This document shows positions 1-64,000 of a DNA stretch of 64,000 bases, one piece after another. The stretch comes from Takakia lepidozioides (taxonomy: Eukaryota; Plantae; Bryophyta), in the NCBI GenBank assembly GCA_030704615.1, contig CM060733.1, forward strand, positions 17,732,001 through 17,796,000. Direction: 5' to 3'. A program made the position numbers and the translations under genes. How positions within the stretch are numbered: position 1 is the stretch's first letter; every line of letters begins with the position of its first letter. A model generated the notes under the pieces. That model saw only the letters and a list, made by a program, of their open reading frames with translations, ran no database searches and was not told the origin of the DNA.

Positions 1-191
1 TGGACTCTTGTGAACTATGAACCCATAATGAACATGACAACTCATTAGATTCCTCATACTTGAAAGAAAGAATAATATGAAATAATGTACAAACTGGGGT
101 TTCAATTCAAGAATAACTCTATAGGTACTTCTTGCTCTTTTGCCAAGTTTTTGAGAATTCCTTCTTCATTGTCGACAGCCAATAGGGTTTA

Positions 192-1037
192 CACCATCCA
201 CCATGTAAGAGATCATCATCACCAAGTCATATGAGGCATCGGGGAACTTCAGAGGTAGATTTGTTGTCTCAATATTGAATGCACAGACTCAGACCTCAGC
301 TCGTTGCAACAAATCGATTCTCCGTTCCAGCTTTACTTGAAGGCTTCAACAATCACTTCGTACCAGAGGCCACACCTCACATCTGTACAAATCGTGAAAA
401 TGCGTATCTTACATGACTCTTAAACCAGAGCAGAAACACATAGCCTCTTTGGTGATGGAGGGCCAGAATTGTCAATTGCAAAGCGAATGTGATAAGGCAC
501 ATCATATTCACGGACCTCCACAATATGCTCAAAGTAGTCTTGCATCTTTCCTGCAAATTTTGTCCTGCCATTCCAATAGCAAGTTTTGTCGGCAATACAA
601 TAATGTCACAGAAAAATTGCCACCTCAAATGAGAAACATAAACTCATATACTTTGAAGGGTTAGAGAGTAATATCCTTTTAACAATAAGGAGAGACAGAC
701 TTCCAAATGAAGAAATCCATGAGGACTAAGAACTTTCACTCCAGCAAAGGGAAGATATTGAAGATATCTTGTTTCAAGTACAAATCCATTGCAAGGTCAA
801 GGTCAGCTTTGGCCAATTCACAGCACTGTATTGAGGGTAGATATTTAGACTGAAACAACCCTGACTTTGTACTTACCCTACATTGTTGAAGAGGGACTTG
901 TAGGCTTGAGAAGATTCCAGTTTTGCTCGGTTCTTCTCAGCCAGGAGTAGCAACTCATTCTTCACACTCATCAGTTCTTGGACAGTGTTGAAACTGACTT
1001 TTAAGTACTTCCGTTGTAAGCCTGCAAGATGATTTTT
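192..1037 (-). pseudogene. POL2: DNA polymerase epsilon catalytic subunit (POL2/POLE1) fragment, 3 exons, pseudogenised
   Basis: Exons 1037-877 (KNHLAGLQRKYLKVSFNTVQELMSVK...), 564-~467 (...EVREYDVPYHIRFAIDN) and 382-~192 (DVRCGLWY...[40 protein letters not shown]) match the Pol epsilon N-terminal/exonuclease region. It has a frameshift, an in-frame TGA, ExoI DIE changed to NIE and a lost donor after FAIDN. Homology stops after MVDG. Confidence 0.9.
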
Positions 1038-1351
1038 CTGCAGTCAATAGCACCCACTCCAATAAGATATCCACTAACCTTTTCAGAAACGGACTTCCTA
1101 ACCATGAATGCATTACAAATGCCAATCTCCACATACCCCGCTTAATCAGTGCAAACTGCACCTAGAATTTATGCCAAAGTATATTATGCTTCCAATATGC
1201 TTGCAATAAAATACCTACAGTGCTACGCTCATGACAGCGTGACGATGCAGGAAAGCTGTCTGAATAGCCGTCACTGTCATATAACATATAACAACCCAAC
1301 ACTCCGACCACCAGATCTCAAAGCCGCTCGGCTGCTGCCATTCAGGCTGCT

Positions 1352-2600
1352 TTGGCAATCCCTTCCACTGGGACAGGTTTCTTCCAGGCCCACAGGGCTT
1401 TGGCGCGAAGTCGCAGCCCCCCGGCTATGCGGGCAGCCCCGATCCGGGTTCCCTTGGTTGCTCCTCCCTCTCCCCGGCTGAGTCAGTCGCCAATTTCGGA
1501 TCCCACCACGCATGGGTGCCCACCCCAGCATACCGGGGTTCCCTCTCCACCTCCCCATACAGTCGACCCCCAGCAGGATGCAGTCGACCCTCAGCAGGAT
1601 CTATTGGAGGATATTTCGGATCTCCAGAGATCGATGAGTAAATCTTACCCTCTTGTGGAGCTAAATATGTCCACAATCCACGACAGTGTCGCAAACTTTT
1701 CGGAGAAAGGGGTGCTTATTCACTTCCCTGGTAGAAAAGTTGACAGAGATCATGCAAGGGATTGGGCCATCTGTCACTTGGGGGGGTCTGGCGACCTTAA
1801 TCATCATTTCTGCCACTCCAGGGGCCAAGGATTTTTCTCGGTTCTTTTGGATTCAAAAGAAGCTGCAGATAGGGCACTTTAATCCCCACCTGGCTGGTTT
1901 TAATGTTAACATTTTTCCTTGGTCGAGTGCTATGGGCAACAAAAATGGAAAGGTGTGGAGTCCCAGGATCATTGCCTCGCCATATATCCCGGACCAGTAT
2001 CTCTTCAGTTTGCTTGAGATAGGGAACTTCTTGGGGGAGTATTTGGGATGTTTGGCGGTGTTCAACCCCCACAACTGTCCAGTAGCCCTTAAGAATAATC
2101 TTGCTTGGAGGGGGGCCTCGAGTTCATCTAAGGCACATGAGAATGGGTTTCCAAAGATTGTTATAATGATGCCTGATGATGCAATCATCCCTGAATTTAT
2201 TCGTCTCCCCATTGACAAAGGCAACTTCTTCTCGGTCAAATTATATGAGGACACTACCTCTACAGTCTGCTACTACTGTGGACGTATGGGGCACCTCAAA
2301 GCTGTTTGCCCGAAGGCCCAAAAGAAAAGAATTGGGTCCCCATTGGGGGCAGAACAGCAACCTGCCGCCCCCCCTAAAAGGCACTTCTACGATCCGAAGG
2401 GGAAGTCCCTTGTCTTCTCCCAGGACACGCACAATGCAAAGAGGGCGGCATCGAATGCAGGCGAAGGAGACCTGCCAGATTGGGTTCCTCAGGCCACTAG
2501 TCATGCTCAACCACCGAATCTCAACAGGTGGTCAGCCTCGCTGTTGCGCGGCTTCTACTCACCCATCCCTTCGCTATCCGAGGCGGAAACTCCAAGATAG
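1352..2600 (+). mobile_element. L1-type LINE ORF1 (zinc knuckle), frameshifted
   Basis: Overlapping ORFs 1352-1882 and 1686-2600; Pro-rich N-terminus, DUF4283-like region (GQGFFSVLLDSKEAADRAL) and CCHC knuckle CYYCGRMGHLKAVC. Confidence 0.8.
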
Positions 2601-2660
2601 AAGAGTTGGAAATCTCAGCCCGCTCAGAACAATCAGTCATGACCTACAACTAGTGTATCA

Positions 2661-2850
2661 TGGGGGTGTTTCCTATTTGTTTTCCTTCCTGCATTCATGT
2701 TAGCTAGTTACCTTACTGCTGGTAATTAAGTATCAGTTTTCTCCATCAACTCATCCATTCATTCCACAGCTTCACTCAGATCCCTCTACACAGTGTGAGT
2801 ATGAAGTGTGTATCAGATTAATATCTATCAAGTATCAGGCTAAAGTCCTG
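2661..2850 (+). mobile_element. Possible short LTR remnant (G-run, TG...CA, degenerate tRNA-Met PBS)
   Basis: GGGGG-TGTT at ~2662-2670 and ...TATCA at ~2829 followed by AGTATCAGGC, which resembles a deleted TGGTATCAGAGC. No second LTR is visible. Confidence 0.25.
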
Positions 2851-3309
2851 GAGTCTCTAATCTGCTCTACAGTATAATTCTACTGCTTGCTATCATTAAG
2901 CATCAACAGATCCTCCTCCTACTCCGTGCTCTCCATCTTTCTGCTCAGAGATACACTCTCTCCTCCTTTCCCCCAGTGATGTCCGAAGTCTCCCCCAAGA
3001 AGTGCCCCCCTCTCGTCTCCGCTGCCCGCTTTATCCCTTCCCCCTGTTCTAACCGTTGTCCTTCACAAACCGGTCCTCCGTGAATTACATGTTCCCCGGC
3101 AGATGTTGTTCCCCACAGTCGTTCCCTGTCATGATAACCGTTCCCTACGACTGTGTCAGACTGTGACGGCTGTTTCGGGCTGTGACGGGCTGTGTATGGC
3201 TGTGACGGGCTGTCTTAAAAAATTCAAACAAATTTCGCCTGGTCCCTGCGTATTTCATAATCATTTCGATCTTTCTACGAACATACCCACAAAGTTCTCA
3301 AAGCACAAA

Positions 3310-3490
3310 ATAATTTCGATTGATCTCATATTATAATAGGACGTATCAGAGGGTACATTGAACACACTGGCCAAGTTTCAAAGCGAACGAAAATCATTTG
3401 GATGTGCAACCATCCGTTGGCCCATTGAACGAATTTCGATTGAACTCATATTACTCTGGGGCCTCTTACATGGCACATTGAATATATTTC
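3310..3490. repeat. ~120-bp tandem repeat, first block (~1.5 units)
   Basis: Unit ...ttgaacacactggccaagtttcaaagcgaacgaaaatcatttggat...catccgttg.cccattgaacgaatttcgattga.ctcatatta..., same as at 4080-4495. Confidence 0.85.
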
Positions 3491-4079
3491 GCGTGCTCAT
3501 GATTTTTTTTTTCATTGCGTTTTTGAATGGGGCGTGTAATGTACCTATATGCAACGTGCATGTCAAATTTGGGAGCGATCAAAATTCATTTGGACCCAAA
3601 ACGACAGTTTCTTCCCTATTTTGCACTTCAAACTTGATTTGTGTTCTACTTCATGCACTTTTTTTAGAGAGTTCTGCAATAGTGAGCGAAGAGAACACTT
3701 TTTTTTGGGGGCATTTTTGATTGGTCCAAATTTCGGCAGGGGAGTAGCCGTGGGATGCTGGAAGCCGCAGAACAAAATTGAGCCAAAAACAAAATAAATA
3801 CGTGCCAGAAACCCCCACTGAAAGGCAGTGCAAACCTATTTATTGGCTTAAAATAAATTTAAATTCAATTAAATTGTGGAATGGCTTGAGGGGGGAGTGC
3901 GTCGATGGGGAGGCAAATGATTTATTCGTCTATTGTATCTTCACACATGTTCAAGCACATGCGGGCAAAAGAGGGGCTTCAACCACATCCGTTCAATGGG
4001 TGCAATAGCCGTGCACGCATTGCAGGATTTCTTTTTCGCATTGAACAAAAACCAGATGACAAATGAACGTCTCATTGGA

Positions 4080-4495
4080 CAATCGAATGATTTTCGATTG
4101 ATCTCGTATTACACTGGGACGTATCAGATGGTACATTGAACACACTGGCCAAGTTCAAAGCGAACGAAAATCATTTGGATGGGCAACCATCCGTTGACCC
4201 ATTGAACAAATTTCGATTGATCTCATATTACTCTGGGGCCTTTTACATGGCACATTGAACATAGTGGCCAAGTCTCAAAACGAACCAAAATCATTTCGAT
4301 GGCCAACCATCCGTTGAGCCATCGAATGAATTTCGATTGATCTTATATTAGTCCAGGACCTGATACATGGTATGTTGAACATCGTGGGAAAGTTTGAAAG
4401 CAAATGAAAATCATTTGGATGGGCAACCATTCAATCGCCCATTGAATGAATGGGGTTTCGTCTTCGATTATACTGGGACCTGTTACATGGTATGC
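4080..4495. repeat. ~120-bp tandem repeat, second block (~3.5 units)
   Basis: ttcgattgatct.atatta recurs at ~4093, ~4212 and ~4332, with a degenerate copy at ~4463. Confidence 0.9.
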
Positions 4496-4498
4496 CAT

Positions 4499-4783
4499 TT
4501 GAAGCTCTTTTTGTAGTGTCTCCTGCCTCGTAATGCGGTGCTTTTGATGTTCACTTTATCCAGTATGTTAATATTCTCCACCTGGAACAGATCCACATAT
4601 GTGTGCATAAATCCTTAAAAAACCAAATGACCATCTCAACTTTTATAAGCCTCATGGTCATTTGTTTTTGTAAGTTATATACGCATGTGTGGATATGTTC
4701 CAGATGGAAGATATTAACATTGGAAAAATAAGAGTTGGAGAAGCACCTCATTACGAAGCAAGAGACATTACAGAAGACCTCAA
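4499..4783. ncRNA. Long imperfect fold-back HP1 (candidate hairpin/miRNA-type precursor)
   Basis: Arm 4499-4634 pairs with 4654-4783, e.g. tgtctcctgcctcgtaatgcggtgctt vs revcomp tgtctcttgcttcgtaatgaggtgctt; ~19-nt loop. The inverted repeat is seen directly; RNA function is inferred. Confidence 0.55.
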
Positions 4784-4904
4784 TATTGAACATCTGGATG
4801 AAGAATTTTGCCCATCGTCGCTTCAAAGTTCTAGCGCTTCTGAAATGATCACATGTTTTTGGTGGAAGCAGATATCGTTGGCCACATTGATCTCGTACCC
4901 ATCG

Positions 4905-5020
4905 AAGACTCCCGTAGGCCACATGGAACGGTTCATGTGATATATTTTCACAAATGCGATGTGATACATTTATGAAATGATATCACATCAACCGTTTAAT
5001 GTGACCAATGCACGTCTTCT
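4905..5020. ncRNA. Imperfect fold-back HP2
   Basis: gaagac...ggccacatggaacggttcatgtgatatattttcacaaatg aligns without gaps to revcomp gaagac...ggtcacattaaacggttgatgtgatatcatttcataaatg (~53-nt arms). Confidence 0.5.
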
Positions 5021-5076
5021 GCACCATGGCGGAAATGTTCGCCACTTGAAAGCATAAACACAAATAATCCGTGCAA

Positions 5077-5452
5077 ACAAATGTCAAGAATCATATGTAC
5101 TGCAAGGTGTTTCATATTGCCGATGTTCATGTAGCAGAATTATTTAGGAATCGTTTTGCTACTCCCATGCCAACAACATCAGGTCCACTGCGACTGCCAT
5201 ATTCCGAATTCCGTATTAGCCACCACGGACATGAAACCAGGAACTTCGCACAAAATCTCCAATTTATTCAATTTATAGTGGGCCATGGCTGTAGCCTGCA
5301 AGCTGGCCGGGGTGGCTGATACGTCCGTTTGAACATGACAGTCTCAGAGGACGTTGGCATGGGAATAGCAAAAAGAGTACTACAGAATTCAGCTAGAGGA
5401 ACAACAATAGCATGAAACACCTTACCGTAAATATGATTGTTGACATAGGTTG
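5077..5452. ncRNA. Long imperfect fold-back HP3
   Basis: Arm ~5077-5232 pairs with ~5303-5452, almost ungapped. It explains the look-alike ORFs 5071-5319(+) and 5268-5468(-). Confidence 0.55.
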
Positions 5453-5520
5453 TAACAGCTCCAATCAATAGAGAACTCGCACCATCAGTTGCGCTCCAAT
5501 AGCAGTACCGGTCCCCCGAG

Positions 5521-6053
5521 TAAATAAAATTCCGTTGTAGATAATAAATTGCATACGCTCGAACCTCACAAATGTCATTTCAACAAAACCGGCCGTGTAT
5601 TGTGGCACTGTTTGTAACTGCGAATGTTTCAATGTTTCTGACAGGGTACTGAGAAAATGATATATTGGATCCATATGAGTTAGACAACAAACGTTCTATA
5701 TCTCATTCAACTGTGCGATACTACCATGAGTGGCATGGATAAAAAAGTGATAGGTGTACATGCGACCTCCGCACGTTTAAGTAGAGACCTAGTATCAAAC
5801 ATTCGGAGGTCGCATGTGCACCTATTACTTTCCGATCCATGCCTCTCATGGTAGTGTCGCACAGTTGAATGAGATGAGACGTTTGTTGTCTAACTCCTAC
5901 GGAACTAATACATCGTTTTCTCATAATCCTATCCGAAACCTTGGAACATTACAAATATAAACAGTGAGCCAGTACACAAACCATTTATGTTGTGATGACA
6001 GGTGCCAGGGTCGAGCATATGCAATGTAGTATTTACAATGAGATTTTATTTAT
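5521..6053. ncRNA. Very long fold-back HP4 (~255-nt arms)
   Basis: Arm 5521-~5775 pairs with ~5800-6053. The inner ~95 bp (gagttagacaacaaacgt...catgcgacctccg) is near-perfect; the outer part is mismatched but nearly ungapped. Confidence 0.6.
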
Positions 6054-6135
6054 TACATGCACGATCAAAATTGAGTTACGTCTTCTTTAAAGAACCATTG
6101 TACTGCCAGAAATGTCATATCTACGAGACTATGGT

Positions 6136-7613
6136 CTACTCCGTCCTATATACGTTTTTTGGCTCAGACCAATTGAATGGCTTGCCCATGAACCGAAGTA
6201 CTACATGGGCTAATGTGACTATCTCATTCTTGTTGTTGTCGTACAACCTTTGTAGCATTGAATGCCAACAACCTCCCGTAAATTGGTCCTGGAACATACT
6301 TTGATCATAATGAACGCCGTCATTTATTCGTACCGCTATCTTCCCAACGGCGAAGGCCTCCGACGTCATGTCCTGGGGGGGGGGGGGGGGGGGGGGGGGG
6401 GCGTGACATTCGCATTGAAAACCGATGCAATATCTTTTTTCACCCACCATCTTTTCGCGAATTCCCGGTCCAGCTTGTCTTGGTTTTCAAACTGGTACGG
6501 CGAGGCTTTGCGTATGCCCAATGAGATGGCTAAGCCCCAATCACACACCCCAATCTTGATCTCCTCGGTATCATATGGAAAATGCAACAAGATGTTGTCG
6601 GGGGACAAGTCGTTGTGCATGACACCGTTTTTGTGGACAACATCCATGATGCACACAAGTGGCCATGCAAGTTTACTGCGCATTTTCCGGAAACGAAGCA
6701 AGCGATCGCATTCCTGGAACTCTGTTTCTGTTCCCCTTTGTTCCAAAATCACCCTGTTGTCCGAATTGTTGCCTCATTTTCTGTCAAGGTTCATCATGTC
6801 GCGTATTGTCCCCCCATTCCACCTGCGAGTGTAACCCTCTACCTCACGTGCATTCACAGCAAAATACGAGATAACACCCGGATGCTGGAACTTCACTGCC
6901 AAACACTTGTCGTTATGTTGTCTTAACGTCTTTTCTGGATTTTTGGACTTGGGTTTTTTTCCCGCTAGCTCCTAACGCTCCGGTATTCTAGAATCACCAA
7001 CAATCCTACAGTGACGGACCTTAGCATACCCTTATTCTTTGTAATGGCCAATCTCTACCACCTTCGCAGTAGAGTTCAGGTAATAAAGACCAGTTGTGCC
7101 TCCCCCGCCCGATGACCCTGCCTTCCAAGGGACAACCCTAGTCCGGCGATGTGAATTCTGACTTGCCGAACAAGCCCAATACTCAACACGCCGCATTACC
7201 TCAGCTTCGGCGGAGGGCACTCGACCCTCGGTTGTTCTACCCTTCCATGTCTTCATTAGCTACCTCAAATTCCACGTGACGTCTTTTGCCATGCTTTGGA
7301 TCCTCCGATTGAACTTCGGCTTGTCCCTGTCCGCCGTCCATTTAGCCCCCGCCAAAGCGTTTGTCATTTTCCTCTCCATATTTTGCTGAAAAATCTGAAA
7401 CCCCTCCCATCCATGCCTAATATAAGCACTCTCCAACCTCATCATGTCCCTACCCTTGAAATAATCTGCTACCACTTCTTTCACCTTATCCAAGGCATCC
7501 GATCACGTGTAGTTTGGCTTGTTGACCTGGCTATCCCGCTCGTGGGCACGTTTTCTCTTCCTCCACCCCCCAGACGATCCCGCCCCAGAACTGGAATTCA
7601 CAACCCTCGACAT
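6136..7613 (-). pseudogene. Divergent intronless protein kinase (~490 codons) with 5 in-frame stops and a homopolymer frameshift
   Basis: One frame from ATG 7613 through ORFs 7260-7493, 7032-7256 and 6366-6752. Motifs: GYAKV, ELAGKK, HPGVI, WNGGT, HNDLSPDNILL, VCDWGLA; SEAFAVG lies after the G27 run in ORF 6136-6450. Stops at 7503, 7260, 7032, 6972 and 6774. Confidence 0.85.
6375..6401. repeat. G27 homopolymer (poly-Pro on the kinase strand)
   Basis: 27 consecutive G at the frame switch of the kinase. Confidence 0.95.
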
Positions 7614-8237
7614 TATATAAACCTTTGCACACTACAGGGTCCAAAACCTCAGAAAAATGGCAATGAACGCATGTGGATGGTATCTTCGTAGTTTTCTGCA
7701 AAAAAACAAGCCGCCGGAGATCCGGAAACAGCAAAATGGTGATACGATGATTGTACCGTGAACAAGTGTGTGGGACTGCCCAATAGAAACTGACAAAACC
7801 TCCCCCCCCAAATAATCACATTTGCACCTCCTGTTGGCAGTGCCAAGCAACGAAGTCCGAAAGGACTACATGATGCCAAGGAACCGCACCACAAGAGGGG
7901 CAAAAGTGATCAGAAAAGGAGGGGGGAATGGTTTATATAGGCGCCCACCAGCCCCCCCCCCTCCCAAAAAAATGGCATTATGCTTGAAAGGCGCGACAGG
8001 CCAGTGACGCCTCACCACGTGTCAGCGCGGCGCGACTGGCCAGTCGCACCTCGCCACGCGCACCCACATGGGAGAGGTCAAGGGTTCAAAACCACCTCCC
8101 CCCATCCCACTTGTTTTGTTTTTCCTGACCTGTGGCACCTCGCCACGTGGCTGGCCGAGGCGCCGCTTCAGGATTAAAAATAAAAAAACAAAACGCCGCA
8201 CGGCGGGTCCTTGGATTTCTAAGGAAAACAAAAACTT

Positions 8238-8610
8238 GCGACCGCTGCATGGCGGTCGCTATATTTATAAAAACAAGAAGAGCGACTGCCACATGGCCAA
8301 TGTAGGCGGTCGCTTATTTTAAAATGTAATAAAATACAAACGACTGCCAATATGGGCGGTCGCTTCATTTAAAAATAAATAAATTACGGGCGACCGCCAA
8401 TTTGGGTGGTCGCTTCATTTAAAAATAAATTAATTACGGGCGACCGCCAATTTCGGCGGTCGCTTCATTTAAAAATAAATAAATTACGGGCGACCGCCAA
8501 TACTGGCGGTTGCTTAATTTAACAAAATATTAAATTACAAGCGACCGCTAATATGGGCTGTCACTTTTATTAAAAATAATAAATTATATGCGACCGCCAA
8601 TATAGGGGGA
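8238..8610. repeat. Array of ~8 palindromic units GCGACCGCC-N4-7-GGCGGTCGC with AT-rich spacers, ~50-bp period
   Basis: Units start at ~8238, 8282, 8341, 8390, 8440, 8490, 8541 and 8590; the last copies are degenerate. Confidence 0.9.
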
Positions 8611-8828
8611 CTCATTTTTTAAGAAGAATTAATAAATATTAATAATTGGCCACGTCTGTTTTACACCATGGCTGCCATGTCATTACAAAGGGTAGAAGTA
8701 AATCGTAAAAGTCAAATGTAAAAAAAATAAAAACATGGGTAAACGTCCGGATTCGACGTTTTGTGACGCACGTCGGCCGTCAGACGGCCGACGTGTCAGC
8801 GCCACGTCACGTCAAGAATGATAACTAG

Positions 8829-11800
8829 GCTTTCGGGAACAACAACAGGAAAAGATGCGTATGCAAACATGGGTCAATTGGTCTGCCAAAGGCGAGAAAA
8901 TGTCTAAGTATTTCTTTCAGAAAACCAAGCTTAGAAGGGCCATGCAAACCATTCCTGAATTATATGTTGACAGTAAAGGCAACAAATCTTCCAAACCAAA
9001 GGAGCTCTGTGGGCTGGCTTTCAAGCACTTCAGCTCCCTGTTCCAAGCAGATCCGGTGGGGGTGGACATCGCCCAGTTGCTTCAAGCATACCTGCATTCT
9101 ACCCCATGTCAATACAGGGAAGGGGATGACCAACCCTTGTCCAAAGATTTCACCCCTATGGAGCTGGAGGATGCTCTGGACCAAATGAGCAAGTGTAAAA
9201 CTCCCGGTCTTGACGGTATGCCAATGGAGTTTTACAAGGCCCTCTGGCCTCGCATCGCTCAAGAATTCCGTGACATGGCAAATGAAATCCACAGGAAAGA
9301 TGCTATGCCAGGTTCCATGTCTCAAGGGGTCATTATTCTCCTTTTAAAAAAAGGGGATAGAGCAAACATTAATAATTATAGGCCCATATCGTTGCTTAAC
9401 GTGGCCTATAAAATTATTGCCAAGGCCCTGGCTCTCAGGCTCCAGCCCCTACTCCCTTCGTTGATTAGAACAGGTCAAGCCAGGTTTGTTAAAGGGAGGT
9501 ATATCTTGGATAATGTCCTTCTGGCCCAGGAGGCGGATACATATGCCAAGGCATCAAATCAAGCGCCAACACTCTGGCTGCTTGACTTTGAGAAGGCATT
9601 CGACAAAGTGGGTTGGGATTTTCTTCTGGCAGTTCTGCAAAAATGTGGGCTGCCACCCTCGTTCTGCAAGTGGGTTAACATCCTTATCCGCAACAGCTCC
9701 AACAGGGTTACTATTAATGGTCATTTGTCAAAACCCTTTGCCCTCCAGAGATCGGTGCGACAGGGATGCCCTCTCTCGCCTTTCCTCTTTCTGTTTGTGG
9801 CAGACTCTTTGGATTACATGTTGGAGGTTAACCCTGTCGTGAGGGGCCTTCAAATGCATGGCTTCGGAGCTGATGTTGCCCTTCAGATCAAAGATTCTAT
9901 GTTTGTTGATGACACCTTTCTCCTGCTTCAAGCTGAGCCAGCAGCTCTGTAAGCAGCCCAATGCACGATTGACACCTTCTGCAAGGTTTTGGGTTTCAGG
10001 GTGAATTGGTCGAACACCAAGGCTCTTCTGGTGGGTGATATTTCTAAGTCTGGTCTGGGGGTCTCCCCCGTATGGGGGGCTAACTTGGGTTTGACCTGGC
10101 TCAAGGACGGGGAGTCCACCACCCTCTTGGGCCACGTCTTCGGGATTAATCTCTCTGAAGACCAACGTTTGGGGCCCACTATAGCCAGGCTGAAGGGGCA
10201 ACTAACATTCTGGGGCTCTAGGTTCCTCTCCATTACTGGGAGGGCTCTGGTGGCTAACCAGACCCTTTTGGCCGGTATTTGGTATTTCGCCTCAACCTGG
10301 AGCCCCAGCTCTAAGCATATCCACGAAATCAAAAAGTGTATTAGGAACTTTATATGGGGGGCCCATTCGTTGGACTCTAACAAACGCCCCTAGGTTTCTT
10401 GGATTCAAATCATAATGCCCAAGAAAATGGGTGGCCTCAGTGTCTTGGATCCTGAAACCCAGATCAAAGCCCTATTGGGAAAATGGCTCCCCAGATTCCT
10501 GAGTCCAGAAAGAGGTTGGTAGAAACTTATGGTGATAGGTTCTATTTCCCTCAGTTCACCCCTGAGTTCCACTCAATGGTCTCCATCTCTAAGATGGATC
10601 ACTCAAGGTTATCGTCATAAATCCCCTGGCTCTTCCCTTTGGACCTCTATTTGGTTGGCCTGGGGGAAGTGCCGACCTTTCCTGCGAAAAAAAGAGCCTG
10701 CTTCCTTTTGTGAGGTGCTCAGGTAACACCTTTTCCTTACCAAGCCAGTCCCATCAACTGTGGAGAGGAGCCAAGCCACAAGATGGGCAGGGTGGGATGT
10801 AAGGGGACTCTCACAGGTCTCCCATCTATGGTTTAGTACCCCTGTATCTCTTTCTAGAACTCTTGGCACCCAAAGACTCTCCGCCGGCATTGCCTCATTT
10901 CTGCAATCAGTTCCAGACTCCTGGAGAGACATGCTCAGACAGGGTCCTTCTTCTCCATCTCTTTATCAGTGGGTGACCACACCTGATCATCATTTTCTGG
11001 TCATGTTCATAACGGAAGCCTCGCGTGTTAACCTGGTGGGTTTCACATTCAGAGCCCATCCGTATACGGGTGCTCTCTCGCTACACTCATCCGACTCCAT
11101 CTCAATCCCATACAACAACACCTCACCAGCCAGAATCTGCCACTGGAATTCCAAGCTCAAAGATTTTAATCCCAACACATAGGTTCTACCATGGTTATGA
11201 TCAGGAAGTTTCATTTGGTTTGGAGGCCAGGCCATCCATGATCTGCAAATCGACCCGACAGAATGGCATTGGGAATTCGGGGACAAGATTTGCTCCTTCT
11301 TCAATTACACGGCCAAGGGTGCCTACAGAGCGATGCTGAAGGCCAAGCCTCTAACCAAAAAATGGGACGACAGATGGGGCTTATTCCAATTTAGAGAGGA
11401 AAACTGGAAGTGCATTTGGGCTCTGATTTGGGAAAAATCAAAACTGTTTTCTATGATGTTACTATTGCAGCTAAGTTGGCCTGGCAAAAACTATGTGCAG
11501 AAGACAGGAAACCAGAACGAAAAGATTCCCTCTTCGCCTCCTTCAGAGCATCTTGGGGAAGAGGAAGAATCATTTGTTGCATCATTGATACGGACTCCTG
11601 TACATGGGCAGACTCCATACCTGAACTCTGGAAATACCGATGGGGCACCGTCTCAAAAACTTCAAATATTTCAAATATACTATTTATATTAACGAATTTA
11701 TTTAACGAATAATAATGAATAATAGGCCTCCCCTGATCTGGACTCGAGAGATATTAACTGGAAGCACATAAAGAGGGGATCTAAATCTAAGTTGATCTTC

Positions 11801-12178
11801 CTCAGATAGACATCTTCAGAGTTTCGCTCCTTGGCTGTTTCTGGCCTGTGCTCTTACTGTTCGTCGTTCCGTTCGGTTCCATCTAAACTAGGGCACCTCT
11901 CTCATGGACTTTTTCACTCCTATGAACTAATCCCAGATTAGCTCTCTGCGCTATGGCAAATCTTGCAACCAATAATAGATGGGTCTACCAGGGCTGCATG
12001 CGTAATTAGGTCTATTTTCTACCCTATTCACTGATCGTTGGAATCTCCAACACGGTCCCGTGTGTTAAGCCTCATGGCAATTGTAAGGGTTTAATTTTTT
12101 CCCTTTATTAATAGATTTTCAGGGCCTCTCATCCCTTTATTAAATAAATAAACAATAAAAATAAAATAAAATAAAAAA
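8829..12178 (+). mobile_element. L1-type LINE ORF2 (reverse transcriptase), 3' UTR and A-rich tail; degenerate
   Basis: KTPGLDGMP, NYRPISLLN, LDFEKAFDKV, RQGCPLSP, MFVDDT, then GRALVAN...RNFIWG; several stops. Tail AATAAATAAACAATAAAAATAAAATAAAATAAAAAA at ~12143-12178. The endonuclease domain is absent. Confidence 0.92.
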
Positions 12179-15100
12179 CATACTCACAAATCTTGTCCAA
12201 TTACAGACATTTCACTTATATAAATGGACTTAAGTGCTCCATTTGCAAAAACATTACACCCTGTCTCCCCAATTTCTGCCTTTGCCGACTCTAGTTTTCA
12301 TCACGGGGACTGGCACACATGGATGTTGAAAATGATATTCCCTCTTACAAGAAAACTAAAAAGGCAACAAACACAATAGCAGGATCCAGTCGTCCAAAGA
12401 TAAGGCTGGGATTTCTAGTGATGTATTGCTAGAGCCAACAAAACATCCCAAATGATGGAATGCTTCTTTGTTAGAGATCACACATACAAGGCCTCACGGT
12501 AAACGGTTAGTCAATTGTCTCTTAAACGTTCAGTATGAAGAAACAACGGATTACCCGAATTTCAATTTCTGCATGTGTGTTTCTCACTCTGTTAGGTCTC
12601 TCCATTCCAAAGCTACAATGAAGTCAGCTACCCTCTCTCCCTTCCTTCCCCCATCCAAAACAATTGGCCTAGAAAACAATAGTAATAGCCATGGAAGCAT
12701 GTGGACATCATACAACAAATCCGTTAATTCTTAGTCTTGCTTCGTCTCTGTTTCAGTGCAACAGTGAAGTAAGATTCCCCTCTTTCCCTCCCACTCTCCC
12801 TTCCCTTGAATTAGACGCGCAAATTGACAGTGGGCATGGCGTCTATGTGTAAATACTTTCTATAGGTCCTGCCTCCCTCCCCTCCTTAAATCTCTCCTTA
12901 AGTCTACTACCAATTATACTCAGGCCTGCCCCCTCCCCTCTCTTGTTCTATATTTCCTTGATAGTACAGATGAACCGTGTGCGGACGTACAAACACATTC
13001 CTCACTGTTCCATCCACGTGCGGAGAACACCCAAACTCGTCCGTTAGCAACCATGACTTACCAACAGATATGCAGGCGGCAACAAGCAGCACAGCGACAG
13101 AGGAGCGCAGTGCAAGAAGAAGACGTAGCTCCAATTGCATCGCCCTTTCTTCCCCCCTTATTCTTCCTTTCTTGTCGCTCAGCCCATGATATCGCAACCT
13201 CTCAAGCGCTTCCGTATCTCAAACCCCCCCACAAAAATGGTATACACTCTCACAGTGGTCCAAAATCCCTTCCAAACATCCAAGCTTCAACCGCCAACCC
13301 TATCTATCTCAACCCTAGATCGAAGCCCAAGACTCCACAGACAGCACCCCCCCAGTCTGAATTGCCGTGCAATTCTCCGCCCTCCTGCGGTTGCTTCAGC
13401 GTAAATCCTTGGCACCTCGCCCCACCAATTCACTCCAGAAACCACACCCTCACACACTCCCCAATCACATGGCAATGCCCCGAGAGATGGAGACGACAGA
13501 AGAGAGATGGGGTTTGTCTCCCTCTCACGCACACTCTCCCTCTCCCTCTAGGGTTTAAGTCCAGCCCCCCCCCGCAATTCCAGGGGTCTGTCTTGTTTAT
13601 AACCCTTCTCTTCAGAGCTTTTCTTGCTGCAATTCTGTCTTCCTAGACTTAATGGAGCCAGCTGGGTGAAGTTGAGCGGACTTTCATTAATTAGTGGCTC
13701 TAAGTTGGGCATCTCGTTTCCATTTTCTGTGCAATCTGATGGGGAGGAGGTAGCTGGACTGTGTATCATGAAGGATGAAGGGAGAGTGATTGTGCTGGTC
13801 TCGACAAGTTTCTGAAAGACTCTAGAGTTGGTTTCAAGACTGGAGGATGTTACAGCAGGACTTGCAGGCGAGAGAAAGAGAGGGGACTGCAGATGTTTTT
13901 GAGACTAGGGCGAAGTTGTCTTTTGAAGCTCGGAGGAAATTATGTAGTTTGTCCAGTGTGTAACGTATGTAGAGATACAGATTGCAATAGAGAGGGCTAG
14001 AGAGAGATGAGAGAGAGATCACTATTTTATTCACGGAGGAAATGGAGGAAGCATCGATATGTCACAATGCCTGAGCTTACTTGGGCCCATACTCGCGACA
14101 TGCCCTCGGTGACCAGACACTCACTTCCCCTGGATTATGGTGAGCCTGGAATTTTATCTCGGTTCAATTGAGACTTTGTAAAAGGTGGATATTTGAAGTA
14201 CATGATGATGAAGTAGATGGAACGAAAGAGGCCGTTTCGGTTTACGGAGTCCTCCTGTCATATGGGTAGTCTTATCAGGTCACGGATCAAATTTGATGGA
14301 CTCAGAGAGTTGCCTACTCAAACTCGTGACAATGTTTACGGCCAAGCAGGAATCCAGGTTAACTGAAATCCGACCTTCCAGCTGGTGCATTCATGACTCT
14401 ACTTTGCATCTAACATATACGTCGTAGGTCTGGTTGGGTGGCCACTATCAATCTAGCTATGTGTGTCCGTGAACAGTGCTATCTTTCAATAAAGTGAACT
14501 TGGAAATCCTGAGGTACCGAAGGTGGACCAACTCATATTGCAAGCTAGGGCGCGCACCAGGGATGGGATTGGTTTCTGCGAGCTTCAGTCCGGAGCAGCC
14601 CACATCAGTGGCCAGTCCCCGTGGGCGACCAGGCGAACGAGAACGATGGAGGAGAGAAGCTTGCAAGTATGTCAAACATGACAAACGGTTCTCTAATTGG
14701 AAGGTACTGAGTACGTTGTCTCTGTCTGACGTCTCTTTCGATAGATTTGCCCACTAATTCGAGCTTTGAAGTTGTTTTTCGATCCCGAACTGCTCTAGAT
14801 GGGGTCTCCGCTGCAACCACCAAAACGTTTGGTGTGCTAATGCATTGCGTGTAGGCCGTGTACCTGCCGTGTACTCCTTGCCCTCCAGCATACAGCACCA
14901 ACTGAATTCTCATACTCGTCTAACTCAGACAGTTGACTCAGGCAAAGCTTGCAACGGAATCTCAAATGATTGTCATTTGTTCCGCCGAAGCATGAACTGT
15001 GACTAGTACTCACCTATGTCAGTATTGCCTTGCAAGCCGACGGTGTACAAGCCATGTAGTGTACAGAAAGTGTGCCAGGGCTGTTGTAGGCAGTCAATAC

Positions 15101-17043
15101 ACTATGACAATGACTCACAATAGCTCGGAGAGACTGCAGTCTCCAGTCCGAATACGAAGTGAGGGCCAATGGTTATATAGCTAGGGGGCCTCTCTCTTTC
15201 TCTCTCTCCACTGTACTTGTGTTGTCTCTTATTCGGCCATGGCGTAATTAAAGAGCCCACTTCCCCACAAGAGGGTACTCCGCACTGTGTGTACCGCCTG
15301 GGCACAGGGAAGAAAGTTGACCTGAGGGGGTTGTATGTTTTCGAAGTCCGTAAGTCTTAGTGGGTATTTGCGCTTCGCATGCAGATACTTGGGTCACAGC
15401 TTTTGGCATTTTATGGAGTAGAAAGGAATGTGGTGACTCCTTTTCCTTCAATCCTCTCATTCAGAAGATACCCATGACGTAGGATTGGAGAAGGTACAGT
15501 ATCGTCGGCAGCATGTCGACAATGTGTTCAGTGTTCACCCATTTCCAGCTGGGTTAACAAAGAAAGAAATTTGCTACAGCCACCTGGAGTGCAGGACAAA
15601 CAGAGCAAGAAGTGAAGCAAAATGTGAAAAACTGAAACCCGGTGACAAAATTTGAGGCATGTTTTTTTGACAGAAAGGCTTATCAACTTCGATTTTATCC
15701 TTCCCACTTAGTACAATATAGTATAGGAGAATGCTTCATACACATACAAAAATTCCGAAAACTTTCTTGCTTCATGTTGAAAAAAAGTTTCATTTGTCCA
15801 CGGTAAGCTCGAAGAGAGAAAGTGGGGCCCTTAAAAGTGAGGGCCTGAGGACCAAAGGGACTTTTCTTAAACTTTCCTTCCTGGGTCAAGTACTGTTGTC
15901 TATTCCAGGATTACCTTTCCGTCTTTTTTCATAAGAACCAAAAATGCCTGGCAGAGAGAGATGATACGACCAAAGTCAGCATAAATACGAGCCTCTTCCT
16001 TCCCCATTTCAGGAGTGGGCTCCTTGGCAGGGTTGGGAGTTGCTTGGTTGTGTAGTCTCTTTTGCCATAAGGCTCTCCATCTCTTGACATTTAGTTGTGT
16101 TGAGGCCCCCTTGTCTTGCTTTCTTTTGTCCCTTAGCCTCTTCCTGCTTTCAGTGGAAATTATAAAGCTTCATTCTTTCTGTTCCTTTCTTTTCTTTCCT
16201 TCTGTTTGTTTTTCTTGGGTCAGTTGGGTCTCCCTTGGACATGATACAGGTCTCAAGTCACTCCCCCTTTGGACGTTATGAAGTTTCACTCTCATTCTGT
16301 CTTCTCCCACACATACACCACAAACTGCATAAAATGGCAGACAAAGCTCTCCCTGTAGTTGAATCTCCACAACAATGGAGTCAGAAGATTTCATGAAGAA
16401 GAAACAAATTAGCCTGAGCATAGGCCAATGCAATTCAAGGAAGGTTTTGACATCGCGGTAAGAGGGCACCACCATTACTTGTGGGTTCAATTTGCCCATC
16501 AGTCTCTATTGCAAATTTGCTCTACTATGATTTGAGCAATTGAGCGTTACTAGTTACTACTGTTATTATGTTCAAAATCCCAATGAATTCTACTGCCAAA
16601 ACAATCTCATCACTTTCCAATGTTGCGATATAATCTGGGCCTCCTTCTGTACCCAATATCTCTCTTTCTCTCTCTCTCCTCTTCCTCAACATTCTCCTGA
16701 TCCATCCACCCTGTGATCTTTCTATCCTCAACAAAAGAATGTGAAGGGTACACAAAGAGGCACAACACTAGACTAAGGCCCGCTTTACACTAGGAGTCGA
16801 GGCCAAAATGAAATAACATATTTTATTCCACTCAGACATGGCCCCAAGGGCAAAAAAGCAACCCTTAAGGTTTGGGGGGCCACCAAGGCTCCTTGGGGCC
16901 AACACTCACCCAAATAAAATATAATTGTTTTGGTTGCATCTCAACCATACGATCAAATGAAGTCAAGCTCTCTTCCCTCTCTTCCTGTCTCTCGTCTCCC
17001 GCGCTTCCTCCCTTCCTTCGCCGTCTCGTTTGTCGCGGGTAGA

Positions 17044-17965
17044 ATGGATAGCTCACAATATGCCGTATGGAGTACCGAGGGGATTTCAGACATGCAAGAG
17101 AGGATCGCGTCTACTGCGGGATCTCTCGCATTTCAGCCATTTTGCCCTGTTGTTGCACAAAGATCAAATCTGCCCCCTTTGAATCCAAGCATTGATGATG
17201 ACGTTGGTCTGATTAGTGACCCTGGAGTTGGCAATGCAAGAGGAAGGCAGCTTGCCCTGAGCCTATAGGTGTAGACCCCTAAGATGAGGATGTGCAGATT
17301 ATTCCAGAAGTAGCAGCGTCGAAGAGACAATCTGCACGCAAGAAAGCTGCACCCAAGACAACCAAATCCAAGAAGGCTTTGAAGAAAGAGGACTCCGAGG
17401 AAGATGCAGATTCTACCGGTTCAAAAGCCTGGAAAGATTTAGATACAGAGGCACTGATTGCACTTCGAGGTGAAATGGAACCCGAGTTTATGAAGAATGC
17501 CAAGAAACAAGGTATTTGTTTTTTTTTGCTTCTCAGCTGCCTTGTTTGACATGCATGCTTACATATTCAGTTGAAGTTGTGACAGCCTTGTGGGAAAGAG
17601 ATGCAGGCTAACCACTGAGGAGACTCTGTTCCATTCATGTCTATTTTTGTGCCTATCAATGCTAGTTTAGAAGCTTTCTATTATCTAACTTCGAAGCTTT
17701 CTATTGCTTCAGAAGTTGATGTATGGTTGAAGCTACATGCCAGAATGGTTGCAGCAATTCCAGGGTTCACAAAAACAGTCGAAGCATGTAAGAAAAAATT
17801 CAACATCTTGTTTAAACAGTACAAAATTGACAAAATGACAAACGGAATATCTGGAGAGGGTAGGCATGAATGCAAGTTCTATGACTCCATTGATCAGTGG
17901 TGGCATCAAGCAGAAACAGTCATGAAGCATGTCACAACATCTGCAAATGAATCATCTGACCAGCC
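17044..17965 (+). pseudogene. Harbinger Myb/SANT-like DNA-binding protein, 2 exons, disrupted and 3'-truncated
   Basis: W...DTEALIALRGEM, intron 17512-17712, then VDVWLKLHARM...KTVEACKKKFNILFKQYK...CKFYDSIDQWW. Frameshift and stop near 17265. Confidence 0.8.
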
Positions 17966-17981
17966 AGGGCCTCGTTGGATC

Positions 17982-18697
17982 CCGAAGTCGAAATCCCATA
18001 ATTTACATTTGGAGTCCACTATCCCTTGCAGTAGAGCTGAATAGAATCCTTTGCGGCAGTAGTAGGAGATTGGATCAACTTTAGGAGCAATAATTGGTAT
18101 ATGGCTACCGTCCACAGCTCCAATTATATATGGGATCCCCTGCAATGCTTCAAACTCGGCTGCTATTCTCTTTATGCTTTGACCAGTAGGTTTCTCAAAC
18201 ACTATGTGCTTCAAATGTTTTCTGACAGATGCACAAAAATCTCTGACAATGATAGATGCAATATTTTCTGCCACTCCATAAATCTCTCCACACATTTGTA
18301 ATGTGTTGCCACTGCCTAATCTAGATAATGCTATGGCTACCCGTGTCTCTAAGGGAATGTAAGCTCGCATGTGAGAATGTGTCTTGGTCATAGATGGAGC
18401 AACAATGGAACACAAATATGTGAAAGTACTTGGATTCAACCTGGTTCGCTGCTTGAACATCTTATCTGAATAACTGCCCATGAGTTGCCGCTCCATGAAA
18501 CCTACACCTCTCTCATACATCCACACAGTTCGATCTCTTGGCCCATTCCCTTCAATAATCATGGCAGCCATCATCATCATTGCAGCCTGGTGATGACCAA
18601 TGGCAAGTTGTTGTGCAACTACAACGACAGTCATCACATGACGGACTGCCATGAAGAACACAAGTGCCACCAAAGTCTTGTGCCTATGAGCATCCAT
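17982..18697 (-). pseudogene. Harbinger (HARBI1-like) DDE transposase, 3'-truncated
   Basis: FKQRTRLNPSTFTYL, IPLETRVAIALSRLGSG, GAVDGSHIPI, YYCRKGFYS.LLQGIVD; ends before the GSxHD motif. Confidence 0.92.
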
Positions 18698-19020
18698 GGT
18701 GAGTGCACTAAGGCAAGAGGTGAGACGAGCTCACACCGTGGAGGACAGAAAGAGGGAGTTGCGTGGGGGGTTCACACGTGATTATGAAGCCTCGGCCTCT
18801 ACCACTCGGCCCCAAGGCCTTTACACTAGTGCCTCTTGACCCCTAGGAAATACATATTTTAATGCTTACTTGAGGCCACCCCAAGGTCAATTAGTACTCA
18901 AAAATGGGCTCCCACGGCCCCAAGATTTGTTGGCCTCGACTCCTAGTGTAAAGTGGCCCTAAGGCTGTCCAGAACAAATTTACTAACTCTAAAGCCCTGT
19001 AAGCACTCTGAATCATGCCC

Positions 19021-19293
19021 CTAATTTCGGGTACCTGACATTTTGAGGCATTGGTAGTCCGGCCGAGAGGCCTGCCTCCCAACATCTTGAGGGCAGAGTG
19101 ATTGAGGAGGGAGCAAAACACAGTTGTACCAAACGCACACGGCCACGCTGGGAGGGATGGTGGCGTTCGCAAGACCTCCAAGATCGGTGAGGTAGTTGTG
19201 TTGGAGATAGAGAGAACGAATGGTCGCCGCTTCGACGGACGTTGCAAAGACCTGCCATACAAAGATACAGAGAGGTTGTGATTCAGGGGTCAT
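19021..19293 (-). pseudogene. C-terminal fragment of a plant extracellular LRR protein
   Basis: IRSLYLQHNYLT...VCVWYNCVLLPPQSLCP...RPDYQC matches the Cys-rich C-terminal cap of secreted plant LRR proteins; upstream sequence is degenerate. Confidence 0.75.
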
Positions 19294-21149
19294 CTAGATG
19301 TACTCATGAAACTTTGCTAGCAATAGCCTAGTCTAAAGTATTTGGACGGAGCAAAGAAGAAGCGACAGACGGACTGGAGACGAGAAAGAGAGAACAGGGC
19401 CCACCCACTGCCTCATTGAAGCTCGCTCAGGTATCTTAGATGATGCAGAGGACTCTTACCATCCTACCACTAGTTGCAGCGAAATATTTCAACAAGAAAT
19501 CACTAATCCGCCAATGCCCTTTTCCTTCCAATCCCATGGCTTCCTATGAGTGAAATGTAGGACTTCCTTGTTTGTAACTTGTTGTCCAAGGCACCACGAC
19601 ACTGCATTCAATTTCGGCTTATATTGATCCTCAGCTCATGAAAGGAGCCCTGGAGAGAGGAAAGTTTTTGCTGTTCGAGTGACAGAGGATGTGCTCATCA
19701 GACTTGGGAACAAAGGAAGGGGAAGAGAGGAAGGAAATTCAATCCTGACATTGCATCAACTGTGGACGTCTTGACATAAGAGGCTAACATACTTGCATCA
19801 CACCAAAGAACAACTACCTCTCAGTTGCATGAAATCAGACAGCCGATACAAATTCTCCCACCATGGTCATACCGAAGTAGTTTGAGAGATATTCATAACT
19901 TTTCGCTTTTAAGAAGCTGTTGAATTGGAACATGGAATGAGCTCCACATGTTTGTAGAGGACTGCAATGGGTCTGTTCAGAAATTGGCTCCTGGTCGAAG
20001 CGTATTCCTAAAACTAAGAGTAATAGACACATGAACATGTTTTAATGAGATACCTTAGGCTTGGTCTGGAAATGAAACCGTGTCAGGGTCAAAGCCATAG
20101 GCCAGTGTGTAGATTTCTTTCCAAGAAGAGTGCCCTACCAAATTTGCTTTGGTGATGGAGCCTAGCAGCAAAAGGGCACCATCCATGTAGTGCATTGGTT
20201 GTGCCCAACTGAACATCAGGAGTCCTTATGACAGCTCTGGTATCCGACTCTACCTTTTCTTTTCTTTACTTTTTCAAGTATTTTGAAGTTGATTATTTTT
20301 TATAAAAAATACCTAACTGAACACTACATTAGAATGGGTCAATCCCTCTCTAGAGTCTACCATGATAAGTACCTACGATGAAATCTTCATGATAAAAGGT
20401 TGCTGATATAAAATAGAGATTGCGTCTGTATTGCTGGGATTTGCATTCACCTTCCAAGACTCCATGTAGACATTGTTTACCTTAACACTACATGAAAATT
20501 CCATGTCTGAAAATTATGGACAATTCCTGCGTAGACTTATCAAATCACTGAATTATGCTGTAAAAATCAGTTATGTGTGTGATGTGGGAATATTATTATG
20601 AATGGAAACTTATTATTTGACCACATGAATAAGCATATTCAACTCAATTTTGTCATGGTTCATCTAGACACACAATATGGTTGACTCCACCAAATTTTGG
20701 CCAAATATGATGCAATGTGCATTTGAGACTCTGAGATAATGGAGGTTTTTTTAAAAGTTCATCATCAAATAACATCAACTTTAACCCCATATCATGAACA
20801 TAAATGTGTCCAGAAATGTGTACTGACAGCTTTGTTTATATAAAGAAACACATTTTGAACCTGAAACCTCTACATCTCATCAATTTAGCAAGTTGTGACA
20901 ACTGACCAAAAGCCATTATTAGATTGCGCATTTTAAAATACTTGTGCATTTCTCATCATTCTCGTGCCGATTGCTAGGAAGCTTAACCCTTGTTAGACTG
21001 TCCGAGAGCGATCATGCTGCACCTGAATCCTTTCCAATCCATCGAGCATCAAATCTCCTCAACTTCAATGTGTTTTCCCGGGCCACATACAATTTCTTGT
21101 GCTGATTACTATGAAGCAGATGCTCCATATGTTTTGCAAGAGAATGTTA

Positions 21150-21266
21150 ATGGGAAAGGGAAAATTAAAAGATAGCAGAGCAACAAACCAGCTTGTGGCA
21201 CTCTTGACTACACCATTAGATAAATATAAGGATGCGGTAGTGATTCTAAAACTGAGAAATTATGCA
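21150..21266 (+). pseudogene. VPS35: VPS35 (retromer) gene fragment
   Basis: GKGKLKDSRATNQLVALLTTPLDKYKDAVVILKLRNYA resembles plant VPS35 GKGKIEDxRATKQIVALLSAPLEKYNDVVTALKLxNY; no flanking exons were recognised. Confidence 0.7.
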
Positions 21267-21585
21267 AGTCTACACCAGGTCATGAAACTGTCTTTATAAT
21301 GCTTGGACTTTGCTTTTCTTAACCAAAACTCTACACATCAATGCACTGAAACCAATAAAACTATATGTTTTTTGCTCATTCTTCTTGAATATCAATGTCA
21401 CTACCCTCAAACCCTTCAATTTGAGACAATTTCATGTGCCAATAGATAAAGATGAGAGATTATACATGTAAATCAACAGTGTTGATATATGGCAGGGGCA
21501 ACATGGAAAATTCACATTGTAACAGTCCAATGCTCTAAAATGGCACAAAGTGCTTTTAGTAAGATCTAGCTTCAACTTCCTCATA

Positions 21586-22892
21586 TCATGCTCGAACCCC
21601 TCTAAATAAAATCCGGCCGCAAGAAGTCATCCAAGACCACACTCTGCGAGTGCAAAACACGACCTGTGTCACAGCTCGGAAATCAGGAACCATAGGTGGA
21701 ATGACTACTACTGTATGGTCCCCATCATCATCAATCGGACCATGAATGCACGTTGGTCTAATGACGATATCAAAATCGTGCTGAACACTAGCTCTCAATC
21801 CAAACAAGTTGTTCGAGCAAAATGCCACCCACTTTGCATTAGCATGTTGGAACCACTGAACAGCAAAAGAGAGAGCGGCACTTGGAGAAGGTCGGACCTG
21901 ATGCAAAATATCGATATCTAGATTGAAAGGGAGAACAGACATTGTATCTCCGGGATGCCTTTAAGTCTTCACATGTAGAGGATTCTCAAATGCGTGCATC
22001 AGTGAATTACTAGTGTAAAACGTAGGATACATAGAGAATTCACTACGGACTGGAAAATGATCTATGTCATGAAGCAAAAAACTGTCCCAACTCGTACTAC
22101 GCAAACCATGAAACAGACGAACCTCAGAAGGACTCATCGCAAAAGGATTATATACTACTAATCCCTGTCTAGATACAACATCGTGCACCCCAAATAAAAA
22201 AGACCTCTGCACAATGGTAGTCAACCCTACAACCCCCTTCTCTGGAGTACTGAAAGCCGGTACGGTGACATCAAGAATAGAACCTCAGAAAAATGTTGCA
22301 GACTTGCGACTCTTCTGCCCCGACCACCCCCCTCTTCTTCCTCTCCCACCTCCTCGCCCTATCAGACATGTACCACCCTGCTCCACAACGGGTAAACTTC
22401 CCGAGGTTCCTCCCCCCCCGCCCCCCCCCCGCCCCTTCGTAGACTACGTCGATTGCGGACAAGAATAAAATCCTCCTCTGAATGTGAGAAGTGAGATGAG
22501 TAAAAAGAATCACGAATCTCCTCTAAAACCCGCAAACCCACAATGACAAACCCTTCCCTCACAAAGTATAGTACTCCAAGAGCTGACCTACTCAAGTCAT
22601 AGTGCGTAGCCAAGACTTCCTCAACAATACACTCAGCAAAAAACACTCTAAAAAACGATCCCAAAGTTACTACGCAAGTATTGACTGATCTCACCTCAGA
22701 ATGTACAAGCAGATCTCGCTCTATATCCTGAAATATCCCAAAAAACAACGGAGAGGAATAATGGTCCGAAACGAAATCTCGTATATTTGCTCGAGCCACG
22801 CAGGGAGACGCCATCTCAAAGACTAAAGTCAAAAACCTATAACACCTCTTACCAATCTTCATCCCCAAATGGAAAAAATGAACAATCCTCAC
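21586..22892 (-). pseudogene. Chain of stop/frameshift-interrupted ORFs, product unknown
   Basis: ORFs 22362-22892, 21961-22224 and 21586-21942 are collinear, and the last two share a frame. No family was recognised. Confidence 0.3.
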
Positions 22893-23849
22893 TCCCTCAC
22901 TTCCTGCTCCTAAACAATACTTTACTTGTGGAACACGAAATCCTAATAAACACTACTGATACTAAACCCTCATCCTTTGCTGTGAATTTGCCTGCACAAC
23001 CATTTTCACATGTATATCCTTCACATGAGCACTGTAGTTTTTTTTAATTTGACACAACAAAGATGGGGAGGAGCCAAACTGGGTCCATCATACACTTGCA
23101 AATCCTTCACAGTGCCCTACTGCAAATGTAGTTTATCGGAGGTGGAGGTCTTCAAAAAAGACCCCAGTGCAAAGTTTGGGAGCTTGTGAAGATAATTATT
23201 GTTCTGCAAGTTGTTGGGTTTGAGGATTTCAAGAAGAGCTCGGGTGACAACCAGGCAAGCGGTGCATGTGTGGAGCATGCTTTATATTGGGCCAAAACAT
23301 CTCAATACTAGATTTCTATATGAATGTGCTGTTGGTTGTAAATACGTGCAATCATATCTTTAATAAGCAGCAAGATACACAACATTTGATACAATCAGGA
23401 AGTTGCATTCAAATTATTTTTGTAGTTATTTTCTATTTCATAGCTGGATATTGGAAATGTCATAGGCAAATATGCCTCAAGCACTTAAGGTATAGACTTT
23501 GATACTTGTGTCGATTCCTGCATTCTATTTTTCTCTCTTCCAAGTTACATTGAGTGACATACTAAAAGCAAAAGCAAGCGTGGACTTGTGTATTACTCAT
23601 CTCGCACTGTGAATGGAAAAAGATATGATATTGAGGACGTAGATATCAACTGAATCCGGTGGACACAACCCTTGGGCGCAATATACGAGAAGACTACGGT
23701 TTTTGGTTTCTAGAAAAGTTATCTACAACTTTGGACATTGTGATCAGAGTGAAAATTATCCATAAACTACATTTCACAAGACACCTACTGTTGGATAGTT
23801 TAGTATCTGTTAGGACTAATTGCTCAATAATTTTTTTAAATCACATAAA

Positions 23850-24240
23850 GGAATGAGATTTTGTGTAGCAGCAATTGTTTTTTGAACACTATGCCTTTGC
23901 CCACCGTGTTGTTTTTTACATAATGGTAATGCCTAGTCCAAACAAATTTCAGAGATATGTATGCGAAAGTGGCCAACTGGTCAGTTTGGAAAGACAAAGA
24001 CTGCATTGACCATGATATTGGTTTTGAACAAAACAATATGATGAAAGGAGAACTGATTCTTTTGGGTTCCCACCAACCATCCCGATCTCTCATTAGTAAA
24101 TGTACTAAGAATGTGGATTTACGATATGTCTTTCATGACAATCCACCGCAATATATTTTGGAATTTATGTGGCATGGCACCATGGGCGTTGTTCACAGTA
24201 ATATGTTTTGGATTTGCCTTAGATGAGCACAGAACAAGAA
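23850..24240 (-). mobile_element. Degenerate Ty1/copia RT-RNase H remnant
   Basis: Remnants resembling KxILRY, LFCSKPISWS and RHYHYVK...GIVF of copia RNase H. Confidence 0.45.
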
Positions 24241-24375
24241 AGACTAAGGTATATATATATATGCAGGTGAAAAACTAATTTGCTAAATGCGAATATAACC
24301 AGCTTTGCACACAGAAGTATGTCATTTCTATCCTAGAAACTAAAAATGATTGGTTAACCATTCATACAGCCTCAC

Positions 24376-24560
24376 CTTGCCAGACCTGTTGTCCCACCAC
24401 CGCAAAGGATCTGACATGAACTCCTGACAAAGATATCCTATGCTTATTGCTTGGCCTGTATCCAAAAACAGTTATCTATAGCCACAATGATACTGCGTGA
24501 CTTCCACGAGACTCTCTTTCTTTCTCCTTATGAAATTGGAGTCTTCTTACATCTCTGTTC
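24376..24560 (-). pseudogene. Organellar ssDNA-binding (OSB) PDF-motif exon fragment
   Basis: LCQEFMSDPLRWWDNRSGK followed by a GTGAG donor matches the PDF motif LW..F..P..WWDNR..K; upstream part is degenerate. Confidence 0.6.
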
Positions 24561-27500
24561 CATCTGGGCTACAGCCATGGCGCTGGGAATTCCTAGCATG
24601 ATGTCTGTACCAGCACTTACATGAACACTGAAATTGCATGAGCCGCGTGATACGCGAAGCAAAAAGTCCGTCAGTCTGCCTTGTTTAAACAAGGTGTCTC
24701 GCGGGGGCTCTCAAATAATCCACGTCTCTCTCTCACAAGTATATACACACAAAATTTCTTCCCAAACATGGACTGGAAAGAGGAGAGATAACACAAGTTT
24801 CATACATTTGAAGAGATGCTGAAGAGCTAATGGAAGAGGAGAAGGATGTCAATTACACCCACGTTCATCTACAACATTACATGATCATAACCTGAAATCC
24901 TCCAACAGAAGTGGGTGTAGATTATGTTGGGATTGGGCAACCAAAATCTGGAGCATGATTAGACTAGCTCCTCTACACACAATTTTCAGCCCAAAAAACC
25001 ATTGCAGAGAATTGTATGTCCATACCATTGTTCGGCTCTGTTGGAGGCATCACAGACATAACGAGAAATGGTCTGGAGCCATGCGGTGTCACAGTGGATA
25101 CCCATGTCAGCTCCCCACCCTGGTTCCTTGCTCTGCTCCATGATGTGAGGCCTCCTGCCCGTTCACAGCAAGGGGAAGACAGGCCCCTGGGTATAGCCTC
25201 TACCTGCGCGCTCAGAAGAGCACCGGTGCATGCTGCCATTCCTGTGCCTTGTTATTTGAAAGATGGGATGAGAGAGTCATCAAGTCTCTCAAACAAAGGA
25301 TCACTACCCTCGGGGTTGGGGACAGCTCAGAGTTGGGATGAAAATTTGTACCAAGCCTTACGGGCATATAGGGTGGGGGTAGGCAAGTACCAAGTTTTCC
25401 CGTATCAAGTAATGACAGGATGGGTGCCAAGGCTTGGGATAGACAACCAATTTCAAGGGCTTCTGACCACCATAAACCTGGATGACACACTAGAATGCAT
25501 CATATTCGCTAGCGACCATCCAAATATATATTTGAGTTTATGGAAGAGGTTAGTTGGCAAAAAATTAAAACTTAAAAAATATTTTTGTTTGAAACTCATT
25601 TTCCCTGTTTTTTTTTATATTATATATCTTATCCCAAAAAAACGTTAGTGTTAGTAGTGCCGGATGGCTTGTGGAGTGTCAAGTGAGGAGAAATTTGTGA
25701 TTGAATCGCAAATATTTTTATGTGAGCATGTTTTTATTATGCCATATTAAAGGATATTCCTATAATGTGGAATATCGCAAGCTCACTCGCTACCCAACCT
25801 CTCCTCAAACTTATGAATTTAAAGGAAACACAATGATGATTTGGATTAAATTATATGATAGTTTAATATCAAATAAATATAAATATCTAAAAGTTTTTTA
25901 AAGATTACAAATCTATGGGATTGAAAATGAAAATAATAGGAGAAACATGCATGCGAAAAAAAAGTAATATTGCAAAATACTATGACTTGATTGTGAAATA
26001 TCTACTAACACACACAAATCTGATAATAAATCTGTTAAAGTTTAATTGTAGAAATCCAACTTATTTGAAGTTCTTAAGCATATAATTAGTCTCCACATCA
26101 ATTTGACTGAAGAGACATTTGTCTTATCTTGTGTATCACTAGAGCGTATGGAACATCGAGGTGGGATCTCACTCTTCTAGGTCGATACCCACCCATTCTC
26201 TTTTTTCTTAAGAGTTGTAGGTGATGGAGAGCTATTGAGGGCTCTTGGAAGTCGCTTCACACTAATAACTCGTCTACGTCTATTTGTACTCTCTTGGTTT
26301 CGTATCCTTTCTAGGCCTTTACATTGAGCACTCAAAGCGCTTGACAAGAAAGGATTTGAATGGAGATTGGTACTCAAATCAGGCCCCATTGCCAAACCAT
26401 CATTGAAACTTTCAACATCTAGTATATCATTTTCACTAGATTCTTCACTAAAACTATTGAAAGTTGGACTTTGTTGCTTGAACAACAATCCCTTTCCCTC
26501 GAGCATAATCGGATTATCTTCCTTTTCTACTAATGGTTTTATGGCGTTTGGTTTGAAAGCAATAGATTTTATTTTTTCAACAATCAAGGTAGGAAGAACA
26601 CTCTCTTGGTGTTGTTTGCTTGTGCTCAAAAGACCCCAATGCTTGGTTGGAACAATGTTGGTACCTAGCCTCCGATAGTGATGTTGTTTTTCTAGACCTA
26701 CATGTCAAACGACATAGTTTGTTAACAATTTATGTGAGATAATTTTATAAATAGTAAATAAAGTGTTAACAAATTGTAATAACCACTGAAGAAGTTCTAC
26801 TTCCATTTGACAACAAAGTAATATTAACTTGAAGTGAGTAAAAAACTTATTTGTTTGCATCTTTCTAATGCCCTTTTTTTTACCGGGCTGAAATTATCTT
26901 AGTCTAATCAAATCCTAAGTAGTATGAAAACCACTAGTTCCATTGATTGAAATTTTTGATCACACTATTTATCTATAGATGTAATCTGATAGTTATACAT
27001 ACTTTAATATAGAACTCTATTACAAGTACTATTGGGGGCAGACAGGTACCTTGTTGTTGAAGAGAAATGGTTGTTTTGGCTGACTTGACTTTTCGCTTTA
27101 GAACCTTCAAGAGCAACTCGTGCTCCCTACATTTACAGTAGGTGCTCAATATCAGTTACGAAATTACTTAACTACCACAAGTTTTCTATCATTGCAATCT
27201 CTTATAGGCCCTATCAAGTTAATGATAGAAATTGCCAAATGTATGTCTAAAAATATTATACAAAATTAGGCTAGATTTTACAAATACAATCTAGAATTAG
27301 CATTAGTGAGATTAAGGTTACATGTAATACTTGCCCTTAGTCCCTTAATAATGTTGTGCTCATAGCTGAGGTTAAGATTACTGATAACAAAATTGCAACA
27401 ACTTCTGAAAATTTGTTGAAGTGATTTTTGTGCGTCTACTCAAAATAGTTATGAGAATTAACTTAGAGAGTCAATATTGACATTTCGTCTAGATGGGTGA

Positions 27501-29997
27501 GAAAATAATAGTTTTCTTAAGATCGTAAGTACATAATAATATTTCATGATTTGCCAAACAATGATAATCATGTAATAAGAAAATATAGATTAATTCCATA
27601 CCATTGTTCTACAAGCCGGTTTGGATTGCGTCGAGGTTGAAACATTTTGATAACAACTAGAATATTCTAGGTGCATCATATATTATATTTGTACATCTAT
27701 GATGTAGCTTCGTAAATAAATGAGCATCTAGTTCACTTCGTATTGAGTATCCATTTGCTTTGTTCGAAAATGAAACATATAATGACATTTAGTCTAGTTA
27801 GAATTTTATTCATATCTATAGCAATTCCAAACGTACTAGTGATATGAATTTATCTTTATATTTCTTAATGCAAATTTTGTCACATTTGTAGTGAGTTGTA
27901 ACATATTATCTCCCAGCATGTCAATTGTGAAAACTACACAAGCAACTAGTGATTAACAAGAAAAAACCTTCAATAGTACATGCAAAACTAAGTGCAAATC
28001 AATAATCAGTACCCTAGAGGGGTAATGCCAGCAAGGATAAGTGATTATTATTTACAGGGACTTCAGCTAGAGTCTTCTCTTCTACAGGTACTTATGCGCC
28101 TTGAGGTATGACAATTGAAGGAGTCTTTTCAAATGTCTAGTCTCAAAACTTGAAGAATACAAAATTGTAAATTTACCCTTTCAGCTAGCAGCATAGAAGC
28201 TTTTGTAAATAAAAACAATATTGAGATTGAAGCAAATATTATGTTTTAAATTGCATTTAATTCTATGTCAATTTCACATCTGAAGCTGCATTCAATTCGT
28301 GTCTTGTGAGCCACTTGAAACAAATAGACTTCATATTTAAGTATCACTTCCAAAATAATAACTACTACAATTTATAACCACTAAGTAGTTGACCTTTCAT
28401 CTCCAATTGACCTCTTCATCCATAAGTCGTTCTTATGACATGGTGAGTTAACCACAAGATCTGATGAGGTAGCACAAGATACTCACAACCTTTATCCACT
28501 AAGACCATGACCTTTCATGCAGCTATGTGAAGAGTCTAGAGTCTTTTCAATGGCAGTTTATTTATTTGAACACACGTTCTTTCTAATAACATGCCAGCAA
28601 GAAACAAACCTAATTCCTATAACAATCTCTTCATAAGGTAGTCCAAGAAGATGTATTAATATATCATTTCTATGAGCATATGAAACTCTTTACTATGGTC
28701 GACATTTGATGTCTTATTGTTGTCGTATAAAAGTAAAGTTACTAATGTTGACGGAGACGGCTATAAATACATGTTTTCAGCTGATTCATGTGAGAACAGT
28801 TATAGACATGATTATTTATTTCATCCATAGGTGATGAGAGATAACAATTATCTTTTATTCCAGAGAAACAATATATGAGAGATGGAAAAAGTTACTACTT
28901 AATTAGTATTTAAGATGGAATTTGAGTAGTTACAAGAAGTGATAAACCATTCAGTTATCTAGTTTATAATATGTTAAGTATATAAACGTATATCTAATGA
29001 TACCTATATCATCATTAATATCTATACTATAGTCTAAATACAAAAGATGTTACTACTTTAAGCTCTTTAGTACATTTGATGTTTGAACCTAGCGTGTAAT
29101 TGTTAAGGTTGTGACATTCAAAAACTTCAATTTCAAACAAACAACGATTTTGATGACCAAATATTTGAAGACAATCTAATGCTCTTGAAAGCTCTTGAAA
29201 CTTTACTTGAATGTATATCAATCAAGATGACATTCATGAGCTACACAAATGAGAATTCTCCAAACGGAGACAAGCTGCCATTACCATCATTTATATAAAC
29301 CATGATTATAGTGTTTGATTAAGTGGGTTGTAATCTAATTCATTACTGATATTTTAGCCAAGGCTGGCTTAAGAGGTTAAAAAAAATAAACTAAAAAATT
29401 TACATTTCTACATGGAGTCAATCAGTTTTCTTGCATTACATAACTCATGTTCATCATCCGTCTTATCATAGTTTGCTCGGCTCTAACAATCAAATTACTT
29501 GACAATATTTCTAGTATGGTTAACGATGGTTATGTGGTTGTTCAATACTTTAAATATTTTATTGATGGACACATACATTTTTATCTGATGATCATCCATT
29601 ATCTCCCCATAATCAACAAATTGCCATAATTTACTTTATTGATCATAATTCGCTTGAAAACTATCTGTTTATAATTCAAATTATTGTTGGTAAGGTCATT
29701 TGTTTGATCAACCACATTAAGTCTCGATTCATACATCTGTTCATGCTAGGAGCCTGAGCGTAAATGTCATGTTAAATTACCAAGCATCTCAATTCTATTT
29801 ATAAAACAATAGAACCATGTTATATTAAACTCTCATGTGGTGTGGTGCAGAAGCAGAGAACGCACTATTTTATGTTTCTTCATGTAAATTTCTTGCATTT
29901 TTATTTTCATAGACAACATCCTCTGATATAATAGTATATTGTATATTCTGTGAAACATAAAGTCATATCACTGATTTGTTCACTTTATAAATAAAAA

Positions 29998-30716
29998 ATG
30001 TCTATTCAGTATTTCACAATCCCTCCAGTCTATATGACAAAAGAAGAGAGAGAAATAGCTGACCTATGTGGGATTGATCCTAGAGTATTTATGGGCCAAT
30101 TTACAAGCAGAGCAAGAATTCAAGACTTTCTGAAGTATAATTTACAATTGCGACAAGACTTCCTTGAGAAATTTTGTGCTCTTCCAGCCTCAGGCAAGTC
30201 ACCAATGTAAAATCCGATCTCATTTTGCTGACACTTATATTGTCAATACCAAAAATGTAAAACTAATATTAATAAGTAAAAAGAAAAAGGAAGTAAAAAT
30301 AATAAAATTGGCCGACGTACAGTACCAAAGTAGAAATTCATGTAATATCAGTGGCTGAGTATATTTCTTACTACATCTATTTTACAGGTCACATTGTTTT
30401 CTTTTTGAGACATTTCAAAGAAGAATGCAACGTGTTCACCACCACAATGGAAGAAGCGAAGGAGAGACTAAAGACATGCACAAATGGCTGCAACATATCT
30501 CAAATGATTGACCTCTATTGGACTCATGGAATAGAACTTGCAACTATGCAACATCTATCATACGAACAACGCAATGAGATTCTAGAATTGCTAGAAGCCA
30601 TGAATCCAATTGACTTGAACAACTTGAATGACGACGGCTCGCCATTCTCGGTTAAATTTGTGGTATCTAAAGCAATAAATCAGCGTTCCGCAGTCCAAAA
30701 CATGAACTCAATATGA
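29998..30716 (+). CDS. Orphan two-exon gene, 174 aa, unknown function (exons 29998-30193, 30388-30716; GC-AG intron)
   Basis: CAG|GCAAGT donor and TTTTACAG| acceptor join two ORFs in phase 1 into an uninterrupted 525-nt frame inside very AT-rich DNA. Confidence 0.55.
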
Positions 30717-31756
30717 TACACTGAAACAATCATACATATGTAGTATTTTGTTTTGAGAATACGTATAATATATTTAGTATTGTTGTATTTAAGGATGTTT
30801 CTCATGGATGAAAAACGTCAGCTGAAGCGGTAGCTCGCACGTTTGGCACGTGGCGGGTCATCACGCCGCCCTGCCGGGGGTTTCCCGGCCCGGTGGCGAC
30901 CGGTTGGCCGAGATCGACTTCCACGTCACGGACACTCTTGCGGAGTGGGCGCCACGTTTCAGGATCTTATTAGATGATACGTGGCGCCGGGAAGGTCGCC
31001 GTTCACACTCGTTGTTGGCGCTGCGCTCCTCCTTTTGTGCTGCCTGGAAGCGCGTCAAATTCAGAGGCGCCGAGGAATCGTATGACAGCGAGGGTTTTCA
31101 GCGACAAGTTCGTCGTTTTCTGGTCCTCATTGTCTGCAAGATTTGCTTGTCTGTTTTTCTTCGGCGAGGTCGTCTGTACGTTGCGATCTTGCTGAACGTG
31201 GAGCCATACCGTGACTCCTCTTGCTGCATTCTTTTTCTTGTTCCTTTTTTTCTTCAGAGGCTGTACACGTTTGTGCCTCTTTCCATGTTCAGTTTACCCA
31301 CTCTTAGGTTTTGGAGCTTCGGCAGTGATCCGATTCCGATAATTATCTGTCTGGCGAGCGGCTGTCTAGCAATTGACTACCTGTGATCAAAGATTCCTGC
31401 TAGTCACATCGTAATAATAATCTTTTTCCCTGTCCGCGGAAACTCTCAGCTGCTTATATCTTCCTCCTATTCTTTCAGAAGCTACGTATACAAGTTTTCC
31501 TCCATTGGAATTCATTGGAGAGAAGTTCCTCAGAATGGTTGAAAGATTCTGTTTCGAAGGAACTATATACTGACTTCGTTCCCTATACCTGTAGTATCCA
31601 GTGTTTGGAGCAATTATTGTGTCCGTGAGCCGTCGTTTTACTCTTTTCTTCACATAGGTTCATCAGACATGCTCATACCTTCTAATTCTCCCGCCACATC
31701 TACGTTTTGAGGCTCGTGTTACTCAGTCTTCCCCAACCTTTTCTCTCCGTCTTTCC

Positions 31757-33751
31757 ATGACCACCGTTGGCGGGCTTCCCCCAAGTGTTCCTTCTCCTGT
31801 GGGACCTGTGGGAGAGGAAAAAGCGCTATGTGCTCCACATCATCAAAATGCAGGTACCAGATTAGAAGTCCCACCTATATTTGGAGAGACACATTTGTAG
31901 TACGAATTGCAGACATTGGTAGGGGAAGTGGTGAGAGTTCTCGAAAGGCAACATGTAGTTAAGCGATTGGGAAAAGGTGTGATTGAAAAGGGAGCAATGA
32001 AAATGTGGCATAAAGTAAACAGCATAAAAGAAGTAACTTGAAGGACTAAGCTGTGGACATTTCCAGTGAACTGGACTTGATCGTGAATCAGGGTAGTGGA
32101 ACAGGAAAGGAGGGCATCTCTTAGGGACGCTGACGCGGTTTCATGACTCTATGCGGCACTTTTACCAAAATGAATGTCTAACGAGCTGATATTCTCACTA
32201 CAGAGGACCTTCAGATTGTAAAGGAGGAAGATACACCGGGGAAACAAAGTTCCGATCTTTCCGGAAATCCCCCAAGGCCGTTGCCAAGAGCAGTAGGACA
32301 GCTTCCCTCTCGCCTTGCTGTAAGTCTTCCAGCCTAACTCCACATCTGTGATGCCTTCAAAATATTGCAGGTTTGTCTTCGGCGGCTGAAAGGTTTTATG
32401 GTGAGTGTTTAGTGCTGCAAGGCCATGTCTCTACTGTTTTCTAAACCCACCAGGCATTTGCAGCTCTCTATTGATTGACCTTTTCAGAATTTGTCATCAC
32501 CTACTTCAGAGTAAGGATTGTGAGATGAATGGTTCCCTTGGTTTGTTGGGGCCTAGCAATCAATGTGCATCACAACCTTTCCGAACTGCATTGTCTGCCT
32601 TTCTGGGTTCCTGTTTGCTTCTGATTATTAAACTCATAGGATTGTTTTGTCCTTGAGCAACTAAACAGAGCATTTTGATCTTGACATCGATGTATATCCA
32701 GACTTGCTCTAGATTAGCAATCCGATCAAGTACAATTATCCAGGGTTTGGGGGTACTCTGCACAGTTTGACTCAAATATTGGTGCCATTTTAGCCATAAA
32801 AGAAATACCCTAACTTCGTCTTCAGCTTGGGTTTCACAAACGAGTCGGTGTATACAATGAAGGGCATTGCTTTGTTTAGGTCGTAACACTTACCATTCTG
32901 AGGCTGTTTGCTTTGACTTGACTTGTAGGTTGTAGAACTTGATGAGGAACCTAGAAATGTCAAGACTGGTGATCTACTGGATTCTTGAGATGTTTGTCTA
33001 TGATCATTTCTGTGGTCATTGTTCAGTACTGAGGGTGGTCTAGAATCCACTGCTATATTATCTCTCTACCAAATTTGCTCCTGCCTTCAGTTATAAGGTG
33101 CTATGCTAGTTGTGTGTGAGCCTGGCCTCATGGTGAGGTCAAAGATTATGCAAGGTATCTCTGATTGATGACAGGCGTGCAAAGAAATACACTCAACATG
33201 TGAGATTTCAGATTGATGACAGGCGTGCAAAAGAAATACACTTGAGGTTGCCATGACAGCCTCAAAACCGGCTGGTGTAGTACTTAAGGATTCATCAAAG
33301 TCACCATCAATGCAGGTACACCCTATGTTGCCAGATTTGCTGAAACCTGTTTTGCATAGATCTTGCATTGGAGCATCATAAGCTAGTGAGCATTGGGCGC
33401 CCACAATCTGGCTTTCACAGGTTGTAGTCCTTTCCTGGAGTGTGCAGTAGACAGAGTTAGTTCAGGTTCGAGGTCAGGTTAGCCTTTTTCAAAACATCGC
33501 AAGATCTAAACATGTAGTATGCTGCTTCTGTTATCTTAATGCAGGAATGGGCTTTTGAGAACATCCCATCACCAATCAAAGTTCGTCGAGAAGGAAATTC
33601 ACATGATTCTTCACCTCCTGACCTATCTCCGCCTCCATCACCAAAACGCATGCGAGAGGTTGCCCACAAAGAGGACTTGCAGGATATTGAGTTTATTGCT
33701 GCTCTACCTCGCACAAATTTTGGTTTACCTCGATCGCAATCAACCTTCTAG
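31757..33751 (+). CDS. Ser/Pro-rich protein of unknown function, ~153-157 aa (exons 31757-31853, 32215-32319, 32371-32400, 32488-32510, optional 33466-33477, 33545-33751)
   Basis: Canonical GT-AG sites give consistent phases and one open frame MTTVGGLPP...SPC-CLSSAAERFY-EFVITYFR-(VRGQ)-EWAFENIPSPIK...SQSTF*. GC-rich promoter-like DNA with a G-box lies at ~30830-31200. Confidence 0.6.
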
Positions 33752-35505
33752 CCTTTCAGACTGTTCGGCTACTTATTAACGACTTCAATTGGCCTTTCAA
33801 ATCCATTTGTAGACTGTAGTCTTTCTCCACTGGAAAGGCATTCGTCAATCTTGAAGTGTCCTTGTCACTCTCATAAACTTCAGAGGGTATACATTGACTT
33901 CTCCCAGCATCGTCATTCAGTCAGTAAAGCCTTCGACTCATGTAAGCCTAGAATGTGATGTCAGGCTGTAAGAACATTTATAAAGGTCTACTGACCAGTG
34001 GCAGGTAGCAGGCTTGCATTTTTCCTAGCAGCTACGGGGATTGATAAGGTGCCATCCATATCTTTCCAATTTGTATGACAAGGTTTGCTAGTTTCCATTG
34101 TGTTCCCAACTTTTAGTTGGCTAGTATATGCCGAGTTTGGAGAACATGTCCTGCTATTTGCTGAGAATATTTTATATGTAGCTATGCATCTCTCAGTATA
34201 TATACAGTATGATCTCCCTGGGACTGTCTGAAGAAATTGATGTCTTTTGACTCTTGCGAGTTGCCAATTTTCTCTATACATCCAATTCAATGTACCTCAT
34301 GGATTTGAGCCTTTATTTATTTTGGGTTTTGAGGAAGCCGTGCCCTCCTTCGTGCGATGAGTGTATGTTTTTGGTGTACAACACGCAGCCACAGCATGCC
34401 AGTTGGTTGTCTTCTTGGTGCAGGTTTGGTGGTTACCGTGAACATCAGTGAGGGCCTGATGGTTGGAAGAGAGCCCAACAGATACAAAGTGTATTTGTTG
34501 AAGTGTTGCCATTGACATGTTGGAATAGCAGTAAGGCCTATCAACCAGGTAGACGTTGTAGGTGGACATTGTTGATCATACTGACCCGTGTTCTTTTGCT
34601 TTCAGGACCACCAGGGTCCTCAGATCACCCTTTCATCCATGGCTCATAGCTGGAAATATGTCCGGGCATTGACATTTGGAGATATATTCCCGGGGTCTTA
34701 GTTTTATGGTAGTGCAGCTGGTGATTTCTTTTCTGCCAGTTCACTTCATTGCTCTGAAATATCTGCGTTTTAAAGTAAGCCTTCCCTTGCATGGTACTGG
34801 TTAAATTGAGTCTTCAAAACCAATGCATCATATACAGATGGTCCACAGACACAGATGGTAGAGTTCTTTATGTCCATGGTGTTAGACTGCAGAGCCTTCA
34901 AGGTGAGAGATCTTGCTTGGATGGAGTCATCCTCACTCATGACACGGATAAATGCAATTCATGGTTTGAACTAGTTACTTCTGCACTATGTGGTTGTATG
35001 AAGAGAGGAGCTGTACAAATTGTTATTCTTAGCAGAGATTGTCCGCTGGGATGCCTTCAAAGTCCATGCAGGGGAAAATTTGATGCATAGAAACCCAGTG
35101 GCAGGAGCGTTTGCCCTTATTTGAATGGAATTCCACTCTCAAAGGGGGAGAGAAACAACACTATCTAATAAATAGATACCAACTACAAGTTGTCCAATAA
35201 GTGTACAGTGATGATGTGTCTGGATATTACAGGAGTGTTTGTGGCCACCTTCCAACAAAACTGCGAGCTTACTTTCCAGAGGTTGGAGTGTGCTTTGAGG
35301 CTGTTGGGGAGATAGTCAAAGCTTATGGTGTATTTGAATACTGATAGGTTTCAACTTAGCATCTGTAACAAGTCTAGTTGTGGTGTTTGCATGTCAGAAC
35401 TAGCTGATCTTGTGTGAGCTATGTAACTGAGTCTTTCTATCTGTCTAATTTGCTTTTCCTGATGTTATGCCTAAAGAGGACAAGGTGGAGAAGTTGCCAT
35501 CCAAA

Positions 35506-37588
35506 CTAGTTGCCATCACGACACCGGCCTGGACATTGCCCGAAACCATAGAAATCATGATAAGGTCCTTCTCGTTTGAAGGGGGTAGATTGCTTATTAT
35601 CAATTTTCGTTGGCACATTTCTGAATTTGGAGAGGATAAACCTGTCCTTGGGTGGTGGTGCATTCAGTTGCTTTCTGCAAAAATGATACTGAAGATCGGT
35701 TGATCTGTTACTGAGCACAGAGTACTGATGGTTCTCATTGCTATCAAAATCCTCCGGATGCCTCTGTTTAAACCATTTGTTCATCTCAATCCACTCGTCC
35801 TGGTAGTAGCCTCCCATAATTCTGTCGAAAGGCCCGTCCCTGTGGTCCAACAAGTTTAAGAGACCAGACACATGTAAGAACAATTTTCCAAATCATTCTT
35901 GTCGCAAAGCTGCAAATAGACCTACTGGGAGGTGTTTTTTCTGGAGAAGGGGGTGATTGGTTCTGGAGAGAGATTCCTATGGTTGCAAGGAGTACATTAG
36001 TTGAGGAAGGTAACAAATCATTACTTGATATTCTCAGCTCCATAGATGTGATTGGGGTTGATGTCGGAGGGAAGTCTAGCTTTACTCTGCTGCACAAATT
36101 GAAGATTGCAGACCATGTCAGTTACCCAGATAATGGCCACTCATCCAGTGGGTGGTACCAAAACACTTGTATGCAGATAAAGAAGACAATAACACATCCA
36201 GGGAAGCTAGTGACTGAATATCATCAATGGACATACGCATTACAATACCAACTTTGGATCTGAGGTAGGCAGATTCATGGAAGAGATGATGCAAGAGTGT
36301 TACAAGAAAGTGTTTGGGCTGCATCCGACAGTAAAACCGGTCCCTGGCAAGTCTTTGTTCATTTGCCCTCGTGTAGTGCCTGAGGTATGCCACATGAAGT
36401 TGAGAAACATATATGGGGAGCAGCTTAAGCTCTGCAGATGAGAGGATGGTTTCTTGTAAGAACACTACTCACCAATAGAGTAAAGAACTCTCAAGGTATG
36501 GGAAAACATGTGTACACAGCATTTGCAGCTAAGATCATCATTAATTTTACAAAGTTCGAACATAATTTGGTGTAAAGAGTGTAGAGATCATCTAGCTGTG
36601 TTTGATAGGTGAAGAGCATGCAGCAATTTACTTGATTGCGGCCATTTTGTTCATGGCCTTGAAGTCAGGACCATATCGTTCTGCTTGTGGAACAGGAATG
36701 CGCTCAATATGCACTATAACTGCTCACAGACAACACCATTCCAGTTTTAACTTCAGCAAAGTTGGGACGGATGTATCTCTACTCCATACGAAAGTGTACT
36801 GCACTAGGTGGGTTTATGCAGTTGGTCAGAATTTGTTTGTCATAACGCAGAATACGATTATACTAGAATTTCATGCCCATATAAGAATTGGGCATAACCA
36901 AAAGATCAGGACAAATTCAATGCTCCTTACTGTCATGTAAAGCTAACTCAGAGACAATAATCCAATACCCAAGCCTTTAGTTTCTTATACACATGTGGAG
37001 ATGGAAATGAGGTTGACTAGAACACAATGATCAAGTCAGTCAAGACTATTCTCACTTGTGTCACAATTCTTTGCAGGAAGGAGGTCTACTGTGGTACGAA
37101 GTGGCCACATGATGACAGAATACAACCACAATACGCACAATTTAGAGGCCCTGAGAAAGGGAGGCTCCTAGGTACCTTCTTTCACGCCAAGAGCATTTCG
37201 CTCATTCGGTTTCCCGTATATGAAGCGTTTATCTGGAAGTTTCTGTGTCGCTCTTCTTACCTGAACTCAGCAATTGACAATGAGAGAACGTGGAATAAAG
37301 AAAGTTTCAAAGTAACGAAAAGGAAACATCGAAACATTGTCCTAGAGTATGTCCAAAGAATCTCACAAGTGTTTGGGTGTTCAATTTGAATGTGATAAAC
37401 AGTCAAGGACAAGCGCACACCTAGAATCGACACTGAAAAGCAAAGCAGTGCGATATGATAAAGGAGATCTGTGCAGGAAAACTCACACGGCCAAGCTCAG
37501 CTTTGACAAGAGCGTAGTTCTGGTCAGTGGACCCCCTTACCATCCCCATTCGGGGATCATCCATCTCGGCGTACACATGCAGCCCCAT
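35506..37588 (-). CDS. CFAP77: Cilia/flagella-associated protein 77-like (FAP77/CFAP77), 230 aa; exons 37588-37541, 37260-37176, 36719-36632, 36379-36304, 36086-36025, 35839-35506
   Basis: All six exons join in phase (693 nt). Motifs LPDKRFIYG...GVKEV, GPDFKAMNKMAA, LPSDINPNHIYG, GYYQDEWI.MN and FILSKFRNVP.KID resemble the FAP77 family as recalled, not searched. Confidence 0.8.
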
Positions 37589-37724
37589 GGCTTCTCTTCA
37601 CCCACTACTTACACACCTCTTTACAAATAGACGCACTCACACACACGCTCGTTCTCTCTCCCTCCCACCTCAACACAAAATTATACTATGAACTTACCAC
37701 TAAGTCACGCCACAATCTCTTCCT

Positions 37725-37772
<48 letters not shown>

Positions 37773-37773
37773 A
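37725..37773. repeat. Compound (TC)n(AC)n microsatellite
   Basis: Seen directly; lies upstream of the CFAP77-like ATG. Confidence 0.95.
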
Positions 37774-38444
37774 GAGCCTTCTTAGAACCCCTTTACTTCC
37801 CTCAAATCTTCGCTTACTTCAGCTTGTGAGAGAGATATTTCTCTCCCTCTCTCTCTCTCTCTCTCTCGCTCGCTCGCAGATTGTCGACTCCCTCCTCTTC
37901 GGGGTGACCAGTTTAGATCGCCGCGGACGCTGTACCCACCGGTCACTACCGGTCGTCAGCGCGGCCCCCCCATCAAATTGTTTGGAAATAATCGCAGGGA
38001 CGACCGGTGAGAAGCGGCATCCGGTCACAATTTCAAACATTTAACTTAACAGCCCAGAGGGTTTAGGACACAAAACGGGGGGGTTCCCATTCGGCCGAAC
38101 CGCGCGGTCGACCGCGGCTAACTGACTCAACGCACGTAACGACTGTGTAACTGCCGATGTGACCCTTTACAGCTCCGCGGTGTGCTCTTCACCTGGAATT
38201 AGTATGCCTAACAGCCCTAGAAGGCTTTAAGAGCTGCCTGGCCAGAAATCATTACAGCAACGCGCGGAGGAGGAGATACAAGAGATAGGTTGAAGCAGGG
38301 GACGTGGATGGAAGGTGGGCTATGGGAGAGTAGAGCGTTATGTTTGAAGCCCGCAGTGTAGAAATAGATTGGCGAAGGTACGCAGAGAAGTTTGAGTTTC
38401 ATCTTTAGGTATGCCAGCAGAGAGAGGGAGAAGCGGGAGGGAAG

Positions 38445-41400
38445 ATGGGTGGTGAGCAGGTGCGAGTGCAGGGGTCTCAGCAGTTTCGTCAGCGCCTGTT
38501 GCTTGCCACCTTGGCTGGCACTACCTTGCGGATCGATGACATCCGCGCAAGAGATACGGTGCCAGGCCTGCGGGACTACGAGGCCTCTTTCCTTCGTCTT
38601 CTTGAAAAGATTAGCAATGGATGCACTGTTGAAATCAACGAAACAGGTATTTCTGAAACCGGACGTGCTCCGGAAACTTTCAATCGTGCAGGACCTATGT
38701 TGTGCATGACACCTCACAGCCAATGCTTGTTAGGACCAGTTAAATACTAGGGTTTAGTAAACGAAGAAGTATATATGGATCAAGCAGCGGCGGCTACAGT
38801 GTTGGAATAGCGTCCGTTTTTGCCTGCCAAAAATTCTTGGACATCCTCCCCTCACCTGTTGAATCCTGTCTCATTTTTCAAGGAAATTATCGTGGCAGAT
38901 CTGATGATACTTACTACCTCGGCATTATGGGCGAATGTTGTTGAAAAACTTGCAGGCACAAAATTGAGGTACAAGCCTGGGATTCTCGTTGGGGGTCGAG
39001 GCCTTGTCCACGAGTGTGGAAGTGGCCGCTCAATTGGCTATTTCTTGGAACCCCTTATTGTGCTGGGTCTATTTGGGAAAACCCCTCTTTCTATCTCCCT
39101 GAGAGGTAAGGATTCATTCTCATTGAATCCTGACAGTTTATGCTGAAGAGTGTACATCTGTGCTGTTGGCTGGTTCCGTCAATTGGCTATTTCTCAGAAT
39201 GCAGTATTGTGCTTATTCCAGTGGGGCCCGAACTAAGTCTAGATGTCTGCACAGTGGTGTATGCTGAAGAGCCTAGGTCTTCTTGTTGGCTGCTTGACTG
39301 GCAGACATGACTGTGTATATGATTCTCTTGAATGTCAAAGTTCAGACAATCCAGGAATAAGAGAGCAAGTTGAGCAGGCTGAAACAGCTTGGACAGAATA
39401 TTGATTGCAGATGCAGGAGTGTAATGAAGATTCTGAATTGCTTAGAGATTTCATGAAAGCATTAAGTACTTGAAATTACTGATGTCCCAGGGTTCAAATT
39501 GGGGTTGGAAAATGGCAGGCATAACAAATGACAGCAAGGATCCATGTGTGGACACAGTCCGGACAACTACCCTGCCAATGCTGAAGCAGTTCGGTGTGCC
39601 CATTGAGGACTTAGAGCTGAAGATTGTGACACGTGGAGCTCCCCCTCTTGGTGGTGGGGAAGTGCGACTGAAGGTTCCTATTGTGCATACAAGCCTCTCT
39701 GTGAGTTGTACCCCACCACTCTTCTCCCCAATCCCTCTCCCCTGTTTGTGTCTTCAAACTCTTAGCTCAATTGTTTCCTCTGTTGTTACAACGATTTGGC
39801 AATAGGCAATGTGTGAGAAGGAGATGTGCTTTTCTTAGACTGTTTGCTGACAGACTTCAACAGGCAGAGTCCTCCTTGGGATGTTTACCTCCTGGAATTG
39901 TATGAAGGCTGGAAATTGCCAAAGTGCTGTGGACGGCTAACAATAATCTTGTTCCCAGTGTAGGTTGATATGTAGTGAAGGGCTGGCATTGATTCAAACA
40001 CTCAGTTTTTTTAGCACCGCTGTGTAGTCTCTGTTTGACACACATGTTGTTTGCGCAGGCGGTGACATGGGTGGATGAGGGCATGGTGAAGCGTGTGAGG
40101 GGGGTTGCTTATTCAACACGTGTCTCACCACAACTGGCAAATCGAATGGTTGATGCTGCCCGCGGGGTGCTTAACCGGCTTTTGCCTGATGTTTACATCT
40201 TCACTGATCATTACTCTGGCCAAGAGTCTGGGAAGTGAGTTCCTATTTTCTTTAATATCAGTCAGTTCTCTGAGATTAGGGTAGAGAGATGACATGGGGG
40301 AAAGTACTTGGGTTTAACAGGCCCAAGAATAAGGAATGAGGAACTGACTCCATGTGAGAGCAGCACGTGTCGTATAGCTGTCTCACTAAGAGGGACTGAG
40401 AGAGACAGAATGAATGTGTTTTTGCGAGTATGTATGACTAAAGCTTTATGTAACAGGTCCCCTGGATATGGACTCTCGTTGGTTGCTGAGACTACAAGCG
40501 GGTGCCTTATAAGTGCAGAAGGGGCAGCTGCACATTCAAAAGACGAAGAGCCAGAGATTTCAGAGAAAGATGGCCTAGCCTTGCCAGAGGATATTGGAGC
40601 ACATGTGGCCATGGCTTTACTTGAAGAGATCAAGCAGGGTGGTGTGGTGGATGCTACACATCAGGTGTGTTAAAGTGAAATGAACTTTCTTACCTTCTTC
40701 TAAAACTCTGGTGTGTCCTCTGTGTGGACCTCTCCATCTGTGGTAGTTCTATGGTTTTTCTCAAACTGGTTTCTACTACTCTGTTCCTTGGGCCCTCTGG
40801 CCTCCACCGACATAAGGAAGTTCTTTCTTTCTTCCTCTCTGTTTTTATACCTTGTGACAAAGTGAATTACAAACAGAAAGCTAGTCTGGATGACCAGTGA
40901 GCATTAGGAGCCCCCCTCTCTCGTGTGTGTCCTTTTTCTTCTTCTTCAACATGCAATTGGTGGTCAAGCACAACCATATTTGTCACCTCTGTTTTCAGCT
41001 AGAGGGCTAGGGCAGAAGTGCTTATGATCAACCATGTGCTTTCGAGTATGATATCTTTTCTCTGCATACATGCACGCTCACTCCTGGTACTGGATAGGCT
41101 TTGGCTGTGCACAAGTGCTATTGCAAGTTTGAGTCCAACTTACAGTAATGGGCTGAACTGGACAAGCTCTGGTAAGGGTGATATCCTGCAGATGAGATTC
41201 TCGAGTACCTGAATATTAGCCCAGAAGAATTGACCCGGATAGATGAAGCTGACTTGGAGACTGAAGTGTCTAAAGCCATGTCAGATGCTCGAGGACTGGC
41301 CAATGAAAATGAAGTTAGGAATGAAACTTCCCTGAACTTGTTGCCAGTCTGTGACGTGGGTGAGGACCTTAGGATGGCCTGAAGGGCCTACCAACACTAG

Positions 41401-42291
41401 ACTGAAATTTAAGCTCAGGGCGGGGAGTCTACCTTTGAACAACAAACAGATGCAGAGAGGAAAGGGGGACTGTAATTGCCCAATGTGTGGGCAGCCTGAA
41501 GACAATATCCATTTCCTGATATATTGTCCAAGGTATTCTCAACAGAGGGTGACTCTCGTCAGGTCTACGAGGAACATTGTTTCTGCACCTCTGTCCACCT
41601 ATTTTGAAAATCTCGAGGCGGAGCCTAAAGCCCTGGCCCTGTTGGGGTCTCATTGATGGGCAGGTCACACACAGCAGATTGATGCTTGTGTGAAGGGCTT
41701 TCTAGAGGATATCTGGAAAGTCTGAAGTAACTGTTTATATTAAGGTAAGTCCCACTACCGGAGTGAGCCCCTCACAAAGGTAGTGTCTGTGCCCTCTTGT
41801 TCTGCCCAAACTGGAAGCGGGGTCTATGGCAAACAACGTCTTTTGAGTACATTCCTCTCTCTCTCTCTCCCTCTCTCTCCGCCGTCTCTTGTTCTGTGTT
41901 GTTTTTACTTGTCCCCCTTAGGCCCTTTTGGGCATCCTGTGGTTGTAATGAATTCCTTCTTCCTCTCTCTCTCCCTCCACACATGCCACTCACACATCTG
42001 CCCATGCTGATGCTGTGAGTTGAACTCATCATAGGAAATGTCTTAACCTCTAATGGTCATTTGTTGTTTGTCTTGGTTCAGGGCCTCCTTTTTCTTCTGT
42101 GTGCACTGTGCCCCGAGGATGTCTCAAAGGTTCGGGTAGGAAAACTTTCTCCACATGCAATTCGAACATTGAGACACATCAAGCAGTTTCTTGGGGTCCA
42201 ATTCAACATCAAAGTTGATCCAGCCACAGGCACCATTGTGTTAACCTGTGTGGGGAGTGGGTATCGGAACCTATCCCGGAAGACCTCTTAG
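38445..42291 (+). CDS. RCL1: RNA 3'-terminal phosphate cyclase-like protein, 375 aa; exons 38445-38646, 38956-39105, 39519-39700, 40059-40234, 40457-40664, 42082-42291
   Basis: GSQQFRQRLLLATL, PGLRDYEASFLRLLEK, RSIGYFLEPL, GITND, RGAPPLGGGEV, SPGYGLSLVAETT, PEDIG, CVGSGY; GT-AG introns, 1128 nt in total. Confidence 0.97.
41000..41850 (+). mobile_element. 3' fragment of a LINE (C-terminal CCHC region) in RCL1 intron 5
   Basis: RLKFKLRAGSLPLN...CPMCG..EDNIHFLIYCPRY; same family as 46830-47053 and 61680-62120. Confidence 0.75.
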
Positions 42292-43298
42292 TCACCAAGA
42301 GATGGGTGACTGTGAATGATCATCATCACCAATTTTGACGTAAAAGTCACAACCTGTGGTCTTCTACCGGGAGGCAGCTATGATGTGGGGAATTTTCGGA
42401 TGCAGTGAATTTAGAGAGACATAGGGTTGGTGACATTGATGTGGTTTTGCCATAACAAGTTTAGTCTCTTTGAGATACCACGCCAGTTGGGCTAATATCA
42501 ACTGCCAGGGTACAGCATCAGATAGATAGAGAGTGTATGGAAGGGGAGAAAGAAGCCGAAGGTCCGAATCAGAAAACAAATGAGAGACACAAGCTATGTC
42601 TCTGAAAGAAAGCCAGTATTTTTATGTAGCAGTTGGACTCCATTGGAGGTATCTAGTAAAGCTTCCTGGGAAAGCAGAGTTGGATGCTTTTGAGTTTACA
42701 TGAACAACTCGACATTTCGCCTCAAGTTTTGTGAGGAAGACTTGGGAAGTTTAGATGATTTTGGTTCACAAATTGCCATGGCCTTCGTAGGCATTGTACT
42801 TGGCAGCTGTGCCATGACCAGGAAGTTGCCCATGATTGTGCATCAAAGTAAAAACAGAGTAGGGACGCCCACTGCATCCAATCTCATGATCCTCTTTCAA
42901 TTTAGTCTTGGTATTTTTTCATGAGAGCAAATTCAGTACATCAACAGTTCAAGCCTCTTTGTCAGAAGGGGTTCCCTCCTGCATAGCTCAACCAGGGCAT
43001 TCCCATATGTCCAACTCTTGAAGGAAACAAAGTAAGAACTTCATGAGCTCAATTGTCGTCGATAGAAGTCTGCCTAACACAGCGAAGGAAAAAACTTATT
43101 AGGGCGGGGACATGGAAGTTGCCTACTAACAACTGAAAGGGCTGCCGGGGAAGGTTGACTGACTGGTGACAAGGCGGAGAAGTCAATTTTTAGAGAGGGT
43201 GCCGCTCAAGGCACTGTGACAGCAGCTCCGCAGCGTCTTCCTGGGAAATTGTTGAGTCGCACATCTATCTGCGTATATATAGATCCGAGGAGCCGGTG

Positions 43299-46200
43299 AT
43301 GGCAGCTCAAGCTTGTGTTCTTGCGTGCCCCTCCTGCTCCACTCTTGCGCGTCCTCGCCTGTGCGTGTCTCTCTATCTCTTGCCAACTTTGGTTTTTCCA
43401 AGATGATGTGTAGGTTTGCTGCATTAGTACCGGGGTCTATCACTCCGAAACTTGCTCGATGCCATGTGGTTTCTGGTCACAGCTTTGAAGCCAGCTTTGC
43501 TACATTGGGTTCCAGCTCTGATTTTGGCATTGGGAGTGAATGCTTACTCTTTTGTGTTTGCCTGCTATATGATATGCTCACTATGGATGTGTTCAATGGT
43601 GTGGTTGCGAAGGGTACACTTAGGAAGTGTAGTTCTTCACGGGGGAATTAATGAGTACGTGCATTCTCGTATTTTGTTCCGTTCTATGTAGATAGCGAGC
43701 TGAAATTTCAAGAAAAATGTGGTAGATCCATGACTTTGCACAGCTGGTTACCAGACCTTTCAATTTTGAACTGGGTGGACAGGGCTAACTTTGTCAAGTC
43801 TCCAGCTATTCAATTTTTTCAGATCCGGCGGCAGCACAACTGTCGTGCAAGATCCCAAGTCCAAGGATCGTTTCTCGAAGTCAAGGTCCCTCTTTGTTGC
43901 GCAGTATGGCAGCCAGGTAGTTCCGACAACAATCTGTTGAATATTTGAGTTCGGTTCACTGGCATTGTACAAGACACGACTTTACAGGAGTGGTAGACGG
44001 GGTTAGAAGTCGGAAAATCGTATTAACACTTTCAAAGAGATCCTTAAGCAAGTTTTGAGCAGGATCTACGTTCAGATGTGGACTTCTACGTAAGGGTATT
44101 GTTTGGGGAAGTTGCTGGATGATGTTGGTGCTGGCAATTTTGCCAATCAAAGAAAGAGATTTCCTTTCGTATATATATATATATCATCAAGCCCAGTATT
44201 ACACCTCTTAGAACCTGAATAGGCGGTTGGGGTGAGATTGACAGCTTGCCCGCCAGGCCTCCTGTGAAGCTTGACTCGAAATCAGAGTGTCCGCCACTTT
44301 TTGATGGCACAACCAGGTCAGTAGATAAAACTTCACCGACTTTTCTTTCATTTTTTTCAAGGCAAACTGTAAATGCAAACCATGTTGTGTTGGGCAAGAC
44401 ACCACATTTTCGTACTCCATTACAGGCAGACACCAAACATACATGGAATTTGTGATAATGTCCATCTTCCATCATGTGACATGAAAAGACGGCTCTTTCC
44501 TGTCTGTTGCTTACATCTGGGAGAAGGCATGCCTGATGGATAGAGGTTAACCTCTTGTTGGGTGTAGGCTATATTACAACTCCAGCAGCCCCTTTGCACA
44601 GCGAGTCTTGGTCGCTGTCAACTACAAGGTTTGTGTTACTTCCTGATGTTGCAATCGAGACAAGTGACCGCTTATGGACTGAGTTCTATGTTCACTGAAA
44701 CTCTGAAGACAGTCCTTTGATTTAATCTCTCCATTCTTTAGGATAGTTGGGCTTCCAACTTTTGGTTGGCGTTTTGGCACGGTTGGAATCCCACAAAGCT
44801 ATTGGGATGTTAGGCTTGCAAGAAACAGGAAACATTGGATGCTGTGTTGCATTTTCCAGCTGTGTAAGGTTTTCTAAATATTTGACTTCAAGAAAAGCTT
44901 AGATTTTGGCTGTGATGGACCCCGTAGATGAATGGGCAGTGGCAGATGAACACACACTGCAGTTTTTCAAGTATATTCCGCAACTTTTCCTGAAATAACA
45001 ATTGTTGAAGCATTTTTGGGACCTGTGCAAAATGTGGGAATGGATTCAGGGTCTGGCTGACATTGAACTCTTAGAAATCAGCCTTTCCGACAAGCCCATC
45101 TGGTACAAAGAAAAAGTTTACCCTGTTGGCAAAGTACGCACTCTTATCTCTGTTTTCATCCCAGTCTTTGCTTGTTAGAATCTACAGCTGTTCTCTTTTG
45201 CAGTGGCTATGATTGTCTCTTGTTTCCGGTTTGCTCAAGAAGAACAGTGGGATAAAGGCAATGGATCTTTGAGGGAGGGGAAACATCATTTTGAGCTGTG
45301 CATGTGTGTGTTGATTGGCAGGTTCCAGCACTGGAGCACAATGGTAAAGTGACGGGTGAGAGCCTTGACTTGCTGGAATACCTGGACAAACATTTTGGAG
45401 GGCCACTTCTGATTCCTACGGTAAGTAGATGCTCCTTCAGTCCCCATTCTAGGTTACTTGAACACTTTAGGTGTCCTTCTGCTCGGTCTATTCAGACTGC
45501 TGCGACTGCCTTTTGATTTGACTCGCAATTACCTTACCTTAGAAAGGACCCATGTGAATTCAGTTGAAATATATAACATGCCTTGAAGGGAAGGTTGTTG
45601 AAGAGATGAATACTAGATAAAACAATCCAGACAGTAGATAATACTTGGGGTATCTAGAATCTCAAGAAAAGGGGAAGGATATGTCAGTGAGTTTTTCATG
45701 GTGTGTGCACATGGTTGGGTGGACAGGAAGAGGCCAAGAAAGAGGCAGCAGCAGAGCTGCTGACGTACCTTGACACCTTTAATAAGGCAGGCTTCACCAT
45801 CCTGAGAATGAAGGATCCTGCACCATCGGAAATAGACGAGGCCATAAGTAAGCTGACTATGCTTTCTTCCCTTTTCGGTTTGGTGGATATGTATGTGGAG
45901 GACAACTATTATCACCTTAGGTATGAGGCAAGGAACGAACAACCAGACCATAGACACCCTGAAGAAGAACCTTAAACTCCCGGATAATGCTATTCTTGCT
46001 TTCCTTCACTCCTTGCACCTCACCACTCATCCTTAACGAAGGAAAGTGAAAAGTGGACCAATGATGCCACATAGTTAGGTCGTTCACAAAACGGGGGCAG
46101 TCCCTGGGTTCTCATTTATTCTGGCTCTGGCTGGTGTCGTCTCGCTCTCTCTCTCCGGAAAGACAGCTGTTTGGATGTAGCCTTTCACAAGGCTTCATAA

Positions 46201-48041
46201 GGAGATGGTGAGCCTGGTTTCTCTTTCTAGTTATGTGGAGCTTTGCTGATTGATGACATCTGCTGTATGTCAGGTCCTGCGCTTGATTACATAGGAAATG
46301 CACTTGGGAAATATGCAAATGAAGGACCTTTTTTCCTCGGCAAGTTTGGTGTGGTGTGTACGCAATGCCTTCACCTTTGGGATGGTTTTGAGTGATGTTT
46401 CCATGGCAAAGTCTAGCAGTGTCCTCATAGAATTGTACGTGCTTAGATGGATTCAAATACTGTCCACTTTAACACTACTGTCTTTGCATTATTCCTTCAG
46501 CAATGGGTCATTGTGAACTGCTTTGGAGGTCTCAGAGCATTGTTCTGTAGCCTTGTTACGACTGGACATCAAGTCTTCCTGAAACCTCTCTGGAGCTTAA
46601 ATTGAGGAATGTGTTGTGTTGCCATCTGGTTAGAAATTATGAAATAGGGCCAAAAACATCCATTCCAAGGATGCAGCCATTTGGTAGCTTGGGAATGTGT
46701 ATACAGAAGATTGTTTTGAACTGCTTCTAGTTTATCTAATTAGTATTAAGATAACTTTTTTTCGGAGAGAGAGAAGGAAATTGTGTAAAATCCACACACA
46801 TCGAGAATGTACTCATGAGTTGTTGTTTGCCGTAGCCTTTTGGCCATAGACCTGGTGCCCAGTATGGGCGGAACAAGAGGGAACAGACTGATTACCTTTG
46901 GTAGGGGCTCACTCGGGATATGAGTTGATAAAAAAAATTAGTTAGGGCTTTCCAGATTTCCTCTAGATAGTCCTTCACACGAGCATCAATCTGCTCTGTG
47001 TGAGCTGCCCAGCAATTGGACCTCAGCGGGGCCAGGGCTTTAGGCTCAGCGTCTAAGTGGTTATCTCTGCTGGCTTGTGAGGTGAATGTCATTCCAGGTC
47101 TTCATGATCCTTCCTGTCCATTGCTTCAGGTGGATGTTGCATATGCGCCATTTGTGGAACGGTTTGAAGTCTTTTTGTCTGGGATTAGGAACTATGACAT
47201 TACAGTCGGGCGACCAAACCTTACCAAGTGGCTTAAGGTAAGGATTCCAGTCCTCCCAAAATCATTGGTGATACAAAATTGCATCCATGTACATTTTTTG
47301 TCCCTCTATTGCCCATGGCTTTAATGCATGGAAGAAGAACATGCTTATCTTTTCTCTCTTTTATTACTTGTAATGTTTCGCTCTTCTTTCTTCGTTGCGT
47401 TTTCCAGCCCACCCCACTAGAACCAATTAAAGTGTCTGTTACCCAGTTTCCATTCCATATGGGCTCTATTTTTGTCTTCAGTTTCCCCTGTATTGAGTTG
47501 TAGACATGCAGGATATAGGTGAATACGTTTTTAGGATCTGAATGTGCTCTCTTGGAAGTCTTTTCCAGGCCACACTTTTTGTGATGTTGGGCTAGGACCC
47601 AGCCTAAGGTCTGAAAACGGGGTACTGGTCTGGGGGGAGTATAGGCTGTCAATAAGGTGGAGGCATATACAAACACCAAACTTGACCGCAGCATTCTACT
47701 GGATGAAATGAAGAGATTGATGGTAAGCTGCAACTATTTCTTTGAATTGTGGAAGGTGCAAACGAGAGATGTTTTCTAGGGATATATGATATGGGACTCA
47801 TGCTGTTGCCTTGTGGGCATAGATAGACATGGCACTAACAGTACGCAGCAGAAAGAAAAGTGGGGATAGTAGAGATGTGTTGTCCTGCCCAAGGGTTTCT
47901 TCATTTTGTTTGCTGAGAGTAGTAATACAGAAACCATTGATTGGCTTATCATGTTTTGAGATTTTCATGGAGGGAACGGTTGAATGTAAACTTTGTTTAA
48001 GATATGTTGGCGGCTTGCAGGTAAAATTTGCTAACGCTTGA
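43299..48041 (+). CDS. GSTL: Lambda-class glutathione S-transferase copy 1, active-site Ser variant (11 exons; second ATG at 43906)
   Basis: LDSKSECPPLFDGTTRLYYNSSSPFAQRV, KPIWYKEKVYP.GKVPALEHNGKVTGESLDL, GPFFLGKFGVVDVAYAPFVERF, YDITVGRPNL.KW, ending VKFANA*. The frame is intact from 43906. Confidence 0.93.
46830..47053 (-). mobile_element. LINE 3' fragment in a GSTL copy 1 intron
   Basis: Reverse complement matches 41620-41830 (cagattgatgct.gtgtgaagg....ctagagga.atctggaaag). Confidence 0.75.
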
Positions 48042-49347
48042 ACCCCAGACAACCCAGATGTTACCTATGGCTTGCACCTAATCAAGATTGTGTGCTGGAT
48101 GGAGTGGTTTCTAGTAAGAAACCAAGGTCGGGTGATCACAAGGTCATGGATAAGCTAAGGCTGGTTTGAGATATGCACCTAGAATGAGTTGGGATTCAAT
48201 CCAGCTGCTCTAGTCATCTGGAAGAACTGCAAATAACAGACTCTTTGGCAAGATGGTGTGGCTTATACTGAATTTTTGCATTTTTACCTATATGATGCAA
48301 ATATGATTTTCCCGGAGCTTCATTCATCTAGCAGACCAGTGATAGGTAGTGAAAAGGAGAATGTTTGTTGTGAGGAATATTAGATATATGCAAAGTGCAA
48401 TTGAAAGTGCTGTCAGGTTTACCAATGCTTTCACTACTGTCATTGATGAAACTTGGTGTAAAACTATCAGCAGCAGAGTGTATGTTGTGTAGGTGTAAAG
48501 AAGACATGAGGGGGTCATTTTGGGAAGTATATATGGAAAAGTCTTTAAGAGAATGTGGAAAGAATGGTAAGAGAACATGGGCTAGAAATCAGAATCTTCA
48601 CTTGTACAGCAGTATTGGGCAGGAAGATCCTTAGGTAGATCATTTTAGGAAGATCTTTAAGCTCGTGTAGAGCTGTTGCTTGAATAGTGGAAAGAAGGTG
48701 AGAGTCAAGATTGTCTAAACATGCATAGACACAGGTGAGTTCCACAAATTAAGCTACCACTGTGCCAACAGCCAAGCATCTGGAGGTTGATGAACCAAAT
48801 TGAAAACATCACATGTGAGGGATCTAAAACCATGGATATTTTACGTGGTTCAGCGATTCCTTCTGCTTTTCAATGGAGAGGGTCAAAGCTCAGTGCTTGT
48901 TGTAACTTTAGCACATAATAACCCAACCCCCGAGTAGCTGGAACATCAGGAAGAACTAAGAACCTTGCAACTAACTCCAATACCGGTTGGCACGTACCAG
49001 GCGATAGAGAACTGAGAAAATAGAGGAGAAAACAGAGCACCTTCATATAGTTGAGGCCTTGACCCTCTTACACATACTAGAGCAAAACAAAGCTCCTGCA
49101 TAACTGTTGTCCTTCTGGTACAATGCAATCCAGCCGCCCCTTTCACTGCACCCATCTCATTATACGTCTACATATACATATGTGCATTTGAAAAAAACGA
49201 AGGGTCATTTAGTAAAGGAGGGAGGAAAAAAATAGCGTAACACATAACACCTAACACTTGCTTTGTAAAATCTGAGGTTGGGTAGCATGTGAGCATACTC
49301 ACACAGTTATGTGGTTTTTCTGCCATTTTTGCGCCTCCGTTAAGTGG

Positions 49348-49407
49348 CAGAATATTCGAGTAGGTAGCAGAATGCCCGAGTAGGTCGCAGAATGCACGAG
49401 TAGTTGG
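49348..49407. repeat. 20-bp tandem repeat x3 (GCAGAATnnnCGAGTAGGTn)
   Basis: Seen directly. Confidence 0.8.
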
Positions 49408-50899
49408 CTGTTTCGGGCAGTTTCTGTAGCTGACCATTCCCGACCTCGCCAGAATTCACAGCCAGGCAGCTCAGGGGGCAGAATAGCCCGGCCCTCACCG
49501 TGCCATCTCACAAAAACTAGAATATTCTATAGATTCTTGAGATATAAAACATGCTACGACGAAAATAGGGTAAACCGATAAAATTGCAAAACCACAAGTT
49601 CAGAATTTGTGCTCAAGCGAGATTATCTTTTTTATTTTCATTTTTGTGGTTGGGTTGTTTCGCCAATAAAACTCATTGTGCTCGCCTCAGCACAAGTTTT
49701 GAAGGAGTTTCGGTAGCGAGGGGCCAATGGACGGTTGAAGGATTGAACCTTGTATCACCCAGGTTATGCACAGGCAAGGCACAAAATATTACCCAAGCAC
49801 CGGGCTACATGCTTAAGTGGAGTAAAAAAAAGCATAACAAGTAAAGAGAATAGATTATAACTTAGGTGACATCCACAATACACCTCCATGGCTATGAATG
49901 CAAGGCCCACTTATAAGCCACCACCGGTGCCCTAACCACGTGCCATTTGTTGGATGGTCATATGTGTGAGTACATAAGGACTTCCGAGTCTTTGATGGGG
50001 GAGGTTAGAGCAATTGCGATGCCCAATTACAGACATTAGAAGGTGTCCACTTTCCAAACCGAAAGCAGTTGTAGCCCTTTGGATGATATGACACCATAAG
50101 TCACGCCTGCTTTGGCAAGAGTCTCTTTCCCCATTTGAATATGGACCGTAAGTTCTTTGTAATGACATTCAAGAATTGTCTGATTGTTGTGACTCTCTCT
50201 CTACCCTGGAAAATAACCAACACTCTCAAATTACTTCATTTTGTCGTGGTGTTAAGAAATTGTTTGCTGAGCTACTTGACATATTTGTTGATAAGACAAA
50301 GAGAATGCTATGTCCATGAAGATTATAGTGAATGAACAAGACATTTGATGGCAAACTAATCTCGTATATCTTGTACTAGGTCATGTAGCAACATACTGGA
50401 GTATATGTGTACACCTTCTACATATTATATTGGATTTTCTTCAAACAATAGACTTTTCTGCTCGTGCTTCTCAAACAAAATTGAAACAACAAACAACGAG
50501 TACAACAGGAAAAGAACAACAATACAAGTTGATCGACAATTGAGCTAGGCTCACAACTATGCACAACATTTCTAACAAAAACATCAAGTGACTTCCCTCA
50601 ACCACCATATCCTAATATACATAAGTACATGACATATATGCCTACTAGACAAGATGTATGGTAAGAACTTTGAGAACTCATTCAATATACGAATAAACTC
50701 GTTGTGGTTTTAAAAATGAAAGTGGAACTGCTGAAAATATGTAGTATATATCATAGGCTTGACAACCAACATTTTGCCTAATTGTAAGTGCACAAGGGTT
50801 CAAATCACATGTGGGATATCGTAAAGGTGTCCACCTACCCACCTGAAGGTAATAGCCCTTCAAGTCAATAAGTTACACTTGCTTTGGCAACACATTGAG

Positions 50900-52620
50900 A
50901 GAGAGACAGAGAAGACTCCGGCCGAACCGGCGTAACTAAGAGCCACTTCACCTTTCGGCTAGTGCCCCTGTCAGGGGTGGGCCCAACACATTCACATTTC
51001 ATCTACGCTAATATGTATCCCAAGTCGTTCAAAAAATAAAATCAATCGAAGTGGGTGGATGTCTAAGAGAGCTATCGGAAGGAGGGTGGATTGCATGCCT
51101 GTGAAAGTTGCAATTGCATGTGGGGCCCATTTGGCGGTTGCATGCAAGTGCTAAGGTGACAAATATTCTAGAATGTGGTGGATGTGGTGACATTGCAGGG
51201 TGTGAGGGTGGGGGAGTTGGAGGCGTTGGCCGGCGGCAGTTAGCAGGCAAGAGGAGAGACGGATAGCCAAGAGAGAGTGCAAGAGATATACATATATATT
51301 TATACAGAGATTTTATGGGACAGATGTTATACTGTGTTCATTCGACGTGATTTTTCTGCTCCAAGTTACTTCCACGATATACTTGGGTCTGCTCGATTTT
51401 GACGTTCCATGGCTATGGATTGATATTTTACAAATCGAGGTGACTGTATACCCAAGTTCATTTCATCTACGGTAGAGAGAGAGTCATTAAAAGATCTATC
51501 TCAGAACACATCTACAGACTAAAAATGAAGAAAAAACCATTATGATGTTTTACCCCAATTTTTTTGTTTGATTCCCCTGAGCTGTTTGTACTAATGTCGA
51601 CTTGATAACTACACTACACTACACTACACTACACTACACTATGTTCCATAACCCTAAAATCGTGAACTTGACATCATCCAAGTTTGGTAGTAGGGTTTAT
51701 AGAAAGAGGTTTTAATGTATACCCTGAGTCGTTTTAAATAAAATAAAATCAACCAAAGTGGGGTGGACGAGTAAGAGGGCTGTCCAAAGGAGGGTGGTTT
51801 TTCCATGCGGGCCCACAAGGCTATTGCATGCCTTTGAAAGTGGCAATTGCATGTGGGCCCAATTGCCGGCTGCATGCAAGCGCTAATGTGACTTTTAGAT
51901 TGTGGTGACAGTGCAGGGTAGGGGAGGTGGAGGCGTTGGCTGGCAGCAGTTAGCAGAAGAGAGTTAAGTAGGAGAGAGAGACATAGCCAAGAGAGAGTGC
52001 AAGAGAGAGGGCCTGTCAAAGCTATGCAACAGGAGGGTTCACGGACTGCTAAGTTATCCAACGGTGCTGCAATAAAGAGGAGGGTATAAAGGGTCTACAA
52101 CAACTATATATGTATATATATATATATATATATGTATATTTATACATGGAGAGAGAGAAGACTCCGGCCGAAACCGGCGTATCTAAGAGCCACTTCGCCT
52201 TACGGCTACTGCCCCCGATATAAAGGGTCTACAACAATTATATATATATATATTACGAGACATATGTTATATTGTGTTCATTCAGGGTGATTTTTCTGCT
52301 CCAAATTACTTCCACGATGCATTTGGGTCTGCTCGATTTCGATGTTCCATGGCTACGGATTAATATTTTATAGATTCGAGGTGAACTATATATGCCCCAA
52401 TTGTTCAAAAAATAAAATGAAGCAAAGGGCCGAGACATCTAGCAATTACACTATTTGCATGGGGCCCACATGGAGTGCATGCAATAGCCAAACGAAGGTT
52501 CTAGATTGCAGGATGGTGCCCAAAAGCCGCCAACGGCGACTTCGGACTAGCCAAGAGAAAGTGGTGAGAGAAAGAGAGAGACAGTGTAGGAGGACGAGGG
52601 CAAGGGCTGGCGGCACTGCG
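50900..52620. repeat. Patchwork of duplicated non-coding modules (probable non-autonomous TE), including (ACTAC)n at ~51608-51641
   Basis: 50906-50968 ~ 52150-52217; 51020-51290 ~ 51725-52010 ~ 57860-57960; 51320-51460 ~ 52260-52400. Confidence 0.7.
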
Positions 52621-55600
52621 GCAAAATGAGCATAATAGAGGCCTTGCAAGCTATATTGTGAGGTGAAAGGACCACTCCAGCAAAAGGAGTAGAATTGACG
52701 CCTTGGTCAACACTATGGCGACACTATGGCGATAATATGAAGGCAGAGGGTGGCGAAAGGGGAGGAGGGACTTGAAGGCAGGGAGCGGTGGTATATATTA
52801 AGGTGGATGGCTTTGCATCCTTCCGTATTTGTTTTAGTGGCATGTCAATGTGATGTTTGTTTTTATATACCAGGAATTGAACCGGTGTGCAGGAACAACA
52901 CTGACAAGATGTAAAGCTATTTTATATGTACTCCAATTGTTTGAAGAAGTTTATTCCTCACGAGTCATACATTGGGACATATTTTTTATGTCAGACTATA
53001 TGCATTACGACTATGATTTTTCTACTCAAAATTACATCTCCCACTGAAATGTTATACTCCATTAGCCCTCCAAGTTTGGGTGGGCCCAGTTAATTCTAGA
53101 GTGGTCCAGGAATTAGCGTGGTCCGGGAATTAAAAAAGGGGGCTAATCTGATAAGGCCACATGTATTAAGGAATGAAATGGAAGGTACAAAAACAAATCC
53201 TCCGAGGCATTAATCAGGAAGGTCAGAAAGACGAAGGCGAATGGCCCAGCCAATGCTGGGCCGCTGGAACATGCGAATAATGAGGGCAGGTGTAGGTCGC
53301 TGCGTAGAAATAGTGGAAAGTTCTAGAAAAAATGGCGGGGCGGTGGCCTCTGTAAAGTTCGAGAAGTACCTGCGATCTGGAAAGTTCTTCTGGAGCGACC
53401 AGGAGGCGAGCGAGCAACAGTACCAGCGTGCGGGGTGCAAGGTAGGGTGGTGGGAGCTGCTGGTGCGCAACGACATGCTGGAAGGAACGCTGGTGGGCCC
53501 AGCAAGCTCTGCATAACGAACAGGCTAGTGTCGCGAGCCATATCTGTTGGAAATGGTAGATGTAGTGTTTGAACTGTATTGATTCGATACATACTGTTGT
53601 TACTCTGATGCAAACTTTGGTTGCTCAGCAGGTTCCTATATCCCAGTTTATGGCAGAACTCGTCGCAATGAGCATGCATTTTAGATTTGTGTATAACTTT
53701 CAAATGTTTATACTTGTAAATAAAGTTCCAAACCATCAACTATTAAAACGAAACGACAATAAATAACCATTATGAGGTCGTATGCCTGTGAAGCCTGATT
53801 CCGGCTCTATGGGTTTGTTCTCTTTCCTCTACCAGACTTAACCTTATCTAGGGAATGTAGTCGATAGATGGGCCTGGCAGAGAAGACGGAATCTTACTAA
53901 GAGGACACCCTCGCGTAAAACCCAAAAAGCCACCACCCTCACTGCCACGGCAGTGAGGTTCAAATAGTATTAGGTCATAACCTAATCCTAGTGCCGCATG
54001 ACACTTACATATAGGTCCACCATATGCCCTTCCAGCACAGCCATAGAAAGAAGCCAAATCACCCAGTCCCATCCTAATCTGATCCTAAACTAGCTGTTAG
54101 AATAAGACAACCCCTAATAAAGCTATCAGCTGTTGCCAGCTCATCCTCATGCGCAAAGGTGTAAGTTCATCCAGACTTCATCTTGGCTTCGTCCATCCCT
54201 TAAATCATCCGGAGCGCATCCCTCCTCTATTCATCCATGTCGAAAAATAAGGTGAGAAGGAATCCCAGCTCCACATATGTGAAGCCTGCTGGGCCCACAA
54301 GAAATTGCGAGCTCCTACGAGTGATGAGCTCAGGAAGAATGAAGCCTAGCCAAAACAAACTATACACCTAGCACACAAGGGATGAAAAAACCTAAGGAAG
54401 AAAACCTCACCCTGCAAGCTGGGTGGAGGACAAAACATCCCATAGGAAAAACCCCAAGTGCTACAAATGGTGCAGAAAACTAGCACGAAATTCAAATACT
54501 ATTCTAAAGAAGAGGATGCCATGTTTTGCGAGCTATCCGAGCTATGGGGGTGAAGATCACCTGACGGTTCTCAACATTCAAACAGGTTAGATCAAAAGTA
54601 AGAGTGCATAGAACAAGTAGTGAAACATGAATGGAGCTAGCTAAGTGAGGAGTAGAGGCATGTTGTGGGAGCAAGACATACTGTTTGCCAGGAAGAATAG
54701 CAGAGATAAGGTAAGGGCCATCAATTCTTCGTTTGGCCTTGGAAACCTGCTTACCAGGCTGGAGCCTCACACAAACAGACTGACCTACCTTGAATGACTC
54801 AAAATACACAACTCGACGGTTGTAATTTTTTGTCTGAGCAGCTTGGGCAAACACAATGTTAGATTTGGCAGTTTCCCTCAAAATGCATCTTCTAGCATCC
54901 ATGGAAAGCAAAAAGACTTCCCAATTTTCAAGCTTAGTAGCCGAGAGCTGCAGCCAGGAGATATGCAAAGGGGTTCTACATTTCCTACCATACAAAAGTT
55001 CAAAAGGTGTATTTTTTGTCCCTTTGTAACTGTTCAATCAAGGCAGGCAAGTCAGATTGGTAAGGGCACCACCCGGTGTAATGCTTGATATGCAAATCAT
55101 GCAAGCCACTACTGGGGTCCTGATGTCATGACGCATGTCAGCATGGGCTTTACCTTGAGGCCCCGATCTGGCAGGGACTGCAGGGTCCCAGCCTACCTCA
55201 GCTTTGAAGGCTTGCAGTTCTCCCTGGATTTCATTACGAAAAGATGATAACTCATGCACAATGGAAGGGACCAGATCTTCTGCAATACCTTTCACCCCAG
55301 GGTCCCCATCAGTAGGCTCTACACAGTGACTCTCCCTAGCTAGATGAGTGTGTTTCGTGTAGGCAACTTTAGACAGGCCTGCCTTAGCAGCTTTGAGACG
55401 TAACCTTTCTTCAATCAATTCCACCATCTCATCTTCAGTGGTGTAAGTCTGTTTTTGCAGAAACACTTTCTCAGCAGGGGGCAAGCCTTTTACAAAACAA
55501 TGTTTCAAAATAGCAGGTCTCTCTGATGCAATCAAAACCGACTTACAAATTGCAGTTCGTAAATCAGTGTATTATTTCCACACACTGTCGCCATAATGAA

Positions 55601-56480
55601 ATTTTAAGTCTGGTGTGGTGTAAGCTATGGGCTTTTCTTCACGAAAGAGCTTGCGAGCCAACTCTCTGGCTTCGACCCACGTAAGATCATTTTTGTCCTT
55701 AATGTTGGACTCAAACAGTTGCCTGGCTTCTCCATTGAGACAGATCTGAAAGGACTTCATTTGGAATCGTGGGGGAACTCCATTCATTTCAGTGTTGATT
55801 TCAAAAAAATTCAAGAAGGACTCAAAATCCTCCCCTAAGTTGTACTCAGGGTATTGCTCCTTATGCATTCGCTCTCCATGATCAGATTTTCGTGAAGTAG
55901 TGTCCGGAACTTCAGATTGTTTCAGCAACATCTTCAAAAGGGGGGGTACAATTTGAAATCACCCCCATGGCTTTACACAGCTCGTCCAAATCAAATGTGG
56001 GCGGAGGCACAGTCGCCGGATCTTTGTGATCTCCGGACGACTCTCCCATTTCCATATTATTCTTTTCATTAGTTGTTGTCTCTTCCCTCTCCTCCGTTGC
56101 ACGTTTTTCCAACTCACTCAGTCCCATTGTCTCTTCTGCTTCCCTTTCTAGCATAGATCTTGTAAATACAGGCATGAGAAGAGAAGTACACGGCTATCTG
56201 TCTGAAGAAGTACTAAGCTGTGAGTCCCACACAGTGGGAGGTGATGAAGCGGTGCTTGTGCAGCAGGTACACTCATTCTCCCAAGAATGCCCACAGTTCC
56301 TCTTCACCCTTGAGCCAAAAAGCCACGCGCACGATGCTGCGCACTGCTTTCTCTTTCACCAACAGCGTGTGGGCAGGATATGTCTGAGCTTCTTCGGCCT
56401 TGTAGCGACCTATTGTTTCACGCCGAAAACACACCCCCGAAAAGATCAACACATCACTGGGACAAAAAAGAAATTCAGAG

Positions 56481-57104
56481 TCAGATACCCGTGATGAGCT
56501 CTTCCCAAGTGGGATCCCGGGTAGGGGCTGGCGGAACTCGAGGCCTTAAATTAGCAAGCAGGATAGATGTTCCTCCCTTAACCAGTTCCCACAATCGTAG
56601 AGGGCTCGACTTGTCAGGAGGCAGGAAGCTCTCAAGCTCCACACCCAATTCTCGACTCATAGAGAACTGTGGAATGCCCAAGACGGCCCAGCTAAGCTTC
56701 TCACCACTCTCCAATTGCTCTTTGGCACTAACAAGGGGGATTTGTAGGATGACTTCCCTGGAATGAAGTTTGAGGAGAAGGCCTGCAACATAGGCTCCCT
56801 GAAGAGATTCGCGAATGCGCCGGCTCTGCTCCCACTGCTCCGCTTTGGTGCGTATGGGTTTGCAAGCTTCATTGGACGCAGTTTCCTCAAAGGTTTTGGC
56901 CCAGAACTCCGAGGGTGTGTCCAGCGGGAGCTCGGGCCGCGGAATCGGTTCTCCCTCCGGGTAATCAACAAAAACCAACTGCTCAGGCAACAGGTTGCGC
57001 GCAAGCTCACAGATGTAGCGAGATTCCAACGCCAGAGTCTGCTTTAAGCGTGAGACTTCGAATTGATCAAGTTCAAACCAACCATGCTCAGAACTGGAAG
57101 CCAT
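56481..57104 (-). CDS. Additional ORF upstream of gag in the LTR element (207 aa, unknown)
   Basis: ATG-initiated open frame between PBS and gag; probably continues after a frameshift to ~56190. Confidence 0.55.
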   Translation of the reverse strand: MASSSEHGWFELDQFEVSRLKQTLALESRYICELARNLLPEQLVFVDYPEGEPIPRPELPLDTPSEFWAKTFEETASNEACKPIRTKAEQWEQSRRIRESLQGAYVAGLLLKLHSREVILQIPLVSAKEQLESGEKLSWAVLGIPQFSMSRELGVELESFLPPDKSSPLRLWELVKGGTSILLANLRPRVPPAPTRDPTWEELITGI

Positions 57105-57296
57105 AGTGCTTGCTTGCTAAACTCTCAAAACACAGAAAAGCTCGAGCAGACAAATTTCCTCTCTCTCTCTCTGCGCGCGAGACACAAGCCGTCATTTTGC
57201 TACTACCTCTCCCTTCCATCATGCAGGATCTTCCGTACCCAATCTACTGTTTTCAGGTGCTTCGTACCAACTAAATCCTTTGTCAACGATTTTAGT

Positions 57297-57314
57297 TACC
57301 CCGCATCTCTACCA
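57297..57314 (-). promoter_or_regulatory. Primer-binding site complementary to the tRNA-Ala 3' end
   Basis: + strand TACCCCGCATCTCTACCA differs at one base from plant tRNA-Ala ...TACCCCGCATCTCCACCA and abuts the 5' LTR. Confidence 0.85.
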
Positions 57315-58227
57315 TGATTCCGGCTCTATGGGTTTGTTCTCCTTCCTCTACCGGACTTAAACCTTATCTGGGGAATGTAGTCGATAGATGGGCCTGGCAG
57401 AGAAGACGAAATCTTACTAAGAGGACACCACAGACTCAGACCTCCAAAACACTTTCATCCAACAACTCAAAGCACACCGTTACACCCAACGTACGCTCGC
57501 GTAAGACCTAAAAAGCCACCACCCTCACTGCCACGGCAGTGAGGTTCAAATAGTATTAGGTCATAACCTAATCCTAGTGCCGCGTGGTACTTACATATAG
57601 GTCCACCAGATGCCCTTCCAGCACAGCCATATAAAGAAGCCAAATCACCCAGTCCCATCCTAATCTGATCCTAAACTAGCTGTTAGAATAAGATAGCCCC
57701 TAATAAAGCTTTCAGTTGTTGCCAGCTCATCCTCATGCGCAAGGTGTAAGTTCATCCAGACTTCATCCGTCCCTTAAATCATCCGGAGCGCTTCCCTCCT
57801 CTATTCATCCATGTCAAAAAGTAAGGTGAGAAAGAATCCCAGCTCCACATGCCTCTACCCGATTACCCCCAAATCGTTCAAAAAATAAAGTCAACCAAAG
57901 CAGGCTGTCTGAAGGAGGGTGGCTATTGCATGCGGCCCCACATGACTATTGCATGCCCTGTTTCCCACGAAGCGACTTAAAACGGATAGAGTGTCACGTC
58001 GATTTACATCATGGAATATCCTCTGTCCATGGAAAGTTCACTGGAAGTTCAGCATGGAGCCAGTTACGGTGGAACAGGCCCTGGAGAGGGCATTCCGGTG
58101 GGGAAGGACCAGAAAGGGGACCGCATACAATGAACGGTGCGAGGGCGGGCTCAGCGACAGCGTCTTGGTGGGTCATTGCGGGGCTGCACATCTATCTGTA
58201 TATATATATAGATCCGAGGAGCCGGTG

Positions 58228-61200
58228 ATGGCAGCTCAAGCTTGTGTTCTTGCGTGCCCCTCCTGCTCCACTCTTGCGCGTCCCCGCCTGTGCGTGCCTC
58301 TCTATCTCTTGCCAACTTTGGTTTTTCCAAGATGATGTGTAGATTTGCTGCATGAGTACCGGGATCTGTTTCTTGGAAACATGCTCGGTGCCATGTGCTT
58401 TCTGGTCACAGCTATGAAGCCTGCTTGACAAAGCGGGTTCATCCTCTGATGTTGACATTGGCAGTGAATGATTACTCTTTTGTGTTTGCTCTGGTATATG
58501 GTATGCCCAATTGCATATCCAATGTTGCAGATAGTGCTTCTATCAAGTGATAATTGGTACAGGAGTTTGATTAGCTGTCTACACTTAGGAAGTGTAGTTC
58601 TTTCCGCTGGGGGAAAAGAGTACATGCATTCTAGGAATTTGTTCCGTTTTATATAGGTAGATAACTGAGCTGAAATTTCAAGAAAAATGTGGTAGATCCA
58701 TGACTAGAACGGCTGGTTACCAGACTCATCCATTTTCATCTGGCTGGACAGGGCTAATTTGGTCAAGTCCCCAGTAATTCAATCTTTCAGGATCCGGCGG
58801 CAGCATAACTCTCGACTGTCCAAGATCCCAAGTCCAAGAATCGTTTCTCAAAGTAGAGCTCCCTCTTTGTTGCGCAGTATGGCAGCCAGGTAGTTCCGAC
58901 AACAATCTGTTGAATGACTGAGTTCGGTTCACTGACATTGTACACGTCACAATTTCACAAGAGGGGTGGATGGGTTTTGAAGTCGGTACTTTGATTGGCA
59001 AAATTGCCAGCACCAACATCATCCAGCAACTTTCCCAAACAATACCCTTCCGTAAAAGTCCATATTTTGACTTAGGTCCGGCTCAAAATTTGCTTAAGAT
59101 TCTCTGTAAAAGTGTTAACACGAGATTTCCTTTCGTATATATATCATCAAGCCCAGTGTTAATCCTGTTAGAACCTGAATAGGCGGCGTGGGTGGGATTG
59201 ACAGCTTGCACGCCAGTCCTCATGTGCTTGACTCGAAATCAGAGTGTCCGCCACTTTTTGACGGCACAACCAGGTCAGTAGATAAAACTTCACCGACTTT
59301 TCTTTCATTTTAATCAAGGCAAACTGGAAATGCAAACCATGTTGTGTTGGGCAGGACACCACAATTTCGTACTCCATTACAGGCAGACAGCCAACATACA
59401 TTGAAATCGTGATAATGTCCAGCTTCCGTCATGTGACATGAAAAGACTACTCTTTCCTGTCTGTTACTTCACATTTGGAGAAGGCATGCCTGATGGATGG
59501 AGGTTAAACTCTTGTTGGGTGGGAGACTAGGCTATATTACAGCGCCAAATGCCCTTATGCACAGCGAGTCTGGGTCGCCGTTAACTACAAGGTTTGTCTT
59601 ACTCCTTTGACGTTGCAGTGAAGACACGCGACTGCTTATAGACCTAGTTCTACGGTCACTGAAACTCTTAAGATAGGCCTTTGATTTAACCTCGACATTC
59701 CTGAGGATAGTTGGGCTTCCAACTTTTGGTTGGCAGTTTGGCACACTTGAAGTCCCACAAAGCTATTGGGATGTTAGGCTTGCAAGAAACAGAAAACTGT
59801 ACAAAGTTTTGAATTGTCCAGCTGTGTAAGGTTGTTTAACTTCAAGCCAAGCTTAGATTTTGGCTGTGATGGACAGCTTGGGTGGATGGGCATTGGCAAA
59901 TGAAACACACTGCAGTTTCAAGTACACTCCACAGCTTTTGCTGACATAACAATTGTTGAAGCCTTTTTTGTACCTGTGCGAAATGTGGGAATGGATGCAG
60001 GGTCTGGATGACATTGAACTCTTAGAAATCAGCCTTGCTGACAAGCCCATCTGGTACAAAGAAAAGGTTTACCCTATTGGCAAAGTACGCACTCTTATCT
60101 CTGTTTTCATCCCAGTCGTCACTTGTTAGAATCTACAGCTGTTCTCTTTTGCAGTGGCTATGATTGTGTTGAAGAAAAGTGGGATAGAGCCAATGGATCT
60201 TTGAGCGACAGAAAGCATCGTCTTGAGCTATGTATGTTGATTGGCAGGTTCCAGCACTGGAGCACAATGGTAAAGTGACGGGTGAGAGCCTTGACTTGCT
60301 GGAATACCTGGACAAACATTTTGGAGGGCCACTTCTGATTCCTACAGTAAGTAGATGCTCCTTCAGTCCCGATTCTACTTTTAACACTTTAGTTGAAATA
60401 TGTAACTTGCCTTGAAGGCAAGGTTGTTGAAGAGTTGAATAATAGATAAAACAATCTGGACAAGAGATGAGACTGATGGTAGCTAGAATCTGTTCTCAAG
60501 AGAAAGGGACAGCGAGGTCAAGTGCATTTTTCATGGTGTGTGGTTGGGTGGACAGGAAGAGGCCAAGAAAGAGGCAGCAGCAGAGCTCCTAAAGTACACT
60601 GACACATTTAATAAGGCAGGCTTGTCCATCCTGAGCCTGAAGGATGCTTCACCATCGGAAATACACGAGGCTTTAAGTAAGTTCAGTGTGCTTTCTTCCC
60701 TTTTCAGTTTGGTGGATATGTATGCGGGGACAACTATTATCACCTTAGGTGTGAGGGGAGGAACAAACAACTGGACAATAGAGACCCTGAAGAAGAACCT
60801 TAAACTCACAGCTAATGCTATTCTTGCTTTCCTTCACTCCTTGCACCTCACCACAATCAGAACCATCACAGCACTCATCCTCAACAAAGGAAAGTGAAAA
60901 GTGGACAAATTGATGTCACATAGTTAGGTCATTCACAGCAAGGGGGCAGTACCTGGGAGTGGAAGAGGTTCTCATTTACGCTGGCTCCGACTAGCGTCAT
61001 CTCGTGCTCTCTCTTGGATGTAGCCTTTCAAAAGGCTTCGTAAGGAGATGGCGAGTGTGGTTTCTGTTTCTAGTTATTTGGAGCTTAGCTGATTGATGAC
61101 ATCTGCTGTATGTCAGGTCCTGCGCTTGATTACATAGAAAATGCACTTGGGAAATATGCAAATGAAGGACCTTTTTTCCTCGGCAAGTTTGGTGTGGTGT

Positions 61201-63257
61201 GTATGCGATGCCTTCACCTTTGCGATATCCTTTACTTACATTTCCATGGCAAAGTCTAGCAATGTCCTCAATAGGATTGTACGTGCTTAGATGGATTCAA
61301 ATACTGTTACTTTAATGCTATTGTGTTTGCGTTATTTCTTCAGCAATGGGTGTTGTGAACTGCTTTGGAGGTCTCAGATCATTGTGGTGCAGCCTTGTTA
61401 CGACTGGACACCAAGTTTTTCCAAAACCTCTCTGCAGCTTAAATTGAAGAATCTGTTGTGTTGCCGTCTGTGTTAGGAGTTGCCAAGCAGGGCCAAAAAT
61501 ATTCATTCGGCAGGATACAGCCATTTGGTAGCTTAGGAGTGCACATGCAGAGAAACCTGCAAGTTGTTCTCACTTGCTTCCAGTTTATCTAATTATTATT
61601 AAGATAACATGTAGTTGTGGTGAGAGAGAAGGAAGGTTATAACATCCACAGACATAGATAATGTACTCATAAGCTGTTGTTTGCTGTAGTCTTGTGGCTG
61701 TAGACCTGGTGCCCAGATTGGGAACCGACACTACCTTTGGTAGGGGCTCACTTGGGACTTGAGGTGATATACGATAAGTTAGGGCTTTCCAGATTTCCTC
61801 TAGAAAGCCCTTCACACAAGCATCAATCTGCTGTGTGTGAGCTGCTCAGCAAGTAGACCCCAACAGGGTGAGAGCTTTACAATCAGCCTGGAGTTTTTGA
61901 AAATTAGGGCACAGAGGTCCAGAGAGTATGTTCTTGATGGTCCTGAAGAGGGTTGCTCTTTGATGAGAATACCCCTTGCAGCTGGCACATTGGGCATTGG
62001 CGATTCCTCACATCTGTTTTTGTTCAATGGAAGACTGCCTGCCCTGAGTTTACATTTCAGTCCAGTGCCAAGGGTAGTTAGGCCCTTCAGATCATCCTTA
62101 AGGAGCACACAGAGAGAGGGAGAGAGAGCGTAGCTAAGGTTGACAGATTTCCCAAGGTTCTAATATGGTGTATGTTTTAAAACTTGATGTGGGGTGGTCT
62201 CATCTTCTGAGAGAGACTATTTAGTGAGGAACTTTGTAATGTCCACTGGAACCTCTGAAAGAAAGGATTGAGCTTAAGCGGTTATCTCTGCTGGCTTGCA
62301 AGGTGAATGTCATATCCAGGTTTTCATGGTTCTTCTTCTCCATTGCTTTGATGCCAGGTGGATGTTGCATATGCGCCTTTTATTGAACGGTTTGAACTTG
62401 CCCTCTCTGGGATTAAGAACTATGACATTACAGTTGGGCGACCAAACCTTACCAAGTGGATTGAGGTAAAGAATCTAGTCCTGCCAAAATCGTTGTTGAT
62501 AGATACTTCGTCTCTGAACATTTCTCTTTTTTCTCTCTTTCTAATGCTCATGGCTTTAATACAAGAAGGAAAATGCTCTCTTTTCTCTCTTCTTTTACAA
62601 TGTCCCCTTCTTTTGTTTCTTTTTCCGGCCCGCTGGACTAGAACCAAGTAATGCCTGGCCCATAGTTTCTGTTTGCATGTGGGCTCTATAACTGCCATGT
62701 CAAGCATCAGCTAACTGAACGATTGATCTCTTCTGTGAGTTCTTTCCAGCCCACACTTTCTGTGATGTTGCACTAGGAGTCAGCCTAAGGTCTTGAGAAT
62801 GGGGTACTGATGTGGGTGGGAGTATAGGCTGTGAATAAGGTGGAGGCATATACGACCACAAAAGTTGATCGCAACATTCTACTGGATTTGTACAAGAAAA
62901 TGCTGGTGAGCTGCCACTAATTTTGGAAGGTGCACATTAGAAAGATGTTTCTATGGATATTGATCTCATTTTGTCGCCTTGTAGTGCCATATGCGATATT
63001 GGAGAGAGAAGACCTGGCGGAGGTGGTGGTGGGGTGAGAGAGGGAGAGAGAGATGTTTTTATCCTGAGGGTTTCTTCATTCTGTTTGCTGAGCGTAGATA
63101 CATATAAACATGTTTGAGATTTTCATGGAGGGGACCTGTGCATGTAAGTTGTTTAAGAAGATATGTTGGGGGCTTGCAGGAAAATGCCTACTTCAAGAAG
63201 GTGGGCATAGTTGAGGACCAAACCCAAACCACCCCAGTACCTGTAGCTAGCACATAA
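58228..63257 (+). CDS. GSTL: Lambda-class glutathione S-transferase copy 2, canonical CPYA site, with transit-peptide-like N-terminus (11 exons)
   Basis: Exons 58228-58289 and 58791-58889 give an R/S-rich leader in frame with ...FDGTTRLYYSAKCPYAQRVWVAVNYK...; ends ENAYFKKVGIVEDQTQTTPVPVAST*. Confidence 0.95.
61680..62120 (-). mobile_element. LINE 3' fragment in a GSTL copy 2 intron
   Basis: LKCKLRAGSLPLNK; same intron position as in copy 1 but longer. Confidence 0.78.
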
Positions 63258-64000
63258 TTCAGATCTTTTGCTGGATTGAGTGGATTGTAGAAAGAAAGTA
63301 AAGTGGGGTGATCATAACCTCGTGGATATGAAAGATCATGGGGAGCTTGCTTTCAAAGGTGGTTTTTAGATAATACCCAGAATGAACTGGGATATGCGAC
63401 CAAACAATTAAGTTGCTTTAGTTAGAAGACCCCAAATATCGTACTTTTGGCCCCCGAGCCTGTGGCTTGTACTTGATTCTGTCTATATGTTGTGTAAAGA
63501 TGGTTAGCTAGCCATGCTAGCAAAAAGGAGATGGTTTCATGGGAAGAGTATTCTGGGCAGAATGTTTGTGGGAGAAGAAATTGTGAGACTGAAAAAGAAG
63601 GTAAGAAAATAGGGAATACAGATAATCATGACTCTTTGTAAACTTTTCACTTCCAAAACAAGTCAAAAGTCTTCGACCAGATTATCTCCCTCGAAGCCCA
63701 GGACATGTTTATCTCGACAATGTGGTGGATTCCACCACCCTCACCTCCCTCATCTGGAAGAGGCTTTACAAAATTGGTGGTTGCTGGCGTGATGGTCCCC
63801 GCATTCAGGCAAGGTGAATAGTTAGTCTTGGTATGCTGTGTAGCACTAGCAAGTGCTGCAGGCTTTGCATGTTTGTTATGGAGGTGGAGACAATGCCCAG
63901 ACAATGGCAAAGGAATTTTGGGATTCTTCCAATTTTTCCACCTCAGATTTGCATCCCAACTCATGCTGTTATGGCAGGAACAGGTAGCACTTTCCTGCAC

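Follow-up and report, generated by a model that had tools for sequence, protein, structure and literature searches.

The co-occurrence of tandem repeats, long fold-backs and a protein kinase-like gene at one locus of Takakia lepidozioides raises the question of whether these parts form a single mobile element and, if they do, to which type it belongs. The window, i.e., the whole stretch of 64,000 nucleotides that was analysed, had been interpreted in a sequence-only reading as carrying a non-autonomous, Helitron-like element that pairs a kinase with a hairpin-RNA cassette. Our analysis indicates that the locus is probably what is left of one end of a large hAT (cut-and-paste) transposon from non-seed plants, a multi-gene element, and that this fragment is dead and has no transposase. 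We are highly confident of the assignment of the element to the hAT lineage, and we lean slightly towards a predicted small-RNA role for its four fold-backs (HP1 to HP4). The fragment sits between the remains of LINE ORF1 and LINE ORF2 (Table 1), and no endonuclease domain was found between these two ORFs.

Table 1. Positions of the features of the fragment and of its flanks in the window.
Feature	Positions	Strand	Remarks
LINE ORF1 with zinc knuckle	1352..2600	+	Flank, outside the element
Short-motif array, 10/20-bp units, CTGTGACGG core	3115..3213		Start of left arm; longer in other copies
1.5 copies of 120-bp unit	3312..3490		93% identity to 4092-4263
3.4 tandem 120-bp units	4082..4500		HP1 interrupts the last unit
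HP1 fold-back, about 290 nt	4499..4785		Folding z=-15.7
HP2 fold-back, 116 nt, pre-miRNA size	4904..5019		Sequence and folding
HP3 fold-back, 376 nt	5076..5451		Sequence and folding
HP4 fold-back, 532 nt	5521..6052		Folding z=-26.2
Intronless protein-kinase pseudogene, family of about 500 aa	6136..7613	-	5 stops, 1 frameshift
5' leader motif common to the L011 kinase gene	7787..7823	-	39 nt, 90% identity
TATA box, then TCACTT start-like motif	7902..7939	-	Same in L011, L052 and L013
50-bp palindrome array, GCGACCG/CGGTCGC core	8240..8632		Resembles arrays preceding L011 genes
hAT-like subterminal GACGT cluster and degenerate terminal repeat	8735..8828		Includes the 8769-8795 palindrome
Decayed LINE ORF2 (linker and reverse transcriptase)	8826..11950 (end approximate)	+	Flank

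The proposal of a mobile unit devoid of a transposase was borne out by contigs showing that, in further copies from the same genome, the hairpin cassette accompanies the kinase. A contig with 89% identity bridges the HP1 junction (4397-4593), and others span the junction between HP4 and the kinase (5786-6154 and 5876-6154), where they reach the kinase stop. In an independent sequencing run, bridging contigs are present at both ends of the cassette and the summed contig depth is of one order across 4481-8880. Given that contigs from further copies contain this hairpin-kinase linkage, we regard HP1 to HP4 as cargo of the family rather than as nested MITEs. The possibility that the parts are unrelated nested insertions, with four MITE-like fold-backs lodged between the 120-bp repeat and a kinase pseudogene at this locus only, fits the left part (2881-4480), which is pieced together from repeats that vary greatly in abundance. 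It is nevertheless very improbable: diverged contigs cross both cassette junctions, contig depth over the hairpins and over the kinase is of one order, with no excess for the hairpins, and the best repeats flanking HP1 to HP4 are 4-5 nt long, i.e., at the level expected by chance for target duplications. The latter two observations also led us to reject a MITE identity for HP1 to HP4. No relevant Pfam match was found among the stop-free pieces of 2560-6130, the range covered by the scan, in agreement with the earlier view that the element has neither a transposase nor a Rep/helicase, and the ORF listing contains no ORF of at least 100 aa in 7700-8830.

The 120-bp repeats noticed earlier on the left side are real (Table 1). 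The left end placed near 3100 was not upheld, this region being a repeat mosaic in which neither a terminus nor a target duplication could be defined. The start of the left arm (3115-3213) is very high copy, with a summed contig depth that climbs between 3072 and 3131 and loose contig ends behind 3147 and 3213. Over 3281-4480 of the arm, the summed depth is about 30-60 times that of the hairpin-kinase part.

The kinase lies where it had been placed, on the minus strand next to HP4: the kinase-like frame (7613-6136) is intronless and its stop is 83 nt from the fold-back. It is not, however, an intact gene. In-frame stops interrupt it at 7503, 7260, 7032, 6972 and 6774, the frameshift lies in a run of 27 G (6375-6401), and a Lys replaces the otherwise invariant alphaC Glu. 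The kinase fold features are broken in this copy, and the claim that it encodes a functional kinase was dropped. The family has an HND catalytic loop and a DWG where a DFG is expected, and its intact relatives keep the invariant K and E together with HND and DWG, the features of a eukaryotic protein kinase-like fold; the P0009 model also matches kinase domains. We showed that the relatives retain intact family members that evolve under purifying selection, with dN/dS values of about 0.13-0.24 in most measurable pairs and 0.40 in one. Even the closest relatives have only about 34% identity to the window kinase. In a quick tree, where an X was placed at each break and loci with a kinase piece <250 aa were left out, it clusters with those of loci L011 and L052 in a clade of nine rows (SH-aLRT 99). 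The viral contigs searched contain no kinase relative.

The relatives in other genomes link the kinase to hAT transposons. L011 is a complete element of 15,757 bp that encodes the kinase, a RING-H2 protein and a DUF659/hAT-dimer transposase, and has CAGGGTT terminal repeats at both ends; its flanks show no matching 8-bp target duplication, and the assembly is possibly collapsed there. At L007, the kinase is convergent with a hAT transposase. Among 20 non-redundant loci whose DNA extends over 10 kb or more, nine have hAT sequence within 10 kb of the kinase. On sequence grounds, the window unit is part of the hAT lineage represented by L011, with which it has in common the end motifs, the array core, the TATA context and the 5' leader. 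The alignment of the two leaders scores 59, versus a maximum of 40 for shuffled sequences. The predicted TATA box (TATATAAA) is indeed present at 7939-7932(-), and so is the 50-bp palindrome array (8296-8603): the GCGACCG/CGGTCGC motif has 12 matches in the window array versus 0.5 expected, and 11 and 22 in the arrays of L011. Likewise, there are six GACGT motifs at the right end of the window versus 0.11 expected, and 9 and 11 at the ends of L011. The right end also carries a GTTATCA that matches positions 5-11 of the L011 terminal inverted repeat (GTTGTCA/GTTACCA), the first 4 nt being different. No hAT left terminal repeat was found in the window, and neither an 8-bp target duplication nor an intact pair of terminal repeats was established at the locus.

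This right end had previously been taken for a terminal hairpin plus CTAG. Helitrons have a 3' end made of CTRR followed by a host T, with a hairpin about 10-12 nt upstream, and a 5' TC. Both components exist in the window (a 27-nt palindrome at 8769-8795 and a CTAG at 8825-8828), but they do not make a Helitron-type end: the palindrome is 29 nt away from the CTAG and counts among several GACGT motifs of the hAT type, and the base after the CTAG, which is also in frame with the resuming LINE ORF2, is a G. A non-autonomous Helitron, or Replitron, that captured the kinase and the hairpins could also account for the 8-nt direct repeat ATGATAAC at 3131 and 8818, the sole 8-mer common to both junction zones, the right copy of which overlaps the terminal-repeat remnant. 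Yet most contig depth differs at 3131, 3134 and 3137, and because other copies differ at these three of the eight letters (3131-3138), this repeat does not qualify as a conserved terminal one. The fragment resembles Helitrons and Replitrons in having a palindrome near one end, a CTAG and cargo; unlike them, it has no AT target (the Helitron target is AT/TT [PMC10288648]), no conserved terminal direct repeat and, at the kinase loci examined, no relative of Rep nearby. No Helitron Rep-helicase family of Pfam was found among 43 flank ORFs of at least 135 aa, a set that decayed genes could escape, and the kinase relatives adjoin hAT transposases. A Helitron identity was rejected on the CTAG lacking a host T, the position of the palindrome and the lack of a defined 5' end, and we give hardly any credence to a captured cassette of either type.

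The four long fold-backs reported earlier are real (4499-6052) and mutually unrelated, and their arms are 68-78% alike. Their folding was scored against dinucleotide shuffles, giving z=-12.7 for the region of HP2 and HP3 (those of HP1 and HP4 are in Table 1). The stems pair along their length in spite of an arm divergence of 22-32%, and many 21-nt windows have at least 19 of their 21 positions paired. In one run that looks RNA-like, a status that is a guess, HP3 and HP4 are covered by partial pieces only, and the kinase is hardly covered at all. Contigs of this run match 5666-5785 and 5417-5498 at about 80-83% and then continue into dissimilar sequence.

Pfam, PDB, Atlas, homolog and profile searches returned no source or target gene for HP1 to HP4. 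Six-frame stop-free pieces of the hairpins have no Pfam match, PDB gave only chance matches, no Rfam family reached the gathering score, and the DNA pattern of the HP4 inner stem is absent from the metagenomes searched. Two pieces of the HP4 arms used as queries in a homolog search, which was limited by piece length and exact words, gave no candidate, and the codon-position bias of the arms is not significant (HP4 best frame 19/10/21). Two leads were discarded: RRP45 (PDB, E=0.05 only, with a match spanning two hairpins and a spacer) and Lyase_1 (an Atlas lead at 0.92, without Pfam support). The absence of a source gene in these searches is in line with the idea that, within the same hAT fragment, the fold-backs are functionless inverted duplications that were fixed early, are passively copied and at most trigger host silencing of the element. 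This idea also agrees with the balance between G-U and A-C mismatches (33 to 39, p=0.56), i.e., wobble pairs show no strand bias, and with the insertion-like way in which HP1 breaks a 120-bp unit. On the other hand, four unrelated and diverged stems still pair along their length, and long fold-backs that bear no relation to these stems are present again in two further lineages of the kinase (see below). We judge it unlikely, if worth keeping in mind. Somewhat less likely is a self-regulatory function, in which the hairpins would stem from RING or transposase genes of the family itself and produce small RNAs that keep the activity of the element low. Transposase, RING N-terminal and kinase profiles matched nothing in the hairpins (best domain E about 0.13), a test that is weak because the profiles come from distant genomes.

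The pairing of kinase and hairpins is not obligatory, since L011, L007 and L008 have no long fold-backs, which also suits functionless duplications, and most kinase relatives have no long hairpin. Two other kinase lineages have long fold-backs of their own, a new observation of this analysis: one of 405 nt (L013) and one of 1.9 kb (L052), both unrelated to those of the window. Searches gave no source for the L052 fold-back. In L013, where the contig covers 3.5 kb and shows no transposase, the fold-back comes with a motif array of its own, and its arms encode an SUVH-type SRA-domain coding sequence (Pfam E=1.2e-8). The earlier idea of anti-silencing small RNAs thus has a concrete lead in the L013 hairpin, whereas no target match was found for HP1 to HP4.

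In live copies, the transposase would bind the GACGT and GCGACCG motif arrays and move the unit, while the array-TATA promoter would drive the kinase. The hairpin block, 83 nt beyond the kinase stop, would be transcribed and diced into small RNAs. Their likeliest job would be to tune the silencing of the element, via host silencing genes or via the family's own genes; the first option is suggested because the L013 hairpin is SUVH-derived. Tentatively, and with more doubt than belief, we propose that hAT elements carrying the kinase serve, in non-seed plants, as a platform for counter-defence: in addition to the kinase and a RING ligase, they would repeatedly capture fragments of host silencing genes (the SUVH SRA of L013) as long hairpin-RNA genes, and HP1 to HP4 may then be a cassette for multiplexed RNAi directed at several genes of the host.

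Elements of the hAT superfamily are normally thought to carry a transposase only. The elements described here are like hATs of the Ac/Tam3 type (DUF659 and Dimer_Tnp_hAT) in the transposase domains of the relatives, the short CAGGG-type terminal repeats, the subterminal motif clusters and the transposase-less deletion derivatives. They differ from them in that the relatives reach about 16 kb, with a kinase, a RING-H2 protein and orphan genes, each gene lying behind a motif array and a TATA box, and in the long hairpins of some lineages. We found no description of such kinase-carrying hAT elements in the literature, of which our coverage was incomplete. A 2019 review lists just three anti-silencing mechanisms encoded by transposons, all in flowering plants (PMC6719617). 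The anti-silencing VANDAL/VANC MULEs of Arabidopsis, covered by the same review, are likewise DNA transposons in which accessory proteins occur together with arrays of a short motif specific to the family; here, the accessory proteins are a kinase and a RING protein, both of putative function, and the element is a hAT. The window locus itself is only a dead fragment. If non-seed plants do harbour a hAT lineage that keeps a kinase under selection along with a RING protein and hairpin RNAs derived from genes, this arms race would gain one more system.

By analogy, the L013 fold-back suggests an anti-silencing hairpin like rice miR820, which resides in CACTA transposons and targets OsDRM2 (PMC3459959). 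It fits the same logic of a hairpin in a DNA transposon whose small RNA pairs with the mRNA of a host silencing gene. The differences are the superfamily, the long imperfect fold-backs (0.1-1.9 kb) in place of one pre-miRNA, and the presumed target class, an H3K9 methyltransferase family. The L013 hairpin names a testable class of targets, the SUVH H3K9 methyltransferases.

Between 3100 and 8828 of the window, the sequence-only reading placed a non-autonomous, Helitron-like element pairing a kinase with a hairpin-RNA cassette. The parts it listed are present: 120-bp units, four fold-backs (HP1 to HP4), a TATA box, an array of 50-bp palindromes, a small palindrome near CTAG, and a minus-strand kinase-like frame. 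The main correction concerns this frame: five in-frame stops, a frameshift within a run of 27 G, and replacement of the otherwise invariant alphaC Glu mark it as a pseudogene. The stop at 6774-6776 is atypical of the family because most aligned contig depth has another base there, and the excess length of the G run is due either to expansion at this locus or to a homopolymer error in the assembly. The element sits between a LINE ORF1 and the remains of a LINE ORF2, and no endonuclease domain was found between the two.

Using the largest stop-free piece of the frame as a query, we recovered a family of intact proteins of ~500 aa, to which the window frame is 24-34% identical in full-length alignments. 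Lys, Glu, HND, and DWG are invariant across the intact relatives, and the predicted structure of one member matches protein-kinase domains, with no particular subfamily indicated. The dN/dS between relatives is ~0.13-0.24 in most measurable pairs and 0.40 in one (two pairs were saturated); the relatives evolve under purifying selection. In a quick tree, the window kinase groups in a 9-row clade with those of the loci L011 and L052 (SH-aLRT 99), but on a long branch.

The gene neighbourhoods of these relatives reveal what the element is. Complete at 15,757 bp and bounded by CAGGGTT terminal repeats, L011 encodes a DUF659/hAT-dimer transposase and a 1039-aa RING-H2 protein in addition to the kinase and orphan genes. 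In the locus L007, a hAT transposase and the kinase face each other, and hAT sequence lies at most 10 kb away in 9 of the 20 non-redundant kinase loci that span 10 kb of DNA or more. The non-coding signatures of the window agree with the hAT lineage of L011: GACGT occurs six times in 130 nt at the right end (0.11 expected) and 9 and 11 times at the ends of L011; the GCGACCG core common to the window array and L011 has 12 matches in the window (0.5 expected); TCACTT follows the TATA as it does in L011, L052, and L013; and the window and L011 share a 39-nt leader motif at 90% identity. The assignment to hAT is based on lineage and motifs, as neither an intact pair of terminal repeats nor a target duplication could be established. 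The locus is best read as a dead end-fragment of a kinase-carrying hAT. The supposed Helitron terminal hairpin is one of several subterminal GACGT-type palindromes at the right end, and the CTAG coincides with part of a degenerate terminal repeat and with the first codons of the LINE; no Helitron family was seen among 43 ORFs flanking kinase relatives. Replitrons (PMC10288648) differ in their terminal direct repeats, a type not conserved in the window element. An N-terminal domain common to the orphan genes and the RING protein (pattern W...K.YV...H..K.WP; VW[AS]E[IV]VL.[KR].VDW) recurs across the elements of L011, L008, and L052.

The window fold-backs are much stabler than shuffles (z = -15.7 for HP1, -26.2 for HP4, and -12.7 for the HP2 and HP3 region). 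They are mutually unrelated, and an Rfam search with them returned no family. Pfam, PDB, Atlas, homolog, and profile searches gave no source or target, though with short pieces all of these tools search plant genes poorly. Mismatches in the stems are balanced between G-U and A-C (33 to 39), so nothing in the decayed copy points to selection on a single RNA strand. In one RNA-like run, HP3 and HP4 are covered by partial pieces and the kinase by hardly any, which speaks for neither expression nor silence.

We aligned contigs of three DNA runs to window 2881-8880; two runs come from one sample, possibly the source of the assembly, and summed contig depth does not equal copy number. In the independent run X5, summed depth stays within one order (15-80) from HP1 to the right end. 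The 120-bp arm exceeds the hairpin-kinase part some 30-60-fold in depth and is therefore common to a far more abundant repeat of the Takakia genome. Contigs bridge both the junction of the 120-bp array with HP1 (4397-4593, 89% alike) and that of HP4 with the kinase stop (5876-6154 at 97%, 5786-6154 at 88%), and no duplications flank HP1-HP4 beyond chance. Given the bridging contigs, the depth of one order, and hairpins without flanking duplications, kinase and cassette travel together in the Takakia genome, and the cassette is family cargo there. The proposed pairing stands for other copies in this genome, but L011, L007, and the locus L008 have no such block, and the cassette is not a fixed partner of the kinase across the lineage.

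Long high-complexity fold-backs adjoin the kinase in 2 of 47 non-redundant relatives, many of which lie on short contigs. The outer arm of the first, in L052, reads as long protein-like pieces, for which searches identified no source gene. The second, in L013, belongs to a block that lies 650 nt downstream of an intact kinase and also comprises a GC-rich motif array and an intron-like stretch. Both arms of this hairpin encode sequence of SRA/YDG, a domain of SUVH-type silencing proteins (Pfam SAD_SRA E=1.2e-8, which passes the curated cut-off, and 2.9e-4), with SUVH5 as the best solved-structure match, then SUVH9 and SUVH6. The arm predicted to be antisense in an array-driven transcript retains an open frame of 124 codons, and the sense arm is frameshifted. 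Such a pattern would be expected if it is the pairing with an mRNA that has been retained. The SRA donor could be a transposon-borne gene instead of a host gene. No transposase was seen on this 3.5-kb contig; the basis for assigning L013 to the lineage is the kinase tree together with the layout of the promoter.

The window locus itself is a decayed fragment. The evidence shows the identity of the element and the linkage of cassette and kinase. Live copies would be moved by the hAT transposase, and their array-TATA promoter would drive the kinase. We infer that their hairpin block is transcribed and diced and has targets, its small RNAs adjusting silencing. On this reading the element would act in the manner of the CACTA-borne miR820 of rice (PMC3459959), but it does not belong to that system; the likeness to VANDAL/VANC (PMC6719617) lies in accessory proteins paired with motif arrays. 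In the literature searched, which was of incomplete coverage, hAT elements that carry a kinase, a RING protein, or hairpins were not described. New here are the contig evidence for the cassette as family cargo and the SUVH-derived hairpin of L013.

Coordinates of features in the window and in loci carrying kinase relatives
Feature	Position	Remarks
Short stretch	window 1218-1276	59 nt; ends CAGTG...CACTG; motifs resembling the 3115-3213 array; target duplication absent
LINE ORF1	window 1352-2600
LINE ORF2 remains	window, resuming at ~8826
120-bp arm	window 3281-4480
HP1	window 4499-4785
HP2	window 4904-5019
HP3	window 5076-5451
HP4	window 5521-6052
Kinase pseudogene	window 7613-6136	minus strand
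27-G run	window 6375-6401	~19 letters longer than in one family contig
PIF/Harbinger-like pair	window 17637-18697	decayed; Myb/SANT protein and weak DDE_Tnp_4 match
Host gene	window 38445-40673	with introns; RNA 3'-terminal phosphate cyclase-like (RCL1-type)
Nested fold-back	L052:2051-3950	1.9 kb; between orphan gene and kinase; outer arms ~660 nt, 76%
Hairpin block	L013:2020-2844	GC-rich motif array, intron-like stretch, and 405-nt hairpin; JGI contig Ga0116229_10065116
Shared N-terminal domain	L011:4701-5732; L011:8281-11400; L008:4138-5631; L052:692-1777	unannotated; orphan genes and RING protein
Stowaway-like MITE	L008:3313-3406	94 nt; CTCCCTC ends flanked by TA; downstream of kinase relative

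What the first reader, a model, noticed from the sequence alone, without database searches (positions are those of the whole stretch)
4499..6053. 1.55 kb built almost entirely of four back-to-back, mutually unrelated fold-backs
Seen: arms of about 135, 53, 155 and 255 nt separated by only ~55-120 nt. The arms are nearly ungapped yet carry many scattered mismatches including transversions, and the four hairpins share no obvious sequence. Inference: length-preserving divergence looks like selection on RNA duplex structure (a polycistronic miRNA/hpRNA cluster), not a decaying MITE. G:U bias did not indicate a strand.
Basis: partly seen in the sequence, partly recalled or inferred. Interest (0 to 1): 0.8.

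Follow-up and report, generated by a model that had tools for sequence, protein, structure and literature searches.

The report
Hairpin cluster inside a dead transposon
Four long DNA fold-backs really do sit side by side here, but they lie just after a broken protein-kinase gene in a decayed jumping-gene copy of a moss genome. Nothing in the sequence shows they are a selected microRNA cluster.

Summary
Four mutually unrelated imperfect inverted repeats fill 4499-6059: H1 4499-4783, H2 4902-5021, H3 5073-5457, H4 5516-6059. They fold far better than shuffles (z -11 to -20). The density is about 60 times that of the rest of the window and of 640 kb of related loci.

The miRNA-cluster reading is not backed by any test I could run:
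- Arm mismatches show no G:U strand bias and no excess of transitions (65 ts : 88 tv).
- The indel-to-substitution ratio is ordinary (16:153).
- No Rfam family reaches its threshold.
- Nothing in the window is complementary beyond chance.

The cluster starts about 80 nt after the stop of a decayed intronless kinase pseudogene (7562-6139, minus strand), between motif arrays. Homologous kinases elsewhere sit beside a hAT transposase (L012) or a RING gene (L008). So this looks like the non-coding core of a dead, transposase-less DNA-transposon copy.

None of 44 related moss-type loci has such a cluster or any similar sequence.

The scan has noted the same kinase-plus-hairpins layout at many other places in this genome (Takakia); I could not check those copies. 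Reads and paralogous copies were unobtainable, so expression and compensatory change remain untested.

The parts
4499..4783 (.). Hairpin H1: arms about 4499-4639 and 4645-4783
   Evidence: 134 aligned columns, 80% identical, 6 gap blocks. z = -15 for 4500-4799.
4902..5021 (.). Hairpin H2: arms 4904-4956 and 4967-5019, 10-nt loop
   Evidence: 53-59 nt arms, 74-77% complementary.
5073..5457 (.). Hairpin H3: best-paired arms 5076-5174 and 5353-5451; inner part poorly paired
   Evidence: 185 columns, 71% identical, ts:tv 14:39.
5516..6059 (.). Hairpin H4: arms 5521-5778 and 5797-6052; identity rises from 78% at the base to 89% near the 18-nt loop
   Evidence: z = -20 for 5700-5999.
4036..4514 (+). 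Tandem array of four 120-nt units abutting H1. A further 1.5 units at 3312-3486 are 93% identical to 4092-4263.
6139..7562 (-). Intronless protein-kinase pseudogene: three in-frame stops plus an unresolved 63-nt break at 6972-7034, and a frameshift near the poly-G run 6375-6401. Its end lies about 80 nt from H4.
   Evidence: frame segments; Pkinase catalytic loop, E = 2.5e-7; about 30% identity over 350-390 aa to 494-552-aa kinases.
7787..7823 (-). 39-nt motif upstream of the kinase, 90% identical to the stretch 57-95 nt upstream of the kinase start in relative L008
8272..8632 (.). Array of seven 50-nt units, each holding the short palindrome GCGACCGCC...GGCGGTCGC, upstream of the kinase
   Evidence: 20 motif matches against 2.9 expected.
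3100..3213 (.). Candidate left end: GTTCCC motifs and a 10/20-nt GGCTGTGACGG array (3149-3213)
   Evidence: Boundary not resolved.
8757..8848 (.). Candidate right end: palindrome CGGCCGTC-A-GACGGCCG (8774-8790). The terminal CTGTTGTTGTTCCCG (reverse complement) matches the left CAGATGTTGTTCCCC.
   Evidence: Boundary not resolved; no clean 8-bp duplication beside these termini.

Best explanation
The four fold-backs are old inverted duplications. They make up the non-coding stretch just 3' of the kinase gene of a multi-gene cut-and-paste DNA transposon, most likely hAT-type. The copy in this window is dead and lacks a transposase. What remains is: left motif array, 120-nt repeat array, hairpin cluster, kinase pseudogene, palindromic array, right end.

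Shown here: the hairpins, their clustering, the kinase pseudogene and its arrays, and the link between this kinase family and a hAT transposase or a RING gene in relatives.

Inferred: the hairpins belong to the element rather than to the host. They arose by inverted duplication during repair or aberrant transposition. If a copy is transcribed through them, by read-through from the kinase or from a convergent gene, each would fold into long imperfect double-stranded RNA. Dicer-like enzymes would cut this into heterogeneous siRNAs that match every copy of the family. That would make it a trigger or amplifier of silencing of the family, not a set of precise miRNAs aimed at host genes.
For: - Hairpins are real and clustered.
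- They start about 80 nt after the kinase pseudogene's stop. On the kinase strand, AATAAA signals at 6054-6045 sit at the outer edge of H4.
- The kinase is a decayed copy of an intronless family of about 500-550 aa.
- In L012 a homologous kinase is convergent with a hAT transposase carrying DUF659 and the hAT dimerisation domain. In L008-L010 it lies beside a 1039-aa RING protein.
- Motif arrays flank the unit, and L008 carries short-palindrome arrays of similar sequence in its own element.
- There is no signature of RNA-level selection: G:U 29 vs 36, ts:tv 65:88, indel:substitution 16:153, no codon periodicity.
- No hairpin has its own target-site duplication.
- Every hairpin has 21-nt stretches with at most 2 non-pairs, so dicing is physically possible.
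- Published precedent: hairpin-forming palindrome clusters in maize Sirevirus LTRs are siRNA hotspots (PMC4728375). miRNA-like structures in maize transposons correlate with small RNAs and methylation (PMC10760457). Transcribed inverted duplications of Ac silence Ac/Ds (10.1101/2020.01.07.897926).
- Unchecked scan notes report the same kinase-plus-hairpins layout at many other sites of this genome.
Against: - No transposase, no clean terminal inverted repeats and no clean 8-bp duplication define the element in this window.
- The hAT assignment rests on one relative (L012) and on unchecked notes.
- None of 44 related loci has a hairpin cluster after the kinase. Fold-backs there are no more frequent than background (7 of 44 loci, never more than one each). 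No relative shares any hairpin sequence. So the cluster is not a general feature of the lineage.
- No arm resembles the kinase, the RING gene or the transposase of relatives, so a self-targeting origin is not shown here.
- Four different adjacent duplications need four events. That clustering is not explained by neutral repair alone.
- Transcription is untested.
Confidence: 0.6

Rival explanations
1. A functional polycistronic hairpin-RNA or miRNA cassette. The transposon lineage (or the host) keeps the four stems under selection for RNA pairing, and they are processed into defined small RNAs that regulate the element's own genes or host genes.
For: Four unrelated hairpins packed into 1.55 kb is about 60 times the background density. 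All have miRNA-grade 21-nt duplex stretches. H1 and H2 are of pre-miRNA size. H4 is best paired near its loop. Unchecked scan notes say clusters of 3-6 hairpins recur in other copies, which would fit retention.
Against: No G:U excess on either strand. Transversions exceed transitions. The indel rate looks ordinary. H3 and H4 exceed 300 nt. There is no Rfam family hit. No complementary target exists in the window beyond chance. The cluster is absent from 44 related loci. This copy sits beside a pseudogene.
Confidence: 0.15
2. Four independent insertions of fold-back or MITE-type elements into an insertion hot spot of the transposon's non-coding core.
For: The hairpins are mutually unrelated and sharply bounded, with short spacers. 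Plant MITEs are typically fold-backs of about 100-600 nt (my own knowledge, not checked here).
Against: No flanking direct repeat of 5-10 nt adjoins any hairpin end whose terminal arms pair. No second copy of any arm exists in 64 kb of window or 640 kb of related loci. This test is weak, because 22-32% divergence would blur short duplications.
Confidence: 0.1
3. A DNA-level or transcription-level cis element of the transposon. The stems might act as a barrier or terminator between convergent genes, or as structure-forming DNA used in transposition or repair, without small RNAs.
For: The cluster sits just past the kinase poly(A) signals. In relatives the kinase is convergent with the next gene. 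hAT transposition is reported to proceed through DNA hairpin intermediates (abstract of PMC5499845, listed).
Against: Relatives with the same convergent layout do without hairpins. Nothing in the sequence links the stems to the terminal motifs, apart from a weak GCGACCTCC resemblance at the apex of H4.
Confidence: 0.1

Closest known systems
Palindrome-rich region of maize Sirevirus LTRs (PMC4728375) and miRNA-like structures in maize transposons (PMC10760457)
   Same: Several hairpin-forming palindromes clustered in a non-coding part of a transposon. In those cases they are proposed as templates for hairpin-derived small RNAs that help silence the family.
   Different: Those lie in the LTR cis-regulatory region of Copia retrotransposons, and small-RNA mapping supports them. 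Here the host is a DNA transposon's internal region next to a kinase gene, the arms are much longer (53-270 nt), and there are no RNA data.
Inverted duplications of Ac made by alternative transposition (10.1101/2020.01.07.897926); Mu killer (from my own knowledge)
   Same: Inverted duplication within or of a cut-and-paste transposon gives a transcribed hairpin whose siRNAs silence the family.
   Different: Those hairpins are young, near-perfect copies of the element's own coding or terminal sequence at a single locus. Here the arms are 22-32% diverged, match no gene of the element that I could test, and (per unchecked notes) travel within the element.
Plant MIRNA clusters and young inverted-duplication MIRNA genes
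   Same: Adjacent imperfect stem-loops. H1 and H2 are of precursor size, and all four have 21-nt duplex-grade stretches.
   Different: No known family match, no target, no evidence of precise processing. Two hairpins are too long, and the setting is a dead transposon copy.
hAT transposons carrying extra genes
   Same: The homologous kinase lies beside a hAT transposase (L012) or a RING gene (L008). Short-motif arrays are present near the ends.
   Different: This window's copy has no transposase and no proven ends. I found no paper describing a kinase-plus-RING hAT lineage (one search only).

Membership tests
Plant MIRNA gene (annotation criteria as I recall them from Axtell and Meyers 2018) | Fold-back of at most about 300 nt | tested here: not met
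   H1 (about 285 nt) and H2 (about 120 nt) pass. H3 (about 385 nt) and H4 (about 545 nt) do not.
Plant MIRNA gene | A precise miRNA/miRNA* duplex with 2-nt 3' overhangs, seen in small-RNA reads | not testable with these tools
In silico, duplex-grade 21-nt stretches exist in all four hairpins.
Plant MIRNA gene | Match to a described miRNA family | tested here: not met
   No Rfam hit at gathering score. The best sub-threshold hit scores 42.8 bits against a cut-off of 90.
Hairpin-RNA / inverted-repeat siRNA locus | Long inverted repeat able to form extended double-stranded RNA | tested here: met
   z = -11 to -20. 84-86% of stem positions pair, counting G:U, in H1 and H4; 74-81% in H2 and H3.
Hairpin-RNA / inverted-repeat siRNA locus | One transcript spans both arms and 21-24-nt siRNAs arise from the stem | not testable with these tools
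   No reads were obtainable. The genome is not in the protein/contig collections.
hAT-superfamily transposon (non-autonomous copy) | 8-bp target-site duplication next to short terminal inverted repeats | tested here: inconclusive
   Candidate termini at 3100 and 8848 match at 15 of 19 positions but lack a flanking duplication. An 8-bp direct repeat ATGATAAC (3131-3138, 8819-8826) has no inverted repeat beside it.
hAT-superfamily transposon | hAT transposase in the element or in close relatives of the element | tested here: inconclusive
   None in the window. Relative L012 has DUF659 (E = 5e-42) and the hAT dimerisation domain (E = 3e-9), convergent with the homologous kinase. No other fetched locus shows a transposase.
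MITE / fold-back element, one per hairpin | Its own target-site duplication at each hairpin | tested here: not met
   No 5-10-nt flanking direct repeat at any plausible boundary of H1, H3 or H4. The one hit for H2 lies inside its stem.
MITE / fold-back element | Many solo copies in the genome | not testable with these tools
   Only this 64-kb window of the genome is readable, and it holds no second copy.

The most novel reading that the evidence does not exclude
A lineage of multi-gene hAT transposons in an early-diverging moss carries, as a retained module of its own, a cassette of several unrelated long hairpin RNAs next to its kinase gene. This would be a transposon-encoded polycistronic small-RNA unit. 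It might tune the element's own activity or act on host silencing.
Probability: 0.15. Interest if true: 0.7.

Novelty: new variant of a known kind. Interest (0 to 1): 0.35.

Why it matters
Hairpin-forming stretches inside plant transposons are thought to be where the host's small-RNA machinery first gets a grip on an active element. Until now they have been described mainly in maize. A compact cassette of four long hairpins that travels with a kinase-carrying DNA transposon in a moss would extend the idea to bryophytes and to a gene-carrying cut-and-paste element. It would also give a clean system to ask whether such hairpins are kept by the element or merely tolerated. As it stands, this particular copy is dead and nothing shows that it is expressed, so its value is as one member of a family worth analysing genome-wide.

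Tried and rejected
- **Reads:** After, letters from 4499-6053 went only to local tools (Rfam scan, scripts).
- **Paralogous copies:**
  - The kinase piece found no close relative among 1.84 and 5.8 billion proteins; the best local identity was 50-56%.
  - Two exact-ORF look-ups from the window were not on record, so this genome is not in those collections.
  - The search of earlier findings by sequence was blank twice.
- **Coding origin of the arms:** no Pfam hit for ORFs in the hairpins. No codon periodicity of mismatches. No tblastn or tblastx match to the kinase, RING, transposase or other ORFs of relatives.
- **Targets:** the best complementary match elsewhere in the window is 15 nt (30.2 bits). 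Shuffled hairpins reach 32.2 bits.
- **Conservation of a hairpin cluster in relatives:** 0 of 44 loci have two or more fold-backs after the kinase. 7 of 44 have one, which equals the background density.
- **Element boundaries:** unresolved. The idea that the neighbouring LINE was split by the element was rejected, because no LINE-like coding sequence lies left of 3100.
- **Age argument:** the 93% identity of the duplicated 173-nt segment bounds decay only since that duplication, not since insertion. The stop-codon count in the kinase gives only a very rough decay of about 6%. I therefore cannot say how imperfect the stems were when this copy inserted.

Full report
**1. Observation**

The repeat search and a self-BLAST of 3301-6500 against the window both return four fold-backs and nothing else of the kind nearby:
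- 4509-4775: 73.7% arm identity over 274 nt.
- 4904-5019: 73.5% over 117 nt.
- 5081-5446: 67.9% over 377 nt.
- 5521-6052: 77.6% over 536 nt. Its innermost 79-nt arms (5700-5778 / 5797-5875) are 89% complementary.

Global alignment of the arms gives 134, 59, 185 and 270 aligned columns at 80, 76, 71 and 78% identity.

As RNA, 4495-5040 folds at -207.5 kcal/mol against -126.8 +/- 7.1 for dinucleotide shuffles, z = -11.4. 300-nt windows centred on H1 and H4 reach z = -15 and -20, while the spacers are at z about 0.

The four hairpins share no sequence with each other or with the remaining 62 kb. With one uniform criterion (arms of at least 40 nt, loop of at most 700 nt):
- The window has five fold-backs. 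Four of them are in these 1.55 kb; the fifth is a palindromic motif array.
- 640 kb of related loci have 0.044 per kb.

The clustering is therefore real and far above chance.

**2. Surroundings**

On the minus strand, directly after the cluster, lies a decayed open reading frame. It runs 7502-7263, 7259-7035, 6971-6777 and 6773-6369 in one frame, then 6486-6139 in another. That makes three in-frame stops plus an unresolved 63-nt break (6972-7034), and a frameshift near a run of 27 G at 6375-6401.

The piece 6773-6369 carries a protein-kinase catalytic loop (Pkinase, E = 2.5e-7, just under Pfam's cut-off). An exhaustive HMMER search gives 262 relatives. The best full-length ones are 494-552 aa. 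tblastn of nine of these back onto the window aligns about 350-390 residues at 24-32% identity over 7562-6411, and in three cases the C-terminus over 6372-6139. So this is an intronless kinase pseudogene of about 1.4 kb, ending about 80 nt from the outer base of H4. On that strand two overlapping AATAAA signals (6054-6045) sit exactly at the edge of H4 (read).

Motif arrays surround the unit:
- To the left of the cluster is a tandem array of four 120-nt units (4036-4514). A further 1.5 units at 3312-3486 are 93% identical to 4092-4263.
- Further left is a 10/20-nt GGCTGTGACGG array (3149-3213).
- Upstream of the kinase is an array of seven 50-nt units, each with the palindrome GCGACCGCC...GGCGGTCGC (8272-8632; 20 motif matches against 2.9 expected).
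- Beyond that is the palindrome CGGCCGTC-A-GACGGCCG at 8774-8790.

A 5'-truncated LINE begins at about 8849: reverse transcriptase E = 3e-28, with an A-rich tail near 12140-12178.

**3. What the kinase travels with**

I fetched DNA around relatives of the kinase.
- In L012 the kinase (552 aa) is convergent with a 926-aa protein, 2.3 kb away. That protein carries DUF659 (E = 5e-42) and the hAT dimerisation domain (E = 3e-9).
- In L008, L009 and L010 the kinase (494 aa) is followed by a convergent 343-aa gene and a 1039-aa RING-H2 protein. L008 also has arrays of short palindromes of the type GGCCGTCGGATCCGACGGCC, like the window's right end.
- A 39-nt stretch upstream of the window's kinase (7787-7823) is 90% identical to the stretch 57-95 nt upstream of the L008 kinase start, although the proteins are only about 32% identical.

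A scan of metagenome contigs gave 76 more loci, many on long contigs. I suspect moss host DNA in host-associated samples, but the source of those samples was not checked. Partial RING-gene matches occur in three of them. No further transposase was seen within the 6-kb flanks.

So the kinase belongs to a family that, at least sometimes, rides in hAT-type elements with a RING gene. The window holds neither a RING gene nor a transposase. I read 3100-8848 as a dead, internally deleted copy.

Its ends are not proven:
- The best candidate termini (CAGATGTTGTTCCCC at 3100; the reverse complement of the end at 8848 reads CTGTTGTTGTTCCCG) have no flanking duplication.
- An 8-bp direct repeat ATGATAAC (3131-3138, 8819-8826) has no inverted repeat beside it.

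**4. Tests of 'selected RNA duplex'**

- *Strand-specific wobble.* Selection for pairing should favour mismatches that still pair as G:U on the transcribed strand. G:U-compatible mismatches number 29 on the + strand and 36 on the - strand: H1 8/7, H2 2/3, H3 4/10, H4 15/16. There is no bias.
- *Transitions against transversions.* Transitions can be tolerated in a stem; transversions cannot. The arms differ by 65 transitions and 88 transversions, and H3 by 14 and 39. That is the opposite of what selection for pairing predicts.
- *Length preservation.* There are 16 gap blocks against 153 substitutions. About one indel per ten substitutions seems to me (from memory, no reference set checked here) within the usual range for unconstrained DNA, so it needs no special explanation.
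- *Coding origin.* Mismatches show no codon periodicity (p = 0.28-0.78) and the ORFs have no Pfam match. The arms are not diverged coding fragments.
- *Known families.* No Rfam family reaches its gathering score. With relaxed thresholds only generic hairpin matches appear, the best at 42.8 bits against a cut-off of 90.
- *Targets.* The best complementary match elsewhere in the window is 15 nt, within the range of shuffled controls.
- *Dicer competence.* All four hairpins contain 21-nt gap-free stretches with at most two non-pairs. Dicing is therefore physically possible if the region is transcribed.

**5. Tests of 'four MITEs'**

No hairpin has a 5-10-nt direct repeat flanking ends whose terminal 10 nt pair; the only hit lies inside H2's stem. 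No second copy of any arm is present in the window or in 640 kb of related loci. The test is weak at this divergence, and genome-wide solo copies could not be counted.

**6. Is the cluster a conserved feature of the lineage?**

Among 44 related loci with at least 1.5 kb after the kinase:
- None has two or more fold-backs within 3 kb.
- Seven have one. Examples: L014 with arms of about 200 nt, 650 nt after the kinase; L050, L052 and L053 with arms of 83-107 nt, about 800 nt after it.
- That density, about 0.06 per kb, equals the background of 0.044 per kb.

Folding z-scores after the kinase in L008, L012 and L002 stay between +2 and -5. Neither blastn nor tblastx finds any similarity between the window's hairpins and these loci. 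The cassette is thus specific to this genome's branch of the family, or younger than the split from those relatives.

**7. What earlier notes of the scan add (unchecked leads)**

The notes identify the genome as the moss Takakia. They report 'kinase plus 3-6 hairpins', often with a RING gene and a hAT transposase, at many other sites. Follow-ups there concluded that these are dead hAT copies with unusual cargo, and that some hairpins resemble parts of the element.

I could confirm only these points:
- The kinase-hairpin adjacency here.
- The kinase-hAT and kinase-RING links in relatives.
- The motif arrays.

I could not see the other copies, and I found no resemblance between these hairpins and any gene of the relatives. 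If the notes are right, the cassette is multi-copy and transposon-borne. That rules out a single-copy host MIRNA cluster, but leaves open whether the element keeps the hairpins for a reason.

**8. Mechanism**

Most likely (about 0.6): inverted duplications accumulated in the non-coding core of the element during repair or aberrant transposition. They were carried along as it spread and decayed after this copy died. When an active copy is transcribed through them, the stems would give long imperfect double-stranded RNA and heterogeneous siRNAs matching all copies. This follows what has been proposed for Sirevirus LTR palindromes (PMC4728375) and for miRNA-like structures in maize transposons (PMC10760457). 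It has been shown experimentally for inverted Ac duplications (10.1101/2020.01.07.897926).

What this does not explain is why four different duplications lie side by side. That is the main reason to keep the rival of a retained RNA cassette (0.15). The remaining rivals are a MITE hot spot (0.1) and a DNA- or transcription-level cis role (0.1).

**9. Limits**

- This genome is absent from the protein and contig collections.

**10. Verdict**

There is, however, no sign of selection for RNA pairing, no miRNA family, no target and no expression data, and the locus lies in a dead transposon copy. I class it as a new variant of a known kind (transposon-borne hairpin clusters), of modest interest on its own. 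It would be more interesting as a family-wide question.

Noticed in passing
window 7787-7823 (minus strand) and L008:1006-1044: A 39-nt non-coding stretch upstream of the kinase is 90% identical between this window and a relative whose kinase protein is only about 32% identical. It may be a conserved promoter or leader element of the transposon lineage.
   Followed up: partly
window 6369-6773 (minus strand); alignment A1: The kinase family has an unusual catalytic core. It reads H-N-D-L-S-P-x-N where I recall the usual H-R-D-x-K-x-x-N, and C-D-W-G where I recall D-F-G. These residues are invariant across 11 full-length relatives.
   Followed up: no
window 6375-6401: A run of 27 G (a proline run in the kinase frame) lies next to the frameshift of the kinase pseudogene.
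   Followed up: no
window 5762-5770 and 5805-5813: The apex of H4 carries GCGACCTCC on both arms. This is one mismatch from the palindrome motif GCGACCGCC of the 50-nt array at 8272-8632. It could be chance, or a hint that H4 grew from such a motif.
   Followed up: no
window 3314-3486 and 4092-4263: A 173-nt piece of the 120-nt repeat array is duplicated about 780 nt away at 93% identity. That is much younger than the divergence within the array (about 79%) or between the hairpin arms.
   Followed up: partly
window 8849-12178 (+) and 1686-2600 (+): A 5'-truncated LINE (reverse transcriptase E = 3e-28) abuts the candidate right end of the element. A separate ORF with a CCHC zinc knuckle lies at 1686-2600.
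   Followed up: partly
L014:2440-2844; L032:2051-3950: Metagenome relatives carry single large fold-backs. In L014 arms of about 200 nt lie 650 nt after the kinase. In L032 an inverted repeat with arms of about 660 nt lies upstream of the kinase.
   Followed up: partly
window 54507-55958 (minus strand): Three consecutive stop-separated reading-frame segments look by eye like a decayed retrotransposon gag/integrase region. Not searched.
   Followed up: no

What the first reader, a model, noticed from the sequence alone, without database searches (positions are those of the whole stretch)
44568..44628. Lambda GST paralog with catalytic Cys replaced by Ser (SPFA versus CPYA)
Seen: AGC at 44587-44589 versus TGC at 59550-59552, in a gene whose GST-domain exons are all intact; neighbouring residues also changed (NSS/SAK, L/W). 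Known: lambda GSTs are Cys-GSTs that deglutathionylate substrates, whereas tau and phi GSTs use Ser (tau motif SPF) to conjugate glutathione. Inference: a natural switch of reaction direction by neofunctionalisation after tandem duplication.
Basis: partly seen in the sequence, partly recalled or inferred. Interest (0 to 1): 0.75.

Follow-up and report, generated by a model that had tools for sequence, protein, structure and literature searches.

The report
Serine-type lambda GST in a moss
A duplicated detoxification gene, likely from a moss, has serine where its sister copy has the catalytic cysteine and is still transcribed and spliced, so it likely attaches glutathione instead of removing it; the same swap was already noted in four flowering plants, and peat mosses carry a separate family with it.

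Summary
Observation confirmed: AGC (Ser) at 44587-44589 versus TGC (Cys) at 59550-59552 in two tandem lambda-class GST genes, both with open GT-AG exon chains. A DNA contig matches the Ser exon with no difference, and run X5 holds spliced contigs for both copies. Runs X5 and X6 hold a third paralog with Ser from a different codon (TCT). The pair groups with moss GSTLs. The Ser copy keeps the glutathione-binding residues, but evolves about three times faster, has rebuilt the helices that likely line the substrate site, lost the C-terminal tail, and has a frameshift in the transit-peptide exon. Best reading: a cytosolic, glutathione-binding enzyme that lost deglutathionylation and likely conjugates (0.55); rivals are a ligand carrier (0.2) or a decaying duplicate (0.2; dN/dS 0.60, one near-invariant Glu lost, mRNA 5' end not seen). 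The idea is not new: Lallement 2014 reported SPFA lambda GSTs in four angiosperms with the same inference. New here: moss cases, and an independently derived Ser-lambda clade across six Sphagnum species (shared origin rejected, p-AU 0.0007). Mosses reportedly lack tau GSTs, so repeated re-invention is a testable idea. No activity was tested.

The parts
44587..44589 (+). AGC (Ser35) at the catalytic position, first residue before helix alpha1, copy 1
   Evidence: DNA contig with 0 differences; helix start from the model of moss homolog P0169
43906..48041 (+). Copy 1, Ser-type lambda GST, 244 aa. Coding exons 43906-43916, 44245-44316, 44568-44628, 45050-45133, 45322-45420, 45727-45847, 46274-46353, 47130-47237, 47645-47722, 48021-48041
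   Evidence: all GT-AG, open frame; 7 of 9 introns listed as joints in X5 contigs, one more as a loose end, the first (43916>44245) not seen; some joints may be shared with paralogs
43299..43916 (+). Copy 1 5' exons (43299-43360, 43783-43916) homologous to the transit-peptide exons of copy 2; a 4-nt deletion near 43845 shifts the frame with the homologous acceptor; an alternative AG before 43806, or skipping of this exon, would keep the frame
   Evidence: no spliced RNA contig listed here, so the splice actually used is unknown
46294..46296 (+). GGA (Gly157) at a position that is Glu in 172 of 176 Cys-type and 8 of 8 Ser-type relatives
   Evidence: the G is in the X5 contig of depth 186.6
48021..48041 (+). 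Shortened last exon of copy 1 (6 residues then TGA); the tail shared by copy 2 and the plastid-type moss, lycophyte and gymnosperm GSTLs is lost
   Evidence: joint 47721>48020 in X5
59550..59552 (+). TGC (Cys34), canonical CPYA motif, copy 2
   Evidence: spliced contigs 59271>59529 and 59589>59999 in X5 (161) and X6 (1076)
58228..63257 (+). Copy 2, Cys-type lambda GST: exons 58228-58289, 58752-58889, 59205-59273, 59531-59591, 60001-60084, 60248-60346, 60556-60676, 61117-61196, 62358-62465, 62828-62905, 63180-63257; 63-aa Ser/Arg-rich, acid-free extension in frame before ATG 58879 (predicted plastid transit peptide)
   Evidence: joint 58289>58752 in X5; targeting is inferred from composition, no predictor was run

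Best explanation
Copy 1 is a transcribed, spliced lambda-class GST gene that arose by tandem duplication, has Ser in place of the catalytic Cys and keeps the glutathione-binding residues; it likely encodes a cytosolic enzyme that cannot deglutathionylate and likely works as a Ser-type GST, holding glutathione as a thiolate for conjugation or peroxide reduction. Shown: the codon, the open exon chain, spliced contigs, the kept G-site motifs, the faster rate, the lost tail. From established chemistry: without the Cys no enzyme-glutathione mixed disulfide can form, so the lambda ping-pong deglutathionylation is lost. Inferred: start at ATG 43906 and cytosolic location; gain of conjugating or peroxidase activity; a new substrate range from changes in the beta1-alpha1 loop, the end of alpha4, alpha6 and alpha9. 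Copy 2 likely keeps the ancestral plastid deglutathionylase role.
For: G-site motifs (Lys of D-K-P, Val-cis-Pro of G-K-V-P, Glu-Ser of G-E-S) are unchanged, with 1 change in 60 residues from Asp62 (roles from PMC4138524 section 9). Codons 53-112 carry 2 nonsynonymous differences on both branches against about 10 expected on one neutral branch (P=0.003), and the 226-codon core has 0 indels against about 9 expected from intron rates (P=0.0001, or 0.05 if the intron count is inflated threefold). Asymmetry: 11 departures from conserved sites in copy 1 only against 1 in copy 2 only (P=0.006); branch lengths 0.13 against 0.041 with the motif columns removed. The departures map to alpha1, the end of alpha4, alpha5, alpha6 and alpha9 (via homolog P0169). 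Recurrence: 9 of 194 aligned relative domains have Ser, 181 Cys, 4 misaligned or gapped; 41 of 45 proteins of five Sphagnum clusters have Ser, 4 lack the motif region, in six named species; one origin with copy 1 is rejected (p-AU 0.0007). A third paralog in X5 and X6 has Ser as TCT, not AGC. Natural Ser omega GSTs of Trametes conjugate glutathione and lose reductase activity (PMC5981210 section 5; PMC4591263 passages).
Against: No assay exists for this protein and I found none for any Ser lambda GST. Pairwise dN/dS is 0.60 (0.37-1.04) and most change is on copy 1, so its own ratio may be near 1. Glu157 (172 of 176 Cys relatives) and Trp42 (171 of 176) are lost. The mRNA 5' end with ATG 43906 was not seen in any listed joint. 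The low divergence of exons 5-6 could partly be gene conversion (3 synonymous differences against 6.5 expected, P=0.11). The overlap of changed sites with other Ser lineages is largely shared by Cys controls (mean 7.2 of 10 in 5 Ser rows against 4.9 in 24 Cys rows, rows not independent). Lambda GSTs are monomers whereas Ser-GSTs are mostly dimers (PMC4138524), and the catalytic residue does not always dictate GST function (PMC11449216 section 4). Ser is also the mildest replacement at a helix start (own knowledge), so its recurrence need not mean catalysis.
Confidence: 0.55

Rival explanations
1. Non-catalytic ligand carrier: loss of the reactive Cys turned the duplicate into a cytosolic binder of phenolics or glutathione conjugates, with a rebuilt hydrophobic pocket.
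For: Changes concentrate in likely H-site elements while the fold and G-site are kept. Lambda GSTs bind flavonols tightly and Ser omega GSTs bind polyphenols (PMC4138524 passages; PMC5981210). The third paralog also loses the Pro after the Ser, as does Sphagnum P0282, which suggests a loosened catalytic geometry.
Against: All 9 clean replacements of the Cys among 194 aligned domains are Ser; a pure carrier should tolerate Ala or Gly too. All six Trametes Ser omega GSTs tested conjugate CDNB, two of them weakly.
Confidence: 0.2
2. Young duplicate under relaxed selection, still transcribed but on its way to becoming a pseudogene; Cys>Ser is a loss-of-function change that happened to be conservative.
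For: dN/dS interval reaches 1.04; Glu157Gly and Trp42Leu hit near-invariant sites; frameshift in the transit exon and shortened tail; start of the mRNA not seen; a single-base nonsynonymous change of TGC gives Ser 15-29% of the time by chance.
Against: No stop, frameshift or broken splice site in the GST domain although introns diverged 15% with 82 indel events in 3070 aligned bases; N-terminal domain segment conserved (P=0.003); lost transit frame and tail resemble ordinary cytosolic GSTLs; an analogous Ser clade is kept across six Sphagnum species.
Confidence: 0.2
3. Sequencing or assembly artefact, or an allele of the Cys gene assembled as a second locus.
For: The DNA run that confirms the codon may be the assembly's own source. 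The table of other letters did not list known differences in this exon for the paralog's contig, so a missing row is not proof for the RNA contig.
Against: Contig with 0 differences over 426 bases; 10 differences in the 61-nt exon and 15% intron divergence; distinct spliced contigs for both copies in X5, a different sample and study.
Confidence: 0.02

Closest known systems
SPFA-motif lambda GSTs of Eucalyptus grandis, Linum usitatissimum, Malus domestica and Ricinus communis (Lallement et al. 2014, PMC4138524, passage in section 6)
   Same: Lambda scaffold with SPFA in place of CP[F/Y]A; the same predicted reversal to glutathionylation; the paper also notes tandem expansion of GSTL genes in some of these species.
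   Different: Here in a moss-lineage genome, derived from the plastid-type moss GSTL; independent origin; accompanied by a broken transit frame, a lost tail and a second Ser paralog with a TCT codon.
Canonical lambda GSTs: poplar PtGSTL1 (4PQH) and PtGSTL3 (4PQI), Physcomitrium GSTL1
   Same: Best structure matches: exon 9 E=4.6e-9 and 9.8e-8; moss homolog P0169 E=3.9e-75, Foldseek TM 0.83; 65-69% identity of copy 1 to moss GSTLs.
   Different: They have the catalytic Cys and deglutathionylate; copy 1 has none at the active site (its only Cys is residue 19 in the N-terminal arm).
Serinyl omega GSTs of white-rot fungi (TvGSTO1S-6S; PMC5981210, PMC4591263)
   Same: Natural Cys>Ser at the start of alpha1 in a Cys-GST class after gene expansion; shown to conjugate glutathione and bind polyphenols.
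   Different: Omega class, dimeric, fungal; biochemically proven, which this one is not.
Sphagnum Ser-type lambda clade (P0281, P0282, P0284, P0286, P0306 and cluster members; found here)
   Same: Ser at the catalytic site, loss of Trp42, most members 237-256 aa without a long N-terminal extension, altered alpha4 end and alpha9.
   Different: Older, three subfamilies (SP[F/Y]S, SFYG, SPAS), sister to the Sphagnum Cys GSTL (95/95), not to the window's pair.
Tau-class GSTs
   Same: Ser-Pro-Phe motif at the start of alpha1; tau structures are close fold neighbours of the lambda model (ranks 4 and 18).
   Different: Only 22-29% identity to the lambda model; reported absent from mosses (PMC9937507, PMC6540824, passages); copy 1 nests inside lambda.

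Membership tests
Lambda-class GST (by descent) | Sequence closest to lambda GSTs and nested among them in a tree | tested here: met
   sister to copy 2 (100/99) inside the moss GSTL group (96/97); the trees held lambda rows only, class assignment rests
Lambda-class GST (by descent) | GST N- and C-terminal domains, about 230-240 aa, motif near residue 40 | tested here: met
   Pfam GST_N_3 on exon 6 above cut-off, GST_C_2 on exon 9 just below; 244 aa, motif at 35; sizes from PMC4138524
Lambda-class GST (by descent) | G-site residues: Lys in the beta2-alpha2 loop, Val before cis-Pro, Glu-Ser before alpha3 | tested here: met
   features from PMC4138524 section 9
Cys-GST (functional group of canonical lambda GSTs) | Catalytic Cys in CP[F/Y]A | tested here: not met
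   SPFA in copy 1; met by copy 2. Copy 1 is therefore not filed as a Cys-GST
Cys-GST (functional group of canonical lambda GSTs) | Deglutathionylation / thiol-transferase activity; monomeric state | not testable with these tools
   needs recombinant protein
SPFA-type lambda GSTs (Lallement 2014) | Lambda scaffold with SPFA motif | tested here: met
   a convergent category, not a clade
Ser-GSTs (tau, phi, theta, zeta, TCHQD) | Ser at the start of helix alpha1 | tested here: met
   Ser35 aligns with the residue before helix H30-41 of the P0169 model
Ser-GSTs (tau, phi, theta, zeta, TCHQD) | Sequence membership of one of these classes (class members usually above 50% identity) | tested here: not met
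   exon 9 hits only lambda structures at E<0.001; tau structures 22-29% identical to the moss lambda model
Ser-GSTs (tau, phi, theta, zeta, TCHQD) | Glutathione conjugation or peroxidase activity; dimer | not testable with these tools
   inferred only by analogy with fungal Ser omega GSTs

The most novel reading that the evidence does not exclude
Mosses, which lost tau-class GSTs, have repeatedly rebuilt serine-type conjugating GSTs from the plastid lambda gene: once in the Sphagnum ancestor and once or twice in this genome (AGC and TCT codons), each time with release from the plastid and a rebuilt substrate pocket, giving monomeric glutathione-conjugating enzymes.
Probability: 0.3. Interest if true: 0.6.

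Novelty: new member of a known kind. Interest (0 to 1): 0.4.

Why it matters
The Cys/Ser dichotomy is the standard rule for predicting the direction of plant GST reactions, and Ser lambda GSTs were flagged in 2014 as an interesting exception; I found no assay of one in the held library. A young Cys/Ser pair (intron divergence about 15%, 51 differing codons in the core) with a third, differently encoded Ser paralog is a clean natural experiment on which changes beyond the one residue are needed to reverse the reaction. If the moss cases conjugate, they would explain how a tau-less lineage supplies part of its detoxification capacity. It remains an enzyme-family variant, not a new system.

Tried and rejected
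No whole genome is held, so the third paralog could not be located and the absence of tau GSTs in this organism could not be tested. A word-index search with one exon found nothing (weak). No listed holder was on record as RNA; X5 and X6 are taken as RNA because their contigs skip GT..AG introns that the DNA run does not skip. X6 lists no joint for the Ser copy's exons 3-4 and neither run lists its first coding intron; contigs show presence, not absence, so this is not used as evidence of silence or tissue specificity. Depths were used only as labels of contigs, not as expression levels. X7, X8 and X9 gave nothing useful. A site-convergence test looked strong at first (8 of 10 shared with Sphagnum Ser proteins, P=2e-5) but Cys controls share 3-8 of the same 10 sites, so it is downgraded to a weak excess; one control row (P0200) was dropped because the motif pattern did not match. 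The 40-row tree is the quick version because the careful search did not finish; the 17-row careful tree used LG+G4 without the mixture model. The primary GSTL structure paper (Lallement 2014, Biochem J) is not held, so H-site residues are assigned only by secondary structure of a homolog, and its text or supplements may hold a Cys>Ser mutant result that I did not see. The spliced proteins were not folded; the model is of homolog P0169. The bacterial promoter scan is irrelevant to a plant gene. Look-ups of earlier findings gave nothing on this locus; one arthropod Ser>Cys note does not bear on it. A supplement search for SPFA showed only tau sequences in the 4 passages returned. No complex prediction was run.

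Full report
Observation. The stated bases are correct: AGC at 44587-44589 and TGC at 59550-59552. They lie in homologous 61-nt exons (44568-44628 and 59531-59591) of two genes in the same orientation about 15 kb apart; self-comparison aligns 43231-48152 with 58158-63328 at 70-88% identity. From ATG 43906 and ATG 58879 each gene has ten coding exons, nine of nine introns end in GT..AG, and the frames are open for 244 and 262 residues. An exon of copy 1 matches poplar lambda GSTs 4PQH and 4PQI and nothing else at E<0.001; Pfam finds the GST N-terminal domain above cut-off and the C-terminal domain just below it in single exons.

Is the codon real and expressed? Of 9 runs listed, 4 DNA runs of one sample hold about 90% of the words and two runs guessed to be RNA hold 32% and 13%. 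DNA run X1 has a 426-base contig over 44325-44750 with 0 other letters; it may be the assembly's source. X5, another sample and study, has contigs that skip 7 of the 9 predicted introns at GT..AG ends, with an eighth seen as a loose end; the DNA run shows none of these joints. With both copies offered at 95% likeness, one X5 contig (depth label 145) stays on copy 1 across 44314>44566 and another (161) lies on copy 2 across 59271>59529 and 59589>59999; X6 has the copy 2 contig (1076). So both genes are transcribed and spliced. Two limits: the table of other letters failed to list known differences in this exon when the paralog's contig was laid on it, so the RNA support for AGC rests on placement, not on a printed base; and no listed joint covers the first coding intron of copy 1, so its start is not shown.

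A third form. X5 (193.5) and X6 (614.7) hold a further spliced contig whose replaced letters read L-Y-Y-N-A-L-S-S at this site, with Ser encoded by TCT and the following Pro replaced by Ser. It is not in the window (one search shows only two copies). X1 depth on shared exons is about three times the single-copy level (86 against 28), a hint only, as the tool warns. AGC and TCT serines are not one base apart, so either Cys was lost twice or Ser was re-encoded through an intermediate (inference). By chance two single-base changes of TGC would both give Ser 2-8% of the time.

Where it sits. The nearest named relatives are moss GSTLs (Sphagnum, Ceratodon, Physcomitrium; 66-71% to copy 2, 63-69% to copy 1). 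In a careful tree of 17 rows with the motif columns removed, the two copies are sisters (100/99) inside the moss group (96/97); a quick tree of 40 rows agrees. The window is therefore likely from a moss and the duplication is lineage-specific.

What else changed in copy 1. (a) Targeting. Copy 2 has an in-frame 63-residue Ser/Arg-rich extension without acidic residues, and X5 shows its first splice (58289>58752); the single Physcomitrium GSTL is chloroplastic (PMC4138524, passage). In copy 1 a 4-nt deletion shifts this frame to a stop when the homologous acceptor is used; an alternative AG before 43806 or skipping of the exon would keep the frame. Cytosolic location is thus likely, not shown. 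(b) Tail. Copy 1 ends 6 residues into its last exon and lacks the tail that copy 2 shares with plastid-type moss, lycophyte and gymnosperm GSTLs. (c) Rate. Of 124 sites conserved in at least 80% of 13 Cys relatives, 11 depart in copy 1 only and 1 in copy 2 only (P=0.006); branch lengths are 0.13 and 0.041. Mapped on the secondary structure of a model of homolog P0169 (pLDDT 92.9; best Foldseek match 4PQI) the departures lie in the beta1-alpha1 loop, alpha1, the end of alpha4, alpha5, alpha6 and alpha9; alpha4 and alpha6 form the substrate pocket in a fungal Ser omega GST (PMC5981210 section 5). (d) Kept. The glutathione-binding motifs described in PMC4138524 section 9 are unchanged.

Selection. 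Over 226 core codons dS is 0.143 and dN 0.086 (ratio 0.60, bootstrap 0.37-1.04); introns differ by 14.7%. Codons 53-112 carry 2 nonsynonymous differences against 10 expected on one neutral branch (P=0.003), and the core has no indel against about 9 expected (P=0.0001; 0.05 if the intron count is inflated threefold). This argues that the frame and the N-terminal domain are still under selection, although gene conversion may contribute. Against full constraint: Glu157 (172 of 176 Cys relatives, 8 of 8 Ser relatives) is Gly and Trp42 (171 of 176) is Leu. Relaxed and positive selection cannot be separated with two sequences.

How often this happens. Among 194 domains from 182 fetched relatives, 181 have Cys, 9 Ser and 4 are gapped or misaligned; these come from the listed tops of three searches (150 of 151, 120 of 945, 120 of 1133), not from all hits. 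The nine are a Pteridium, a Malus, a Sphenostylis and an Ananas protein and five representatives of a Sphagnum clade. Of 45 proteins read from those five clusters 41 have Ser and 4 lack the region; six Sphagnum species are named. The clade is sister to the Sphagnum Cys GSTL (95/95), and forcing it together with copy 1 is rejected (p-AU 0.0007). It too has lost Trp42 and most members lack a long N-terminal extension. A broader convergence signal is weak: Cys controls share 3-8 of the same 10 sites (mean 4.9 of 24 rows against 7.2 of 5 Ser rows).

Mechanism. Lambda GSTs attack glutathione conjugates with the catalytic Cys, form a mixed disulfide and are regenerated by glutathione; no transferase or peroxidase activity was detected for them (PMC4138524 section 10). 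Copy 1 cannot do this. In Ser-GSTs the hydroxyl lowers the pKa of bound glutathione, which then attacks the electrophile (PMC6540824, passage). Natural Ser omega GSTs of Trametes show this switch. I therefore commit to a Ser-type conjugating or peroxidase enzyme at 0.55, a ligand carrier at 0.2 and a decaying duplicate at 0.2. Cautions from print: lambda GSTs are monomers, and the catalytic residue does not always dictate function (PMC11449216 section 4 part 2).

What is known. PMC4138524 (passages, sections 9 part 1 and 10 part 1, and 4 supplement passages seen) states that GSTLs with SPFA motifs occur in Eucalyptus, Linum, Malus and Ricinus and should have opposite properties. It is the only paper holding lambda, GST and SPFA. 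Searches for moss or Sphagnum Ser lambda GSTs or for assays of such proteins returned only general reviews; most subscription papers, including the primary GSTL structure paper, are not in the library. Tau GSTs are reported absent from mosses (PMC9937507 and PMC6540824, passages); I could not test this for the present organism. Also seen as passages only: PMC8256493, PMC13495499, PMC4591263.

Verdict. A real, expressed new member of a described but apparently unassayed kind. Interest 0.4. The bolder reading, that tau-less mosses repeatedly rebuilt conjugating GSTs from lambda, has probability 0.3 and would merit 0.6.

Noticed in passing
P0281, P0282, P0284, P0286, P0306 and cluster members P0316-P0355 (not in the window): A Ser-type lambda GST clade with three subfamilies (SP[F/Y]S, SFYG, SPAS) conserved across six Sphagnum species, independent of the window's Ser copy; not found described in my searches. 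Probably the better target for biochemistry.
   Followed up: yes
contigs of X5 and X6 laid at window 44317-44629 / 59556-59592: A third lambda GST paralog outside the window with Ser encoded by TCT and no Pro after it; transcribed in both runs.
   Followed up: partly
window 43275-43300 and 58198-58230: A TATA-like run lies only about 20 bases before the first ATG of the transit-peptide exon in both copies, so some transcripts may start after that ATG and give a cytosolic form even of the Cys copy; the X5 contig begins 26 bases into the exon.
   Followed up: no
window 61170-61811, 61927-62386, 62437-62853: Contigs running through introns of copy 2 in X5 and X6 at a sizeable fraction of exon depth labels (26-71), possibly intron retention.
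   Followed up: no
window 44018-44152 versus 58989-59123: A 135-base segment of the intron after the ATG exon is inverted in one copy relative to the other (88% identity).
   Followed up: no
window 46790-47050, 61720-61973 and, inverted, 41532-41833: A very high-copy short repeat sits in the same intron of both GST genes and in an intron of the upstream gene.
   Followed up: no
window 38446-42300, + strand: Spliced gene just upstream that resembles RNA 3'-terminal phosphate cyclase-like RCL1 (label recalled from the sequence; a Pfam scan of its first exon alone gave no hit).
   Followed up: partly
window 54507-57116 (- strand) and 8825-11689 (+ strand): Broken open frames that look like LTR-retrotransposon gag/integrase remnants between the two GST copies and a LINE-like remnant further upstream (labels recalled, not tested).
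   Followed up: no
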